64,000 nucleotides of DNA from an uncultured Gemmatimonadales bacterium (GTDB lineage Bacteria; Gemmatimonadota; Gemmatimonadetes; Gemmatimonadales; GWC2-71-9). Location: the NCBI GenBank assembly GCA_963798915.1, contig CAWCVB010000002.1, positions 288,001 through 352,000 of the forward strand, written 5' to 3'. Positions 1 through 64,000 of the stretch are shown here, in pieces (within the stretch, counting starts at the first letter, position 1; each line of letters opens with the position of its first letter). The notes under the pieces are model-generated. The model saw nothing but the letters and a program-made list of their open reading frames with translations. It did no database searches and was not told where the DNA came from. A program made the position numbers and the translations under genes.

Positions 1-1
1 T

Positions 2-1282
2 CGAGCTGGACGTGCCGGGCCTCGGCGTCGCCAGGAAGGCATGGGCCTCGAACGTGTTCAGGTCCAGCGCCAACCCCGCGATCTGTCCTTCCTGATTGAT
101 GGCCAGCGGAGCGATGACGTAGAGCATCCCGTCGGGCGGCAGGAGCGAGTTGATGTCGGTGAAGACATCGTCCTGCCAGATGTAGCCTCGGCAGAGTTCA
201 AAGGCGACGTCGCACGAGGCGCCGACCATCTGTCCCCGGTCGTTCGCGTTGAACGGGGTGTTCTGGCGGTCCAGGGCATCCGGGCTCATCAGCCCGAGGT
301 CCTGGATGCCGGTCTGCTTCGTCCAACGGAACGGGTGGAGCGTCCCGTCGAGGAGCCCGGCCGCCCCGAAGACTTCACCCTTGTTGTTGACGACGGCCGC
401 AAACCCGCTGTTGGGGTCGCCAAGATTGCCCAGATCGATGGGCGTGCCGTGGTCCCAGAGCACCGCGTGCGCGCCCAACCCGGTCCCGCCGAACGTCGTG
501 TTCGAGCACAGGCCGGATGTACCGACCACCTGGCCGTTGTCGTTGTTCCGGACCGCCATTGCTACTTCGTCTCCGGGGAGCGGCGGCAGAACCCGGATGT
601 GGCCGTGCTCCCAGGTCACCGCCTGAAAATGGCTCTGCTGAGGCGCCATGCAGGTGCCGTCGAGCACGCCATCTTCCGCCAGACCGACGATCTGCCCCTG
701 ACTGTTCATCGTCAGGGCCGCGGCGTTGTTTCCGCCGAGTCCCGGGAGCGGTGTCATGACGCCCTTCCGCCAGACACCCGCACGGCAGAGGAGACCGGTG
801 CCGAATCCGCAGAAGTTCTCGCCCAGTGGATCGGGTGTGGAGACTTCGGAGAGAATCGAGACCACCTCGCTTCCCGCTCTTCCAGCCGCCTGGGCGTTGA
901 GCCCCGTGCCGAGCCCTTCAAGGGTGCCGACGTCCATCATCTGTCCGCGAACCCAGCGGAAGCCGTGCTGAAATTCCCCGGTTACGTTGGCGGCCCCGGT
1001 CACCTCCCCTGCATCGCTGACATCGAAGGCGATGCTGAACGACCCGCCGAGCGTGCCGAGATCGACGATGTCGTAGAGCGGCTGGGCGCGCGCCGACGCG
1101 GCGGTCGCCGCAGTCGCGGAAGGCAGGGTCGGCGGCTCCGAGCACGCTGCCAGGAGGCCCGCCACGGCCAGGGCGAGCGGCAGCCGCCAGGCTCGTGTCG
1201 GTGGCCTCCACAACCTGGAATCGGGCGATATGATGGCCGCGAGGGTCCGCGGGTGGATCGCGGCTGTCAGTGAAGCGCGCAT
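2..1282 (-). CDS. HAF-family extracellular repeat (beta-propeller) lipoprotein, 3' end runs off the window
   Basis: Manual translation from ATG 1282 (absent from the ORF track, no stop in window): lipobox LLAAC, then repeated DLGTLGG/A.aiN..GqvVG/HAfrW units. Paralog of 45905..47107. Confidence 0.8.
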   Translation of the reverse strand, partial: MRASLTAAIHPRTLAAIISPDSRLWRPPTRAWRLPLALAVAGLLAACSEPPTLPSATAATAASARAQPLYDIVDLGTLGGSFSIAFDVSDAGEVTGAANVTGEFQHGFRWVRGQMMDVGTLEGLGTGLNAQAAGRAGSEVVSILSEVSTPDPLGENFCGFGTGLLCRAGVWRKGVMTPLPGLGGNNAAALTMNSQGQIVGLAEDGVLDGTCMAPQQSHFQAVTWEHGHIRVLPPLPGDEVAMAVRNNDNGQVVGTSGLCSNTTFGGTGLGAHAVLWDHGTPIDLGNLGDPNSGFAAVVNNKGEVFGAAGLLDGTLHPFRWTKQTGIQDLGLMSPDALDRQNTPFNANDRGQMVGASCDVAFELCRGYIWQDDVFTDINSLLPPDGMLYVIAPLAINQEGQIAGLALDLNTFEAHAFLATPRPGTSSS

Positions 1283-1356
1283 GGGTGTTCTCCGGAACGG
1301 GTGTGCTGCCCGCCTCTGGTCTTCGGCGTGCAGGGGCCATATCATCTCGCTCAGGT

Positions 1357-1386
1357 ATACGCGCAGAACCTCTCCAGATCCTGACA
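1357..1386 (-). promoter_or_regulatory. Candidate ECF-type promoter for the HAF gene (TGTCAGGAT-N15-GCGTAT)
   Basis: Located in the divergent HAF/ECF intergenic region. Assignment is inference. Confidence 0.3.
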
Positions 1387-1442
1387 TGCCCCCGCGCTTT
1401 TCCCGGAGTGGGCGGCCAAACGACCGGAAATGCCGCAGGGGT

Positions 1443-2042
1443 ATGACAATGGCCACGCCGCAGTCCGCCATAACCGAAGTGCTGGGTCAGGTGCGCGACG
1501 GGGTGCCGGGCGCGATGGACCGCCTCGTCGAGCTGGTGTACGCCGACCTCGCTCGCCTTGCGCACCGCCAGCTTGGGCTCGAAGCAGCCGGACATACCCT
1601 CTCCACGACCGATCTCATCCACGAGGCCTATATCCGGCTCGTGGACCAGACACGCACCCAGTGGGCCGATCGGGCGCATTTCTTTGCCGTGGCCGCGCAT
1701 GTGATGCGGCGCGTGCTCGTGGACCACGCAAGGCGGCACCGGGCGGAACGACGCGGTGGGCCGAAGCGGCGTGTTGTTTCGATCGAGGTACTGGAGTCCG
1801 CGGACATCGCGAGCCTCACTACCGACCAGCGCGCCGACGTCCTGCTCGAGATGGATGATGCGCTCGAACGGCTCGCCCAGCTGGACGAGCGTCAGGCGAG
1901 GGTGGTGGAGTGCCGGTTCTTTGGGGGACTGACAGAGGAGGATACGGCCGCAGCGCTTAACGTCACCCCGCGCACGGTGGCGCGCGATTGGGTCAAGGCG
2001 CGCGGGTGGCTATCCCGAATGCTGTGCGATGATCTTTCCTGA
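1443..2042 (+). CDS. ECF RNA polymerase sigma factor, TIGR02999-type (kinase-associated)
   Basis: ITEVL...LVELVYADLARLA, HTLSTTDLIHEAY, FFAVAAHVMRRVLVDHAR, VVECRFFGGLT, RTVARDW. Overlaps the downstream kinase. Confidence 0.9.
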   Translation: MTMATPQSAITEVLGQVRDGVPGAMDRLVELVYADLARLAHRQLGLEAAGHTLSTTDLIHEAYIRLVDQTRTQWADRAHFFAVAAHVMRRVLVDHARRHRAERRGGPKRRVVSIEVLESADIASLTTDQRADVLLEMDDALERLAQLDERQARVVECRFFGGLTEEDTAAALNVTPRTVARDWVKARGWLSRMLCDDLS

Positions 2043-4740
2043 GCGGCATCGGGATCGTGACCTCTCCCCAGAGCGCTGGCGGGAGCTCGACCGCGTCATG
2101 GACGGCGCGCTCGATCTCCCGTCCGCCGCGCGTGCGGCGTACCTCGATGCGATCTGCGGCACGGATTCCGCGCTGCGCGAAAGCGCCGCGCGCCTGGTGG
2201 ACGCCTGCGAGCGTGCAGGGAGCTCAGGCGGCCTCCTCGCCACGCCGGCCGCTGCCTTCGCGGCTCCCTTGCTTGCCGATCTCGCCGCGCGGGACGCCGA
2301 ACGCGCGGACCAGCGCCGCGCCGCGGTTCTCGGCGCGCTGCGGACCGCACTCTCGGGACGTTACGCCGTCGAGCACGAAGCCGGGCGTGGCGGAATGGCC
2401 ACGGTCTATCTGGCAACGGACCTCCGCCACGACCGCGCCGTCGCCGTCAAGGTCGTCGAGCGGAGCGTCGCGCCAGCGGCCGCCGAGCGCTTTCTTCACG
2501 AGATCCGCACCGCCGCTCGTCTCACGCACCCGCACATACTTGGCGTCCACGACTCGGGTGAGTCGGACGGGCTGCTCTACTATGTGATGCCGTACGTCGA
2601 TGGCGAGACCCTGCGGGCGCGCCTGGAGCGCGAAGGCGCACTTCCACTCACGGACGCTCTGCGCCTGCTGCGCGAGCTTGCCGATGCGCTGTCATATGCT
2701 CATGCGCGCGGCATTGCGCACTGCGACCTCAAACCCGAGAACGTGCTCCTCTCAGGTGGGCACGCCGTCGTCGCCGACTTCGGGATCGCGAAGGCACTGG
2801 CGGCCGCCACCGGGGCAGGCACCGATGCAGGCACGGGACCGCCGTCGCCTGGCGGAGTGCTTGGCACTGCGGCCTACATGGCTCCCGAGCAGGCGCGCGG
2901 CGACGAGGCCACCGACCATCGGGCAGACCTGTACGCACTCGGCGTACTCGCCTACGAGGTGCTCGCCGGAGAGCACCCGTTCCGCGGACGTCCGCGGGAG
3001 GCGCTCATCCTCGCGCACCGGACGGAGGCGCCGCCGCCACTCGGGATCCGGTGTCCGGAGGTGCCGACCGCGCTCGCCGCGCTGGTGATGCAGTTGCTCG
3101 CCAAGGACCCGGCCGCGCGCCCGCAGAGCGCCGCCGACGTGCTGCCCGCTCTGGATGCTGCGGCGGCCCTGCCGTCGGGAGGACGGTTTGCAAGCGGCGG
3201 GACACTGCTGGCGGCTGCGGCAGCGTTGCTCGTCATCGCCGCCCTGGGCGGGTACTCCATCTGGGGCGGAGCCGCAGCGGTGCGCGACGCACGCTCGGGA
3301 CGCGCGATTCGCACGGTCGCCGTGCTTCCGTTCGTGAATGCGGGCGGCTCCGCGGCCGACGAATACTTCAGCGACGGGATCAGGGACGAGGTGGCGCACG
3401 CGCTCGCGCAGCTGCCGGAGCTGCGGGTCGCGGGCCGGACCTCGAGCTACGCCTTCAAGGGAAAGGCCGTGGCGGTCCAGGAGATCGGGCGGGAGCTCGA
3501 CGTCAGTGCCCTGGTCGGCGGCACGGTCCGGCGCACGGGAAATCGGCTGCGGGTGAGCGCGCAACTCGTGAGCACGGGAGACGGGAAGGTGCTCTGGGAC
3601 AGCACCTTCGAAAACCGGTCCGGCGATCTCTTTTCGATGCAGGACCAGTTCACCCGCGCCATCGTCTCGGCCCTCGCTCCGGCACTGGCGCAGCGTGGCG
3701 GTGGTGCTTCGACGATCGACCTCCGGCGCGGTACAGCGGACCAGGAGGCGTACGATTCGTACCTGAGGGGCCGGTACTACTGGGGCCTCCGTGGCGGCGA
3801 GAACGTCAGCCGCTCCATCGCCAACTTCCGTCAGGCGATCGAGCGCGACCCGACATTTGCCCGGGCGCATGCCGGCCTGGCGATGGCCTACGCAGTCCTG
3901 CCGATGTACGGCCCCGACCCGAGCGATTCGATCGAGGCGCTGGTCCTTGGCAGCGCCGAACGCGCAGTGGCACTCGACTCTACCCTCGCCGACGCGCAGC
4001 TTGCGATGGGAATGGCGGTCGACATGCGGCTGGAGTTCCGCGCCGCTCTCGCCCGGTATCGCGCGGCGGTGGTCCTCGACCCGTCCTCGGTCACCGGACA
4101 CCACTGGCTCGGGTTTGCTCTGCTCAATCTGGGGCGCAGCGACGAGGCATTGGTCGAGTTGCGTCATGCCACTGAACTCGACCCGCTGTCCACCACGCCG
4201 GCGAGCGCGCTCTCGACCGCGCTGCTGTTCGCCCGGAGGTTCCCCGAGTCCGCCACCGCCGCCCGCCGGGCACTGGCCATCGATTCCACCTTCGCGTTCG
4301 CCATCTGGACGCTGGGAATGGCGCAGGTGTTCGGGGGGCAGCCGGACAGCGCCGTGCAGACCCTGGAACGCGGGATGCGGGTGCACCCGGAGGACAGCAG
4401 AATGTCCTCGGGGCTGGTCTTGGCGTACGCCGCGGCGGGCCGCTGGGCCGAGGCCGCGCGGGTACGCGGGCGGCTCCACGCCCTGGGGAGAGAGCCCGCC
4501 AGTGGCATCGAAGGGGCACTTGCGGATCTGGTCTTCGGTGACCGTGAGCCGCTCGTGCGCCTCTTGACCAGCGAGGCGGGGCAGGATCGCTACATCCGCT
4601 CCGGCGGCGCGTTCGGCTGCGATCCACTATTCGATCCGCTCTGGGCCGATGCGCGCTTCCGCGCCGCGATGCGGAAGCTCACGGTCGAGCCATGTCACCT
4701 CGCCCGGGCGTGGCCGCTTCCACGCCGCCCCGACACCTGA
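2029..4740 (+). CDS. Membrane Ser/Thr protein kinase with TolB-N-like and TPR domains
   Basis: GRGGMATV, VAVK, HCDLKPEN, DFG, YMAPE, TM segment, VAVLPF domain, TPRs, DPLFDPL C-terminus. Confidence 0.92.
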   Translation: MIFPERHRDRDLSPERWRELDRVMDGALDLPSAARAAYLDAICGTDSALRESAARLVDACERAGSSGGLLATPAAAFAAPLLADLAARDAERADQRRAAVLGALRTALSGRYAVEHEAGRGGMATVYLATDLRHDRAVAVKVVERSVAPAAAERFLHEIRTAARLTHPHILGVHDSGESDGLLYYVMPYVDGETLRARLEREGALPLTDALRLLRELADALSYAHARGIAHCDLKPENVLLSGGHAVVADFGIAKALAAATGAGTDAGTGPPSPGGVLGTAAYMAPEQARGDEATDHRADLYALGVLAYEVLAGEHPFRGRPREALILAHRTEAPPPLGIRCPEVPTALAALVMQLLAKDPAARPQSAADVLPALDAAAALPSGGRFASGGTLLAAAAALLVIAALGGYSIWGGAAAVRDARSGRAIRTVAVLPFVNAGGSAADEYFSDGIRDEVAHALAQLPELRVAGRTSSYAFKGKAVAVQEIGRELDVSALVGGTVRRTGNRLRVSAQLVSTGDGKVLWDSTFENRSGDLFSMQDQFTRAIVSALAPALAQRGGGASTIDLRRGTADQEAYDSYLRGRYYWGLRGGENVSRSIANFRQAIERDPTFARAHAGLAMAYAVLPMYGPDPSDSIEALVLGSAERAVALDSTLADAQLAMGMAVDMRLEFRAALARYRAAVVLDPSSVTGHHWLGFALLNLGRSDEALVELRHATELDPLSTTPASALSTALLFARRFPESATAARRALAIDSTFAFAIWTLGMAQVFGGQPDSAVQTLERGMRVHPEDSRMSSGLVLAYAAAGRWAEAARVRGRLHALGREPASGIEGALADLVFGDREPLVRLLTSEAGQDRYIRSGGAFGCDPLFDPLWADARFRAAMRKLTVEPCHLARAWPLPRRPDT

Positions 4741-4938
4741 TATTCCACGCCACGACGTGCGCCAGTAGTCGTGGCGGCGTTGGTGCCGATAGCCGAGCTC
4801 ACGCTCGAGGCGATAGGGGCTGGAGCTCGTCGCTCGTTGCTGAACTGACCAAAACGATTGTGGGTCGTAGGCTCTGGCGGCCGTGACTGACCAGCGGTAG
4901 CCTTCGGACACTCGACTCCGGACACCTTGGAGCTGCTC

Positions 4939-5376
4939 ATGCCTATCGTGCTGCTTTCACGCCGCGGTTTCGTGGCGGGATGCACCACCGTCCTGCTCGG
5001 CGCCCACGCCCCCCGCCTCGGTGCGGCCATGCGCTGCGGCCAGCCCACCTCCCGGCGCCGCGGCCCGCACCCGACGCCGCGCGTCGGCATCAACGCGTCG
5101 AAGGTGCTCAGGCCAGATCAGCTGAGCGACGCGCCGGAGGCATTGCCCGCCTTCGAGGCCGCCAGGAAAATCCCCCAGATCCTTGATGGCATCCGCTGCC
5201 ACTGCGGCTGCGCCGATCTTGAGGGATTCTACTCCCTGCTCAGCTGCTACGAGGGCGACGGCATGGCGCGGATGTGCGTAGTATGCCAGGGCCAGGCACG
5301 GCTGGCGGAACGCCTGTTCACGTCGGGGCGAACGCTCGACGATATCCGTGACGCGATCGACGCGAGGTTCGGATGA
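4939..5376 (+). CDS. PCYCGC-motif-like Cys-rich protein with Tat-like signal
   Basis: SRRGFV N-terminus; IRCHCGC...LLSCY...CVVC motif. Confidence 0.7.
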   Translation: MPIVLLSRRGFVAGCTTVLLGAHAPRLGAAMRCGQPTSRRRGPHPTPRVGINASKVLRPDQLSDAPEALPAFEAARKIPQILDGIRCHCGCADLEGFYSLLSCYEGDGMARMCVVCQGQARLAERLFTSGRTLDDIRDAIDARFG

Positions 5377-6257
5377 GAACGGCCTCTCTCGTCCTGCTCA
5401 TGATCCTGGTCACGGCTGCACCGGCCAGCGCGCAAATCCGCGCGAGCGAGCGCGCACGAGTCCGGCAGGTGGTGGACGGCACAACGATCACGATTGATTA
5501 CGCGCGCCCGCGGGTGCGCGGCCGGGCACCCATTTTTGGCGGGGCAGTGTGGTGGGGAGAGGTATGGACCCCCGGCGCCAACATGGCGACAACCCTGGAA
5601 ACCGATCACGATATCCTGCTCGACAGCCGGCCGGTGCCGAAAGGCAAGTATTCGGTATGGATGGTGGTGGACAGCGGGCCGCAGTGGACGATGGTGCTCG
5701 ACACTGTGTGGGAGCAGTACCATGAGGACCGGCCCCCTGCGCGGGGCGGACAGATCCGGTGGGCGGTGACGCCGGAAGTCGGCCCCGCGACAGAGGTGCT
5801 CACCTGGAGTTTTCCCGAGATCACCTCGACCGGTGGCATGATCCGCATGCAGTGGGCCGACCGCGCCGTGTCGCTCCCGTTCACCGTGCCGCCGAGTCAT
5901 CCGCTGACCACCGATCGTACCGAGGCCGCTCCGCTGGTGGGCCGCTATCGCATGACCTGGATCGAAGACGGCGGCAGCGCGGGCTCCGACAGTGGGCGGC
6001 AGATCGTGGAGATTACCTACGAGAATGGCGCGCTGCTCGCGCGCTGGGCGCCGAAGCTCTGGGGCCCGGATGACCAGACCTGGCTCATTCGCCTGGCACG
6101 GAACTGGTTCAGCCCGGGGTTCCGGCGGGATGGGAAGCTGGTGGACGTGTTCACAGAATGGGTGCTCGAGTTCGATGTCGTGGGGACCGAGGCGCGCGGA
6201 TTCGAGATCCGTGGGGAGCGCGACCTGCTGTGGGCCAAGGCCTCGCGATTGAGATAG
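5373..6257 (+). CDS. DUF2911 domain secreted protein
   Basis: Signal peptide; ITIDYARPRVRGR.IFG..V.WGEVWTPGAN; ATGA overlap with upstream gene. Confidence 0.8.
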   Translation: MRTASLVLLMILVTAAPASAQIRASERARVRQVVDGTTITIDYARPRVRGRAPIFGGAVWWGEVWTPGANMATTLETDHDILLDSRPVPKGKYSVWMVVDSGPQWTMVLDTVWEQYHEDRPPARGGQIRWAVTPEVGPATEVLTWSFPEITSTGGMIRMQWADRAVSLPFTVPPSHPLTTDRTEAAPLVGRYRMTWIEDGGSAGSDSGRQIVEITYENGALLARWAPKLWGPDDQTWLIRLARNWFSPGFRRDGKLVDVFTEWVLEFDVVGTEARGFEIRGERDLLWAKASRLR

Positions 6258-6282
6258 TTATCGTATGGAACAGCGATGATGC

Positions 6283-7647
6283 TCAGCCATCGTCGCTGAT
6301 TCCATCGCTGCGCTCGGAGCTGTCGAGGTCCACCGCCACGACGGAACAGATCGGATCGGGCGCAGCACCAGGAATGGTGAGACGAATGCCTGCCGTCGTG
6401 GATTCGCTGGTGATGGACCGGCCCGGATCGGCCAGGAGCCGGGCGGCGCGCATGCTGCGGACTCCGGGCAGCATGACCGGCGCGGTGGGCCAATCGGCCA
6501 GGAGCAGGTAGCGCCGGTTTCCCTTCGTGGTGGACCGAAACGATGTCCCGGCAAACGCTGAAGCGGTGGTCCCGTAGATCGCCTCACCGTTCACCCGCAT
6601 CCAGCGCCCGATTCCCTTCAGTGCCTCGACGCTCTCCTCCGGGAGGGTACCGTCCGGCTTGGGGCCGACGTTGAGCAGCAGGTTGCCGCCCTTCGACGCC
6701 GTCTCGGTGAGGAGGCCGATCAACTGCGGCACGGTCTTGAAGTGATGATCTTCCCGGTTGAATCCCCAGTTGTTGTTCATGGTGATGCAGGATTCCCAGT
6801 CCACGCCGGGCAGGCCGGTGACGGGCACCTGCTGCTCGGGGGTGCCGAAGTCGCCCAGGTGATCCGTGATCGGCGCGGCCGACCATCCCTCCACCCGGTT
6901 GTTGACGATGACCGAAGATTGGACCGACCGGCAGCGATCGTAGAGTGCCTTGCCCATCTCGTGCGTCCAGGTGCCTTCCCAGTTTCCGTCGAACCACATG
7001 ACTCCGATGTCGCCATAATTATTGAGCAGCTCGCCCACCTGCCGGTGCAGGTAATCCACGTAGCGGCTGAAGCGGGCACCGTCCACCGGCCTGGTCTCCG
7101 CCTCCCAGTCCCGCCGCGGAAGGTAGTCGGCGTGATGCCAGTCCATGATCGAGTGATACCAGCAGGGAACGATGCCCTCTGCACGGCAGGCGCGGGCGAT
7201 CTCCCGCATGATGTCGCGCTTGAACGGCGTAGAGCGGATGCAGAAGTCCGTCTGGCGGGAATCGAAGAGGCAGAAGCCGTCGTGGTGCTTGGTGGTGATG
7301 GTGACGTAGCGGGCGCCGGCATCCCTGGCAGCGGCGATCCAGCGTTCGGCGTCGAACTTCACCGGGTTGAAGCGGCCGACCAGTTTGTCGTACTCGGCGA
7401 GAGGAATATGGGCATTGTTGCGGATCCACTCCGCGTAGTCGGTCCGCCCGCCCCACGCGCCCTGGAGAATCGAGTAAAGTCCCCAGTGGATGAACATGCC
7501 GAACCGGGCATCCCGCCACCAGTCGAGGCGGGAGTCGGGCGGCACGGTGCGGAGGATTCCGGGCCATCGCCGAGGCTCGCCAAGAGCAATGACGCCCGCC
7601 GCCGAGGCGCCGAGCCGAAGGAAGTCGCGCCGGGGGAGGGCGGTCAT
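6283..7647 (-). CDS. Alpha-L-fucosidase (GH29), Tat-exported
   Basis: PRRDFL Tat motif; WWRDARFGMFIHWGLYS, TTKHHDGF, WFDG, GGNLLLNVGP. Confidence 0.9.
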   Translation of the reverse strand: MTALPRRDFLRLGASAAGVIALGEPRRWPGILRTVPPDSRLDWWRDARFGMFIHWGLYSILQGAWGGRTDYAEWIRNNAHIPLAEYDKLVGRFNPVKFDAERWIAAARDAGARYVTITTKHHDGFCLFDSRQTDFCIRSTPFKRDIMREIARACRAEGIVPCWYHSIMDWHHADYLPRRDWEAETRPVDGARFSRYVDYLHRQVGELLNNYGDIGVMWFDGNWEGTWTHEMGKALYDRCRSVQSSVIVNNRVEGWSAAPITDHLGDFGTPEQQVPVTGLPGVDWESCITMNNNWGFNREDHHFKTVPQLIGLLTETASKGGNLLLNVGPKPDGTLPEESVEALKGIGRWMRVNGEAIYGTTASAFAGTSFRSTTKGNRRYLLLADWPTAPVMLPGVRSMRAARLLADPGRSITSESTTAGIRLTIPGAAPDPICSVVAVDLDSSERSDGISDDG

Positions 7648-7697
7648 GCCATCATCTTCTGAACGTCGTGGGCCGCTGACGAGATGCGTGACATGAG

Positions 7698-10361
7698 CTA
7701 ACGAGCGCCGGCGCCGTTCAGCCGCGCGTTCAGCTCGGTCAACCAACCGTATGCCACCAGCAGTTCGGGGCGCTGCGCGCTGCGGATCATGAGAAACCGG
7801 GTGCCATCGGCCGACACGTCATAGTTGGCGTGGGGTGCCTGCGCGAACATGTAATCATCGGCGAACAAGTCGGTGCGACCTGTCACCGCGAACGCAGGCG
7901 TCGTCGAGACAGACGCGGCGACGAGATGGCGCCCATCACGATAGAAAATCCTTCGGCCATCGGGCGCCCACACTGGCTCGGACCCGCCGCCCACCGAGAC
8001 CTGGACTCGGCCGCCCGGCCCGGGGAAGGGCTGTACCACCACTTCGGATTTTCCCGAGGCATCGGTCGCATAGGCGACCCACTTCCCGTCGGGTGAGACC
8101 CGAGGCTGCGCCTCGACGAAGTCGCTCGCCGCTATTGGGCGTTGGGTGGTATCGCCGGTCATCGCCCGCGCCATCACGTCAGCCTGCGTTGAACCGGCGT
8201 CATCCTGCTGATACACCAGCGACGTCCCATCGTGCGAGACCACCGCCTCATAGTAGTCATGCGCGTCGCTGGCCAGGAGCGGCGCTGGCGGCATGCTGAG
8301 GTCGGCCGGCTGCCACCAGATGGCAGTGCGGCTTCCGCGGTCGGCACGGTAGAGGATCCGGGTCCCGTCGGGCGTCCACTCGGGCCGATCATTCAGCGAG
8401 CCCGAATTGGTGAGGCGTGAGGGAGTGCCGGAGCCGATATCATAGATCCAGATATCGGACCGTCCTCCCGTGCCGACCGCCATGGCGAATCGCTTTCCGT
8501 CGGGCGAGAGACGCGGATAGGCGTACGGCTGCGGATCGTCCAGCACCGGTTGGAAGCGGCCTTGCAGGTCCACCCACCCGATCGTTCCCGCGCTGTTGGA
8601 CGGCTGATAGACCAGCGTGCCGGTGGGCGACAGCGCGGCCTCGCTGGAACCGGCGACGGTGGTGGCGACCGTGGGGCCGAGCACGACCGGGTTGCCCACG
8701 GTGCGTCCGCGAGCGAGGTCGATCCGAGCCGCCATCAGTGCGCCGGTCGGGGCGACGTACACCAGCGTCCCGTTGATGAGGGCCAGTGGATCCAGGGCGC
8801 TGAGCGCGAACCGGGTGATCTTGCCGGTCTCGAGCGACACCGCAGCCAGGTGCGTCCGCGCCAGTCCGCCGGTCAACGTGATGGAGAACAAGGCCTGCTT
8901 CCCGCCCGGCAGCACCCGGGGCTGCTGGAAGTAGAGCTCGCCCGCCGCCGCGTCCGGCTTGGCGATGACCCGCGGTTCTCCGCCGCTCGCCGGCAGGCCG
9001 AGCAGGCCGCCAGCACTGCCGACCAGGATGGTCCCGTCGGCACTCCAGGCCAGTCCCACCTGTCCCACGCCGGTCGGACCGACGACGACGGGCGTGCCGC
9101 CGGTCACCTGCACCTTCCAGATCACGTTGCCAACCAGGAACGCGATCCATTTTCCTTCGGGTCCGAAGACCGGTTGCTGGGCACCGTCGGTGCCGGCGAG
9201 GAACGTCGCCTGCGCCTCGTCCAGCCGGCGGACGTAGAGGCGAGCGGTACCGTTGTCGCCCGCCAGTGCGTAGGCGATGGTTCTGCCGTCGGGAGACAAG
9301 GCGACGTTGGTGCCTTGCGCCGCGTTGGTGACCAGCATGGTGGACCGCAGCTCGATCGGGAACCGGACCACCGCGGGCGTGCGCTCCCGGTGGGCGGCCC
9401 GCCATTCGATCACGGCAAGGACCGCCGCAGCCAGCAGTGCGAGGCCGAGGGTGAGGACCAGCGGGTTCCGCGAGCCGCGCGCGCTGCTGCGGGCACTGAG
9501 GTACGTCGCGCTTGTTGCGGTCCCTCCGCGTCCCTGCAGGGCTTCACTGAACTCGGCGGCGGTGGCAAACCGGTCGGCGGGGAGCTTTTCGAGCGCCGTG
9601 AGGACCGCGGCCTCCACATGCGGCGGCACCGTGCGCCGCTGCGGGCTGATCGGCCGTGGCGCCTCGGTGACGACCCGGGCCACGATGGCCTGGGCCGTGC
9701 TGCCGGTGAAGGGCGGGTCGCCGGTAAGCATTTCGTAGGTGATGCAGCCGAGGGCATAGACATCGCTGGCAGGGCCGATCTCCCGCTCGCCCATGGCCTG
9801 TTCGGGGCTCATGTAGGTGGGCGTGCCGAGACTCATGCCGGTTTCGGTCATCCGGGTGCTGCCGCCGGCGCTGCTCACGGCCAGCGCGATGCCGAAATCG
9901 GCGACCAGGGCCGCACCGTCGTGGAGCAGTACGTTCTCCGGCTTGATGTCGCGGTGGATCACCCCGTGGCGGTGGGCGTAGCCGAGCGCGCCGGCGACCT
10001 CGGTGGCAATCCGCACCGCGTCGGCCACCGGCAGCTGCTTCTCCCGCAGCAACCGGTCGCGCAGCGATTCCCCCTCCACGAACGGCATGACGTAATAGGC
10101 GGTGCCGTTCACCTCGCCCGAGTCGATCAGTCCCAGGATGTGGGGATGCTGCAGATTGGCGATGGTCTTGATCTCGCGCACGAAGCGATCGGCGCCGATG
10201 ACGGCGGCGAGTTCCGGCCGCAGGACCTTGATGGCCACCGGGCGCTCGTGCCGGAGATCCTCGGCCAGGTACACCGTGGCCATGCCGCCGGCGCCCAGCT
10301 CCCGCTCGATGCGGTAGCGGTCGGCCAGGGCGGCGGCGAGGCGGGCAGCGGCTTCCATCAT
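7698..10361 (-). CDS. Ser/Thr kinase K1 with TM and TolB-like (PD40) beta-propeller
   Basis: GAGGMATV, HRDIKPEN, DFG, YMSPE; multiple SPDG repeats. Confidence 0.93.
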   Translation of the reverse strand: MMEAAARLAAALADRYRIERELGAGGMATVYLAEDLRHERPVAIKVLRPELAAVIGADRFVREIKTIANLQHPHILGLIDSGEVNGTAYYVMPFVEGESLRDRLLREKQLPVADAVRIATEVAGALGYAHRHGVIHRDIKPENVLLHDGAALVADFGIALAVSSAGGSTRMTETGMSLGTPTYMSPEQAMGEREIGPASDVYALGCITYEMLTGDPPFTGSTAQAIVARVVTEAPRPISPQRRTVPPHVEAAVLTALEKLPADRFATAAEFSEALQGRGGTATSATYLSARSSARGSRNPLVLTLGLALLAAAVLAVIEWRAAHRERTPAVVRFPIELRSTMLVTNAAQGTNVALSPDGRTIAYALAGDNGTARLYVRRLDEAQATFLAGTDGAQQPVFGPEGKWIAFLVGNVIWKVQVTGGTPVVVGPTGVGQVGLAWSADGTILVGSAGGLLGLPASGGEPRVIAKPDAAAGELYFQQPRVLPGGKQALFSITLTGGLARTHLAAVSLETGKITRFALSALDPLALINGTLVYVAPTGALMAARIDLARGRTVGNPVVLGPTVATTVAGSSEAALSPTGTLVYQPSNSAGTIGWVDLQGRFQPVLDDPQPYAYPRLSPDGKRFAMAVGTGGRSDIWIYDIGSGTPSRLTNSGSLNDRPEWTPDGTRILYRADRGSRTAIWWQPADLSMPPAPLLASDAHDYYEAVVSHDGTSLVYQQDDAGSTQADVMARAMTGDTTQRPIAASDFVEAQPRVSPDGKWVAYATDASGKSEVVVQPFPGPGGRVQVSVGGGSEPVWAPDGRRIFYRDGRHLVAASVSTTPAFAVTGRTDLFADDYMFAQAPHANYDVSADGTRFLMIRSAQRPELLVAYGWLTELNARLNGAGAR

Positions 10362-13237
10362 CGCGGCACTCCTTGATCTCCCAGCGCAGCTAACTCCGCC
10401 CGCACGCTGTCCCTCTGGGGAATGCGCGACGGTTCCGGGTTGACCCGGAGATGAAGGTAGTTTCGATAGGCACGGATGGCTCCTGCCTGGTCTCCGTTTT
10501 GTGCCGCGAGCCGTCCCTCAAGCCGGAACGATTCGGCGAGACCGGCAGCCTCGGGTTGTCCCTGGATGGACCAGCGGCGGCGCACTGCCCGGAGCGCGCG
10601 ATCCGTCCGACCCTCGATCTCGTAAAGCCGGGCTAACTCGATCGAACCCCAATTCATATTTTGCTGGAAACCCCGCCACAAGGAGTCGGCCAGGTCCACC
10701 AGATGTGGGGCCGTCGGCCTGTTATCCTGAACCGCCAGCCATGCGTCACTCAGGACAACGATACGCGACCAGTCGCCTTGCAGCGTATCCATGCCGGCCG
10801 CCGTGCGAGCACCGGCCGTGGCCCGGGCGCCCGCCGTCAGGTCTCCCCGTGAAAGCCTCCACACGTCCCCCATGTCAGTGGCCAACGCCATGCTGTCCGG
10901 CGGTTCGCCACCGAACCAAATGGCGCCGGTAACGATGGCGGTCGGGCCCATATCGGGAGTCAAGCTTCGCAGTGTATCCATCCACCGTGCCGCCTCCAAT
11001 GGCCGGCCTTCATTCCATAACGTCTCCGCCATGGTCAGGGCGACCTGCACCCGCTGATCCGTCGTGGTGGCCCGCCGATGGATGGCGGCGAGCAGCGCCG
11101 ACTGGTGGGCGATCGTGACGCTGTCCAACGGATCATCTTGAAGGATTATCGCAGGCACGTTGGCGGGCAGCGAATCCAGCGCGGCCAGAAACAGCCGGAT
11201 ACCCGCAGTGTCGCCGGTGGCCGCCAACCAGTCCCAGCGCGCCCGGTTGGCCAACTCTCCTGTTGAATCGAGCGCGAGTTGCCGCGTGGTCCAGAGACGC
11301 TGGGCCGTGGTATCAGACGAGACAAAGGCAAGGCGGGCCAGGTGATCGACCGGGCCACCGAAGAGCGAGTCCTCTTGAAAGGCCCGCTCGAAGGCCTGGC
11401 GCGATCGCATCTGTGGATTCTGCACATCCGAAAGCTGACCCCAGTGATACAGCGCATCACCCAGGTAGTACCAGGCCTCGGCGCTCTCGGGCATAAGCTC
11501 GGTCGCCCGTTCTCGGTCGGCGATCTGTTCGGTCCAGGGGGTCGCGCGTGGATAGCGGGAACCGAGACGAATGGAAAGGAAGAGCTGATCATACTGGTTC
11601 AATCGGTCGCGGTACTGCCATGCCAGGCGCCGGACGCGGTCCATATCGCCCGTCGCGCGGTGCCACCCATCCGCCTCGATGAGAGCAGAGAGGGCGAGCG
11701 CAAATGTCGAATCGAGACGCGCCGCGCGTTCCAGGAGCGGGGTCGCGTCCTCAAAAGCACCGCGACGATAGGCCGCTCGCCCGTCGAGATAAGCTCGGAG
11801 CGCGTCGAGACTGGTGGTCGTGAGAGCACTGAGTTGCGTGGAGCTGGCACCGGCATCGAGCGCCAGAAGTCGGGCAGTGAAACGATCGACCAAGATGAAG
11901 AGGCTATCCTTCGGGCCTTCGACGCTGGTCTCAGCCACCGTGCGACCACCCGGCATTTCAACCAGAGTTCCGCTGAGCACGAGGTGTTCCGGTGGACCCA
12001 CAATGCTGCCTTCAAGGACTCTGCCTGCGCCGACTTTTCGAGCCACTCCGGCCATTGCCGCTGCGGAAAGGTCGTCGGATTCAGTTCCGCCGGCGTCGCG
12101 GACAGCGGCCAACACTGACCGGGCGTCCGCCGCGCGAACGCCGCCCTCACCGGTCAGCTTGGTCTGCAGCAAGTCGAGCATCCCCTGCCGCAGGTACTGG
12201 ACACTCTGATCGGCACCGGCCACCCGAAAGGGCATGACCGCAATGACATTGGGGTCCAGAAGATGCCCGGCGGAGCGAGACCACGGCCTCCACAGGATGA
12301 GCACGAACCCCGCCAGTACCACGAGCATCAGGAAGACAAGGGGGCGACCCTTCTTGCCCGGCGCCGGCGCTGGAATCGAAGCGCCAGCACGCATACCAGC
12401 ACCGGTAGACGGGTCAAGGGCTCGGGCAAACTCCGCCATGGACGCGAATCGATCGGCGGGAACTTTGCTCAGGGCTTTGGCCACGGCAGCGTCGACTTCA
12501 TCGGATACCGAGTCCCGCACCACCCGGAGCCGGGTCGGCCGTTCGGTCATCAGTTTGGCGATGATCGCGCGCGCATTGGGTCCGGTGACCGGCGGCTCGC
12601 CCGCCAGCATCTCGTACAGTACGGCGCCGAGACTGTAGACATCGCTCCGCGCGTCGAGGTCCCGGTCGCCGGTCGCCTGCTCGGGGCTCATGTACTGCGG
12701 CGTGCCGAGAGAGAGGCCGGTCTCGGTGAGTCGGTTGCCTCCCGCCTCCTGAACCGCCAGGGCGATGCCGAAATCCGCCAGCATCGCCTCGCCTTCGTGG
12801 AGCAGGATATTCCCCGGCTTGATGTCACGGTGGATGACGCCGTGGCGGTGGGCATAGTCGAGCGCACCGGCCACCTCGGTCGCGATCCGCACCGCGTCAG
12901 CCACCGGAAGCTGGGCCTCCCGGTTGAGCCGGTCGCGGAGCGATTCGCCCTCCACGTAGGGCATCACATAGTAAAGGAAGGAATCGGCTTCCCCCGAGTC
13001 GTGGAGCGGGAGGATGTGGGGATGCTGGAGGTTGGCGGTAGTCCGGATCTCGCCCAGGAAGCGTTCGGCTCCGATAACGGCGGCCAGCTCTGGGCGCAGC
13101 ACCTTCACGGCGACCTTGCGATGATGCTTGAGATCCTCGGCGAGATAGACCGTGGCCATGCCGCCCGCGCCGAGCTCCCGGTCGATGCGGTAGCGGTCAG
13201 CCAAGGCCGCGGCGAGACGAGAAGACGCTTCCGTCAT
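10358..13237 (-). CDS. Ser/Thr kinase K2 with TM, TolB-N-like and TPR region
   Basis: HRDIKPGN, DFG, YMSPE; TM; IAVMPF; TPR-like helices. Confidence 0.92.
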   Translation of the reverse strand: MTEASSRLAAALADRYRIDRELGAGGMATVYLAEDLKHHRKVAVKVLRPELAAVIGAERFLGEIRTTANLQHPHILPLHDSGEADSFLYYVMPYVEGESLRDRLNREAQLPVADAVRIATEVAGALDYAHRHGVIHRDIKPGNILLHEGEAMLADFGIALAVQEAGGNRLTETGLSLGTPQYMSPEQATGDRDLDARSDVYSLGAVLYEMLAGEPPVTGPNARAIIAKLMTERPTRLRVVRDSVSDEVDAAVAKALSKVPADRFASMAEFARALDPSTGAGMRAGASIPAPAPGKKGRPLVFLMLVVLAGFVLILWRPWSRSAGHLLDPNVIAVMPFRVAGADQSVQYLRQGMLDLLQTKLTGEGGVRAADARSVLAAVRDAGGTESDDLSAAAMAGVARKVGAGRVLEGSIVGPPEHLVLSGTLVEMPGGRTVAETSVEGPKDSLFILVDRFTARLLALDAGASSTQLSALTTTSLDALRAYLDGRAAYRRGAFEDATPLLERAARLDSTFALALSALIEADGWHRATGDMDRVRRLAWQYRDRLNQYDQLFLSIRLGSRYPRATPWTEQIADRERATELMPESAEAWYYLGDALYHWGQLSDVQNPQMRSRQAFERAFQEDSLFGGPVDHLARLAFVSSDTTAQRLWTTRQLALDSTGELANRARWDWLAATGDTAGIRLFLAALDSLPANVPAIILQDDPLDSVTIAHQSALLAAIHRRATTTDQRVQVALTMAETLWNEGRPLEAARWMDTLRSLTPDMGPTAIVTGAIWFGGEPPDSMALATDMGDVWRLSRGDLTAGARATAGARTAAGMDTLQGDWSRIVVLSDAWLAVQDNRPTAPHLVDLADSLWRGFQQNMNWGSIELARLYEIEGRTDRALRAVRRRWSIQGQPEAAGLAESFRLEGRLAAQNGDQAGAIRAYRNYLHLRVNPEPSRIPQRDSVRAELAALGDQGVPR

Positions 13238-13414
13238 GCCCCCCGCCCTTCACGCGGCTGAACGCCGCGGCTCGGCAAGATGTCGCGGTGCGACAGTCGC
13301 GTCGCCGGTATCTCGGCGTGGCGAAGCCACGCTCTGCCGAGCAGCGAATTGATTCGCGGGGCCGTCCGAGTGCCAAGACCACCTTCGCCAACCAATCGCG
13401 GAGCGATCGTCTGC

Positions 13415-13450
13415 CCCTTCGCGGCGCTCAGGACAGGCTCAGGCGTGACG
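13415..13450 (-). repeat. CGTC/TGTC-type REP-like element
   Basis: CGTCACGCCTGAGCCTGTCCTGAGCGCCGCGAAGGG resembles the copies at 39436 and 41190. Confidence 0.65.
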
Positions 13451-13461
13451 ACAGTCGCGGC

Positions 13462-13521
13462 CCGCTCGATGCGGTAGCGGTCGGCCAAGGCGGCCGTGAG
13501 GCGATCAACACTCATGGTCAT
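13462..13521 (-). pseudogene. Kinase gene stub (first ~18 codons only)
   Basis: MSVDRLTAALADRYRIER matches the array N-termini; homology then stops at a REP-like element. Confidence 0.8.
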
Positions 13522-13524
13522 GCC

Positions 13525-15876
13525 TCATAGAAAATTGAGCCGCTTCATCAGCTCCACGAAACGCGGTTCCGACCGCAGGGGATCGAAGATGTGGTCCATC
13601 TTGAGCCACACCAGGGACTGCGAATCGGCGGCGTAGGCCTGCTCGAGATAATCGAGGACGCGGGGGTGGTCGCCCAGGCCAAGGTAGACCAGGGCGAGGT
13701 CGAACGGGTTTCCCTCCCCGCTTGGCGACATCCGCTTGAGCCGGTCGATGCTCGCCATCGCGCGGGCGCGGTCACCGGACTTGCCATATGCGTACGCCAG
13801 GTACGCAGTGGCGAATGACGGCGCCCCAAGGGACTGGGAGCGCTCAAGCTTGGGGATCGCCGCCCGGTAGTTGCCGGTCTGCAGTGCCAGCTGCCCTTCC
13901 TCCAGCGGCGGGAAGAAGAAGGTTGGATCGAGCTCGGCGGCTCGCCGGGAGAGTTCCAACACCGGGGCTGCTTTTCGATCGAACATGAACGGCATCATGT
14001 TGTCGATCAGGATCGACGGGGAGAGCGGATCGAGTTTCGCCGCCACTGCTCCCTCGACCTTCGCCTCCTCCAGTCTTCCCACAATCGAGAGCACCAGGCC
14101 GAACTGGTCGTGGGCAAAAGCGTAATTGGGATTGAGAGCGATCGCGCGCCGGAACTCGCGCTCGCTTCCGGTCCAGTCATGCTCGTACCAGGCCTTGAAC
14201 ACGGCCAGCGACGTGTGCGCCTCGGCCGACGTGCTATCGAGCGCCACGGCACGCTCCGCAGCGTCCCGCGCGGGGCGCCCCGCGTCGGTCGCGCTGATGA
14301 ATCCCTCGTTGAATCCGGCCCAGGTGTACGCATCGGACAGTCCCGACCAGGCAGGGGCGAAGTCCGGGCTGAGCTTCACCGCCTCGTTGAACTGGGCAAT
14401 GGCCTTCTGCAGGTTCTCATCAGTGGGGCGATTGAAGAAGAAGCGGCCCTTGAGGTACGCATCGTGGGCCTCGGGATTGACGGTTGGCGCCGCGGCGAGG
14501 CGGGACTGCTCGCCCGGCGTCAGCCGAACGTTGATGGCGCTGGCGATGGCCGAGGCCAGCTCCGCCTGAAGTGTCAGCACGTCACTCGACCGGCGCTCGA
14601 ACGTCTGCGCCCAGAGATGCTTGTCAATCCGGGCGTCGATCAGCTGGGCGTTGATCCGGACCCGATCGCCGGAGCGGGTCACGGATCCCTCCACGATCGC
14701 ATCTACACCGAGCGCCTTGGCAATCTCCGGAGTGGAGAGGCGGCCGCGTCCCTTGAACTGCATTGCCGACCCGCGCGAGGTGACCCGCAGCTGGCTGATC
14801 GTCGCCAGGTCGCTGGTCAGCTCATCGGTCATTCCCTCGGCGAAATACTCCTGGGTGGAGTCGGCAGAATAGTTGTCGAGCGGCAGGACGGCGATCGAGC
14901 GAATGGCGCCGCCGGGTTCCGCTGGGGCCACACCACCACGCTGGCGGTAGAGGACCACGCCGACGATGAGGACGAGAAGGAGGCCGATGGCCAGCCCGGC
15001 TCCCCGCCACCCTCCTGGCCACGCCAGCCAGGCGCGGCGCGGCGTCAGGGCCGGAGGGCTCGAGAGCGCCCCGGCAAAATCGCGCGCGCTGGCAAAGCGG
15101 TCGATCGGCGCCTTGGCGAGCGCGCGCATCACCGCCGCGTCAATCGCTGCCGGAACGGTCTGTCGCAGCACTCGCAGTGACGTCGGGCGCTCGGTCATCA
15201 GCTTCGCCACCACCGCCTGGACCGACCCCCCGGTCACGGGCGGCTCACCCGCGAGCATCTCGTATGTCACCGCCCCGAGGGAATAGATGTCGCTGCGGGC
15301 ATCGAGGTGGCGATCGCCCGCGGCCTGTTCCGGGCTCATGTAGCTCGGCGTGCCCAGGGACAAACCGGTCCCGGTGAGGCGGTCGCCTCCGGCCTCGCTG
15401 ATGGCCAGCGCAATGCCGAAGTCGGTGAGAATCGCCTCGCCCTCATGGAGCAGGATGTTTTCTGGCTTGATGTCGCGATGGATCACGCCCTGGCGGTGGG
15501 CGTAGTCGAGCGCCGCGGCAACCTGCCGCGCGATGGCGAGCGCTTCGTCGATTCCGAGCTGGCCTTCCCGCGTGAGCTTGCTGCGCAGCGATTCGCCGCG
15601 CACGAAGGGCATGACGTAGAACAGGGTGCCGTCCACGGCGCCGGACTCGATCAGCGTCAGGATGTGAGGGTGGTCGAGCCGAGCGGTGATCTTCACTTCA
15701 GCAAGGAAGCGCTCGGCGCCCAGCGCCACGGCCAGCTCGGGCCGCAGGACCTTGATTGCCACCTGACGGCCGTGCTTGAGATCCTGGGCGAGATACACCG
15801 TGGCCATGCCGCCGGCGCCGAGTTCGCGCTCAATCACATATCGGTCGGCCAGGGCCGCGGCGAGCTGATCGCTCAC
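13525..15876 (-). CDS. Ser/Thr kinase K3 with TM, TolB-N-like and TPR domains
   Basis: Full kinase motifs; SIAVLPL; TPRs; DHIFDPLRSEPRF. GTG start overlaps the K4 stop. Confidence 0.92.
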   Translation of the reverse strand: MSDQLAAALADRYVIERELGAGGMATVYLAQDLKHGRQVAIKVLRPELAVALGAERFLAEVKITARLDHPHILTLIESGAVDGTLFYVMPFVRGESLRSKLTREGQLGIDEALAIARQVAAALDYAHRQGVIHRDIKPENILLHEGEAILTDFGIALAISEAGGDRLTGTGLSLGTPSYMSPEQAAGDRHLDARSDIYSLGAVTYEMLAGEPPVTGGSVQAVVAKLMTERPTSLRVLRQTVPAAIDAAVMRALAKAPIDRFASARDFAGALSSPPALTPRRAWLAWPGGWRGAGLAIGLLLVLIVGVVLYRQRGGVAPAEPGGAIRSIAVLPLDNYSADSTQEYFAEGMTDELTSDLATISQLRVTSRGSAMQFKGRGRLSTPEIAKALGVDAIVEGSVTRSGDRVRINAQLIDARIDKHLWAQTFERRSSDVLTLQAELASAIASAINVRLTPGEQSRLAAAPTVNPEAHDAYLKGRFFFNRPTDENLQKAIAQFNEAVKLSPDFAPAWSGLSDAYTWAGFNEGFISATDAGRPARDAAERAVALDSTSAEAHTSLAVFKAWYEHDWTGSEREFRRAIALNPNYAFAHDQFGLVLSIVGRLEEAKVEGAVAAKLDPLSPSILIDNMMPFMFDRKAAPVLELSRRAAELDPTFFFPPLEEGQLALQTGNYRAAIPKLERSQSLGAPSFATAYLAYAYGKSGDRARAMASIDRLKRMSPSGEGNPFDLALVYLGLGDHPRVLDYLEQAYAADSQSLVWLKMDHIFDPLRSEPRFVELMKRLNFL

Positions 15877-18570
15877 CGGACCACCCATGCCGCGTCATTC
15901 TTCAGCAACGCCTGGATGCGGGGATCATCACGGATTCCGTCGAAGAGGGGGTCGAGACGGATGGAGGCCGGGGTGATTTCCAGCACTGACGCCCAGGTGA
16001 CCGGCGTGCGAGCCCGTGCCGTGATCAGCCGGATGGCCTCGTCGCGATGTCCCAGCAGCAGGTGAATTGCTATCAGGCCGTCGACGCTTCGCGGGCCCTC
16101 GGCGGCATCACGCGCCGCCGGATTCAACACGATCGCGCGCTGGCCCTCTTCAACGGCGTCAACGGCGCGCCCCTGGATCGCGCGGGAGATGCCCAGGATC
16201 GTGTGGAAGTCGGCGGCAGTTCCGAAGACGCCGGCTCCACCCAAGCGGTCGAGGAAGGCGCTGGCGAGCCGTGCGGCCGAATCGGCGCGCGCCCGGGCCC
16301 GGGCGAGTGAACCCGACGCCACGTCATCGAGAGCCAGATATATCAACTGCTGCGGCCGATCGAGTGGTCGGGCGTTCTCGGTCTGGTTCAATGCCACGGC
16401 GGCGGCGTCGAACTGGCGGGCAATGCGCGCCAGCATGGCCGTCATCCCCGCGCGCAGCTCGGGCGAGACTCCTGTCGGAAGCGACGCAACGAACGTTCGG
16501 GCCGCCGCAGTATCTCCTCGGCCGAACACGATCGCCCAGAACAACCGCCCGGTATTGACTTCGCTCGCTGGGTCGACAATCTGGGCCCGGCGCAGCATCT
16601 GCTCAGCCTCGGGTAGTCGCCGCGTCACCAGGTAGGTCCATCCCATGTCACTCAGCGCGCCAGCGTTTCTCGGATCAAGCGCGATCAGCTTCCGTTCCGC
16701 GGCGAGCGCCTCGTCCCAATGGCCCCGTCGGCGCGCGATGAACCCGACCCCCGCGACCGCGTCGGCGTCGCTGGGCCGGGCCGCGGCCACGGCCCGGAAG
16801 AGAGCGAGCGCGGCGTCGAAGTCGGCTCGCGCGTAGTACGCGATAGTACGCCTGGGCGATCTTCGTCTCGGATGACGCCGGCGCCAGCGCTACGGCGCGA
16901 TTCAGGGCAGCCCGGGCCGGCAACGTATCGCTCGTCGTACCTTCGCGCACCAGCCAGCTCCGCGCCGCCGCGAGGCCGGCCCATGCCTCGGCGAAATTCG
17001 AATCGAGCGCGACCGCGCGCTCGAAGGCGCGCGTGGCCCCGGTGTCGGTGATGAACGTGCCGCGATTGGCGAACATCGCCTGCCCGCGATGGTACCAGTC
17101 GATCGCCTCGAGGTTTTGGGTCGGCGCCTTCCGCGCCGCCGCGATCTCCGAACTGGTGAAGCTCGCCCGGAGTGCCTGCGCCACGTTGCTCGCGATGTCA
17201 CCCTGGATGGTGAAGATGTTCTGCGCCGACAGCTCGCGATCGTAGGAGTCGGCCCAGATCTGGCGATCGCTCGGCGCATCCACCAGCTGCACCGTCACGC
17301 GCACCTGGTTGCCGGCCCGCTGGACCTGGCCCTGCAGCAGGCTCTGCACGCCCAGTTCCGACCCGATCTGTCGGGTCCCCTTGGTGGTGTGCCGGTATTC
17401 CTGCACCGAGTTCCGCGACGTCACCTGCAGCGCGCCAAGACGGGTCAGGTCAGTCAGGATTTCGCTCTGCATGCCGTCGGTGAACGCCGCATTACTGCTG
17501 TCGCCGCCGACGTTCTCAAACGGCAGCACCGCCACCGACCGCGGGCCCGTGGCGCCACGGGTAGCGCCGGCGCCACGTCCTGTGGCTCGCGTGAGCGCAT
17601 AGCCGCCGGCCGCCAGCACTAGCAGTCCGATCGCGGCCATGGCCCAGCGCGGTACGCGGCTGAACAGCGCCCTGGCCGGACGGGCCGCGGCAACTGGCAT
17701 CGTGGCCGTTGGCGTCAATCCTCCGCTCGGCGTGGCCAGCGGCTCGAGCTGCGCCAGCATCTCTTCGGCGGACTGCCACCGGTCTGCCGGCCGCTTCTCC
17801 AGGGCCTTCATGATGACATTCGTCAGCGCCGGCGAAAGCGACGGCCGGTGGCTGCTCAGGAGCTCGGGTGCCTGCATCACGTGCGCGGCGAGAACCTGCT
17901 GCGGTGAGGCGCCGGTGAAGGGCGGACGTCCGGCCAGCAGCTCGTAGCCCATGACGCCCAGCGCATAGATGTCGACGCGGTGGTCGAGATGCGGATCCGC
18001 ACTCGCCTGTTCCGGCGCCATGTATGCCGGGGTGCCGAGGGCCACGCCAAGGGTGGTAAGGCGGTTCTGCCCGCTCGCCTCGTTCACCGCCTTGGCGACG
18101 CCGAAATCCATCACCAGCGCGTGACGGCCGGAGAGCATCACGTTCTCGGGCTTGATGTCGCGGTGCACCACGCCCCGGCTGTGGGCGTGGCCCAGCGCAT
18201 CGGCGATCTCGGAGAGCAGTCGCACCGCCTCGTGGACCGGGAGCTCCCCCTGGCGCGTCAGACGCTCGCGGAGCGACTCGCCTTCCACGTAGGGCATGAC
18301 GTAGTAGAGGAAGCCGTCGGCGCTGCCGGAATCGAACACGCCGAGGATGTGGGGGTGCTGGAGCCGCGCGGCGATCTCGATCTCCTGCGTGAAGCGATCG
18401 GGACCGAGCGCGGCGGTCAGGTCCGGCCGCAGCACCTTGATGGCCACCTGGCGGCGATGCCTGATGTCTTCGGCGAGATAGACCGTGGCCATGCCGCCCG
18501 CACCAAGCTCGCGCTCGATGCGATACCGGCTGGCGAGGGCGGCAGAAAGTCGCGTGAGGGTATCAGGCAT
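15873..18570 (-). CDS. Ser/Thr kinase K4 (TolB-N/TPR), split by a 1-nt frameshift near 16842
   Basis: ORFs 16675..18570 and 15873..16790 join as AQAYY-AYYARADF if one C is removed; C-terminus DPLFDGIRDDPR. Confidence 0.85.
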
Positions 18571-18640
18571 GTTGCACCCTCAGTTCACCGCCCGAGCCGC
18601 GGCTTGCAGCCGCGAGCCGATCGATTGACGCGGTTGGCAT

Positions 18641-21324
18641 CTACTGCCTTACCCGGGCGAGCTTGGCGGCCGTTTCCGTCCACCACCCGAGCACCACGTC
18701 AACCCTCGCCCGCGGCGGGGCCTTGATGAACAGGAAGTGCAGGCCGTCCGGAGAGACGTCAAAGGCATCCGCTTGGGAGTCACGGAAATACCGGCTGGCG
18801 TCGAACAGCCGCTGCGACGACCCGGCCGGGTTCGGCTTGCGCTCGTCCATTGGGGTGGCCATGACTATGGACTGGCCGTCCAGATAGAAAAGCTGCCGGC
18901 CATCGCGCGCCCAGATCGGGCTCGTGCCGCCGGCGTTCGACACCTGGATCCGCGCACCGCCGTCCGGGAACGGCGTGAGATACACCTCGTCGCGTCCCGA
19001 CGCGTCCGAGGTGTACGCCAGCCAGTGCCCGTCCGGTGAAACGGCGGGATTGCGTTCGTCGGCACGGGTCGTGACCAATGGACGCGCGCTGGTATCGCCT
19101 TTGGCCGCCGCGAAGATGTCGCGCCGCGTGCGACCATCGTCATAGCCCTCGCGGAACGCGAAGTCGTGGCCGGCGGCCGGCCAACTGACCTCTTGCACGT
19201 GCCTCGCGCGCGCCAGGACCAGGCGGAGCGTGTCGCTGCCGTCAACGGGGACCGAGAATAGCTGGCGCAAGCCGCTGCTGCTCCCATGGTCACTGGAGAA
19301 GAACAGGCGGCGTCCGTCCGGCGTCCACGCCGGGCGGAACGAGTAATCGCCGGTGGAGGTGAGTCGTGAGAACGTGCGCCGCCGCAGGTCGTACACCCAG
19401 ATAGTGGACGTCGTACCGGACGGGTCTCCGACCGCAGCGGCGATCTGCTCGCCGCTGGGCGAGAGCGCCACGCCGAGATAGGGTCGGGCGAGCGTCGAGT
19501 CCACGATGGTCTCGACGCCCTCGCGGGACACCCATGTGAGCAGCGAGACCGCGCTGGTCGCCGGCTGGTAGAATAATGTCCCGTCGCGGCCCACCGCCGC
19601 GGCCATGCCTCCGTCCGCGGTGTACACCCCCGTCAGCACGGGGACGGACGTGCCGCTCACGCGATGGCCATCGAACGGTTGGGCCTGCACCGATCCATCA
19701 GCGGTTGCGTAGAGCAGCCAGCCATCGCGAACTGCCAGCGGCAGCAGGCCGGCCACGAGCTTGGTCCGCGTGCCAGCCCGCAGGTCGAACGCCACGATCC
19801 AGCCGTTCGCGAGGGAGCCGACCCCACGGGTCGCCGCCAGCAGTGTTCGGCCATCGTCGAGCATGAGTGGATACTGCAGACCGCCGCTCCCCGTAGCCGA
19901 CACGCTGTCGGCGGAAATGGTCGCGACGTCCTCGGTCGGTCCGCCGGTGGCCGGAATGCGCGCGATCGCAGTGCCGGCGTCACCGTGGCAATAATAGATG
20001 TAGCCGTCCGTTGCCCACGACACGCCGCATTTGCCGGACGCGTCCCTCGTCAACAGCGCCGGTGCGCGTCCGTCCACGCCAATGGTGTGGAACTCCTTGG
20101 ACCGTGTGGTGTACGCGATGCTTCTGCCGTCAGGTGAAAAGGTCACGTCACCTGCCGAGGCCGTTCCCGGCAGCAATTCCGAGGTGTCGCGGTCCATCCA
20201 ACGCACCCGGATACCCGGGCTGGCCCCGCCAAAGTCGGAATAAGCCAATGCCCGGCCGTCAGGCGACACAGCCGGCTGCGTGGTCGATCCCACCACCGTG
20301 GATGCACCCGACAGGGAAAAGCGCACGACGCGCAGCGCCGGCGAGGGCCGATGGAGCGCGTATCCCACCGCGCCCGCCGCCACCAGCATCGCGGCCACGG
20401 CGGCGTACCGCCACCACCGCGCGCCGCGCTGGCCGGTCGACGCCGCGGAGAACGGGCTGGCCGTGGTTCCGGCGAACGACGGGTTCTCGAGCGCGTCGGC
20501 GAACGCCTTCGCGCTGTCGAAGCGATCCGCCGGCAGCTTCTCCAGCGCCTTCGCGACGCGCCGCCGCCACGTTCGGCGGCACCGACTTGCGGAGCTCGGT
20601 CACCGGCGCGCGCGTGCTCGGTCATGATCTTCATGATGATCTGCTGCGCCGAGCCGCCCGACGTGCGGCGGCTGGCCCGGCGAGCATCTCGTACAGCACG
20701 CTCGCCGAGCGAGTAGAGTCGCTGCGGCCGTGATCTCCTTCTCGGCCGTGGCCTGCTCGGGGCTCATGTAGTGCGGCGTGCCGAGCGAGCAGCCCGGTCT
20801 CGGTCATGCGGCCGCCCGCCGCGGCGCTCACCGCGAGCGCGATGCCGAAGTCGGCCACCATCGGCCGGCCGTCGTGCAGCAGGATGTTCTCCGGCTTGAT
20901 GTCGCGGTGGATCACGCCCGTGCCGGTGCGCGTAGTCGCAGCGCGTCGGCCACCTCGGTCGTGATGCCGCACCGCCTCATCGATGCCGAGCTGCGGTCTC
21001 GCGGTCGAGCTTGCTCGCGGAGCGTCTCGCCGTCGATGAACGGCATCACGTAGTAGAGGAAGCCCGTCGCGCCGTCGCCGCTGAATCGAAGAGCGGCAGG
21101 ATGTGCGGATGCTGCAGCGCCGCGGTGGTCTTGATCTCCAGCACGAACCGCTCGGCGCCGAGCACGGCGGCGAGCTCGGGCTTAGCACCTTGAGCGCGAC
21201 CTGGCGATCGTGCTTCAGGTCTCGGCGAGATAGACGGTGGCCATGCCGCCTGGCCGAGCTCGCGCTCGATGCGGTAGCGGTCGGCGAGGGCCGAGACGAG
21301 CGGGCGCGCGCGGGGGGCCGTCAC
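18641..21324 (-). pseudogene. Ser/Thr kinase K5 with PD40 propeller; kinase part has many frameshifts (pseudogene or sequence error)
   Basis: Fragments ALADRYRIERELG, AALQHPHILPLFDS, HRDIKPENILLHDGRPMVADFG in different frames; propeller ORF 18641..20398 is intact. Confidence 0.8.
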
Positions 21325-23987
21325 TGGTGCGCCTTCGCCGCCGCGAGCAGCGCCCGCCACTGGTCGACGTAGACGACGCGCGCCCTCGCCGACCCGGCGT
21401 CGCGCTTCTCCAGCATCAGGAAGTCGCCTCCGGGCAGCACGTCGTACGCGACGGCGCCGAGGCCCTGTTCGAAGCGGTCCATGGAGAAGAGGGCGCGCCG
21501 GGAGCGCACGGTGAACCCGGCGCCGGTCGTCACCTCGGAGGCCATGAGGCTGTCGCCGCCGATGTAGAACAGCTCGCGGCCGTCGCGGGACCAGCGGGGC
21601 GTCCTTCCACCGCCGGCAGAGACCTGCCAGAGGTCGGCGCGCGAGGGGTCGGTGGACCGGACGTACATTTCGCCCTCGGATGCGTACGCCAGCCAGCGCC
21701 CGTCGGGCGAGGGACGGGGGGAGTGTACGCGCGCCGGCAAGACCGACGATCAGGCCCGGTCGGCGGCGGTGGGCTGGTCGAGGGAGTGGGCGTAGATGGC
21801 GCTCCGGCCGGGCTGGAATCTCAGGTAATAGAGCGTGCGGCCGTCCGCCGAGGGTGCCGGGCTCCGACGTTCATCGCCGTATCACGCACGACGCTGCGCG
21901 GAGGCGATGCGCTGCCCACCGTCGCCTGGAAGATCTCGCCCACCTGGGCATCGTTGGCGGCGAAGAACAGAGTTGCGCCCGTCGGCGCTGAAGGCCGGAG
22001 CGCTCGTCACGGTCGCGGGGACCGTGATCCGGCTGGCGGCGCCGCTGCGCAGATCGCGCACCAGGATGTCCCAGGTTCCAAGCTCGACCGAGGCTGCTGC
22101 GCGAGTGCCATCGCGCGAGGCCGCGACGTCGCGGGCGTACCCCACCCACGTGGAGTCGAGGAGCGCCACGGCACCGTCGCGGCGGACGCGCGCGAAGCTC
22201 AGCCGGGGCGTGTGCGAGCCGCCCGTCGCGAACACGAGCTGCCCGCTCCGCGCGACGGCGATCTGCGGGAACGCGTCGGTGCCGATCATGGTCCCCACCG
22301 TAAGGGGCACGGGCGCGCCCGTGATGCGGCGCTTCGCCGCGTCGAAGGGCACGGCCACCAGCGTGCTGTCCGGCCGCACGACCAGGAGATATCCCGGATT
22401 CAGGTAGCGGGCCCAGAAGCCGGGCGTGAGCAGTCGGTGGCGTCCCGTGGCGGGGTCGGACACGGCGATCCGGAAACGCGAGTTGTCGCCGTAGTTGCGC
22501 GGTATCACCACGAACAGGACAGCCTTTCCGCCCGGGAGCGGGCTGCCGCCCGTGTGGAAGACCTCGCCGGCTGCGGCATCCAGGCGGGTGACCTGCTCCC
22601 ACGCGACACCGCGCACGGGCACCCGCAGGATTCCGGCGTGGCCGCTGACGAGCAGGTGGTCGTTATCCGCCCACTCGATGACCGAAAAGCTGGGCAGCGT
22701 ATCGGTCACCGTCGTGACGGGTCCGCCGGTGGGCGACACCAGGCGCAGCGCATGACCCTCGAGAAACGCCACCCGGCGCCCATCCGGCGAGACCGCCGGA
22801 TAGCTCGCGCTGTCGGTGCCAGGCAGCGGCCGCGGATCCAGCGCGTCCGCGTCCCGGACCCAGAGCCCGGTTCCTGCCGAGGCGCGCGCTACGTAGACCA
22901 GCCTCGATCCGTCCGGCGAGAGCGCGAAGGAGCCCTCGGGAAGTGCGCTGTCGGGAAACGAGAGCGTCGCGAGCCAGGGGTGGTCGCCGGCCGCCGCCGA
23001 CAGCGGATTGGTACGCCCCACGCCGCCGGCTCCCCGCCTCCAGCCCCACGCCGCCGCGGCCAGGGCAATCAGAGCGATCACGGCCGAGGCGCTCGTCGCC
23101 CGGTGCCGCCGCCAACCATCCGGACGCCCTGGACCGGTAGCGCGGGCCCGGAAGGAATGGGTCGTCAGCGCACCGGCGAACTCCGCCGCGGCGCCGAAGC
23201 GGTCGGCCGGCAGCTTCTCCAGCGCGGTATGGACCGCCGCTTCTACGTACGCCGGCACGCTGCGGCGCCGCGTCGCCAGCGGCTTCGGCTTCTCCGTGAT
23301 CACCTGCGCCACGATCGCCTGGGCGGTGGGGCCGGTGAATGGCGGCTCGCCGGCGAGCATCTCGTAGGTGACCGCGCCGAGCGCATAGATGTCGGAGCGC
23401 GGCCCGATCCCCCGCTCGCCCATGGCCTGCTCGGGGCTCATGTACTGCGGCGTGCCGAGCGAGAGGCCGGTCTGGGTCATGCGCTGCCCACCGGCCTGCT
23501 GCACGGCGAGCGCTATCCCGAAGTCCGCTACCAGGGCATGCCCGTTCTGGAGGAGGATGTTCTCGGGCTTCACGTCGCGGTGCACCACGCCCCGCTCATG
23601 TGCGTACTGCAGTGCGTCCGCGACTTCGGTGGCGATGCGCACCGCGTCGCTCACGGGAAGCTGCTGCTCGCGCTCGAGGCGGGCGCGGAGCGTCTCCCCC
23701 TCTACCAACGGCATCACGTAGTAGAGGAAACCATCGGCCGAGCCGCTGTCGAACAGCGGCAGGATGTGCGGGTGCTGCAGCGACGCGGTCAGCTCGATCT
23801 CCCTGAGGAAACGCTCCGGCCCCAACATCGCCGAGAGCTCCGGGTGGAGGACCTTGATCGCGACACGCCGGCGGTGCTTGAGGTCCTGGGCCAGGTATAC
23901 CGTGGCCATCCCGCCCTGGCCCAACTCGCGCTCGATGCGGTAGCGGTCGGCCAGGGCCGCGGCGAGTCGTTCCGGGGCGTCGCTCAT
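21321..23987 (-). CDS. Ser/Thr kinase K6 with PD40 propeller; several frameshifts at ~21730-21975
   Basis: Intact kinase (HRDVKPEN); propeller continues across frames to SPDGRWLAY...YDVLPGGDFLML. Confidence 0.82.
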
Positions 23988-26692
23988 TGCTTCACCTTTG
24001 CCGTGAGGTCGGCAAAGAAGTGCTCGACCAGCACCAGGTCCTGGCCCCGCTCGCGGTCGGGCCGACGGATCATCACAAAGTGGCTGTCGTCCGGCGCGAC
24101 GTCATACTGCGGGCGGTTGACCGCGTTGGCATACGCCGTCACCGGGAAGAGCGCGCGGGCACTGCCGGGGGAGAATCCGGCGCCGGGCGCCACCGGAAGG
24201 CTCATCAAGCGGCCGTGGCTCCGAAAGAAGAGCTCGCGTCCGTTGTGGGCCCATCGGGGCTCGCTGCCGCCACCCTGCGAGATGGGATACTTCACCTGCA
24301 TGTCGGGAAATGAGGCGACATAGACCTCCGAGGAGCCCGAGTGATCCGAGGTGAAGGCCAGCCATCGGCTGTCGGGCGAGAGGGCGATCTGGGTGTTGAA
24401 GCTGCTGTCGGAGTAGATCATGTGGAGGGTAGTGTCGCCCCTCAGGCGCCGAGCGTGAATGACGCCGAACGAGGCCTGATCATCGGCCCGCACTACCAGC
24501 CATTCCCCATCGCGACTGAATTCCGCCTCCCAGATGCCGGCGTCGATGTGGAGCAGGAGCCGGGGGGGCGCGCTGCCATCGAGCGGGGCCTGGTAGACTT
24601 CGTTTGCGCCCGCGTTCGACGAGAGGCCGTTGGTGGTCGTGAAGGCAAAGCTGCGCCCATCCGCAGACCAGCTCGGGCGCCAGCTTCCGAGGTCACCACG
24701 GGAAATCCGCAGGCGGGACCCATCTTGGCGGCGGACCCAGAGCTGGGTCACGCCCTCGCGCACGCTGACGGCGAGGGCCTTGCCATCGGGGGAGAGCGCG
24801 GGATACTCGAAGTTTCCCGTCCAGTCCGGCGCGAAGGGTTGCTCGGTGCCGTCGCGCGAGACCCGGACGAGGGTCGACTTCCGGAGATCCTGGGTACCAA
24901 ACGACAGGAGCGCCGTGCCCGATGCCGACAGGGCCAGGCCATTCGGCGCCACGCCATCGGCGATCGAGATCGCGCCCGAGGTAACGGTCATGCGCTTCAG
25001 ATCGAACCCAACCGCATAGAGGCCGCCATCCCGACTGGTGTAGAGCAGGTGTCCGGTGGGGGAGTACCAGCCGCCCGTGGCATTGGGCACCAGGAGCCGG
25101 GTCGTGTCGCGCGCAATATCAAAGACGTAGACCGCCGAGCCGCTGGCGCAGTTGCCTGGGCAACCGGTGAACAGCAAGCCGCGGCTTCCCGGAAGCGCGG
25201 TCAGCACCGATGGATCATCACGGTGCCCAACAGTCGCGGGGCGCAATGTCGTGACCGGTCCCCCATCGCCGGGGACACGCGCCAGGGCGTTGGCGACATC
25301 AATGAAGGCGACGGTCCCGTCGTCGAGCCAGGCGCCGACCGGATAGGTCTCGTTCGCCGAACTGGCGAGCTGAATCGATCCCCCACCAGAGACACGAACC
25401 TTCCGGAGGATGCCGCCATGGACGAAGTATCCGATCCAGTTGCCATCGGGCGAGAAGAAGGGTCCCGACGCACCCTCCGTTCCGTCGATCGCCGTGGGCC
25501 GGGCTTCGTTGCGTCTCTTGAGGAACAGCCGTGTCTCGTCGCCGATCGAATCCGAGAAGACGATATTTTCCCCATCGGGTGAGATGGCGACCCGGGTCTC
25601 GGTCCGCACTGAACTGGGGAGCAGGAAGTCAGGATACGGGGTATTCCAGAGCAACACCCGCTGGCGGCTGGGCAGCATCACGGCGCCCGGACGCAACCAG
25701 CCCCAGAGGGCTGCGGCGCCGAGCAGGAGGGCCAGCACTGGAAACACATACTGCATGCGCCGACTGGTTGGCGGCGGCGGCATCGGCCGCGGCATCGTCC
25801 GGCGGCTGGTGGTGCCGCTATCGCTGAGCGCTGCGGCGAACTCCGCCGCTGAGGAATAGCGGTCGGCCGGCAGCTTCTCGAGCGCCGTAAACACCGCCGC
25901 CTCAACCCCGGGCGGCACGCTCTTGCGCTGGAGCGTGAGCGGGCGCGGCTCCTCCGTCATCACCCGCGCAATGATCGCCTGGGCGGTGGGACCATTGAAT
26001 GGCGGCTCACCCACCAGCATCTCGTAGGTGATGCAGCCCAGGGCATACACGTCGCTGCGGGCGGTGATTTCCCGCTCACCCATGGCCTGCTCAGGGCTCA
26101 TGTAGTGCGGGGTGCCGAGACTCATGCCGGTCTCGGTCATCCGGGTACCGGCGCCACTGCTGGCGGCGAGCGCAATGCCAAAATCGGCCACCAGTGCGCT
26201 GCCGTCATGCAGCAGGATATTCTCGGGCTTGATGTCGCGATGGATCACACTGTGCCGATGGGCGTAATCCAGCGCGCTCGCCACTTCGGTGGCGATCCGC
26301 ACCGCGTCACCGATCGGCAACTGTTTCTCCCGGGTGATCCGCTCGCGCAGCGATTCGCCCTCGACGTACGGCATCACGTAGTATAGGAAGTCGACGGTCG
26401 ACGGTCGACTGTCGACTGTTGACCGTGGACCCTCGACCGCTGCCACACCCGAATCGATCAGCGCCAGGATATGCGGGTGCTGCAGGTTGGCGGTGGTCCG
26501 GATCTCGGCCAGAAACCGCTCGGCGCCGATGACCGCGGCCAGCTCGGGTCGCAGGACCTTGATGGCCACCTTGCGGTGGTGCTTCAGGTCTTCGGCGAGA
26601 TAGACCGTCGCCATGCCGCCCGCGCCCAACTCGCGCTCGATGGCGTACCGGTTGGCGAGGGCGCTGGAAAGGCGGCTGAGCGCGTCAGTCAT
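23984..26692 (-). CDS. Ser/Thr kinase K7 with PD40 propeller (first gene of the array)
   Basis: MTDALSRLSSALANRY start; full kinase motifs; SPDG repeats. Confidence 0.92.
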   Translation of the reverse strand: MTDALSRLSSALANRYAIERELGAGGMATVYLAEDLKHHRKVAIKVLRPELAAVIGAERFLAEIRTTANLQHPHILALIDSGVAAVEGPRSTVDSRPSTVDFLYYVMPYVEGESLRERITREKQLPIGDAVRIATEVASALDYAHRHSVIHRDIKPENILLHDGSALVADFGIALAASSGAGTRMTETGMSLGTPHYMSPEQAMGEREITARSDVYALGCITYEMLVGEPPFNGPTAQAIIARVMTEEPRPLTLQRKSVPPGVEAAVFTALEKLPADRYSSAAEFAAALSDSGTTSRRTMPRPMPPPPTSRRMQYVFPVLALLLGAAALWGWLRPGAVMLPSRQRVLLWNTPYPDFLLPSSVRTETRVAISPDGENIVFSDSIGDETRLFLKRRNEARPTAIDGTEGASGPFFSPDGNWIGYFVHGGILRKVRVSGGGSIQLASSANETYPVGAWLDDGTVAFIDVANALARVPGDGGPVTTLRPATVGHRDDPSVLTALPGSRGLLFTGCPGNCASGSAVYVFDIARDTTRLLVPNATGGWYSPTGHLLYTSRDGGLYAVGFDLKRMTVTSGAISIADGVAPNGLALSASGTALLSFGTQDLRKSTLVRVSRDGTEQPFAPDWTGNFEYPALSPDGKALAVSVREGVTQLWVRRQDGSRLRISRGDLGSWRPSWSADGRSFAFTTTNGLSSNAGANEVYQAPLDGSAPPRLLLHIDAGIWEAEFSRDGEWLVVRADDQASFGVIHARRLRGDTTLHMIYSDSSFNTQIALSPDSRWLAFTSDHSGSSEVYVASFPDMQVKYPISQGGGSEPRWAHNGRELFFRSHGRLMSLPVAPGAGFSPGSARALFPVTAYANAVNRPQYDVAPDDSHFVMIRRPDRERGQDLVLVEHFFADLTAKVKQ
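26390..26438. repeat. Heptamer tandem repeat (GTCGACG-like x7) in frame inside kinase K7
   Basis: gtcgacg gtcgacg gtcgact gtcgact gttgacc gtggacc ctcgacc; encodes VEGPRSTVDSRPSTVD. Confidence 0.85.
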
Positions 26693-26849
26693 GGGGTAGA
26701 CAAGCGCGTCGCTGAAGCCGCGAGGCCGATTACATAGCCATCGGCGAGCGCGTCGGGGTGACGTGCCAGGAGGTCGGTCAGTCCAGGGTCCGGATTGGGA
26801 TGCTTGAAGGTGGGGCTGAGGACCTGTTTCCGCTAGGTAAGCCGCCCTG

Positions 26850-27239
26850 TCAGTTGGCCAAGGGCGGCTCCCAGAGTTCGATCCGGTTGCCTTCCGGGTC
26901 CATGACCCAGCCGAACCGGCCGAACTCCGACGCGTCAGTGCGGCTGTCAACGTCGCAGCCACCGGCCCGCAGCGCTGCCAGCGCCTCATCCAGGTCTTCC
27001 ACCCGGTAGTTGATCATGAAGGGCGCGCTGCCGGGGTCGAAATAGCCGGTATCGGCCGGGAAAATGCTCCAGGCTGTCCCGGTCTGGCGGCCGGCCGGAC
27101 TGGACGGTGCGCCATCGAAGGACACGCCGCCCCACGTGCCGATCTCGAGTCCGAGGTGCGCGCGGTACCACTCGCGCAGCGCCTCTGGATCCCGGGCTTT
27201 GAAGAAAATCCCGCCGATGCCCACCACTCGAATACTCAT
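26850..27239 (-). CDS. VOC/glyoxalase family protein
   Basis: GIGGIFFKARDP..L..WY, FMINYRV.DL, GRFGWVMDPEGNRIELWEP. Confidence 0.9.
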   Translation of the reverse strand: MSIRVVGIGGIFFKARDPEALREWYRAHLGLEIGTWGGVSFDGAPSSPAGRQTGTAWSIFPADTGYFDPGSAPFMINYRVEDLDEALAALRAGGCDVDSRTDASEFGRFGWVMDPEGNRIELWEPPLAN

Positions 27240-27386
27240 GGCAGCCTCACCTTGAATCGGTACACTACTGGCAAGCCGAGCGAGTCCTCTCCCACCGCGC
27301 AGACGTGATCATCGTGAAAGGCCAGCTGCGAACCCGCCTCGCGCACGGTATCTTCGCTCGCTTTCAGCTTTCAGCCCGCTCACGCC

Positions 27387-28157
27387 TTACGCCTCTCCAT
27401 ATAACTTCCCTGGCTCCAGCCCCGCCAGCTCCACCAGAAAGCTGCTGAGCCAGGCGACTACGTCACGGAGGAAGCGCTCACCCTTCTCCGACGAGGCCGC
27501 CAGCGGGTTGCCGACGCCGGTATCGTCGGTGACCTCGACCCAATGCCGCGGTGTCCAGGCCGAGCCGTCGCGGAAGGCTCGGATGGTGAACGCGCGGGCC
27601 GTGCCGGGGCCGGCGCTCGAGAGCGGTCGCACCAGCATGGGCGCCAGGTGCTGCATGACGCTGGTCTCGAGTTCGCCGGCGTGGTCGCCCGCGTCAGTGA
27701 AGTAGTCGGCCGGGTTGATGGCATTGTACCAGTTGGCCTGGCAGAGCAGCATATCGGTTTCCGGCCCAAGCTCCCGGATGATCTGCCGGAAATCATTGCC
27801 GCCGTGCCCGTTGAGGATCACCAGCTTGCGGATGCCGTGCGCGCCGAGGGAGGGGAGCAGGTCCCGGATGACCGCCAGCTGGGTGGACGGATTCATGTTG
27901 AGGCAAAGCGGAATCTCGCGTTGCCCGGTCTGCACGCCGAACGGTATGGTCGGCAGCACCACGACACGCGCACCCTTGCTCCACGCATCCGCCGCGGCGC
28001 GCAGCGCCACAGCCTCGACCTGGATGGTGTCGGTTCCATAGGGCAGGTGACGGTTATGCGCTTCAGTGGCGCCCCACGGGAGCACGGCGACATCGAATGG
28101 CGCCCTGCGGAGGTCTTCCCAGCAGGCTTCCGCGACGACATAGGGGCGAGCGGTCAT
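27387..28157 (-). CDS. Creatininase family amidohydrolase
   Basis: PWGATEAHNRHLPYGTD, NGHGGN, HAGELETS. Confidence 0.9.
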   Translation of the reverse strand: MTARPYVVAEACWEDLRRAPFDVAVLPWGATEAHNRHLPYGTDTIQVEAVALRAAADAWSKGARVVVLPTIPFGVQTGQREIPLCLNMNPSTQLAVIRDLLPSLGAHGIRKLVILNGHGGNDFRQIIRELGPETDMLLCQANWYNAINPADYFTDAGDHAGELETSVMQHLAPMLVRPLSSAGPGTARAFTIRAFRDGSAWTPRHWVEVTDDTGVGNPLAASSEKGERFLRDVVAWLSSFLVELAGLEPGKLYGEA

Positions 28158-28355
28158 GCGGATGGGAACTCCTGTGCGTGGACGGTGCCGGGACAGCCGG
28201 TCCCGGCGCGAGTATCATGCGCCGATGCGTGGTCAACTCAATCTTGGCCGATCACTTTCACGAATACCAGTGCGTGAGCCGAAGCGCTTGACGCTTTCCC
28301 CGTTGGGCGTGAACTTCCGCCACACCCTCGCCACCCGCCCTCTCTGGATCACATC

Positions 28356-30854
28356 ATGAGAATTTCACTGCTGTCCCTGCTGCTCGCCTCCACACTGGCC
28401 GGTGCATTGCACGGACAGGGCGTTGCGCCGGCTGCATCAGCCAGAGCGGACGATCCCTGGCTCTGGCTGGAACCGGTCCGCTCCGACAGCGCGATGCAAT
28501 GGGTGCATGCGGAGAATGCAGTGACGCTCGCCAAGTACGCTCAGTCGCCAGCGTTCGACAGCCTCCGCGAGACGATCCGGCACGTGCTCGACTCCGACGC
28601 GCGGATTCCCTACGTCAACCGCATGGGTTCGTACCTCTACAATTTCTGGCGTGACCAGGCACATCCCCGGGGCATCTGGCGCCGCACCACGTTGGAGGAA
28701 TACCGGAAGCCGGAGCCCCGCTGGGACGTGTTGCTCGACGTGGACTCACTGGGCCGGGCTGAAGGTACCGGCTGGGTCTACCACGGCGCGCAATGCCTGG
28801 AGCCGGCGTACACCCGCTGCCTCGTCTCGCTCTCGCCCAACGGCGGCGATGCCTCGGCGGTGCGCGAATTCGACCTGACCACGCGGCGTTTCGTGGAGAA
28901 CGGTTTCACCCTGTCGGCCGCCAAGTCCCGGGTGAGCTGGATCGACCAGGATCACATCTACATCGGCACCGACTTCGGCCCCGGGTCAATGACGACGTCC
29001 AGCTATCCGCGCATCGCCAAGCGGTGGCGCCGGGGCACGCCGCTCGCCTCCGCCACGGTGGTGTATGAGGGAAAGCCGACCGACATGTCAGTCAGCGCAT
29101 ACCGCGATCGCACGCCCGGCTACCAGCGAGATTTCATCTCGGTGGCACGCGATTTCTACCACGATACACGCTATCTGCTGCAGGACGGCAAGCGCATCAA
29201 GGTGGACGTGCCCGAGGATGCCGGCGTGGATTTTCATCGGGAATGGCTGCTGCTCGAACTGCGATCATCCTGGACCACGGGCGGCCGCACCTGGCCGGCC
29301 GGGGCGTTGCTGGCGATCAAGGCGGATGCCTTCCTGGGTGGCGCGCGCGAGTTCCAGGCACTCTTCCTGCCAACCCGGCACACGTCGCTCGCGTCCCATC
29401 GCTGGACCCGGCATCACCTGATTCTCGGCTTGCTCGACGACGTCAAGAGCCGCCTGGAAGTCCTCACCCCCGGGCCAGGTGAGTGGGCCCGCGCCCCGCT
29501 GGCCGGCGCGCCGGCGTTGAGCACGGTCGGCGTGGTGGACACCGATCCGGACTCGACCGACGAGTACTGGCTCAGCGTGGAAGGGTTCCTGGCTCCGGCG
29601 GCACTCGAACGGGGCGTCCTCGACAGCGTCGAAATCGAAACCATCAAGCAGGGGCCGGCCTTCTTCGACGCGACGCCCTACGAGGTCACCCAACATTTCG
29701 TCAGCTCGAAGGACGGGACCCAGGTGCCGTACTTTCAGGTGTCAGGCAAGGGCATGCCGCTCGACGGGAGTCATCCCACGCTGCTGTTTGGCTATGGCGG
29801 CTTTGAAATTTCCGAAGTGCCGGCGTACGATGGCGTGCTTGGCCCCGCCTGGCTCGATCGAGGCGGCGTCTATGTGGTGGCCAACATCCGGGGTGGCGGC
29901 GAGTACGGCCCTGACTGGCACAACGCTGCGCTGCGTGAGCACCGCTCGCGCGCGTACGAGGATTTTGCCGCCGTGGCGCAGGACCTGGTCGATCGCGGCG
30001 TCACCACGCCGACCCACCTCGGTGCGGAAGGACGCAGCAACGGCGGCCTGCTGATGGGCAACATGTACACCCGCTGGCCCCAGCTCTTCGGCGCGATCGT
30101 CTGTGGCGTGCCGCTGCTCGACATGAAGCGCTACACGCATCTCTCCGCGGGTGCATCGTGGATCGCCGAGTATGGCGATCCCGACAAGCCGGCCGACTGG
30201 ACGTTCATCCGGACATTCTCGCCCTACCAGAACGTGCGGGCCGGCATGGACTACCCGCCCATCCTTTTCTACACCGCAACCAGCGACGACCGGGTGGGCC
30301 CGGTGCAGGCGCGGAAGATGACGGCAAAACTGCAATCCATGGGCTATGGCAACGTCTGGCTGCACGAAAACACCGAGGGTGGCCACGCTGGGTCATCCGA
30401 CAACAGCCAACTGGCCTTCCGCCGGGCGCTGACGTACCGGTTTCTGTGGGAGAAGCTGAGAGCTAAGAGACTGAGAGCCAAGGGCATTAGCTTCCGCTCC
30501 AGCGCTCAGTCCCTAATCCCTCTTCCCGCTCCAGCAACGCCTGCTTCCGCTCAATGCCCCAGCGATACCCGGCCAGGCTGCCGTCCTGCCGCACGGCGCG
30601 GTGGCAGGGCACCAGCACCGCAAGCGGGTTGCTGGCGCAGGCGTGCGCCACGGCCCGCACGGCGGATGGCCGACCGATACGACGCGCAATCTCACTGTAG
30701 GACCGGGTGCTTCCGGCCGGAATCCGGCGCAGCTCCTGCCAGACACTCTGCTGGAACGCGGTGCCCTGCATGTCGAGCGGCAGGTCGCCTCCCGTTCCGG
30801 GCCGCTCCACCGCACCCACCACCTGTGAGGCGAGCTTGGCATCGCCATGAATGA
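28356..30854 (+). CDS. Prolyl oligopeptidase family (S9A) serine peptidase; homology ends ~30460, ORF reads on into ada
   Basis: Signal peptide, DDPWLWLE, GYGGF, ANIRGGGEYG, GRSNGGLL (Ser), DDRV (Asp), GGH (His). Confidence 0.88.
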   Translation: MRISLLSLLLASTLAGALHGQGVAPAASARADDPWLWLEPVRSDSAMQWVHAENAVTLAKYAQSPAFDSLRETIRHVLDSDARIPYVNRMGSYLYNFWRDQAHPRGIWRRTTLEEYRKPEPRWDVLLDVDSLGRAEGTGWVYHGAQCLEPAYTRCLVSLSPNGGDASAVREFDLTTRRFVENGFTLSAAKSRVSWIDQDHIYIGTDFGPGSMTTSSYPRIAKRWRRGTPLASATVVYEGKPTDMSVSAYRDRTPGYQRDFISVARDFYHDTRYLLQDGKRIKVDVPEDAGVDFHREWLLLELRSSWTTGGRTWPAGALLAIKADAFLGGAREFQALFLPTRHTSLASHRWTRHHLILGLLDDVKSRLEVLTPGPGEWARAPLAGAPALSTVGVVDTDPDSTDEYWLSVEGFLAPAALERGVLDSVEIETIKQGPAFFDATPYEVTQHFVSSKDGTQVPYFQVSGKGMPLDGSHPTLLFGYGGFEISEVPAYDGVLGPAWLDRGGVYVVANIRGGGEYGPDWHNAALREHRSRAYEDFAAVAQDLVDRGVTTPTHLGAEGRSNGGLLMGNMYTRWPQLFGAIVCGVPLLDMKRYTHLSAGASWIAEYGDPDKPADWTFIRTFSPYQNVRAGMDYPPILFYTATSDDRVGPVQARKMTAKLQSMGYGNVWLHENTEGGHAGSSDNSQLAFRRALTYRFLWEKLRAKRLRAKGISFRSSAQSLIPLPAPATPASAQCPSDTRPGCRPAARRGGRAPAPQAGCWRRRAPRPARRMADRYDAQSHCRTGCFRPESGAAPARHSAGTRCPACRAAGRLPFRAAPPHPPPVRRAWHRHE

Positions 30855-31245
30855 GCTCGGCCCGCGGAAAGCGTTGATGCAGGTCGATCATCAAGGCGTC
30901 GTGGTCGTCGCCCAGCATGACGGCGCAAACGCCGAGGGTGCTCTGGGCGACCAGGATCAGGCCGAGCGACGAGGGCTTGAAGGTGAACCAGATCCTGCTC
31001 GGCTGATGAACGCCGCCAGCAACATCCTTGTCCGGCTTGCAGCGCTTGCACGGGCGGAAGCCGGCTCGCTCGGCGTCAGCCCGGGTGGGATGGAATTGCA
31101 CGTTCTCCGGGCGGGCCAGCCGAGCCGAGCACGAGGGGCGGCAGTAGACGCCCGTGGTCCGCACGGAGTAATAGAAGGTGCCGTCCGCTTCCGTGTCCCG
31201 CTCGAGAATCGCTTCCCAGCGTGGGTCCGCCATGATCTTCTGCAT
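30487..31245 (-). CDS. ada: Ada Zn-binding domain fused directly to O6-methylguanine-DNA methyltransferase (no AraC HTH)
   Basis: TTGVYCRPSC...FRPCKRC; GTAFQQSVW, SYSEIA, PCHRAV, GYRWG. Confidence 0.88.
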   Translation of the reverse strand: MQKIMADPRWEAILERDTEADGTFYYSVRTTGVYCRPSCSARLARPENVQFHPTRADAERAGFRPCKRCKPDKDVAGGVHQPSRIWFTFKPSSLGLILVAQSTLGVCAVMLGDDHDALMIDLHQRFPRAELIHGDAKLASQVVGAVERPGTGGDLPLDMQGTAFQQSVWQELRRIPAGSTRSYSEIARRIGRPSAVRAVAHACASNPLAVLVPCHRAVRQDGSLAGYRWGIERKQALLEREEGLGTERWSGS

Positions 31246-31288
31246 TGTGTCCGTCCTCCCGCCAGTGTGGTGTGTGCGTCACGACAAG

Positions 31289-31331
31289 AAGGTAGGGCAG
31301 GGCAGGCGTATGATCTCGCCATTTTCGGACA
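31289..31331 (-). promoter_or_regulatory. Box A + -10 for ada: TGTCCGAAAATGGCGAG-N20-TACCTT
   Basis: 15/17 identical to the inverted box B, with identical spacing to a TAnnnT hexamer. Confidence 0.65.
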
Positions 31332-31397
31332 ACAATATTCTGCTCGGTGTTGGCACATAAAGCGTTGTCAAGGCACGAGTTGAATCAGAGAATTACC

Positions 31398-31440
31398 TGT
31401 CCGGAAATGGCTAGTCCAGAATCCTCCATGGCATTATCAT
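31398..31440 (+). promoter_or_regulatory. Box B + -10 for adaA-alkA: TGTCCGGAAATGGCTAG-N20-TATCAT
   Basis: Read directly from sequence; ATG 7 nt after the -10 suggests a leaderless mRNA. Confidence 0.65.
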
Positions 31441-31446
31441 GATGGC

Positions 31447-32970
31447 ATGACGGACGACGCCACGGCGCTCTATCAGGCCTATACCTCGCGCGACCCGCGC
31501 TTCGACGGGGTTTTCTTCATTGGAGTGACATCGACCGGGATCTACTGTCGGCCGGTGTGCACTGCGCGGACGCCCAAGCAAGCCAATTGCCGGTTTTTCC
31601 AGAGCGCGGAAGCGGCAGAAAAGGCGGCCTTCCGGCCCTGCCTCAGATGCCGGCCGGAGCTGGCTCCGGGTAACGCGCCGGTGGACGATGCGCATCGGAT
31701 CGCCGAGCTGGTGGCGCAGCGGATCGAACAAGGTGCCTTGGACAACGGGGGCGGCCTGGAAGACATCGCCCGCACTTTCGGTTGGAGTTCACGGCAGATT
31801 CGCCGGCTGGTGCACAACGAACTTGGCGTTTCGCCCATGGACCTGGTGATGACCCGTCGCCTCCTCCTGGCCAAGCAGCTGCTCACCGAGACGACGTTAC
31901 CGGTGATCGAAGTGGCATTTGCCAGCGGTTTTGCCAGTCTTCGCCGGTTCAATGATGCCTTCAGCCGACGGTATGGCATGCCTCCAACGCAATTGCGTAA
32001 GGCGGCGCGCACCGGCAAGTCGGACGTCGGTTCCAGTGAGACGCTCACGCTGCAACTCAGTTACCGGCCACCGTTTGACTGGAAGGGCCTGCTCGCGTTT
32101 CTGGCCGCGCGCGCGATTCCGGGCGTTGAAGCAGTACGGAGTGATGCTTGGTTACGCACAGTGCGCCTGGGTCAGCAGGTCGGCTGGGTGGCGGTAACGC
32201 ATGCGCCGGCCAGGCGCAGTCTGCGAGTGGAATTTTCCCACTCACTTGTGCCAGTGCTGCCTGCCCTCCTGGCCCGGATCCGGAATCTCTTTGACCTCAC
32301 CGCCAGGCCCGACCTGATCGAGGCCCATCTGGCACAGGACCCTCGCTTGCGCGACCTGGTCGCTGAAGCTCCCGGGCTTCGGGTGCCCGGCGCCTTCGAC
32401 AGCTTTGAGCTGGCGATGCGCGCCATCCTGGGCCAGCAGGTGACCGTCAAGGGCGCCACGACGCTGGCAGGACGCGTCGCCGAGGCCTTCGGAGACGCGA
32501 TCACGACACCGCATCCCGAACTCGCTCGCCTCACGCCCACAGCCGAGCGGGTTCGGGCGCTCGATGCAGCAGCGCTCGGGTCGCTTGGTATTACCGGTGC
32601 CCGTGCCCGTTGCATCATTGCCGTTGCGGACGCCATGGCCTCAGGCCGGCTCCGGCTGGACGCGGGAGCTGATCCTGAGGCGATCATTGCGGCGCTCAAG
32701 GGGCTTCCGGGAATCGGGGACTGGACCGCGCAGTACATCGCGATGCGGGCGCTGCGCTGGCCGGACGCCTTTCCCGCCGGTGACATCGCGTTGCTCAACC
32801 GGCTGGGTGTTGGCGCGAAGGAAGCGGAAACGATGTCGGAGGCGTGGCGGCCCTGGCGCAGCTATGCGGTGATGCATGTCTGGCTCGACAGGTCGGGCAA
32901 GGCGGGCAAGGCGGGCAGGACGGACGGGTTCGAGTCGAACCGTCATTCCCGCGCAAGCGGGAATCCATGA
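31447..32970 (+). CDS. alkA: AdaA-AlkA fusion: Ada Zn domain, AraC HTH, DNA-3-methyladenine glycosylase II
   Basis: YCRPVC, RPCLRCRPE, SGFASLRRFN, ILGQQV, HhH LPGIGDWTA, DAFPAGD, WRPWRSYA. Confidence 0.92.
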   Translation: MTDDATALYQAYTSRDPRFDGVFFIGVTSTGIYCRPVCTARTPKQANCRFFQSAEAAEKAAFRPCLRCRPELAPGNAPVDDAHRIAELVAQRIEQGALDNGGGLEDIARTFGWSSRQIRRLVHNELGVSPMDLVMTRRLLLAKQLLTETTLPVIEVAFASGFASLRRFNDAFSRRYGMPPTQLRKAARTGKSDVGSSETLTLQLSYRPPFDWKGLLAFLAARAIPGVEAVRSDAWLRTVRLGQQVGWVAVTHAPARRSLRVEFSHSLVPVLPALLARIRNLFDLTARPDLIEAHLAQDPRLRDLVAEAPGLRVPGAFDSFELAMRAILGQQVTVKGATTLAGRVAEAFGDAITTPHPELARLTPTAERVRALDAAALGSLGITGARARCIIAVADAMASGRLRLDAGADPEAIIAALKGLPGIGDWTAQYIAMRALRWPDAFPAGDIALLNRLGVGAKEAETMSEAWRPWRSYAVMHVWLDRSGKAGKAGRTDGFESNRHSRASGNP

Positions 32971-33141
32971 GGGCTCCCCCGGGGCATGGAGGGCCGGATG
33001 GGCAGAGGCAGGCGGTCGCGCGATCATGTCATCCTGAGCAAGCAGGGCGAGCGAAGGATCTACCTGCCCGGGTCCCGACGCTGGTCAGCAGATCCCTCGC
33101 GTTGCTCGGGATGACAAGAGGGCACGGCATGCCGTGCCCTT
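32894..33141. repeat. Repeat cluster: GGGCAAGGC nonamers, CGTC-REP (32941-32967), inverted TGTCATCC REP pair (33027-33116), GGGCACGGCATGCCGTGCCC hairpin
   Basis: Palindromes read directly; lies between convergent alkA and dinB. Confidence 0.8.
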
Positions 33142-33181
33142 AACGGCTGCCATCCACGAGCTTCGGTCCGCATGTCCGCCT

Positions 33182-33679
33182 TTAAAATCCCGGCATCTTC
33201 TCGTCCGCTGTGGGCCCGTACACCATGGGCACCGGCACATCGAGCAACCTGAGATACACCGTCAGCTGACCGCGATGGTGACTCAGGTGGCTGATGTGCT
33301 GCCGGATGACCGACCGGCGTGGGGCGGTGAAGATCACACGCTCGCCACGCTTGAGGGACCAGGGCCGATCGAAATCCTCCTCGCTGGATTCCTGCAAGGC
33401 CTCCCGCGCTGCTTCAACGTTCTGGTCGAACCCGACGAGCAGGTCCTCGGTGCTCTGGTACGAATAGCCGCCGGCCCTGGCCAGATCCAGCGCAGGTTCG
33501 GTCAGCGTATTGGCAATCCATCCAGGTATCCAGGAGACCAGCTGGGCCAGATGTCCCAGCGCAAAGGACTTGGGATGCGGTTTCCACTGGGCCTTGTCGG
33601 CGGGGACGCGTTCCAGCACCCGGCGCGTGGTGCGCATTTCTTCGTCGAAGTCGGGGAGCGGCGAATTGGAGAGATCCAT
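33182..33679 (-). CDS. DinB family protein
   Basis: TRRVLERVP...WKPHPKS..LG.LA, HLSHHRGQLTVYLRLL. Confidence 0.9.
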   Translation of the reverse strand: MDLSNSPLPDFDEEMRTTRRVLERVPADKAQWKPHPKSFALGHLAQLVSWIPGWIANTLTEPALDLARAGGYSYQSTEDLLVGFDQNVEAAREALQESSEEDFDRPWSLKRGERVIFTAPRRSVIRQHISHLSHHRGQLTVYLRLLDVPVPMVYGPTADEKMPGF

Positions 33680-33738
33680 GGAGGTAGGGGTCAGGGGTTA
33701 GGGACTGGGGGCTGGAGCTGTGAGTTGAGCGCCCGAGG

Positions 33739-34389
33739 CTACTTCCAACGTACCCCCGCTCGCAGCGGAAGGTACGAGAATGGAGTGGAGAGCGCGTAAG
33801 TACCCGCCTCCGCCTGGGTAAACGCATGGGCAAAGGTGAGGTCCAAGATCAGGTCCATGCGGCCTGAGACCGGCACATCGATGCCGGCACCGGCCCGCAA
33901 CCCGAGTCCGGTGCGCGAGGCGCCGAAGCTGACGACGCCGAGCCCGCCATGAATGCGGGGTTGTACCGCGCCATCGCGCAGTCGCTGTGAAATATCGAGC
34001 CAGGCAGCCCAGAGTGAAGCGGTCGGGGCGTTGGTTCGTGTCGTACCGCTCGGAATGCCCGCTTCGAGTATTACGGGGAGTGCGAGTTCTCGCTCGGGGA
34101 AGCGCCCATATTCAATTTCCGCACTGAGGGCTGTTCCTGCGCGCAGGTCGTAACCGATAGCGACCGCACCGCCCGGCCCTGGATTCCAGCGGCTGCTGAA
34201 TTCTGTGGGGTTCAGCGGGACGGCAGTGGCGGCAAGCGCGCGTACTTCGATGCGACCGGATGGCGCCTGGGCGGGGAGAATGGAAGTCATGCTGCCCAGG
34301 AGTAATGCGGTCGAGCCAAATGACATGGCGATGAGGTGAGTCACAGGATCTCCGATCCTGGGAACGACGGAATCAGAGGGAAGCTCCAT
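33739..34389 (-). CDS. Putative outer-membrane beta-barrel protein (start uncertain, possibly ~34326)
   Basis: Signal-like N-terminus, amphipathic beta strands, C-terminal PLRAGVRW. Confidence 0.55.
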   Translation of the reverse strand: MELPSDSVVPRIGDPVTHLIAMSFGSTALLLGSMTSILPAQAPSGRIEVRALAATAVPLNPTEFSSRWNPGPGGAVAIGYDLRAGTALSAEIEYGRFPERELALPVILEAGIPSGTTRTNAPTASLWAAWLDISQRLRDGAVQPRIHGGLGVVSFGASRTGLGLRAGAGIDVPVSGRMDLILDLTFAHAFTQAEAGTYALSTPFSYLPLRAGVRWK

Positions 34390-34428
34390 GGTGACAACTT
34401 AGCCAAACCCGGCCCACAAGTGATGTTA

Positions 34429-35646
34429 TCACTTCTCCGCGGGTTGGCCGAGACCGAACCGTGCGACCCGCTCGACGCCGTCCGCGTCAGGATCCTTGGT
34501 CAACAGATAATCGCTCCCGACTTCGAGCAACTCCTGGTTGGAGGGCATCGAGAACCGGCAGGTGTAGCGGCCGGTGGAATCGAAACCGACCCAGTGCTCA
34601 ATCTCGGTTGACCCCGGCCGACTGAATACTCGTACCCAAAGCCGTCCGTCCCGGCCAATTCGGACTCCCGTGAACGCCGGCAACTCATCTGCGACGGGGC
34701 GATCGTCGCGCAGCGATGGCTCGAGGAAACGCTTCCGCACTTCTGGCGACGCATCGACGAACTCAGCTTCCTCCGCTCGCCGCGCTGCGGCGAGCAGATC
34801 AGACGTGATGGTCTGATCCTGGCCGGTCCAGCGGACAATACGTCGAATAGCATGGCTGCCACGAGCATCGCGCATCCTGAGTTCCGGACGCGCGCCATGG
34901 CCGGAGGCGATGCGCGTGCCACCTCCGGCGACCTGGGCATGAGACTCAAACCAGGGGGCCAGCAGGAAGGATTTGGAGGCACCGGGAAGGACGCCAAGTC
35001 GGCCATTGGGGAGGGTCTCCAGCGTGTCCGCCGCCGCCCCATCGGGTGAGTAGAGCGCGGTCGTGATCTCTCGCATCTTGAAGCCTGGACCGGTCAGTTC
35101 AGGCCATTCGTCATTGGCAAGCACCATCCACCCATCGGCAAGTACCTCAATCACTGCAGGCGGGTTGACGAAGGGCGGTTCTGGCCGAATGGTCCTGACC
35201 CATGTTCCGTTCTGGTCAAATACGAGGAACTGCCAAGGCCGGTAGTCGCCTACGTATATCGTGTCGCCTCGAGTCAGCCAGATGTAGAAGGCATCGCTGA
35301 ATTCGCCCGGTCCTCGGCCACGGCGCCCCGAGCGCATCAGGAACTTCCCGTCCGGACCGTAGTAGCGGATTTCCTCAGTGCCCTGATTTACCAGCACGAT
35401 CCGGCCGTCACTCAGCTGGGTTGCGCCGAAGACGCGGTGAAGCATGTACTCTTCCGGTCCTTCGGCTACGCCGATGAGAACTGATGGCGTGGTGTCCACC
35501 GGGCAGATCGCCGGCAGGCGGGCAAGATCATTGGTGACGATTGCGACGCCCGCGCTGTCGCGCACCGTGACCGGAGTTGAGGTCTCGCCACCGGTTGCCG
35601 AGCAGGCTATCAGCAGTGCAAGAGCGCCCAGCAAGAATCGCATCAT
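34429..35646 (-). CDS. 6-bladed beta-propeller lipoprotein
   Basis: LLIAC lipobox; GRRGRGPGEF motif; DGRLWV. Confidence 0.7.
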   Translation of the reverse strand: MMRFLLGALALLIACSATGGETSTPVTVRDSAGVAIVTNDLARLPAICPVDTTPSVLIGVAEGPEEYMLHRVFGATQLSDGRIVLVNQGTEEIRYYGPDGKFLMRSGRRGRGPGEFSDAFYIWLTRGDTIYVGDYRPWQFLVFDQNGTWVRTIRPEPPFVNPPAVIEVLADGWMVLANDEWPELTGPGFKMREITTALYSPDGAAADTLETLPNGRLGVLPGASKSFLLAPWFESHAQVAGGGTRIASGHGARPELRMRDARGSHAIRRIVRWTGQDQTITSDLLAAARRAEEAEFVDASPEVRKRFLEPSLRDDRPVADELPAFTGVRIGRDGRLWVRVFSRPGSTEIEHWVGFDSTGRYTCRFSMPSNQELLEVGSDYLLTKDPDADGVERVARFGLGQPAEK

Positions 35647-35653
35647 GGCTGTC

Positions 35654-36109
35654 TCATCGTTGAGTCGACTCATGCGCGGCAATGACGCGCCAGCCTTCGG
35701 GGCGTTTCCGCCAGACCGTGGTCGCGACGAACTCGCCGGTGCTGACAGACCCATCGGCGGCGGTGCGCTTCGATGAGAGCGCACTGGTGACAATCACCGA
35801 CGAGGAGTCGAGCACCGTAAAGATCGGGTCGCCCCGCTCGGCATAGACCACATCCGAGGCACCATTCTGCCACCACTTGAGCTGTTGTTCCCGAAGGGCG
35901 TCGAAACCGCGGATGATCTCGCCATTGAACACGAAGATCAGGTCGGGACTCCGCAGGTATGACGCAAGAAAACCGTCGGTGTCGTGGGCATTGGCGGCAG
36001 CCATCTGCTCGTCCAGCACCGGCCTCAGCTCCTGTTCTGGTGCCTGGGCTCTGGCGCTTCGGCCCATGAGGAGGAGCGCCACGCCGGTGGTCGCGATCAG
36101 TCGTCGCAT
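35654..36109 (-). CDS. NTF2-like (DUF4440/SnoaL) secreted protein
   Basis: Signal peptide; AANAHD.DGF...Y; TTVWRKRPEGWRVIAAHES. Confidence 0.8.
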   Translation of the reverse strand: MRRLIATTGVALLLMGRSARAQAPEQELRPVLDEQMAAANAHDTDGFLASYLRSPDLIFVFNGEIIRGFDALREQQLKWWQNGASDVVYAERGDPIFTVLDSSSVIVTSALSSKRTAADGSVSTGEFVATTVWRKRPEGWRVIAAHESTQR

Positions 36110-36156
36110 GATGTGCGCCTCGGGTGCGGGGTGATAGGCTACGATACGGACGCTCG

Positions 36157-36212
36157 GCAGGACGGGCAAGGCGGGCAGAATTCAGGGCGGGCAGGGCGGG
36201 CAGGGCGGGCAG
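36157..36212. repeat. Nonamer tandem repeat (GGGCAGGGC/GGGCAAGGC)
   Basis: Direct inspection; same family at 32894, 39226 and 58727. Confidence 0.7.
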
Positions 36213-36382
36213 TCGGGCTGGCATTCCCCGCGCACGCGGAGCATCCATCCCGCCCCTGAAACCCCCGCCCGGCCTCCCCCGTATTGCCCCCTGCGCTTGC
36301 ACCTTCCCGGCAGGGTGCTACCATCCAGTGTTCAGCCGGCGCCCACCGTCTTGGCCCGGCCGCACCCAGGAGAATGCCAGGT

Positions 36383-37093
36383 ATGATCCATCCATTTGCC
36401 CGGCGTCTGGCCGGCGCGATGGCTGCCGCCGCCGTGCTGACGGCCTGCAGCAGCGCCACCGGTCGCGCCCAGAACCCGGCTGTTACCACCGTGTCCGCCG
36501 CGCCGGCCCAGGGTGAGGCCGCCGCCATCGCCCGGGCCCGGGCTGACAGCGCCCTCCGCCCCTATACCAAGGCGGATATCGACTTCATGAACGGCATGAT
36601 CGCCCATCATGCCCAGGCCGTGGTGATGGCCAAGTGGGCCCCCACCCACGGTGCGAGCCCGGCCGTCCAGCGGCTTTGCGCCCGGATCGCCAATGCCCAG
36701 CGCGACGAGATCCGGACCATGCAGGGCTGGCTGCGTGACCGCCAGTTGCCCGTCCCGGTACCTGACACCACCACCGGCATGGGCATGATCATGAATGGCA
36801 CCGTGCATCACATGATGATGCCGGGCATGCTCAGCGCCGAGCAGCTGCATGCGCTCGACCAGGCGCGGGGCGAGCAGTTTGACAAGCTGTTCCTGCAGGG
36901 CATGATCAGCCACCACCAAGGCGCTGTTACCATGGTGGATGACCTCTTCGGCAGCTACGGTGCGGCGCAGGACCAGCTCACCTTCAAGCTGGCGAACGAT
37001 ATCAGCGCCGACCAGACGACCGAGATCGAACGGATGCAGAAGATGCTGGTCGCCGTGACGTTCGGCACTTCACCGGCGTCCTCCAATCCATAG
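36383..37093 (+). CDS. DUF305 (ferritin-like) lipoprotein
   Basis: LTAC lipobox; ADIDFMNGMIAHHAQA, FLQGMISHHQGA. Confidence 0.88.
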   Translation: MIHPFARRLAGAMAAAAVLTACSSATGRAQNPAVTTVSAAPAQGEAAAIARARADSALRPYTKADIDFMNGMIAHHAQAVVMAKWAPTHGASPAVQRLCARIANAQRDEIRTMQGWLRDRQLPVPVPDTTTGMGMIMNGTVHHMMMPGMLSAEQLHALDQARGEQFDKLFLQGMISHHQGAVTMVDDLFGSYGAAQDQLTFKLANDISADQTTEIERMQKMLVAVTFGTSPASSNP

Positions 37094-37124
37094 TCCCCAC
37101 TCCGACCCTCCAGAGGAATCTGCC

Positions 37125-39149
37125 ATGGTATCCGTGTTCGAGGCCCGCCCGTCGAGGGGCCGATTCAGCAGGCATGCGATGCTCGCCGCGTCGCTGGCCA
37201 CCGGGCTGCTGCTCGCGTCGGCCTGCTCGCAGTCCACCTCCTCGTCGTACAGCACCTCGCCGGCCCCCTCGTCCTCATCGGCTTCGAGCAACATGGCCAT
37301 GTCGGCGCCCAGCCCCGATCCGCGGGTAGGGCTGAAGGCCGGCCTGCAGGATGCGGAAGAAGCGTCCTGGAACCTCACTGTGGTCTCCCAGACGCCCAAG
37401 CCCGACGGCTTTGACAACACCAATTCCGACCTCGCCTTCCTGGGCAAGTATGCCATCCAGGGCAATTACAACGGCTGGCAGATCTGGGACATTTCCAATC
37501 CCAAGCAGCCACGGCTTGAGACCGGCTACATCTGTCCGGCCTCGCAGAGCGATGTCTCGGTCTACCGGAACCTGCTGTTCATTTCCGGTGAGGGCCTGGG
37601 TGGCCGGATCGACTGCGGCACCGAGGGCGTGCAGGATACGGTGAGCAGCGAGCGGCTTCGCGGCCTCCGCATCTTCGATATCAGCGACATCGCCCATCCG
37701 CGGAACGTCGGTAATGTGCAGACCTGCCGTGGCTCGCACACCCATACCGTGGTGGTCGATCCCAAGGATACCGAGAATGTGTACGTGTACATCTCGGGCT
37801 CGTCGCGGGTGCGTTCGCCCAGCGAGCTGCCGGGCTGCAGCAACGAGTCGCCAGAGGAGGATCCCAACTCGGCCCACTTCCGCATCGAGGTCATCAAGGT
37901 GCCGGTGGCGCATCCCGAGCAGGCGGCCATCGTGAGCTCGCCCCGGATCTTCAATGACCTGGCCGCGCCGCCCCAGCATGGCGAGTCGCCGGCGGACAAG
38001 GCCAGGATCGAAGAGGCCAAGGCCAACGGCGCCTTTGTGGTCGACATCATGGGCCAGGAACAGGTGCTGCCTGACCGCTTTGCCAACAACATGCTGGACA
38101 GCCTGGTCAAGGCGCGGGGCGGCAGCGGTGCGGCGACGGCCGCCGACAGCGCCACGCTGCGTGCGGCACTCCCCGACCTGATCGCGAAGATGATCGGCCA
38201 GCGTCCCGGCCGGAAGCCGAGCGGTCCCGACCAGTGTCATGACATTACGGTATATCCGGCCATCGGGCTCGCGGGCGGCGCCTGCGGCGGCTATGGCCTG
38301 CTGCTCGACATCAGCGACCCGGCGCACCCGGTGCGCATCGATGCCGCGGCCGATTCCAACTTCTCCTACTGGCACTCGGCCACGTTCAACAACGACGGCA
38401 CCAAGGTCCTCTTCTCGGACGAGTGGGGCGGCGGCGGCCAGCCCAAGTGCCGCGCCACCGATCCGCACGAGTGGGGCGGTGACGCCATCTTCACGCTGGC
38501 CAACCGCAAGATGCATTTCCAGAGCTACTACAAGCTCCCCGCGCCGCAGACGAGCGAGGAAAACTGTGTGGCCCACAATGGCTCGCTCATCCCGATCCCG
38601 GGCCGGGACGTGATGGTGCAGGCCTGGTACCAGGGCGGCATCTCGGTCTTCGACTGGACCGATGCCTCGCATCCGACGGAAATCGCCTTCTTTGACCGCG
38701 GCCCGATCGACTCGACCCACATGGTCAGCGGCGGCTCGTGGTCGGCGTACTGGTACAACGGCGTGATCGTCAGTTCCGAGATCGCCCGCGGGCTCGACAT
38801 CTTCGAGCTCACGCCCAGCGCGTTTCTGTCCCGCAATGAGATCGAGGCCGCGCGCTCGGTGCATCTCGACTACATGAACACCCAGGGCCAGCCCCAGTTC
38901 GTGTGGCCCGCTTCCTTTGCGCTTGCGCGGTCGTATGTGGATCAGCTGGAGCGGTCCAAGGGGCTGAGCACGAGCCGCATTGCGGCGGTGCGCCAGGCGC
39001 TGGACGGAGCGGAGAAGGCCACCGGATCGAGCCGCAGCGATGCGCTCAACGCGCTGGCCAGCTCACTGCAGAAGGATGCCGGCGGCTCCAGTGATGCCGC
39101 CAAGGTCAAGAAGCTGTCCGGTGCAGTGAAGGACCTGGCCGGGATGTAA
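37125..39149 (+). CDS. LVIVD-repeat beta-propeller lipoprotein
   Basis: NSDLAF, WDISNP, IFDISD, CRGSHTHT, CHDIT, CVAHNG; commonly paired with DUF305. Confidence 0.8.
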   Translation: MVSVFEARPSRGRFSRHAMLAASLATGLLLASACSQSTSSSYSTSPAPSSSSASSNMAMSAPSPDPRVGLKAGLQDAEEASWNLTVVSQTPKPDGFDNTNSDLAFLGKYAIQGNYNGWQIWDISNPKQPRLETGYICPASQSDVSVYRNLLFISGEGLGGRIDCGTEGVQDTVSSERLRGLRIFDISDIAHPRNVGNVQTCRGSHTHTVVVDPKDTENVYVYISGSSRVRSPSELPGCSNESPEEDPNSAHFRIEVIKVPVAHPEQAAIVSSPRIFNDLAAPPQHGESPADKARIEEAKANGAFVVDIMGQEQVLPDRFANNMLDSLVKARGGSGAATAADSATLRAALPDLIAKMIGQRPGRKPSGPDQCHDITVYPAIGLAGGACGGYGLLLDISDPAHPVRIDAAADSNFSYWHSATFNNDGTKVLFSDEWGGGGQPKCRATDPHEWGGDAIFTLANRKMHFQSYYKLPAPQTSEENCVAHNGSLIPIPGRDVMVQAWYQGGISVFDWTDASHPTEIAFFDRGPIDSTHMVSGGSWSAYWYNGVIVSSEIARGLDIFELTPSAFLSRNEIEAARSVHLDYMNTQGQPQFVWPASFALARSYVDQLERSKGLSTSRIAAVRQALDGAEKATGSSRSDALNALASSLQKDAGGSSDAAKVKKLSGAVKDLAGM

Positions 39150-39225
39150 GCTGCGGGGGCGGCCTGCGGCCGCCTGTTGGACGCGACGCCGGTGAGTGCA
39201 GCGATGCATTCGCCGGCGTTTTTTC

Positions 39226-39458
39226 AGGACGGGCAGGACGGGCAGGACGGGCGGGAGGAAAGGGCGAAGCCCGTAGGGGCGGGTCTCAGACCCGCCCCAC
39301 CATTGGCACACGTCCCTATGCCGGCATGATTCGACGAACGGGTGGGCGGGTCGACGCTTGCCCAATGGTCACCCGCGGTGGAACCCGATCCCGCATGGCA
39401 CCGGTAGGAGCACGGCATGCCGTGTCCCTACGATGTGTCACCCTGAGCGAGCGAAGGG
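39226..39458. repeat. Repeat cluster: GGGCAGGAC nonamers, GTAG-REPs (39273-39300, 39404-39431), TGTCACCCTGAGC REP (39436-39458)
   Basis: GTAGGGGCGGGTCTCAGACCCGCCCC and GTAGGAGCACGGCATGCCGTGTCCCTAC hairpins. Confidence 0.8.
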
Positions 39459-39470
39459 CCCGAAGCGTGG

Positions 39471-40234
39471 CTACCGCTTTGATCTCACGCTGAACGTGAC
39501 GCGCTGGAAGACCCGGACCCGCACGGGGACGCCGTCCAGGATTCCGGGCATGTACCGGCTGCGCATCAGGCCGTGGTATGCGACATTCGCGAAGGTTGAA
39601 TCAGTGAAGAAAAGGGCCGCGGGATATCCATCTTGCCGGCCTTGAGCAACCGGGGCTCCGCCGTGACGCGGCTGGCATCCAGCGGATCCCGGGCGGGCAC
39701 CGAGGGGATAACTGGCACAGGCGAAAGGCGGCTCGACGCCGCCGTCACAAAGAGCGCTTCTATCAGCGCGTTGGCTTCGCTGGCACTGGCATCAACCGCC
39801 CACGGCGTCGTGTCGTCCGTATCGAGAAATACCAGCTGCGGGCGCTCTGACCAGCCCGATCCCTTCCGCTTGCGCAGCACGATGAGCCAACTGCTGTCGG
39901 TGCTGTACATCGGCGGCGTGCGCAGATCGGGCACTGAGTCGCCCTCGACGCGCTGGCGGTAGCTCACCACCGCATGGGCCAGATTGATCCAGTTGGTCAA
40001 TGTGTCGGGGTCAAAGTCGGCGTGGAATGCGTGACGTGTACCGTTGTAGCCGACCGACGCCGTACCGGCCCAGAGCTGCAGCCCGTACGCAGTGTCGGCC
40101 CGGACCAGCACATTCACCGGCCCCCACGAAAATTGTCGCAGGCTGGAGTCGGCGTGCCAGGTCTGCGCCTCACAGGGCGAGACGCCAGCGAGTAGCAGCG
40201 CGGCCGCGAGCCTACCGAATCGCCGTCCGATCAT
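39471..40234 (-). pseudogene. Secreted protein with a degraded TonB C-terminal domain (frameshift ~39629, apparent internal deletion)
   Basis: After the shift it reads YPAAL-FFTDSTF..LMRSRYMPGILDGVPVRVRVFQRVTF; the central TonB_C strands are missing. Confidence 0.55.
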
Positions 40235-41154
40235 GACGGAACCTCCCTCTTCTCAATCCCCAACCCCCAACCCCCGACCCCCAACCCCTGACCCCCCATC
40301 CCGTTCACCGCCCGCATGATTCGCCCCACGGTGCCCACTTTGAGTCCGTCTTCTCGACCGGCAAAAAATCCTTCGTTGATCATCGCCTGCGAGAAATCGG
40401 TGACCTCCTGAAAACCGAGCTCCTGCAGCTCGGTGATCAGCGCCGCGGGATCGAAATAGGTCCGCCACGGTTCGCCGATTGCCTTGAGCCGGCGCCGCCG
40501 GAGCGCGAGAAGCAACCGCACCATGATGGGCTGGGTCTGGGGTGGGACAAAGTAATCGAATACGATGCCGCCACCGGTGGCCGCCGCTTGGGCCACGAAT
40601 GCAAAGGTTGCGTCAATGGCGGGACGTTCGAGATACGGTGTGACACCGAGCCAGGAAAAGAATGTGGGCGCGGCCAGGTTCAGGCCGGCGGCAACGAGCG
40701 CGTCTTCCAGGCCATGGCGCGCAAAGTCCACCGGCACGAACGGCTCGGGTGAGGGAACCGCAATATGTCCCTGCGTCAGGCGCTCGCGCTTCCAGCCCTG
40801 GGTCGCCGGATGGTCCACTTCCCAGACACGCAGCCCGGGCCAGGGATTCCGGTAGGCAAAGGTGTCGAGTCCGGCACCAAGTACTACATACTGTCGGAGT
40901 CCCTGGCTCACGAGTTCGGCGAGTGTGTCCTCCGCGATCCGGCTCCGCGCCGCCAGAAAAGCGCGAAGGAAGCGGTCCGAAACGCGATGCGCTCGGAAAT
41001 TGGGATTCCGTTCCAGGGCCCTCGCCATGTCGGGACCCAGGATCCGCAAACCCAGCGGATCGACGAAAACCGGCGGCTGGTCAAGGAGCTGGTGCGCAGC
41101 CCGGCGTGCTGCCACAAGCCAGGCGGTACGGCTGGGGGATCGGAGGGTGGTCAT
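40231..41154 (-). CDS. Class I SAM-dependent methyltransferase (LCM/TIGR00027-like)
   Basis: TAWLVAARRA, QYVVLGAGLDTFAYR, WEVDHPATQ.WK, SWLGVTPYL. Confidence 0.9.
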   Translation of the reverse strand: MTTLRSPSRTAWLVAARRAAHQLLDQPPVFVDPLGLRILGPDMARALERNPNFRAHRVSDRFLRAFLAARSRIAEDTLAELVSQGLRQYVVLGAGLDTFAYRNPWPGLRVWEVDHPATQGWKRERLTQGHIAVPSPEPFVPVDFARHGLEDALVAAGLNLAAPTFFSWLGVTPYLERPAIDATFAFVAQAAATGGGIVFDYFVPPQTQPIMVRLLLALRRRRLKAIGEPWRTYFDPAALITELQELGFQEVTDFSQAMINEGFFAGREDGLKVGTVGRIMRAVNGMGGQGLGVGGWGLGIEKREVPS

Positions 41155-41189
41155 GAGTCACGGGTCGCGGGCCATGTCATTGCGATTCA

Positions 41190-41272
41190 TGTCATCCTGA
41201 GCGAAGCGAAGGATCTGCTCGCCCGCTTTCGGAGCCAGACTGGCAAGATTCCTCGCTCCGCTCGGAATGACA
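41190..41272. repeat. Inverted TGTCATCCTGAGCGAAGCGAAGGATCT REP pair
   Basis: Second arm AGATTCCTCGCTCCGCTCGGAATGACA; same family as 33027-33116. Confidence 0.85.
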
Positions 41273-41292
41273 CACTTTCCCGCGACCCTTGC

Positions 41293-41829
41293 CTACTCTT
41301 CCTTCTGATTCGCCGTCGGCGGCAGCAGCCCGTTGAACCGGAGATAGATGGCGAGCTGGCTGTAGTGGTCGGCCCAGTCCGCCACTGTGACTACCATGAC
41401 GGTGGCGCGGCTCGACTTCCGCCCTCCAAAGAACGGCAGCTCTTCCGCCAGGTTCGAGTCGTCCAGCTTGGCCAGCGCCTGGTCACAGAAGGCAAATGTC
41501 TCCTTCACCAGCGAGACCAGCTCGGCCTTGGCCGCCGTGTCGGCCACTTCCGTCCGCTTGGGCGCCTTCATGCCCCCGATCGTGCCGCAGAGGAAGTCGT
41601 TTCCCTCGGCCAGATGATTGGCGATCTGGCCCACGCTCATCTGGGCCGGTGTCGGCTTGTAGCCGAACTTGTCGGCCGGCATCGCCTCGAGCGCGGCGAC
41701 GAGGTTCTTCCCCGCCCGGGCGGCGTCGGACCTGAACGCCTCCGCGACCGGATTCTTCGACTGGGCCGACAGCGGCTGCGCCGCCAGGATGCCGACCAGC
41801 AGTCCCGCCGTACAGATGGATACTCGCAT
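41293..41829 (-). CDS. Secreted DinB family protein
   Basis: Signal peptide; AMPADKFGYKPTP, HLAEGN, DHYSQLAIYLR. Confidence 0.85.
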   Translation of the reverse strand: MRVSICTAGLLVGILAAQPLSAQSKNPVAEAFRSDAARAGKNLVAALEAMPADKFGYKPTPAQMSVGQIANHLAEGNDFLCGTIGGMKAPKRTEVADTAAKAELVSLVKETFAFCDQALAKLDDSNLAEELPFFGGRKSSRATVMVVTVADWADHYSQLAIYLRFNGLLPPTANQKEE

Positions 41830-41885
41830 GGCACTATCCCACGTTGAGGTTGCAATGATGTTGCTTCCGGTTGGGGGTTTCGGCT

Positions 41886-42122
41886 AGTGGGGAATAGGGA
41901 ATGGGGAATAGGGGTTAGGGAATGGGGGTCAGGGCGGAACACTGACGCTCGTCACTCGACCCTAACCCATGGATTCCAGCTTGCGCTGGAATGACGAATG
42001 GTCAAGACTCGTGACCCGTGACCCGTGACCCGTGACCCGTGACCCGTGACCCGTGACCCGCGACCCGCGACCCGTGACCCGTGACCCGTGACTCATGACT
42101 CATGACTCATGACTCACGACCC
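41886..42122. repeat. GGGGAAT-like heptamers, a CGTC-REP (41970-41996) and a ~16-unit GTGACCC/ATGACTC heptamer array (42011-42122)
   Basis: Direct inspection. Confidence 0.9.
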
Positions 42123-42949
42123 GATTCAAAGGCATCATTCAGCGCCGCACCCGAAATCACGCCCGCCAGATGCGTGAAGCGGCCGTGCGTGGCGATTTCG
42201 GTGGCGGCATCCATGAAGGCCGCCCAGGCGGTGCGGGCCAGCGCGCCACCCACGCTGATCCGGCGCACACCCAGCTCAGCCAGTTGGCTGACGCTCGCAA
42301 AGTCGGTGCTCACCAGCACGTTTACCGGTTTGGGAGCCACTGCCCGGACCACCTCGGTAATCTGCTCCAGCCCCCTGATGCCCGGTGCGTACAGGCAATC
42401 GGCACCGGCCTCGGCGAAGGCGGTGAGCCGGCGAATGGTCTCGTCCAGGTCGGGCCGGCCGACGATGAAGCCCTCGGTACGCGCAGTCAGCAGCACGCCG
42501 GTATCGCTCTCGTCCAGCGCGCGCCGAGCGGCGCGGACCCGTGCCACGGCCAGCTCGAAGTCGAACAGGGGATTGGCGATGTCGCCAGTGGAATCCTCGA
42601 TCGACAGCCCGGCAATGCCGGTGTCCGAGGCCAGCAGCACATGCTTGGCGACATCCATCGGCTCCACTGCAAAGCCGCCTTCAAAATCCGCGTTGACCGG
42701 CACCGACACCGCCGATGCGATGGCCCTGAGATGTGCCAGGACTTCGTCGAGCGACATGCGATTGTCGGCCCGCCCGGCAGACCACGCGAACCCCGAACTG
42801 GTGGTCGCCAGCGCGGCAAACCCCAACCGCTCGAGCATCCGGGCGCTGCCCACATCCCACGGATTGGGCATGACGAAGCAGCCGGCCTGGTGCAGGGCGC
42901 GGAAGACCGCCAGCTTGTTCGATGTGATTTGGAGTCGCTCTTCCTGCAT
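42107..42949 (-). CDS. Isocitrate lyase/PEP mutase family protein
   Basis: MPNPWDVGSAR, LATTSSG, VNADFEGGF, SIED, AGADCLYAPG, RRISVGG. Confidence 0.9.
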   Translation of the reverse strand: MQEERLQITSNKLAVFRALHQAGCFVMPNPWDVGSARMLERLGFAALATTSSGFAWSAGRADNRMSLDEVLAHLRAIASAVSVPVNADFEGGFAVEPMDVAKHVLLASDTGIAGLSIEDSTGDIANPLFDFELAVARVRAARRALDESDTGVLLTARTEGFIVGRPDLDETIRRLTAFAEAGADCLYAPGIRGLEQITEVVRAVAPKPVNVLVSTDFASVSQLAELGVRRISVGGALARTAWAAFMDAATEIATHGRFTHLAGVISGAALNDAFESGRES

Positions 42950-43076
42950 GCCTGCCTCGGGTTCTGGGGACGGCTCGGCGGCTTGGCGAGCTTCGGCCTG
43001 CCCATTCCGCCGCCCCGCACATTCTGCCGCTGATCCTCTGGCGTCAAGGCGCCGCGTCCAGCGGTGGCCGATGCCG

Positions 43077-43119
43077 GGTCCGGATCCGGCGAGCGGATGG
43101 GCGGCCGCCCGACCAGATT
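43077..43119 (+). promoter_or_regulatory. Box C + -10-like: GGTCCGGATCCGGCGAG-N20-CAGATT
   Basis: Same geometry as box B, including a start codon (GTG 43126) 7 nt after the hexamer. Confidence 0.55.
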
Positions 43120-43125
43120 ATCCGG

Positions 43126-44649
43126 GTGACCAGCATGCCGACTGACATTCCGTTCCCGCTATCGGGGCTCACGCCCGACGCCTGCGTGCGCGCGCTGGCC
43201 GCTCGGGATCCCCGCTTTGACGGGCTCTTCTTCGTGGGCATCACGTCCACCCGGATCTACTGCCGGCCCGTGTGTCCGGCGCGAGTTTCGCACACCGATC
43301 GCCGGCGGTTCTTCCAGTCGCCGGCCGCGGCGGAACAGGCCGGTTACCGCCCATGCCTCCGGTGCCGGCCCGAACTGGCGCCCGGCCGAGCCCCGGTGGA
43401 TGCGGTGTCCCGGCTGGGCGCGGCGGCAGCCCGCCGCATCGAATCAGGCGCACTCAACGGGCACAGCGTCACTGAACTCGCCAAAACGCTCGGCGTCAGC
43501 GCCCGGCATCTGCGGCGCGCGCTCGATCGCGAGTACGGCGTGTCTCCCAGCGAACTGGCACAGACCTACCGCCTGCTGCTGGCCAAGCGGCTGCTGGCCG
43601 ACACCGCGCTCCCGGTCACAAGAATCGCCTTTGCCAGCGGGTTCCAGAGTCTTCGCCGGTTCAATGCCGCGTTCCGGGAACAATACCGGATGTCGCCCAG
43701 TTCGCTTCGTCGCGCACCCCATCCGAACGGTCGGCAGGAAGGCAGCGACGCTCAACTGCTCGATGATGCGCTGCACCTGACGCTGGCCTATCGGTCGCCC
43801 TTCGACTGGCGCGGCCTGCTGGCGGTGCTGGCGCGCGATGCGATTCCTGGCGTCGAATCGGTGTCAGGCGATTCATACAGCCGGACCGTTCGGCTGGATG
43901 GACACACCGGTTTCCTGACGGCGCGCGACGGCGATGGCCATCTCATCGTCCACATCTCCGCCTCGCTGGTTCCGGTGCTGATGCCGCTCCTGCCCGGGCT
44001 CCGGCGTCTGTTCGATCTTGACGCCGAACCGCTGGTCATCGACGACCACCTGGCGCGCACCGATCTCGCGCCGCTGGTGCAGCAGCGGCCAGGCGTGCGG
44101 CTGCCCGGAACCATCGATCCATTCGAGGTGGCGTTGGGCGTGATCTCGAGAGAGGGCAGTGCCCCGGGGAAGCGCTTGGCCCTGCTGCAGAGAATGATGG
44201 AGACGCTGGGTGATTCTTTTTCGGCGGGAGCACCCGACTTGCAATGGCTGGCGCCGAGCGCGGCGGTGGTGGCCCGAACGTCGTTGGCGGGACTCACGAG
44301 TGCCGGGCTTGACGATGCGGCCGGCAGGACCCTGCTGCGCGTGGCTCAACGAATGGCGGAGGGGTCCCTGTTGCTGGATGCCGGCGCTGATCCGGTTGCG
44401 GCACAGGCCGGGCTCACTGATGCGGGTGCGAGCGATGAGACGGCGACCCGGATCGTCATGCGGGCCCTCTACTGGCCTGACGCCTTTCCCGCCAGCAACC
44501 CCGCGCTGCTTGCGCGCACCGAGCCCTGGCGTCCGTGGCGGGCGTATGGTGCGACCCACCTGTGGCTGGCCCGAGGCGAGCGGCGCCGGCTGCGCCGCTC
44601 AGCCGATGGGCCGGCATTACGCCGCCAGCCGCAGCGCGGACTCGCCTGA
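43126..44649 (+). CDS. AdaA-AlkA paralog with intact Ada/AraC domains and a degenerate glycosylase domain
   Basis: YCRPVC, RPCLRCRPE and SGFQSLRRFN intact; GQQ motif and HhH GIG lost; DAFPASN instead of DAFPAGD. Confidence 0.85.
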   Translation: MTSMPTDIPFPLSGLTPDACVRALAARDPRFDGLFFVGITSTRIYCRPVCPARVSHTDRRRFFQSPAAAEQAGYRPCLRCRPELAPGRAPVDAVSRLGAAAARRIESGALNGHSVTELAKTLGVSARHLRRALDREYGVSPSELAQTYRLLLAKRLLADTALPVTRIAFASGFQSLRRFNAAFREQYRMSPSSLRRAPHPNGRQEGSDAQLLDDALHLTLAYRSPFDWRGLLAVLARDAIPGVESVSGDSYSRTVRLDGHTGFLTARDGDGHLIVHISASLVPVLMPLLPGLRRLFDLDAEPLVIDDHLARTDLAPLVQQRPGVRLPGTIDPFEVALGVISREGSAPGKRLALLQRMMETLGDSFSAGAPDLQWLAPSAAVVARTSLAGLTSAGLDDAAGRTLLRVAQRMAEGSLLLDAGADPVAAQAGLTDAGASDETATRIVMRALYWPDAFPASNPALLARTEPWRPWRAYGATHLWLARGERRRLRRSADGPALRRQPQRGLA

Positions 44650-45048
44650 CCAGCTGCGAGCCGGAAGCCGCCGCCACCGGGCGACGGCCACAGCTGCGGA
44701 AGCGATGCCGACGACGCCGGGCGTCAGCGCCTGAATTCCACCACCGATGGCCAGCGTGACACCGACGGCTCCACTCATGATGATCACCAGCCCGGCGGCG
44801 GCAAGCGGCGTCAGCTCCTGGCGGATGCGCAGCAGCCCCGGAAGGATGAGCCCAAGGGCGCCGAGTACCTCGACCACACCGATGAAGCGGAGGAAGCCGC
44901 CCGGCATCGGGATCTGCTGGGTGATGGCGGCGATCGGCATCACGAGCTTCATCCCGCCGGCAAAGAGAAAGAGGGCGGCCAGCAGGCCCTGAATGGTCCA
45001 CAGTGCGACAGCGGACTTGCGGCCGGTCGGCCGAGCGGGATTTGACAT
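44617..45048 (-). CDS. DoxX family membrane protein
   Basis: LWTIQGLLAALFLFAGGMKL, FIGVVEVLGALGLILPGL, LTPLAAAGL. Confidence 0.88.
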   Translation of the reverse strand: MSNPARPTGRKSAVALWTIQGLLAALFLFAGGMKLVMPIAAITQQIPMPGGFLRFIGVVEVLGALGLILPGLLRIRQELTPLAAAGLVIIMSGAVGVTLAIGGGIQALTPGVVGIASAAVAVARWRRLPARSWSGESALRLAA

Positions 45049-45119
45049 GGCGACGTCTCCTTCGGAGGACAGGTTGGGAGCCGCATGTCGGGCGACGGCC
45101 GCCCGGCGCATTGCCGGCT

Positions 45120-45668
45120 CTACCTGTACGTCGAAGGAGCCGGAGCGGAATCGACATGGCGCCGGAACACGATGTCGAACACCGTGCTCCAGGTCTTCCC
45201 GTCGTCAGCCGACCGCTCGGCTTTCTCCCTGACCGCGGCACCATCCTTCCACCAGACCGCCCGAATCAAAGTGGTGGAACCGTCGGGCCGGTGTTCCGGT
45301 GCAGTCAGCACCATTCGGCCATCCTTCAGGCCGCCTTCCAGTAGCAGCAGTGAGCCCCGGTTGGTGACCCAGCTCTGGTGCCACACGTTCCGGCTCGCGT
45401 CAAAAGTGCTGAAGCTCTCTCCCCGCAGGCCGTCGCGCTGCTCATAGACTTCGCGCAGGGCACAGCCGTCCACCATCGGGGTGACATGGTTCCGTGCCAC
45501 CACCGAGTCGGGCTCGGCTACGTCGTAGGTATCCCAGTCTCCAGCGAAGAAGTCGAACTGGTGGTATTCCGGCGCCCGGCATGCGGGCGCGGACTCGCGC
45601 TGCGACTGGCCGTGGGCCGTCATGCATGACGCAAGCAGTGTCACAACGACCACTCGGGGAAAGCGCAC
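45120..45668 (-). CDS. Secreted beta-barrel protein (DUF1579-like)
   Basis: Signal peptide; C..PEYHQFDFFAGDW, WHQSWV, ERSADDGKTW. Confidence 0.7.
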   Translation of the reverse strand: MRFPRVVVVTLLASCMTAHGQSQRESAPACRAPEYHQFDFFAGDWDTYDVAEPDSVVARNHVTPMVDGCALREVYEQRDGLRGESFSTFDASRNVWHQSWVTNRGSLLLLEGGLKDGRMVLTAPEHRPDGSTTLIRAVWWKDGAAVREKAERSADDGKTWSTVFDIVFRRHVDSAPAPSTYR

Positions 45669-45722
45669 GATCAGGATCTCCGCTCAGGTAGACGCCGAGG
45701 ATGCCAGGCATGAACCATGAAA

Positions 45723-45764
45723 ATTATACGGCATCAGTGGACATCCGCTGGCCGCATGCGGACC
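45723..45764 (-). promoter_or_regulatory. Box E + -10: GGTCCGCATGCGGCCAG-N19-TATAAT
   Basis: 14/17 identical to box C; perfect -10 hexamer. Confidence 0.55.
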
Positions 45765-45796
45765 TCGAATCATCGACGTGCATGCTCCTGATTTGA

Positions 45797-45839
45797 CGTC
45801 CGGATGCGGCGTGCTGCGGGGGGACGCGAGTGCTAGGGT
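45797..45839 (+). promoter_or_regulatory. Box D + -10: CGTCCGGATGCGGCGTG-N20-TAGGGT
   Basis: 14/17 identical to box C; same 20-nt spacing. Confidence 0.55.
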
Positions 45840-45904
45840 GTGCCAGGCGACGGAGCGTATGCGTGACGATCCGCGCGCTCCCCTTTCACTTTCTGGAGGA
45901 AGCA

Positions 45905-47107
45905 ATGCGCACCCTCGTATTCGCAGCCCTGATTGCCGGCGTGAGCGCCTGCGGTCGCGGCACCGATCTGACCCGCCCACTGGACGCCAGTGCCAAGCTC
46001 AGCACACTGCAGTATCAGGTCGTGAAGTACCCGGCATCACTTGGCGGCACCCAGAGCCGGGGCATGGCCATCAGCAATCAGGGACTGGTGGCCGGCTGGT
46101 CCAATCTCTTTGGCGGCGGCGCCCGTCACGCGGTCATATGGCGTGACGGCGTGCTCACTGATCTCGGCACGCTCGGCACCGGCAGCGGCCTGAGCAGCAC
46201 CGTACCCTGGCCCGGGCTCAACAACAATGGGATGGTGGTCGGCATCTCGCAGACGGATGACATCGATCCGCTGGACGAGAGCTGGAGCTGCGAGGAAGGC
46301 GGCTTCTTTCCCAACGGCGGCACCAACCTGGTGTGCCGAGGATTCGTGTGGCAGGATGGCGTGATGCAGGCCTTGCCCACCTTCGGCGGCACCCACGGGT
46401 TTGCCACCGCGGTCAACAACCAGGGTAAGGTGGTGGGCTGGGCGGAGAACACGGTACACGATCCGACCTGCCTGGCGCCGCAGGTGCTGCAGTTCCGGGC
46501 GGCGATGTGGACGCCCAGGTCAGGCGCCATCACCGAGCTGCCGCCCTATCCGGGCGACTCGACCTCGGCCGCCACCGCCATCAACCAGCAGGGTCAGGCG
46601 GTGGGCATCTCCGGTGATTGCGACATCGCCGTGGGCCGGTTCAGTGCAAAGCACGCGGTATTGTGGGATCACGGCCAGGTGCAGGAGGTTCCCAACCTGG
46701 GCGGCACCACCTGGCACACGCCGATGGACATCAACGACTCGGGCGTAGTGGTCGGGTTTTCCAATCCGGTGGGCGCAGGCGATCCCGAGGGCGAGTTCAT
46801 TGCCCATGCCTTCCGCTGGACCGGCGGCGACACGGCAGAGGATCTCGGCACGCTCGAAGGCGACGGCTACAGCGAGGCATTCGCGGTCAACGCCCGCGGC
46901 CAGGTCGTGGGTGTGTCGTTCGGCGGCGCCGCCGGCGCCCGTGCATTTCTGTTCGAGGACGGCGTCATGCACAACCTGAATGACCTGGTGGACTCGGATG
47001 ACGTCCTGCTCTCGGCGCAGGATATCAATGACGCCGGCCAGATCACCGGACGCCTGCTCGATCATGTGAGCGGTGAAACGGTGATGTTTGTGGCGACGCC
47101 GAAATAG
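45905..47107 (+). CDS. HAF-family extracellular repeat lipoprotein
   Basis: GGAGGA RBS; VSAC lipobox; DLGTLG, AVNNQGKVVG, HAFRW repeats. Confidence 0.85.
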   Translation: MRTLVFAALIAGVSACGRGTDLTRPLDASAKLSTLQYQVVKYPASLGGTQSRGMAISNQGLVAGWSNLFGGGARHAVIWRDGVLTDLGTLGTGSGLSSTVPWPGLNNNGMVVGISQTDDIDPLDESWSCEEGGFFPNGGTNLVCRGFVWQDGVMQALPTFGGTHGFATAVNNQGKVVGWAENTVHDPTCLAPQVLQFRAAMWTPRSGAITELPPYPGDSTSAATAINQQGQAVGISGDCDIAVGRFSAKHAVLWDHGQVQEVPNLGGTTWHTPMDINDSGVVVGFSNPVGAGDPEGEFIAHAFRWTGGDTAEDLGTLEGDGYSEAFAVNARGQVVGVSFGGAAGARAFLFEDGVMHNLNDLVDSDDVLLSAQDINDAGQITGRLLDHVSGETVMFVATPK

Positions 47108-47317
47108 GATGGGCGGGATGGGCGGGATGGGCAAGATGGGCAGGTTGGCGTAGGCCGTCATTCCCGCGAACGCGGGAATCCATAGGGGCTCACGCGTGGT
47201 GGATCAGCATGCCCGTGGTCCTCATGGACCCCCGCTTTCGCGGGGGTGACGATTGTGCGAGCTTCGGCCCGCCCATCCCGCCCATCCCGCCCATCCCGCC
47301 CATCCCGCCCATCCCGC
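47107..47317. repeat. Nested palindrome: (GGATGGGCG)n + inverted CGTC-REP pair (47156-47251) + (CGCCCATCC)n
   Basis: Outer nonamer arrays are reverse complements of each other; lies between convergent genes. Confidence 0.85.
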
Positions 47318-47319
47318 TG

Positions 47320-48813
47320 TCACACCCTGACTTGAATCCCCTTCCACTTCCCCTGGTTGAATCGCAGCACGCTCAGCAGGCAGCGGGTCATGTGGCCGGC
47401 CAGGATCGCGAGCCAGATGTGGAGCGGCCGGAGCGTGCCGGTCTGCTGGATCACGAAGCAGATGCTGAGCGGGACCACGACCTGCGAAATGATCGAGATC
47501 CAGAGCGGGCTCTTGGTGTCGCCGGTGCCCTGCAGGCCGCCGGTGTAGGTAAGCGCCACCGAGATGAAGAAGCCTGAGAGACTCAGCACCCGGAGCAGTT
47601 GCACGCCGATCTCGACCACGGCGGGTTCATCCATGCCGAAGACCGCCAGCAGCTGCCGAGGAAAGAAGAAGAAGAAGAAGCCGACGAAGGCCGCCAGCGT
47701 CATGCCCAGCCGAGCGGCAACATGCACGCCTTCGCTGGCCCGCTCCGGCTGGCGCGCGCCAAGGTTCTGGCCGGCGACGGCAGCGGCGGCGCCCATGAGC
47801 CCGACCGACGTCCAGGTGATGAAGGAGAACAACTGCGAATAGGACACGGAGAACGCCGCCTGCGCCGCGGCGCTCTGGGCCAGCGAGCCGATAAATGACA
47901 GCATGAGCACGCCACCCACGTTCATGGCAATGCCCTGAACGCCGGTCGGCAGGCCGAAGCGGAACAGTTCGCGGATGATGGCCCAGTCAGGCCGGTATCC
48001 ATGTCCCCGCGGGAAGGCGACGACCCAGTCGCCCCGCCAGAGCTTTACCATGGCGTAGATGGAGATGAGGCCGGTAGCGGCGACCGTGCCCATGGCGGCA
48101 CCCGCCGTGCGAAAGGCCGGGATCGGTCCCAGTCCCCGGATCAGGACCACGTTGAAGAGGATGTTGAGCGCCGTCATCACGATGCCGAGCACCATCGGAG
48201 TCCGGGCGTCGCCGGCCGAGCGCAGTGCACCGCCCAGCATGAAGAAGACCAGCATCCCGAAGCTGAACACGAACATGATGCGGAGGTACGGCAGCGCTTC
48301 GACCTGCACGTTGGGTGCGGCATTGACGAAGTTGAGCAGCGAGGGCGCGAGGAAGTAGCCGACCGGCGCCATGATGAGCAGCGCCATGGCCGCGGCGGTC
48401 AGGAACGCCTGGTAGACGGTGCGGTTCACCTTGTCCTCATTGCCCTCGCCGGCAAAGCGCGCCACCAGCACGCTCATGCCGGTGAAGATCGAGGCAATGA
48501 AGATGATGACGACGATCATGAGCTGGGATGAGACGCCGATGGCGGCGTTGCCCTCGAAGCCCACGATGTGCCCCACCATGATCTGGTCCACCAGGCCCTG
48601 AAGTCCGCCCACGATGTTGACCAGCATGGTGGGCCAGGCAAGCCGCCAGACGGCCGATGACAGGGGACCGTCAATAATGGACCGGTCAAAGCGTCGCCCG
48701 GTCCGGACCGGCATTGGCTGCGGCGCGCCGACGGCCTGGGCGGGCGCGGCGCTTTCGGCCGCGGGATCCGCAGCGGCTTCGTCCGCAGCTTCGGAGGCGG
48801 GTTCCTGGCTCAT
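47320..48813 (-). CDS. MATE family efflux transporter
   Basis: LAWPTM, LRSAGDARTPM, GAAMGT, GQNLGA, LQGTGDTKSP; about 12 TM segments. Confidence 0.92.
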   Translation of the reverse strand: MSQEPASEAADEAAADPAAESAAPAQAVGAPQPMPVRTGRRFDRSIIDGPLSSAVWRLAWPTMLVNIVGGLQGLVDQIMVGHIVGFEGNAAIGVSSQLMIVVIIFIASIFTGMSVLVARFAGEGNEDKVNRTVYQAFLTAAAMALLIMAPVGYFLAPSLLNFVNAAPNVQVEALPYLRIMFVFSFGMLVFFMLGGALRSAGDARTPMVLGIVMTALNILFNVVLIRGLGPIPAFRTAGAAMGTVAATGLISIYAMVKLWRGDWVVAFPRGHGYRPDWAIIRELFRFGLPTGVQGIAMNVGGVLMLSFIGSLAQSAAAQAAFSVSYSQLFSFITWTSVGLMGAAAAVAGQNLGARQPERASEGVHVAARLGMTLAAFVGFFFFFFPRQLLAVFGMDEPAVVEIGVQLLRVLSLSGFFISVALTYTGGLQGTGDTKSPLWISIISQVVVPLSICFVIQQTGTLRPLHIWLAILAGHMTRCLLSVLRFNQGKWKGIQVRV

Positions 48814-50378
48814 GCGGCAACTGCCGGGCTCATGTCGCGTTCCACCAGGTAGTCCCCGGGTTCAGTTGCGTCGTGCCCCCGCGGGGTGCCGGCGAACTGC
48901 ATGAGTGCGGTGCCGGCGCTCGCCACGGCAAGATTGACGATCACGGCGTAGAGTGCTGCGTAGCCCGGCACGATGATGCCACCCAGATGAAGAGGGAAGA
49001 CTGAACTCTGAAAATGCTGCGCGGCCGCCATGGCGGTGCCGACCGCCATCCCCGCGATCCAGCCCGCCACCAGCGCCCGACCGTGGAACCAGCGGGTGAA
49101 CAGTCCCACCACAATGGCTGGCAGCGTCTGGATGATCCAGATGCCGCCCAGCAGCTGCAGCTGGATGGCGTATTCGGTGGGCAGGAAGAGGATGAACGCA
49201 AGCGCACCCACTTTTACCACCAGTGAGACCAGCTTGGCTGTCTGCGCCTCGCCCGGCCCGCTCAGCGAACGGCGAAACCAGCCGCGCCAGATGTTGCGGG
49301 TGAAGAGGTTGGCGGCGGCGATGGACATGATGGCCGCCGGCACCAGCGCGCCGATTGCGATGGCCGCGAACGCCACACCCACGAACCAGCTGGGAAACTG
49401 ATCGAGAAAGAGCGCTGGTACGGCAAAGTTGGCTCCGTACCGATCGAACCACCCGGCATAGGCGGGGTTGGCCTGCACCTGCGCCGCGACCGCCATGTAT
49501 CCCAGCAGCGCAATCAGCGCCAGCACCACGGAATAGGCGGGCAGCAGCGCCATGTTGTGCCGCACGACGCTCCGGCTCCTGGCGCTGAGCAGTCCCGTGA
49601 CAGCGTGCGGATACAGGAAGAGCGCCACCGCCGAGCCGAGGGCAAGGGTGATGTAGGCGCTGGCATTGCCGGGGCCGCTCGCGGACGGCATCGTGAGCAG
49701 CAGTTTCTCGCGCGGCACTGCGCCGAAGATGGCGCCAAAGCCACCCAGGCGCGCGGGGATGATCACCACGGCGGCAATCACCGTGACATAGATGAGCAGG
49801 TCCTTGACCAGGGCGATCAGTGCCGGCGCACGAAGCCCGGAGCTGTAGGTGTAGGCCGCCAGCACGCCGAAGGCGATGATCAGCGGCAGGTCGCGCATCA
49901 GGCCGGTGCCGTGGAAGCCCAGCCCCGCGATCACCACTTCGATGCCCACCAGTTGCAGCGCGATGTACGGCATGGTGGCAATGATGCCGGTGATGGCCAC
50001 CGCCAGTGCCAGCGTCGGGCTGCCGAATCGGGCGGCCACGAAGTCGGCCACCGTGATGTAGCCGCGCCGGTGCGACACCGACCAGAGCCGGGGAAAGACC
50101 AGAAAGACGAAGGGATAGACCAGCAGGGTGTAGGGCACTGCAAAGAAGCCGATGGCGCCGGCGCCGTAGACCAGCGCCGGCACCGCCACCAGCGTGTAAG
50201 CCGTATAAAGATCGCCGCCCAGCAGGAACCAGGTCACCACCGTGCCAAAGCGACGGCCGGCCAGGCCCCATTCGTCGAGCCGGGCGAGGTCGCCCCGCCG
50301 CCACCGGGACGCGACGAAGCCGAGCACGGTGACGAGCCCGAAGAGCAGGAGGAAGACCGTCGTGGCGGGCCAGTTCAT
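48810..50378 (-). CDS. mctP: Sodium:solute symporter, MctP-like monocarboxylate permease
   Basis: EWGLAGRRFG..VTWFLLGGDLYTAYT, ATMPYIALQL, ALVPAAIMSIAAANLF. Confidence 0.85.
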   Translation of the reverse strand: MNWPATTVFLLLFGLVTVLGFVASRWRRGDLARLDEWGLAGRRFGTVVTWFLLGGDLYTAYTLVAVPALVYGAGAIGFFAVPYTLLVYPFVFLVFPRLWSVSHRRGYITVADFVAARFGSPTLALAVAITGIIATMPYIALQLVGIEVVIAGLGFHGTGLMRDLPLIIAFGVLAAYTYSSGLRAPALIALVKDLLIYVTVIAAVVIIPARLGGFGAIFGAVPREKLLLTMPSASGPGNASAYITLALGSAVALFLYPHAVTGLLSARSRSVVRHNMALLPAYSVVLALIALLGYMAVAAQVQANPAYAGWFDRYGANFAVPALFLDQFPSWFVGVAFAAIAIGALVPAAIMSIAAANLFTRNIWRGWFRRSLSGPGEAQTAKLVSLVVKVGALAFILFLPTEYAIQLQLLGGIWIIQTLPAIVVGLFTRWFHGRALVAGWIAGMAVGTAMAAAQHFQSSVFPLHLGGIIVPGYAALYAVIVNLAVASAGTALMQFAGTPRGHDATEPGDYLVERDMSPAVAA

Positions 50379-50383
50379 GGGGT

Positions 50384-50490
50384 CACGAAAGCACGAAAAT
50401 ACGAAAGCACGAAAGAGTCGTGGGTCGTGGGTCATGGGTCATGAGTGACGCATTCACGGCACAGGGCTCATGACTCACGACCCACGACTC
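50384..50490. repeat. CACGAAAG octamers plus inverted GTCGTGG/CCACGAC heptamer arrays
   Basis: Inserted between DUF3311 and mctP; the arms form a hairpin. Confidence 0.75.
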
Positions 50491-50491
50491 C

Positions 50492-50693
50492 CTAGACATC
50501 CAGCCGATACGCAATTGCCACGGCCACCGCGCTCGCACCGATCCAGGCAATCTGGAACCAGTAGAAAAAGGGAATGCCGGCGATGGCCGGGTCCAGCGCG
50601 GTTGTAGAGCGGCACCCAGAGCGACACCAGCACCACGGCGGCAAACAGGAGATAGACCAGGCGCCGCCGAGCCCGCATGCGGCCCGGCTTCAT
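50492..50693 (-). CDS. DUF3311 small membrane protein, 1-nt frameshift near 50597
   Basis: WVPLYNR + LDPAIAGIPFFYWFQ after removing one base; usual MctP partner. Confidence 0.8.
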
Positions 50694-51964
50694 TGCTCGG
50701 CGCCCGCGAGCCGCTCGCAGGTGGCGACCCGGTCGAGCAACAGGGCGCGGTCGCGCGCGTTGCCGGCGAGTTCCGCTGCCCGCCGAAGCTCGGCCGCTGC
50801 TTCGTCATACCGTTCCAGCTTCATCAGCAGGTCTCCACGAACGCTGGGGAGCAGATGATACCCCTTGAGTGCTTTTTCATCCACCAGGGCCTCCGTAAGG
50901 GCCAGGCCGGCCTCGGGTCCCGATGCCATGCCCACCGCCACGGCGCGGTTCAGTGCCACCACCGGGGATCCGGTGAGCCGGGCGAGCCGGCCGTAGAGCG
51001 AGGCAATTGCACGCCAGTCGGTATCGTCCGCGGTCCGGGCTCGTGCGTGGGACGCGGCGATGGCGGCCTGCAGCACATAGGGACCTGGCTCGTCGGTCAG
51101 CGACTCGGCGCGTGCCAGGCCCGACAGCCCTCGGCGGATCAGCAACTGGTCCCAGCGGCTCCGATTCTGGTCCAGCAGGAGGATCGGTTCCCCGTCCGGG
51201 CCGACCCGCGCCTTGAAGCGCGATGCCTGGATTTCCATTAAAGCCACTAATCCATGCACTTCCGGCTCATCGGGCGCGAGTTCGGCGAGAATGCGCCCCA
51301 GTCGCAGCGCTTCATCCGAGAGTTGCGGGCGGATCCAGTCATCGCCGGCGCTCGCCGCATACCCTTCATTGAAGATGAGATACAGCACCTCCAGCACCGA
51401 GGAGAGGCGAGGAGCGAGCTCGGCGCCGCGCGGCACCTCGAAGGGTACCTGTGCGTCGGCCAGAGTGCGCTTGGCCCGGACGATTCGCTGCGCCATCGTG
51501 GGCACCGGCACCAGGAATGCGCGGGCGATTTCTTCGGTGGTGAGGCCGCCGAGCAGACGCAGGGTGAGCGCCACCCGTGCCTCGGTGGCGAGCACCGGAT
51601 GACAGGCGGTGAAGACCAGCCGCAGCAGGTCGTCGCCGATATCGTCGTCGATTGCGGTATCGTAATCCGGCACGGTGCGCTGGATGGCATCTGCATCGTA
51701 GGCCAGCTCCTCGTGCTTCCGGTCCAGGAGCTTATTGCGACGGAAGCCGTCAATGGCGCGGTGCTTGGCGGTGGCCATGAGCCAGGCTCCGGGATTGTCC
51801 GGGATCCCCGATTCGGGCCAGCGTTCCAGCGCAGCCACGAGGGCATCCTGGGCCAGGTCTTCGGCCTGACCGATATCGCCGACCAGGCGGGTCAGGCTGG
51901 CAATCAGCTTGGCGGACTCGATGCGCCAGACTGCATCGATGGCGCGATGGGTGTCGGTGGCCAT
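50690..51964 (-). CDS. ECF42-type sigma factor with C-terminal TPR extension
   Basis: AEDLAQDA, DDLLRLVFTACHP, ALTLRLLGGLTT.EIARAFLV, YLIFNEGY; adjacent to YciI/DGPF gene. Confidence 0.92.
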   Translation of the reverse strand: MATDTHRAIDAVWRIESAKLIASLTRLVGDIGQAEDLAQDALVAALERWPESGIPDNPGAWLMATAKHRAIDGFRRNKLLDRKHEELAYDADAIQRTVPDYDTAIDDDIGDDLLRLVFTACHPVLATEARVALTLRLLGGLTTEEIARAFLVPVPTMAQRIVRAKRTLADAQVPFEVPRGAELAPRLSSVLEVLYLIFNEGYAASAGDDWIRPQLSDEALRLGRILAELAPDEPEVHGLVALMEIQASRFKARVGPDGEPILLLDQNRSRWDQLLIRRGLSGLARAESLTDEPGPYVLQAAIAASHARARTADDTDWRAIASLYGRLARLTGSPVVALNRAVAVGMASGPEAGLALTEALVDEKALKGYHLLPSVRGDLLMKLERYDEAAAELRRAAELAGNARDRALLLDRVATCERLAGAEQ

Positions 51965-52041
51965 GAGGGTCAACGGTCGTCAGACGCCGGCCGACAGTCA
52001 ACGGCTCGTCAGGACGGCCAGGGCCTAACGGCGCGACCCTC

Positions 52042-52066
52042 GTACGGGCGGCCCGCGGGCCGCCCT
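52042..52066. repeat. GC-rich hairpin, GTAC-tagged REP-like
   Basis: GTAC GGGCGGCCCG CGGGCCGCCC. Confidence 0.5.
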
Positions 52067-52078
52067 TGACCCGACCCC

Positions 52079-52507
52079 TCAGCCCTTCTGCGCCGCGGCC
52101 TCCGTCCGGAGACGCTCTTCCTGTTCCCGCAGCTCGGGGGTGAACTCCTCACCGAACTCTTCCATTTCGAACACCTGCCGGATCTCGATTTCGCTTGGCC
52201 CGCTCATCGGATTGGGGCAACGGCGAACCCACTCCACCGCCTCCTCCATGGACTTGACCTGCCAGAGCCAGAAGCCGGCCACCAGTTCCTTGGTCTCGGC
52301 AAAGGGCCCGTCGGTCACGGTCCGCTTGTCGCCGGAGAACTGCACCCGCTTGCCCCTGGAGCTGGGATGCAGCCCCTCGGCGGCCAGCATGATCCCGGCC
52401 TTGACCAGTTGCTCGTTGTAGTTGCCCATCGCGGTCAGCAGCTCCGTGCTCGGCATCGCGCCGGATTCGGATTCATCGGTCGCCTTGACCATCACCAAGA
52501 CCCGCAT
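52079..52507 (-). CDS. YciI/DGPF family protein
   Basis: VTDGPFAETKELVAGFW, EAVEW.RRCP, EIEIRQ. Confidence 0.92.
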   Translation of the reverse strand: MRVLVMVKATDESESGAMPSTELLTAMGNYNEQLVKAGIMLAAEGLHPSSRGKRVQFSGDKRTVTDGPFAETKELVAGFWLWQVKSMEEAVEWVRRCPNPMSGPSEIEIRQVFEMEEFGEEFTPELREQEERLRTEAAAQKG

Positions 52508-52565
52508 TGTGGACCCCCTGATTTGCCGTTTTCGACCCGGGTGCTTCCCGGGTTTCCAACAATAC

Positions 52566-52592
52566 GTCGAACGAGCCGGGAGGGAATCGACA
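52566..52592 (-). promoter_or_regulatory. ECF42-type promoter TGTCGA-N15-TTCGAC
   Basis: Matches the TGTCGA -35 described for ECF42 targets upstream of DGPF genes. Confidence 0.7.
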
Positions 52593-52663
52593 ACCGGGAC
52601 GGGCGGAGTGTGTGACGGGGATCAGATGGGGCGAAGTGCAACGGGTCTACACCACGCGGATGG

Positions 52664-53068
52664 TCATGCGTCACCGGCGATTCGTTCGATTCCGGGCACA
52701 CCATCGAAATGGCGGTCGAAGCTCATGACACGCGAGACGCCGTGCCGTTCCATGATGGCGACATGGAGTGCGTCTCGCGCGGACATGGCGCCGCGGCTCA
52801 GGACGATCGTCTTGGCGCGCTCGATGTCCGCCGCGTCCACCGGGAGGACAGCGTCTACGATGCGCGTGATGGCGTCAAACGCGGGCTGGATGGCGTCCCG
52901 GCGACTGATGGCTACGTAGCGATGGAGAATCTCCTGCAGCACTTCGGCACTGGTGACCAGTCGCTCCTCGCGTGCCACGGCTTCTTCGATCAGCATCCGG
53001 GCAATTGCCTGGTGCGACGCCGAGGCGCCCACGAGATACATGGGAATGTTGGAGTCCACGAAGATCAC
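52664..53068 (-). CDS. vapC: VapC PIN-domain toxin
   Basis: [37 protein letters not shown]. Confidence 0.9.
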
Positions 53069-53319
53069 GTGGACTCCTCGAGGTAGCCGCGTCCGATATC
53101 GCCGAGCATCTGTTCGATGTCGCCAGCAGGGTAGTGATGCCGGACCGCTTCCCGGACGGCCCGAAGCTTCTGCTCGGCCGGATAGGCGGGCTCGACCTGC
53201 CGGGCCCGGCGCAGGGCCTGCCGCACCCACTCGGCCACGGTGAGCCGCTGGGCGCGGGCCGAGCGCCTGATCTCGCGGAACTCGGCCTCGTCGAGGAGCA
53301 CCTGAAGTCGCTTACTCAT
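53065..53319 (-). CDS. RHH/CopG antitoxin
   Basis: [13 protein letters not shown]...[13 protein letters not shown] overlap with vapC. Confidence 0.85.
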
Positions 53320-53355
53320 ATCAGTGAGTCTATCATACTCATGATCATGAGTCAA
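53314..53355 (-). promoter_or_regulatory. TA promoter TTGACT-N17-TAGACT with palindromic operators ACTCATGATCATGAGT and ACTCATATCAGTGAGT
   Basis: Perfect 16-bp palindrome at 53337-53352 overlaps the -35; near-leaderless start. Confidence 0.75.
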
Positions 53356-53493
53356 GCAGGAGGTGCTTGCAAGGCGATCTCGTTCAGGCCGCATCCGGGG
53401 ACCTGCTGCGCCCTCGGCCCCGCCCCGTTGCTCCCCGTGCTCCGCGTCAGGTACGTTCCGGTACTGATTCAGTCCACCTCGGAGGAGACTCCC

Positions 53494-53925
53494 GTGCCAA
53501 TATCACGATGCAGCCGGCAACGGCCCGGCTTCTGGGCGCCACTCGCGCTCACCCTTGCAATACTTCCGGTTCTCCTGAGCGGCTGTCTGGTGGCCGCGGC
53601 GGGTGCCGGCGCAGGAGCGGCCATTCATCTGAGCGACCGGGGAGCCGAGTCGGTGGTCACCGCCTCGGTGGACCGAAGCTACACGGCCACCCGCGAAGTC
53701 TTCCAGGAGATGAGCATTACTGAAGGCAAGAGCACCACCGAACAGGACGGCGACGTCGAGACGCGGGAGCTCCAGGGCAGCACCACCGATCGCGACATCA
53801 CCGTGACGATCAAGTCCGAAAATGCCGGCGCGCATGTCGATGTCGTGGCGCGGAAATCAGCGGTGACCTGGGACAAGGACCTCGCCAGGCAGATCCTCGA
53901 GAAGATCATCGCCAAGGTGCAGTGA
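53494..53925 (+). CDS. DUF3568-like lipoprotein
   Basis: GGAGGAG RBS; LSGC lipobox followed by AAAGAGAG; ARQILEKI C-terminus. Confidence 0.65.
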   Translation: MPISRCSRQRPGFWAPLALTLAILPVLLSGCLVAAAGAGAGAAIHLSDRGAESVVTASVDRSYTATREVFQEMSITEGKSTTEQDGDVETRELQGSTTDRDITVTIKSENAGAHVDVVARKSAVTWDKDLARQILEKIIAKVQ

Positions 53926-53982
53926 GGGGACGAGTGGCGCGGGTCGCGATATTCGCCGGGATCCCGATGCCGGGCGGGATTG

Positions 53983-54095
53983 GTAGGGGCGGTTCGCGGG
54001 CCGCCCCTACGATGGCCGGGCACCATCCGTGCCTCATCCGGTGATCCCCGCGGGCCGCCCCTACGATGGCCGGGCACCATCCGTGCCTCATCCGG
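53983..54095. repeat. GTAG-REP hairpin and 47-bp direct duplication upstream of the RAYT
   Basis: GTAGGGGCGG..CCGCCCCTAC; 53995-54041 repeated at 54049-54095. Confidence 0.8.
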
Positions 54096-54173
54096 AATCC
54101 CCGCCACCCAATGATCATATCCGCAATTATCCGGTGATGGTCCGCGGCGCCCGCCGCCGCATCCTGTCGCATC

Positions 54174-54670
54174 ATGGACCGCGCAATTTCCTCGAAGCGC
54201 CGGAAGAGCCCTCGGCTCCAGCAATACGACTCGGCTCCAGCAATACGACTATGCGCGGCGCCGATGGTATTTCGTCACTGCCTGCACCCTCCACCGGCGG
54301 CCCCTGTTCGGGGTGCTGGGTCCGGCAGGCGTTGCGCTGTCAGACGTGGGTGAGATCGTGCAGGAGGAATGGCGTCGCAGCGCAGGGCTCCGCGATGATG
54401 TGTAGCTCGACGAGTTCATCGTCATGCCCGATCACTTTCACGCCTTGATCGGTCTGCATGCGACCCACTCGTCGAACGCACAATCCCCCCTGTCTCAGAT
54501 CGTCGGTCAGTTCAAGGGGGCAGTGACGCGCCGGGTGCGCCAACTGGGCCCGGCCCAGCCGCATGCCATCTGGCAGCGGAGCTTCTACGATTCGATCATT
54601 CGCAGCGATCGGCGTTTCCGGCGGGTGCGAGCGTATATCAAGACCAATCCGGCTGTCGCCTGGCAGGAGA
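54174..54670 (+). pseudogene. REP-associated tyrosine (Y1/HUH) transposase pseudogene
   Basis: RKSPRLQQYDY..WYFVTACT, VMPDHFH, IVGQFK, IWQRSFYDSIIR, YIKTNP; 19-bp duplication (54211-54248) and in-frame TAG at 54403. Confidence 0.85.
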
Positions 54671-54762
54671 CAGGTGGTAGCCTGGTGCCTCCGCGTCGGA
54701 GCCGGAACATGTCCCCGCTTCAGAAGCGGGTCTCCGAAGGGCAATCCGCTCTGCAACGGGAC

Positions 54763-55224
54763 TCAGCGTCGCGGTACCAGAAACGACAGGATCAGCGCCG
54801 CCAGGGCGATGAAATTGAGCCCCGCGCCCACCGCGTGCGAGTACTCCCACTGCCTTCGCAGCCCTTCCCAGTTGTCCGGGAGGAAGGTCCAGTTGCGGGT
54901 GGCCTGATTGGCAGGGAAGGTGAACAGGAAGAAGATCACCAGGCCCAGCGCCACGCAGGTCGTTGCGGCCAGCGTGAGGTGAAATTCGGTGGGCTGGTGG
55001 CGCACCCGGTACGCCACCATGGCATTGAGGAGCAGTGCGCCGATCACCGCAACGCCGAGGAATGCCCAGCCGGAATAGATCTGCTGCACCGTCAGGTAGT
55101 CGTTCCGCGGCAGCGAAATCTTGTTGGGCAAGGCGAACAGGTGCGCCAGGCCGGCACCCAGCGCAATGGTGGTGAACATCGCCGCCACCAGGCGCAGGAT
55201 CACCAGGCCCCGGTCACTCCCCAT
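54763..55224 (-). CDS. DUF1772 family membrane protein
   Basis: AHLFALPNKI, FTFPANQAT.NW, WEGLRRQWEYSHA. Confidence 0.8.
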   Translation of the reverse strand: MGSDRGLVILRLVAAMFTTIALGAGLAHLFALPNKISLPRNDYLTVQQIYSGWAFLGVAVIGALLLNAMVAYRVRHQPTEFHLTLAATTCVALGLVIFFLFTFPANQATRNWTFLPDNWEGLRRQWEYSHAVGAGLNFIALAALILSFLVPRR

Positions 55225-55705
55225 TGGGTCTTCCGGCGTTCGCCGCCGCGTGGCGCGCCTGCGACAGGTAGGCCGGTTCCAGCTCCATCAGACTGGCCAT
55301 TTTCCGCACCAGGTAGGCTTCCCGCTCGCTGAGCTTCCCGTCAGCCAGGATGACTCCCCACATCACCTCCGCGAGCACCATCTTCTGGCCCAGGTCATAG
55401 TTCGCAGTAATCAATCGGGTGAACTGGAAGTGGTCGATGGACTCCGCCCGCTCGGCCTCGGCCAACCGCATGAGTTCCACCCCTGCCGCTTCATCGAGCC
55501 CGAAGTGTCGCACCAGCGTCCGCTCGATGTGCTCTCGCTCCTCCGGGCTGAATTCGCCATCGGCATGCGCCAGCTCCAGCAGCAGCGCGCACGCCGCCAG
55601 CTGCACCGGATTCGCGGACTCGGCAGGCTTGGCGGGACCCGGCGGACGCGGGTTCGTGTTCGTGCCCAGGTGCTCACGAACGAAACGTCGAATGTCTTTG
55701 AGCAT
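55214..55705 (-). CDS. TerB family protein
   Basis: ALLLELAHADGEFS.EE, FQFTRLI, WGVILADG.LS.RE. Confidence 0.88.
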   Translation of the reverse strand: MLKDIRRFVREHLGTNTNPRPPGPAKPAESANPVQLAACALLLELAHADGEFSPEEREHIERTLVRHFGLDEAAGVELMRLAEAERAESIDHFQFTRLITANYDLGQKMVLAEVMWGVILADGKLSEREAYLVRKMASLMELEPAYLSQARHAAANAGRPNGE

Positions 55706-55723
55706 GGGGTCTCCAGGGTGTGA

Positions 55724-55890
55724 TGCTGAGAGCTGACGGCTGAAAGCCGAAGGCTGAAGGCTGAAGGCTGAAGGCTGAAGGCGGACGCGTGTCTCGCAAT
55801 AACAATAAGTGGCGACCTTCGGCCCAGCCGTCTCGCCGTCTCGCCGTCTCGCCGTCTCGCCGTCTCGCCGTCTCGCCGTCTCGCCGTCTC
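55724..55890. repeat. GGCTGAA heptamer array and (GCCGTCTC)8 octamer array
   Basis: Octamer array is perfect over 55827-55890. Confidence 0.9.
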
Positions 55891-55911
55891 GCGCCTTCCC
55901 ACTTCTTGCGT

Positions 55912-56331
55912 TCAACTTCCCACTTCCAGCACCGGCTTGATATCCACCACCGGCGTGCCATCAATGGCCTCGAGTGCCTCCACATGCAGGCGGTTGCCGT
56001 TCTCGATGCGGAGGAGCCGAGTGCGATGGATCCCGATCGGATTGGGCCGGTCGGGCGATCGAGTGGCGAAGACGCCTGTGAGCGGTGTCTCGGGATCCCG
56101 GCCGGGATGCACCTGCAGCGTATCGCGCCGGCCCTCATGCAGCCACGTGAGGATGATGATCTCGTCGCCGACCGCGAGCAGATGGAGCGCCGCCAGGTAC
56201 ACCGGCTCGATCTCGATCCATGCTTCGGGCGCGCCCTGGGACGGCTGGCGCGGCGCGTCCTTCCGTTGCGTCAGCGATGACTGCACCCATCCGATGGGGC
56301 GGAGTTCGAAGTGCTCGGGAGTTTCGGTCAT
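55912..56331 (-). CDS. tsaA: tRNA t6A37 N6-methyltransferase TrmO/TsaA-like
   Basis: LRPIG.V.S, GVFATRSPDRPNPIG, DGTPVVDIKP. Confidence 0.88.
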   Translation of the reverse strand: MTETPEHFELRPIGWVQSSLTQRKDAPRQPSQGAPEAWIEIEPVYLAALHLLAVGDEIIILTWLHEGRRDTLQVHPGRDPETPLTGVFATRSPDRPNPIGIHRTRLLRIENGNRLHVEALEAIDGTPVVDIKPVLEVGS

Positions 56332-56360
56332 TCGCATCCGGTCCTGTGCTGAGCCACCGA

Positions 56361-56828
56361 TCAGCGCGCCCGGGCCCGGACGGACCTGGCCATCGCCACC
56401 CACTGGTCCATGGGAATGCTGGCCACGAGCTCGCCGATCAACTCCAGGGCCAGGTCGTCCGCCTGGCGGAAGCGGATACAGGCCTTGCCCATGTCCAGCT
56501 TCTTGCCGGCCGCCTTGGAGCCCTCTTGGAGCCGCCGGAGATGCCGGGCGTCGCCATACGCGCTCATCAGGTAGAGCGAGAGATGGTGCTTCTGCGACGC
56601 GAGCGCAACGTACCAGAGCGGGTGCCCGTTGTACGTATCCGGATAAATCGCGAGCGGCACCTGGTAGGCGAGAACGTCGCCTGCCATGGCTTCTTCGTAT
56701 CCGGCCGGAAGGTTCCGGAGAATGGTATCGCGCACCGTCTCCATCGCGGCGCGCCGATCTGCCGGCAGGGCAGCCAGGAAATCCATCGCCGCACTCGAGG
56801 ATGTCCGGTTTGAGGATGGCCTGTTCAT
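56361..56828 (-). CDS. DUF1801 domain protein
   Basis: NLPAGYEE, YPDTYNG.PL.Y.ALASQK, KLDMGKACIRF. Confidence 0.88.
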   Translation of the reverse strand: MNRPSSNRTSSSAAMDFLAALPADRRAAMETVRDTILRNLPAGYEEAMAGDVLAYQVPLAIYPDTYNGHPLWYVALASQKHHLSLYLMSAYGDARHLRRLQEGSKAAGKKLDMGKACIRFRQADDLALELIGELVASIPMDQWVAMARSVRARAR

Positions 56829-56878
56829 CGCGAGTCTCCCTGGGAAGGTCTGTGGGTCCTCTCCTCGTCTTGACGCAC

Positions 56879-58243
56879 TCAGCGCATTCCCGGCAGCCGC
56901 ACGGTGACGGCCATGCCGGCGGTATCCACATCGGCGCTGTGCCACGTTGCGGCGATGCCGTCCGCCGAGACGGTAAGGCCACTGTCAGAAGCCACGACGG
57001 TGGGCGGCGCCTTCAGGCCGGTGAGGGTGAGCGTCCGCACACCGGTGAAGAGCGGATGCGCGCCGGCAGACGCGGTCAGCGCCGGCCGTCCCATGATCTC
57101 GATGCTGCCGCTGCTGTTGCCCAGTCTCAGGAAGCGGGTGTGGAGCACCTCACCCGGCGCCACGACCTGGACATTGAGCGGGTCGAATCCTTGGGGAAAG
57201 AGCGGACTCCCCGCCTCGATGGTCAGCCGCCATCCCGGCTGCTCCAGAAATGTACGCCGTCTGTCCTGGAGCTCGTGGACCAGTTCCTGCTGGTCCTGCC
57301 TGGCCGTCCGGGTGATGCGATTGCGCTCGTCAGCCCGGAATGCACAGGCCGATGTATCCGCACTGGAGACGACCACACTGAGCATCGAGTCCAGCGGGAT
57401 GGAATCCCGCTGCTCGAGGGCTGTGCGCCAGCCCGGCGAGAGCCGGTCGAGCAATCGCGCCATCGCCACGCCGCTCCGATACGCGCGCTGCCGCACGGCT
57501 TCAGCCGGAAATCCGGCCGCCGGCATGATGCTGCTGTCGGCGGCGCCAGTGGCGCGCCGCTCCACGTAGGTCGCCAGGCCTTCATTCAGTTCGGTCTGGC
57601 GCTCGTACGTCGCCCCGTCTCCGCCAAGCTGGGCAAAACGCTGCTTACGAAGCCGTATCGCTCGGCCAGTCCAGCACCCGGGCGACTCGGCGGCAAGCGC
57701 GCGACGCAACGCCTCCGACTCCAGGCGCCGCAACCCCAGCAGGCCGGCATCGCTCACCGGATAGGTGAAGAGATCGGCTTCGTTGGCGGACCAGTCGGGG
57801 TGATGCGCGCGTTGGAAGACATGAAACGTCTCATGAAGCAGGATCCCTGCGCGGGCGAGACCGGTGGTGGAATCTCCGGGCGGCATGAGGGTGGCAGTGG
57901 GAATGCCGCCCAGCTCTGCATTGGTGTTGGCGCTCACGCTGGAATCACGCCCATCGTGGACCAGGACACCCGGATGATCAGGCAGCGGAATGAACGTGGC
58001 GGGCGGCGCAGGATGGCGGAAGAGCAGGGTACGGGCGCCATCGAAGACGGCAACCGGCGTCGTGCGCGGGTCGAATCCGGGCCAGAGTTCCCGGTGCGCC
58101 AGTGAATCCGCCAACGCAACCACAGCGAATGGATCGCGGGCTCTGTCCGCGTCCGCAGTGGAAGAACCGGTTTGGCAGGCCCATGCCGCCAACGGCAGCA
58201 GCGTGCGCATGGCGGCCGTCCGAAGTGGCAGCGCTCGGCTCAC
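56879..58243 (-). CDS. Putative Zn metallopeptidase lipoprotein (HExxH + downstream EG)
   Basis: AWAC lipobox-like; LLHETFH; ELNEGLATYVE. Confidence 0.6.
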   Translation of the reverse strand: MSRALPLRTAAMRTLLPLAAWACQTGSSTADADRARDPFAVVALADSLAHRELWPGFDPRTTPVAVFDGARTLLFRHPAPPATFIPLPDHPGVLVHDGRDSSVSANTNAELGGIPTATLMPPGDSTTGLARAGILLHETFHVFQRAHHPDWSANEADLFTYPVSDAGLLGLRRLESEALRRALAAESPGCWTGRAIRLRKQRFAQLGGDGATYERQTELNEGLATYVERRATGAADSSIMPAAGFPAEAVRQRAYRSGVAMARLLDRLSPGWRTALEQRDSIPLDSMLSVVVSSADTSACAFRADERNRITRTARQDQQELVHELQDRRRTFLEQPGWRLTIEAGSPLFPQGFDPLNVQVVAPGEVLHTRFLRLGNSSGSIEIMGRPALTASAGAHPLFTGVRTLTLTGLKAPPTVVASDSGLTVSADGIAATWHSADVDTAGMAVTVRLPGMR

Positions 58244-58683
58244 TCGATGACTCGCTGGAACCTGGCCTCGATCTGGTTGGAGCCCGGTCCCTCATCACCA
58301 TAGAGCAGCGTCACGACCGTCTCGCTGTCCGACACGGTGCCAGGGCCCAGCAGGTAGGGAAAGCCCTCGCCGCCTCCGCCGGTACGGGTGAAGGTGAGCG
58401 TGTTGCCGCTTCGAGTCCAGGTGCCCTGCTCAGAGTTCTCGAATTCGATCCCGTTGTTCTTGTTGCGATGCATCGTATGCAGGTCGTAGGTCCTGGCCGT
58501 CAGCGTCAGCGATCCGGCCAGGGTCAGGCAGCAGCCATCAGGCGCGCCTGGGTCGGATGGCAAGGCCTGGCCGTTTTCCTCGGTCAAGTAGTAGCCACCC
58601 ACCAGTGGCGAGGGTTCGGTTCCGCTGCCACAGCTAGCCAAGGCCACTGTCACTATGACGCAGAACAGGAAGGAACGTTTCAT
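58240..58683 (-). CDS. Hypothetical lipoprotein (lipocalin-like)
   Basis: LASC lipobox; G.Y.L...NG..LP; GTWTRSGNTLTF; overlaps the next gene. Confidence 0.65.
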   Translation of the reverse strand: MKRSFLFCVIVTVALASCGSGTEPSPLVGGYYLTEENGQALPSDPGAPDGCCLTLAGSLTLTARTYDLHTMHRNKNNGIEFENSEQGTWTRSGNTLTFTRTGGGGEGFPYLLGPGTVSDSETVVTLLYGDEGPGSNQIEARFQRVIE

Positions 58684-58853
58684 GAGTCCTCACCAGATTC
58701 CAATACAGGTGCCGCTGCTGCAATACTTCCCGTCTTCCCGTCTTGTCCGCCTTGCCCGCCTTGCCCGCCGTGTCCAACCGGCTGATACTCTATAACGCTC
58801 GCCGGTAAGTGAGGCCGGCGTCAACTGACACTTCGAGCAACGCGAGGTGAGGC

Positions 58854-59970
58854 ATGAGCGGAGTGCGCGTGCTGGTTGGCACCCGGAAGGGGGCTTTTGT
58901 CCTGACATCCGACCAGGGGCGAAAGCAATGGGACGTGAGCGGGCCCCATTTTGCCGGCTGGGAGCTGTATCACGTCAAGGGTTCGCCGGCTTAATCCCGA
59001 CCGGATCTACGCCTCGCAGTCGAGCGGCTGGTTTGGCCAGATGATCCAGCGCTCGGACGATGGCGGCAGGACCTGGGAGCCGGTGGGGAACGAGTTTGCC
59101 TATGCTGGTGTGCCCGGCACGCACCAATGGTACGATGGTACGCCCCATCCCTGGGAATTCAAGCGGGTCTGGCACCTCGAGCCCTCGCTCACCGAGCCTG
59201 ACACGGTCTATGCCGGCATCGAGGACGCCGCGCTGTTCCAGTCCACCGATGGCGGCAAGTGCTGGCAGGAACTGTCAGGACTACGGGGCCATGGATCCGG
59301 TCCGCACTGGACGCCGGGCGCCGGCGGCATGTGCCTCCATACCATCCTGATCGATCCCGCCAATCCGCAGCGAATGTTTATCGCGATTTCGGCGGCCGGC
59401 GCCTTTCGCACGCTGGACGGCGGCGGGACCTGGGAGCCGATCAACAAGGGGCTCCACTCACAGTACATTCCCGATCCCACCGCCGAAGTGGGACACTGCG
59501 TGCACCGGATTGCCATGCATCCTTCGCGGCCTGACGTGCTCTATATGCAGAAGCATTGGGACGTGATGCGAAGCGACAACGGCGGCGACAGCTGGCAGGA
59601 GGTGAGCGGGAACCTGCCCACCGACTTCGGCTTCGTGATCGATGTCCACGCCCACGAGCCCGAGACCATCTACGTCGTCCCGATCAAGAGCGATTCGGAA
59701 CATTACCCGATGGACGGCAAGCTGCGTGTCTACCGGAGCCGCAGCGGCGGCAACGCGTGGGAGGAGCTGGGCAAGGGCCTGCCGGACCGCAACTGCTACG
59801 TCAATGTGCTGCGCGACGCGATGGCGGTGGATGCATGCGACGAGTGCGGAGTGTATTTCGGCACCACCGGTGGCCAGGTCTATGTCTCGGCCGACAGCGG
59901 CGACCGCTGGGCCCCCATCGTGCGGGACCTGCCGGCGGTCCTCTCGGTCGAGGTGCAGACGCTCGCATGA
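58854..59970 (+). CDS. BNR/Asp-box beta-propeller (sialidase-like), 1-nt frameshift near 58991
   Basis: [15 protein letters not shown] joins NPDRIYASQ if one T is removed; SDDGG.TW Asp boxes. Confidence 0.85.
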
Positions 59971-60266
59971 TCCGGGTGGTGCTGCCCAACCCGCTCTGCG
60001 TCATCGCGCGGACCGAGAGCAACGAACTGCTGCTCGACGTGCCGGCGCCGGTGACCCAGCGAACCGTACTCGATGCGGTGGAGACGCGCTTCCCCATGCT
60101 CCGGGGGACGCTCCGCGACCACGCGACCCTCAAGCGCCGGGCCTTCATCCGCTTCTATGCCTGCGAGCAGGATCTCTCGCACGAGTCACCCGATACGCCC
60201 CTGCCGCCGGCCGTGATCGATGGCGCCGAGCCGTTCATTATCCTCGGCGCCATCGTGGGCGGCTAG
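59967..60266 (+). CDS. MoaD/ThiS ubiquitin-like protein
   Basis: Beta-grasp size, C-terminal GG, ATGA overlap. Confidence 0.88.
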
Positions 60267-60278
60267 GCATGCCGCAGG

Positions 60279-61271
60279 CTACCGGCGCGACTTGGCCACC
60301 TGGCTTGGCCCCTTGATCACGCCCGCACGGCCGGCAGCACGCCGGCACATCGCCAGCTGGCCGGCATGATAGGTCCCGTGCATGGCGATGAGCTGCAGGA
60401 GTTCGGCACGCGAGCACTCCCCGCCAAAGGGATGCGGTACCGGCTCCGCCAGCTGCGCGTCGCTCAGCGCCGCAATGCCGGCAAGGCACCGCTCCCGTGA
60501 CTCCACAAACCGGCTGGTCAACCGTGACCAGTCCATTGGAGCATCAGGGCGGTCGGCCGGCTCCGGGGCTGCACCCGCCAGTTCGTCATCCGGCACCACC
60601 GGTTCTTCTCCCATCAAGTGCATGGCGCCGTTGTGCACGGTAATCAGGTGCCCCAGCACCCAGCTGGCCGAATTGGCACCGCCCTGGGCTTGAACCTGGG
60701 CATCCTCTGACGACATCCCCTCGAGATTGGGCAGGCTGGTCCCGTACAGCATTTCGTACTGCCGGGTCAGAAGGTCCTGTGTGCGCATGATCTGATTCTC
60801 CTGGTGATTGCCGTGCGAAAACAACTGTTCAAGGTTCTTGAGGGCGCTGGTCCATCCGACTCGGTGTCCGTCGCGGGCCGCGGCACTCAGGAACCCGTCC
60901 TGCCGCAGCACCACGAGCGTCCGCTCGCCCTGTTCGTGAAATTCCACGGTGAGCACTGTCTCCCGAGCCCGGGCGTCGGCCTCGGATTCGCCCTCCTGCT
61001 GCCACATATGGGTGTACACCAACCGTTCGGGCGGCGTGATCTCGCGATACTGGCCCACGGCCACGTGCCGGGTGCCATCGGGTTCCTGCATGACGGCGCG
61101 GAAGCGGCCGCCCACCCGGAAATCGATGGAACCCTCGGGCAGTGTCATGCCTTCCGGCGCGGACCATCGGGCGAGCAGCTCGGGCCGGGTCCATGCGTCA
61201 AAGACCTGCTGCCGCGGCGCTGCGATCAGGCGCTCCAGCCGCAGGCTGAACTGTTCGGTGTGGGCGGTCAT
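60279..61271 (-). CDS. SRPBCC(AHSA1)-DinB in-frame fusion
   Basis: APRQQVFDAWT, PPERLVYT, GW...L; then DinB-like NS..WVLGHL, HGTYHAGQL; internal AGGAG+ATG at 60788. Confidence 0.8.
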   Translation of the reverse strand: MTAHTEQFSLRLERLIAAPRQQVFDAWTRPELLARWSAPEGMTLPEGSIDFRVGGRFRAVMQEPDGTRHVAVGQYREITPPERLVYTHMWQQEGESEADARARETVLTVEFHEQGERTLVVLRQDGFLSAAARDGHRVGWTSALKNLEQLFSHGNHQENQIMRTQDLLTRQYEMLYGTSLPNLEGMSSEDAQVQAQGGANSASWVLGHLITVHNGAMHLMGEEPVVPDDELAGAAPEPADRPDAPMDWSRLTSRFVESRERCLAGIAALSDAQLAEPVPHPFGGECSRAELLQLIAMHGTYHAGQLAMCRRAAGRAGVIKGPSQVAKSRR

Positions 61272-61618
61272 GCCTCCACTTCCTTTCCGTGCGGCGCTTC
61301 CAGATACGCCTGCAATGCGTCCAGCTGTGATTCCCAGTATCGGTGATACCGATCCACCCAGGTGGCTGCCTGCTTGAGCGGCGCGCCGTCGAAGCGGCAG
61401 CGGTTGACCCGGCCGTCCGGCATCCGGTGCACCAGCCCGGCGCGCTCCAGCACATCGAGGTGCTTGGAGACGGCAGGCCGGGAGATGCTGAACGGCTCGG
61501 CCAACTCACCCACCGTGGCTTCGCCCCTGGACAGCCGGGCAAGCATGGCGCGCCGGGTGCTGTCGGCCAGGGCCTGGAAGATGAGGTCAAGCCGGGCGGC
61601 ACGTGAAATGGTAACCAT
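61268..61618 (-). CDS. ArsR/SmtB family regulator
   Basis: FQALADSTRR.ML, VGELAEPF.ISRPAVSKHL.VLERAGLV. Confidence 0.92.
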   Translation of the reverse strand: MVTISRAARLDLIFQALADSTRRAMLARLSRGEATVGELAEPFSISRPAVSKHLDVLERAGLVHRMPDGRVNRCRFDGAPLKQAATWVDRYHRYWESQLDALQAYLEAPHGKEVEA

Positions 61619-61627
61619 ACGGTTACC
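61610..61627. promoter_or_regulatory. ArsR operator palindrome GGTAACC-N4-GGTTACC
   Basis: Overlaps the arsR start codon. Confidence 0.7.
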
Positions 61628-61665
61628 AATATGGCAACACCGTCGCCCTCGCGCAATCCCGGAAT

Positions 61666-61692
61666 GAACTTTCCGGGCAGGCTGATCGTCCC
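61666..61692 (+). promoter_or_regulatory. Candidate ECF autoregulatory promoter GAACTT-N15-CGTC
   Basis: About 40 bp upstream of the ECF gene. Confidence 0.5.
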
Positions 61693-61730
61693 TATGAACG
61701 GATCACTCATGCCCGGCCCCGGGAGCACCA

Positions 61731-62273
61731 ATGCCTGACCTCGCACCCGATGCACTGCGGCTTCGCCTGCTGGTGCTGCGCTGCCAGGTGGGGGATGATC
61801 GAGCGTTCGCGGTGCTGATGGAGCAGTTTGGCGCCCGCACGCTGGGATACCTGCGGGGGCTGGTGGGAGACGCAGCTGACGACCTTCAGCAGGAGGTGTG
61901 GCTCGCGGTCTTGCGGAATATCCGCCACCTGGCCAATCCGGGCGCCTTCCGCACCTGGCTCTTCCGCACCACTCGGCACCGGGCAATCGATCACCTGCGA
62001 CGCACGCGCCGGGAGCAGGAGCTGTTCGCCGAGCTGGATGATGAGGCGTCTGGCGCGATCGAGGTGGATGATGCGCCCCTGGTGGTCTCGGCTGAGATGA
62101 GCGATGCGCTGGCTCGACTGCCCGTCCTGCAGCGTGAGGCCATGCTGCTCCGCTACCGGGACGGGCTGAGTTACGGCGAGATAGCGCTGGTGACGGGATG
62201 CCCGGTGGGCACGGTGCGCTCACGGCTGCACCACGCGCACAAGCGGCTGAAGGAATTGCTGGAACAGGAATGA
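61731..62273 (+). CDS. ECF RNA polymerase sigma factor
   Basis: ADDLQQEVW, AFRTWL, GLSYGEIA, GTVRSRLHHA. Confidence 0.92.
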   Translation: MPDLAPDALRLRLLVLRCQVGDDRAFAVLMEQFGARTLGYLRGLVGDAADDLQQEVWLAVLRNIRHLANPGAFRTWLFRTTRHRAIDHLRRTRREQELFAELDDEASGAIEVDDAPLVVSAEMSDALARLPVLQREAMLLRYRDGLSYGEIALVTGCPVGTVRSRLHHAHKRLKELLEQE

Positions 62274-62312
62274 CGCGCCGCGGAACGGCGCCCACACACG
62301 TAGGAGAGCACG

Positions 62313-62687
62313 ATGAGTCATCAGATGAGCGGATCTAGCGGACCGTGGGCCCTGGTGGAAGACGAGAAGCGGCGGGACCGGGTCCTGCGGCGCGTAAGTA
62401 GGGTGGCGTGGGTTGCCACCATCACGGTAGTCCTGGTCTACGCCGTGATCACCGGCGTCCAGATTGCGCATGTTGCGCGGCTGCAGGCGGTCGGCATTTC
62501 CACCGGCGCGACGGTGTTCTCGACCGCGCTGCCGCTCCTGATCGTAGTGGGCGTGCTGAGCCTGCTCATCGCTACGCTCAGCACCGTGGGCATCTTCCTG
62601 CGCTTGCGCACCGCGAGCCTGCTGGAGATCCAGCTCCGGCTGGCGGCGCTGGAAGAGATCCTGACAGCCCGGGGCGACGTGCGCTGA
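62313..62687 (+). CDS. Two-TM membrane protein (possible anti-sigma partner)
   Basis: AGGAG RBS, two hydrophobic segments, immediately downstream of the ECF gene. Confidence 0.6.
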   Translation: MSHQMSGSSGPWALVEDEKRRDRVLRRVSRVAWVATITVVLVYAVITGVQIAHVARLQAVGISTGATVFSTALPLLIVVGVLSLLIATLSTVGIFLRLRTASLLEIQLRLAALEEILTARGDVR

Positions 62688-62828
62688 CGCGCCGACGCGC
62701 GCCCTGGTCGCTGCCCAGGGCTTTCCCCCCAGCGTCACGATGAAGCTCCGCCCTGTCGGGTCCGGCCGTCCGAAGTCCTTGCGGCTGCGAGTCCGAAGTG
62801 GAACATTGAGCGTACACTTGGAGCAGCC

Positions 62829-63266
62829 ATGAACATCGGACGCGCGACAGTTGCCGGCGTGATCGGCACGGTAGCCATGACCGTGCTGTTCTTCGTCGAG
62901 CCGCTTATCGGCTTCCCACGGATGGCCGAAGGTGGCATTCTCAGCACCGTCATGTCAGCGACGGTAGCCCATCTTCCGGTGGGGTTCGTCGGGGGCTGGG
63001 TCGTGCATTTCGGAGTCGGGATCCTGCTGGCAGTCGTCTATGCGGCGACTGCGGTCACCCGGATGCCAGGTGCGCCGGCGGTGCGCGGTGCGCTGTATGG
63101 GGCACTGGTCTTCCTCGTGGCACAGCTGGTCGTCATGCCACTGGTGGGAGCGGGCGCCTTCTCGGGCGGCGATCCGTCCCGCCTGGCCGGAAGCCTGGCG
63201 GGACACCTCGTGTACGGAGCGGTTGTTGGGTGGTATTACGGACGAGGACGCCAGCCTACCGTTTGA
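62829..63266 (+). CDS. Four-TM membrane protein (DUF6789/DUF2938-like)
   Basis: AGVIGTVAMT, GWVVHF, VVMPL.GAG.F, GHLVYG. Confidence 0.7.
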   Translation: MNIGRATVAGVIGTVAMTVLFFVEPLIGFPRMAEGGILSTVMSATVAHLPVGFVGGWVVHFGVGILLAVVYAATAVTRMPGAPAVRGALYGALVFLVAQLVVMPLVGAGAFSGGDPSRLAGSLAGHLVYGAVVGWYYGRGRQPTV

Positions 63267-63654
63267 CTGTTCCGTGGCTCACGGCATAAATATAGGTGGC
63301 CACCATGAGGATCTGTGCGTCGCTGATTCCACCGGGATGCGAAACCATGGCCGTCCCGGGCATCCCCTCTTTGATCCGGTTGATGATGGCATCGTAACTG
63401 CCGTCAATGTGTCGCCATGTGGGACCCCGCAGTGACGGGGCAATGGGTCCACCCTGGAGATTGTCACCATGGCAGGCGTAGCAATTGCCGGCTCCGTGGA
63501 AGACTTTCCGTCCCTCGTTGATGATCGCCGGAGTCAGGACGGCGGTATGCGGCACCGAGTGGGGCCGGCCCGTGGTGTCGGTCACCTGGGCCTGAGCGGC
63601 GCCCGCCATCCCGGCGAGCAGAAGAACGGCGAGACCGGCATCCCTGGTTTTCAT
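63256..63654 (-). CDS. Monoheme c-type cytochrome
   Basis: Signal peptide; CYACH; G.PGTAM axial Met. Confidence 0.88.
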   Translation of the reverse strand: MKTRDAGLAVLLLAGMAGAAQAQVTDTTGRPHSVPHTAVLTPAIINEGRKVFHGAGNCYACHGDNLQGGPIAPSLRGPTWRHIDGSYDAIINRIKEGMPGTAMVSHPGGISDAQILMVATYIYAVSHGTVKR

Positions 63655-63846
63655 GCTGCGGCGCCTCATGTATACGGGGGTCCACGCTCCAACAGTAAGG
63701 CCGCAGTCCGCGCCGGGCAAAGGCGCCTCCATTCCTCGGCTGCATCCATCGCTCGACACGATACAGCCCGTCGCTCCCCCCTGCGCATATCCTCATGCTT
63801 TCCCCAGGACATCGGGGCACCCGCCCCAATCCACCACGGAGGTTGC

Positions 63847-64000
63847 ATGTCTCGCGCGCGCACCTGGCTGGTCGTGATTGTCGCGATGTTCGGAGTGCCC
63901 ATTCCCGCCCACGCTGACTCGCTCAAGGACCTGGCTCGCGCGTATCTGCGCGTCTATGCCTCGGGACGCTCGGCCAGGTCGGAACGGATTTCCATCCCCA
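63847..64000 (+). CDS. Secreted protein, 5' part only
   Basis: GGAGG RBS; MSRARTWLVVIVAMFGVPIPAHA signal-like; open to the window end. Confidence 0.5.
   Translation, partial: MSRARTWLVVIVAMFGVPIPAHADSLKDLARAYLRVYASGRSARSERISIP

Follow-up and report, generated by a model that had tools for sequence, protein, structure and literature searches.

A Gemmatimonadales clade of AdaA-AlkA fusions with a degenerate but selected glycosylase domain: candidate methylation-sensing regulators with their own promoter box

In genome annotation and in gene counts, AdaA-AlkA fusions routinely pass as 3-methyladenine glycosylases. Does this label suit a fusion that has diverged at its glycosylase motifs and, if not, what does such a protein do? 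The question is raised by alkA2, one of two paralogs of this type in the 64,000-nt stretch of DNA that we analyzed (the window), which comes from an uncultured Gemmatimonadales bacterium of soil or sediment. A sequence-only reading had regarded alkA2 as a glycosylase-dead paralog, possibly repurposed as a pure sensor-regulator.

Domain layout and glycosylase motifs of alkA2

The two paralogs, the gene divergent from alkA1 and the parts of alkA2 are located in the window as follows:

31447..32970, + strand: alkA1, canonical AdaA-AlkA paralog, catalytic motifs complete (Pfam, including an HhH-GPD match)
30487..31245, - strand: Ada_Zn_binding plus Ogt-type methyltransferase gene, divergent from alkA1
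43126..44649, + strand: alkA2, AdaA(Zn)-AraC-AlkA_N plus degenerate HhH-GPD-like protein, 507 aa (ORF list, Pfam, BLASTP)
43183..43374, + strand: alkA2 Ada_Zn_binding domain, residues 20-83 (Pfam)
43477..43713, + strand: alkA2 AraC-type double HTH (HTH_18), residues 118-196 (Pfam)
43777..44118, + strand: alkA2 AlkA_N domain, residues 218-331 (Pfam)
44119..44580, + strand: alkA2 degenerate HhH-GPD-like (pseudo-glycosylase) domain, residues 332-485 (alignment, predicted fold)
44497..44499, + strand: alkA2 codon N458, aligned with catalytic D238 of E. coli AlkA (MAFFT alignment)

The alkA2 frame, described earlier as full length and free of stops, is indeed uninterrupted across 43126-44649 (+) and opens with a GTG whose homologous codon in orthologs from the same genus is likewise a start, ATG or GTG. 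The product is 49% identical to that of alkA1 (BLASTP), matches E. coli AlkA with an E value of 1e-23 (phmmer) and shares with known AdaA-AlkA fusions its length and four parts (Ada Zn-Cys4, AraC HTH, AlkA_N and HhH-GPD fold). Such fusions include Rv1317c of Mycobacterium tuberculosis, the Xanthomonas ada-alkA and the Deinococcus AdaA-AlkA (PMC6300522 and PMC518961, both in part). Ada_Zn_binding (PF02805) and the AraC/XylS-type HTH (PF12833) scored 87.7 and 85.8 bits in alkA2, above their cut-offs of 23 and 33.6, respectively, and AlkA_N (PF06029) scored 112.4 bits. Because residues 15-88 align ungapped to residues 7-80 of N-Ada, C46, C50, C77 and C80 are the offset equivalents of Ada C38, C42, C69 and C72. 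All four are invariant in 31 clade members, and the retention of the Zn/methyl-acceptor cysteines and of the HTH claimed in the sequence-only reading is borne out. In E. coli Ada, self-methylation of Cys-38 activates transcription (PMC3788762, in part). alkA2 has the same Zn-Cys4 site, with C46 as the Cys38 equivalent, followed by an AraC-type HTH, but lacks the C-terminal O6-methylguanine methyltransferase of Ada.

The C-terminal half shares AlkA_N and the helical HhH-GPD fold with E. coli AlkA (3-methyladenine DNA glycosylase II; PDB 1mpg and 1diz) but has Asn for Asp238, Glu for Trp218, Arg for Tyr222 and Asp for Arg22, and the Leu125 wedge loop is gone. W218, D238 and W272 form the AlkA active-site triad, with D238 as the catalytic residue and L125 as the intercalating wedge (PMC1874660, in part). 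Residue numbering follows E. coli K-12 AlkA, which we placed in a MAFFT alignment of 249 sequences. N458 of alkA2 fell in the column of alkA1 D446 and AlkA D238, so the earlier mapping of this residue was right. In the same numbering, the wedge columns G123-Q124-L125 are gaps in alkA2, G216 is replaced by Ser and the R22 position holds the residue that is D238 in the protein's own numbering. BLASTP of the two paralogs also returned every motif change listed before (GQQ to REG, LPGIGDWTA to A-GASDETA and DAFPAGD to DAFPASN), giving a hairpin of G-A-S where the canonical form has G-I-G and an Asn in place of the HhH-GPD Asp. The Pfam HhH-GPD family (PF00730) had no match in alkA2 at E<=0.01 but did match alkA1; in the AlkA equivalog model NF007641 (cut-off, 229) alkA2 scored 92.5 bits and alkA1, also under the cut-off, 213.1 bits. 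Judged from these residues, the glycosylase part of alkA2 is predicted to be unable to work as AlkA does. A D238N substitution reportedly inactivates E. coli AlkA (structure papers of 1996).

Clade, selective constraint and predicted fold

The degenerate-motif homologs form one strongly supported Gemmatimonadales clade. FastTree split 239 sequences, with a support of 100, into 125 rows that are all degenerate and 114 others, and IQ-TREE recovered the degenerate clade at 100 (starred) with the trait columns removed; alkA2 nests among the canonical AdaA-AlkA forms in the tree. The clade covers several genera, full length is preserved in more than 120 clusters (90% identity), and the frame is open in all full-length members examined. 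Loss of the glycosylase motifs is, hence, not strain-specific decay. The clade-wide losses (E. coli AlkA numbering) are those of the wedge (GQQ), W218, T219, Y222 and R22: Q124 and W218 are absent from all 122 Gemmatimonadales-type clade rows of the alignment, and the wedge loop is either deleted or unconserved throughout. Arg replaces W218 in 86 rows, with R, E, A or H depending on the sublineage. The 86 canonical rows, on the other hand, keep R22, G123, Q124, G214, G216, W218, Y222, D238 and W272 almost without exception. Of 80 genome loci, 19 are degenerate and the remaining 61 carry RGQQGGWTYDW, exactly or nearly so, except for one divergent (L068) and one truncated (L077) row. The sequence-only reading had envisaged a clade marked by Asn and HhH loss. 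A clade with degenerate motifs does exist, but Asn is not its character, since Asp238 is kept in 109 of the 122 rows and lost (to N, A or G) only in sublineages that include the window's; in the subclade holding alkA2 it is gone from 11 of 20 rows.

The first HhH glycine (G214) persists in 121 of the 122 clade rows and W272 in 91. Because most members keep Asp238, G214 and W272, residual or altered activity may survive in the wider clade, and alkA2-type proteins could still be bifunctional, like the canonical AdaA-AlkA fusions, and carry an active glycosylase or other DNA-processing enzyme with a remodeled site and a different substrate. Purifying selection on the AlkA-like domain, the conserved residues that this domain has of its own and the predicted retention of the AlkA fold, all described below, are consistent with such an enzyme. 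We nevertheless consider it improbable, given the clade-wide loss of the wedge, W218, Y222 and R22, the missing Pfam HhH-GPD match, the Asn of the window's protein, the frequent loss of Asp in its subclade and the inactivation that this change is said to cause in E. coli AlkA.

All domains of alkA2 are under purifying selection, the Zn-Cys4 and HTH half very strongly. NG86 dN/dS in the five closest alkA2 pairs was 0.25-0.35 for the C-terminal half and 0.02-0.08 for the N-terminal half, compared with 0.13-0.20 and 0.00-0.07 in canonical pairs; these values come from few, non-independent pairs of GC3-rich genes, and pairs with dS above ~0.75, for which the domain values were erratic, were left out. 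Conservation peaked in the Zn-Cys4 domain, where dN/dS in those five alkA2 pairs was 0.00-0.11. The DNA-binding N-terminal half of alkA2-type proteins has 17 clade-specific, near-invariant columns, and clade-specific residues of the HTH include E134, R135, H148, R166 and Q174. The AlkA-like half has conserved residues of its own as well (among them M286, P287, G313, G386, R416 and T441), and its fold-core residues are ~100% conserved in the clade. An alternative in which the C-terminal half drifts neutrally and the gene is heading for loss could draw on the dN of this half, which exceeds the N-terminal value by a factor of roughly 4 to 14, and on the variation of the motifs among sublineages. 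Neutral decay fails, however, because every domain is under purifying selection, with a C-terminal dN/dS that is far below 1 and differs from that of canonical copies by no more than about twofold, an invariant fold core and open, full-length frames in several genera. We give this alternative almost no credence.

The C-terminal half is also predicted to keep the AlkA fold, and the overlay on AlkA suggested earlier bears this out. The AlphaFold model of alkA2 (pLDDT 77.3) matched AlkA (1mpg_A) in Foldseek over 282 columns, with an E value of 1.8e-15 and a TM score of 0.68. A complex prediction for a homodimer of the C-terminal half scored 0.02 (mark, 0.42) and counts neither for nor against. 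Pseudoenzyme domains are reused in regulators, the fold being kept under selection after the catalytic residues are lost, and alkA2 would likewise join a selected, catalytically depleted fold to a DNA-binding output. The one open-access library searched, in which the fusion itself is described, yielded no report of an Ada-type regulator with a pseudo-glycosylase.

Such a domain might instead be an input module that binds a damaged base or nucleoside, damaged DNA or a small ligand without cutting and gates the AraC-type output in place of, or together with, cysteine methylation. The pairing of a ligand-binding domain with a double HTH is common in AraC-family regulators. The domain is selected and has clade-specific residues lining the former pocket (R22 to D/E, W218 to R and T219 to L), and comparable losses have arisen in unrelated lineages, with starred tree branches forcing at least five of them; one such cluster includes Pseudomonas aeruginosa and Bradyrhizobium members. 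We regard this input role as unlikely, though deserving some weight: no result points to any ligand, the pocket positions differ among sublineages, as at W218, and, because conservation is highest in the Zn-Cys4 methyl-acceptor domain, the Ada-type switch is arguably still the main input.

Promoter boxes and neighboring genes

The promoters of the two paralog types carry different boxes. That of the canonical paralogs is GTCCGAAAATGGCTAG (subtype 1); all 17 Gemmatimonadales loci of the canonical type carry it, ~48 nt before the start. The box of the alkA2 clade is GTCCGRATSYGGCGAG (subtype 2), which is 16 nt long and is followed, at a distance of 19-21 nt, by -10-like hexamers. The two subtypes have GTCCG-N5-GGC and the spacing to the -10 in common and differ in the central bases, which are AAAAT or AAAAC in all 17 canonical loci versus RATSY in alkA2 loci. 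The boxes in the window and the genes around alkA2 are:

31400..31415, + strand: subtype-1 box GTCCGGAAATGGCTAG, alkA1 promoter
31315..31330, - strand: subtype-1 box GTCCGAAAATGGCGAG, promoter of the Ada_Zn_binding plus Ogt-type gene
43078..43093, + strand: subtype-2 box GTCCGGATCCGGCGAG, alkA2 promoter, sole perfect match in the 3.3-Mb genome
45798..45813, + strand: subtype-2 box with one mismatch, HAF promoter, TAGGGT 20 nt downstream (45834-45839)
45748..45763, - strand: subtype-2 box with two mismatches, inverted toward orf182-DoxX, perfect TATAAT 19 nt downstream (45723-45728, minus strand)
40231..41154, - strand: LCM-family methyltransferase, unrelated to the Ogt type
42107..42949, - strand: PEP_mutase family gene (Pfam)
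44617..45111, - strand: DoxX_2 membrane protein, encoded downstream of orf182 in the same orientation (Pfam)
45120..45668, - strand: orf182, signal-peptide-bearing protein with no Pfam family (Pfam, ESM Atlas)
45905..47107, + strand: likely CDS of a HAF-repeat protein (TIGR02913, DUF3466) in ORF 45830-47107, likely ATG at 45905 after GGAGGA

At alkA2, a -10-like CAGATT (43114-43119) stands 20 nt past the box and ~6 nt before the start codon. Among 22 alkA2-type loci with usable upstream DNA, 15 contain the box with at most two mismatches in the 120 nt preceding the gene, and 4 others have it at the same place with three mismatches; none was present at L031, L039 and L043. It is conserved, therefore, in 19 of the 22 loci, where it abuts the -35 position of the gene's own promoter as a putative operator. 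The box of E. coli Ada has the same position in its own promoter, suggesting autoregulation in alkA2 too, but the E. coli sequence, AAAGCGCA, is unrelated to the alkA2 box. One copy of it at 45660-45667, within the first codons of orf182, was dismissed as a chance match (2 in the window versus 1.64 expected). TAnnnT occurs at +19 to +21 after 20 of the 30 listed boxes. Only the zero- and one-mismatch classes of the subtype-2 box exceeded a Markov-1 simulation (five one-mismatch sites in the genome versus none in 1.5 Mb simulated), two-mismatch matches being at background (46 in the genome versus 25 per 1.5 Mb simulated). Genome-wide counts do not discriminate, because genomes without alkA2 contain one-mismatch boxes as well (0-4 each, versus 0-5 in alkA2 genomes). 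The other four one-mismatch sites of the window's genome (C1:185049, C16:12524, C2:585340 and C6:305735) are mostly inside ORFs.

The HAF and orf182 promoters carry, as had been noted from the sequence, the box subtype of alkA2 and not that of alkA1. Profile matches supported the DoxX, HAF and PEP-mutase assignments of the sequence-only reading. Its DUF1579-like label for orf182 remains an ESM Atlas lead (0.96 to a cluster in which 14% of the members have PF07617), as orf182 had no Pfam match even at E<=5; neither did the ORFs at 39566-40234, 33134-33799 and 33739-34389. In genome G009 the orf182 homolog stands behind a perfect subtype-2 box. The N-terminus of the HAF protein resembles, by eye, a lipoprotein signal, and the 3' ends of alkA2 and the DoxX_2 gene overlap by 33 nt. 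We counted neighbors across loci by tblastn, because a GC3-based gene caller mis-called several genes; its call of an ORF at 42102-43145 (+), over the PEP-mutase gene, is spurious. A HAF gene is adjacent in 12 of 24 alkA2-type loci versus none of 61 canonical loci, and an Ogt-type gene in 21 of 61 canonical versus none of 19 degenerate loci. The HAF linkage of alkA2-type genes recurs, accordingly, in half of their loci, and the earlier remark that alkA2 has no methyltransferase neighbor holds for the Ogt type, the LCM-family gene being unrelated. Searches with one HAF query found no ortholog in five of five alkA2-less relatives, nor in G003 (79% complete) and G019 (99% complete), both of which have the regulator.

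Box sequences vary together with the alkA2 lineage, unlinked HAF genes included (GATA-type in G003 and G007), and the boxes of the unlinked HAF orthologs of G006 and G007 match the alkA2 box variant of their own genome. This co-variation bears on whether alkA2 reads subtype-2 boxes or is merely controlled by them, with Ada or AlkA1 binding both subtypes and alkA2, HAF and orf182 as extra members of the Ada regulon. Canonical Ada-type proteins might indeed bind subtype-2 boxes too, because the subtypes share GTCCG-N5-GGC, and the -10 spacing is common to both. The HAF-side box of L033, GTCCGGAAATGGCGAG, is subtype-1-like, and a second Ada_Zn_binding gene is present in each of four alkA2-only genomes (five of five counting the window's own). 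That alkA2 is only a target seems improbable to us all the same. The central-base difference between the subtypes is consistent, the box variants follow the alkA2 lineage even at unlinked HAF genes, and the 17 near-invariant columns and low dN/dS of the N-terminal half are hard to explain without a DNA-binding job.

Proposed function of alkA2 and its implications

We favor, with a probability of roughly 0.6, a role for alkA2 as an activator that senses methylation, contains a pseudo-glycosylase domain and controls a regulon outside DNA repair. The AlkA2 protein would bind the subtype-2 box as Ada binds its own box by the -35 region, and methyl transfer to Cys46 would switch it on. It would then activate its own leaderless transcript and a small set of genes whose envelope or secreted products have no tie to DNA repair, setting it apart from E. 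coli Ada in that the putative regulon has no repair gene. The repair regulon would be run via the sister box GTCCGAAAATGGCTAG by alkA1 or, in other genomes, by the classical Ada. The dead AlkA-like domain may be retained for a structural or sensing role, and the pure sensor-regulator proposed from the sequence would describe such a protein.

The AdaA-AlkA architecture is already known, and its members keep the catalytic motifs and often adjoin an Ogt-type gene. The alkA2-type fusions have neither and stand behind another box in another neighborhood; on sequence grounds, this selected and apparently glycosylase-dead clade with its own box represents a new variant. It would illustrate a natural specialization of paralogs in a one-component damage sensor, with two operator subtypes that differ in their central five bases and serve non-overlapping gene sets. 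Because the glycosylase part of a large clade is predicted to be unable to work as AlkA, base-excision-repair capacity is probably overestimated in Gemmatimonadota and, it would appear, in some scattered lineages outside that phylum. If a methyl-Cys switch does drive the HAF lipoprotein and small secreted proteins, alkylation stress would be linked to the cell envelope. To our knowledge, this link is not part of the textbook adaptive response, and we know of no rationale for tying alkylation stress to a HAF lipoprotein. It would also give the uncharacterized HAF/DUF3466 family its first regulatory context.

A broader proposal, which we put forward only tentatively, is that the AlkA fused to Ada-type regulators has repeatedly become a module for sensing or scaffolding, without catalysis. 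Of such changes the Gemmatimonadales clade would be the largest example, with a second alkylation- or electrophile-responsive regulon and an operator code of its own that drives envelope and secreted proteins (HAF-repeat lipoprotein, DUF1579- and DUF4440-like) and not DNA repair. Were this so, the sensor of the adaptive response would be a general sensor of methylating agents with outputs beyond genome maintenance, and many entries named 'AlkA N-terminal domain-containing protein', in other phyla and including some from Pseudomonas aeruginosa and Bradyrhizobium, would be regulators rather than repair enzymes.

The alkA2 protein and its glycosylase-like half

The gene under study, alkA2, lies 12 kb downstream of a canonical AdaA-AlkA paralog, alkA1, in a source genome of 3.3 Mb (85% complete). 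The window spans C2:288001-352000 of this genome, which the names of close homologs assign to the Gemmatimonadales. The two proteins are 49% identical across 481 residues, and their domains (Pfam) and flanking genes are as follows.

43126-44649 (+): alkA2, an open frame of 507 codons with a GTG start
alkA2 residues 20-83: Ada Zn-binding domain
alkA2 residues 118-196: AraC-type double helix-turn-helix (HTH)
alkA2 residues 218-331: AlkA N-terminal domain
31447-32970 (+): alkA1, 507 aa, with the three domains of alkA2 plus an HhH-GPD match
30487-31245 (-): Ada-Zn/Ogt-type methyltransferase gene, 252 aa, divergent from alkA1
42107-42949 (-): PEP-mutase-family gene (253 bits)

The alkA2 protein had no Pfam match to the HhH-GPD glycosylase domain at E<=0.01. 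Its C-terminal tail past about residue 485 is unconserved among orthologs, and the 3' end of the gene overlaps that of the DoxX_2 gene (44617-45111, -) by 33 nt (44617-44649). An ORF overlapping the alkA2 start (42102-43145, +; 347 aa) is most likely spurious, being antisense to the PEP-mutase-family gene and belonging to no family.

The sequence-only reading had described the replacement of GQQ by REG, LPGIGDWTA by A-GASDETA and DAFPAGD by DAFPASN, all of which are present in the alkA1/alkA2 alignment, and an Asn at the catalytic D238 of E. coli AlkA. Adding the translation of E. coli K-12 alkA (annotated record) to a MAFFT alignment of 249 full-length homologs bore out the Asn at D238; according to the 1996 AlkA structure papers, D238N reportedly abolishes activity. 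In the same alignment (E. coli numbering), G123, Q124 and L125 are gaps in the alkA2 protein, and G216, W218, Y222 and R22 are replaced by S, E, R and D, respectively. The alkA1 protein keeps all eight residues, and in a direct HMMER alignment to AlkA chains the Asp of its PAGD aligns to the second Asp of LPDD. The active-site triad of AlkA is W218/D238/W272, with D238 catalytic, and the L125 side chain intercalates at the flipped nucleotide (excerpts of PMC1874660). It is highly probable that the alkA2 protein is not an AlkA-type glycosylase. The NCBI pipeline names many alkA2-type proteins only 'AlkA N-terminal domain-containing protein', which fits the failure of the alkA2 protein in AlkA/HhH-GPD membership tests.

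The sensor half is preserved. The four Zn/methyl-acceptor cysteines recognized in the sequence-only reading (C46, C50, C77 and C80) do fall on Ada C38, C42, C69 and C72, with identical spacing and an ungapped N-Ada alignment. Ada is activated by self-methylation of Cys-38 (excerpt of PMC3788762); with moderate confidence, methylation would also be the signal of the alkA2 protein. The other half is predicted to fold as AlkA does: an AlphaFold2 model from 31 clade members (mean pLDDT 77.3) had E. coli AlkA structures as its best PDB matches (1mpg_A: E 1.8e-15, TM 0.68 normalised to AlkA, 282 columns), and its N-terminus matched N-Ada/DNA complexes.

The degenerate clade and the constraint on its C-terminal half

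Homologs without the AlkA glycosylase motifs (degenerate, or alkA2-type) are numerous. The best 120 matches of the alkA2 protein among 5.8 billion proteins were 55-66% identical to it, and 119 of them had no precomputed HhH-GPD domain. Q124, G214, G216, W218 and D238 are all kept in 86 of the 249 aligned sequences; Q124 and W218 are missing in every one of the 122 Gemmatimonadales-type rows, a set that includes the alkA2 protein twice. Among these rows, 96 have D or E for R22 and at least 92 have M, T, A or R for Y222; W272 is retained in 91, and D238 in 109 (A in 7, N in 4, G in 2). Species-representative genomes gave 80 loci, 19 of them degenerate; the remaining 61 carry RGQQGGWTYDW or a close variant at eleven diagnostic positions, except for one divergent (L068) and one truncated (L077) row. 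Related genomes contain the alkA2-type gene in 9 of 61 cases, spanning three genera of one family.

Phylogenetic analyses set the degenerate form apart. In a FastTree phylogeny (239 rows), a branch with support of 100 separates 125 rows, all degenerate, and IQ-TREE recovered the same clade (100*) from 85 rows after removal of the diagnostic columns, with the canonical Gemmatimonadales paralogs in a separate clade (99*). Strain-specific decay, the outcome that would have spoken against a repurposed sensor-regulator, was not seen: the degenerate form is a supported clade that spans several genera. Sister to the whole clade (99*, IQ-TREE) is P0127, a 503-aa protein that has lost the GQQ wedge motif and kept LPGIGAWTA and the catalytic Asp; it looks like a possible intermediate stage in glycosylase decay. 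Within the starred FastTree subclade of the alkA2 protein (20 rows), the Asp is lost in 11. Further degenerate sequences are dispersed among canonical ones, and starred branches force at least five origins. These sequences, with degenerate wedge, HhH or Asp motifs, come from several unrelated lineages and comprise the P0192 cluster and about 20 other representatives; the P0192 cluster (90% identity) has members named from Pseudomonas aeruginosa and Bradyrhizobium diazoefficiens and is annotated as glycosylase 2 family protein.

Domain-wise dN/dS contradicted neutral evolution across all domains. Nei-Gojobori estimates for the five closest alkA2 pairs (dS 0.31-0.78) were 0.02-0.08 in the sensor/HTH half and 0.25-0.35 in the AlkA-like half, versus 0.00-0.07 and 0.13-0.20, respectively, in canonical Gemmatimonadales pairs (dS 0.19-0.73), excepting one outlier (L018-L087; 0.20 and 0.25); as the pairs are few, related and GC3-rich, these figures are indicative only. 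Thus, constraint on the C-terminal half is, indicatively, relaxed about twofold and far from neutral. Residues of the fold vary little or not at all within the clade (the DLD motif, PG-R-PG, F333, G362, P377, G394, WPDA and WRPWR-Y), and 16 columns of this half are conserved there with residues rare among canonical proteins.

Promoter boxes and genes linked to alkA2

Three copies of the box GTCCGRATSYGGCGAG, characteristic of alkA2-clade promoters (subtype 2), lie in the window, each followed 19-20 nt later by a -10-like hexamer.

43078-43093 (+): perfect box upstream of alkA2, then CAGATT
45798-45813 (+): one-mismatch box upstream of the HAF-repeat gene (45905-47107, +), then TAGGGT
45748-45763 (-): two-mismatch box towards orf182 (45120-45668, -) and DoxX, then a perfect TATAAT

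The box subtype proposed to be common to the HAF and DUF1579-like promoters is thus found at alkA2, HAF and orf182-DoxX. The DUF1579-like neighbour is orf182, whose protein has no Pfam family; its likeness to DUF1579 comes only from an ESM Atlas lead. Genome-wide, the perfect box occurs once and one-mismatch sites number 5, against 0 when 1.5 Mb were simulated with a Markov model; sites with two mismatches are no more frequent than background. At 15 loci, the 120 nt ahead of the alkA2-type gene include a box with at most two mismatches, and at 4 more, including three same-genus orthologs that share GTCCGCTTCCGGCCAG, a three-mismatch variant occupies the same place; three loci had no box upstream of the gene. 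At seven loci, alkA2-type and HAF-repeat genes are divergent, and their 160-230 bp spacers carry two inverted GTCCGRATSYGGCGAG copies, one towards each gene. Of 30 boxes compiled across loci, 20 are followed by TAnnnT at +19 to +21. Because the start codon of alkA2-type genes is only 6-9 nt past the hexamer in most cases (L037 has 17 nt), the arrangement suggests leaderless transcripts.

Canonical Gemmatimonadales loci carry GTCCGAAAA(T/C)GGCTAG-like boxes in 17 of 17 cases, 45-61 nt upstream of the start codon (48 nt at 11 of the loci). Such subtype-1 boxes face both alkA1 (GTCCGGAAATGGCTAG) and the Ada-Ogt gene (GTCCGAAAATGGCGAG). The two subtypes have GTCCG-N5-GGC in common and are distinguished by their central bases; the subtype-2 box is real as a subtype, since all 17 canonical loci have the other kind. 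The sensor/HTH half has 17 columns in which the clade is almost uniform for a residue that canonical proteins seldom carry, including Q174, R166, H148 and E134-R135 within or adjoining the HTH helices; this would fit a changed specificity. Six tandem copies of GCCTTAA stand immediately before the alkA2 box in the G004 ortholog (L113:~480-530), and the G006 ortholog (L114) has a run of CCCCACG/CCCTACG-like units in the corresponding place; the window has neither.

The Ada-Ogt protein joins the Ada Zn-binding domain directly to the Ogt-type methyltransferase domain, unlike E. coli Ada, which has the AraC HTH between them, and scored 290 bits in two stretches against the Ada equivalog (cut-off 345). 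By tblastn, an Ogt-type gene adjoins 21 of 61 canonical and 0 of 19 degenerate loci, and a HAF gene adjoins 8 of 19 degenerate and 0 of 61 canonical loci. With 24 alkA2-type loci (including the window, G004, G009 and G024), HAF linkage rises to 12, versus 0 of 61 canonical, in agreement with the HAF part of the expected conserved neighbourhood; several HAF-unlinked loci stop within 1 kb of the alkA2-type gene. The two genes are divergent, tandem (HAF upstream or downstream) or 1.2 kb apart. Gene order in G004 is that of the window, and the block HAF-MatE-MctP-ECF keeps its synteny there; downstream of MatE are a MctP-type monocarboxylate permease (48810-50435, -; 737 bits, above cut-off) and an ECF sigma factor that carries DUF6596 (50690-51973, -).

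Unlinked HAF genes also have boxes: GTCCGGAACCGGCGTG, 20 nt ahead of TACCCT, in G006, and in G007 a GATA-type variant matching that before its own alkA2. Searches with the window HAF protein (E<=1e-40) found orthologs (64-80% identity) in two of the five additional alkA2 genomes searched (G006 and G007), none in G003 or G019, only a 41%-identical paralog in G001, and none in five alkA2-less relatives, a co-occurrence that is supportive only, the genomes being kin and some incomplete. The window HAF gene starts at ATG 45905 after the RBS GGAGGA, and its product reads like a lipoprotein, with signal and lipobox judged by eye. A second HAF-repeat paralog (20-853, -), 37% identical to the 45905-47107 product over 295 residues, has its promoter beyond the window or right at its edge. 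G009 has an orf182 homolog behind a perfect box. In two other genera the alkA2-type gene is found together with DUF4440/SnoaL-like genes (L111:9860-10373, +; L110:11046-11765, +), one of which, in G024, follows a one-mismatch box with TACGAT at +20. None of these box-fronted genes (HAF, orf182 type, DUF4440/SnoaL-like) is a DNA-repair gene.

Proposed specialisation of a duplicated AdaA-AlkA

There is good reason to regard the alkA2 protein as a probable regulator acting at the subtype-2 box. In the simplest account, a duplicated AdaA-AlkA became specialised: the copy would have retained the methyl-accepting Zn-Cys4 switch and AraC output, shifted its operator preference, acquired or kept an autoregulated promoter and a small set of envelope/secreted-protein genes, and given up glycosylase function. 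Loss would have been stepwise, beginning with the wedge and going on to the HhH Trp and the pocket residues; the Asp would have been lost in certain sublineages alone, that of the window among them. The dead domain could sense damaged bases or another ligand, serve as a scaffold for the N-terminal half or make non-catalytic DNA contacts. In none of the five genomes tested, that of the window included, is the alkA2 type the lone Ada_Zn_binding gene: four genomes with it but without a canonical AdaA-AlkA each have another Ada_Zn_binding open frame, which measures 361-386 aa in three of them and 523 aa in G003.

AdaA-AlkA fusions are known from Mycobacterium tuberculosis (Rv1317c), Xanthomonas and Deinococcus (excerpts of PMC6300522 and PMC518961). 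In searches of one open-access library, we found no earlier account of an AdaA-AlkA whose glycosylase domain is dead, nor of the operator of such a protein or any connection with HAF-repeat genes. Three alkA2-type genes (L033, L044 and L050), accompanied by the usual boxes and by HAF genes in divergent orientation, are on MAG contigs with Thermoanaerobaculia and Anaeromyxobacteraceae labels, which reflects either mis-binning or transfer out of Gemmatimonadota.
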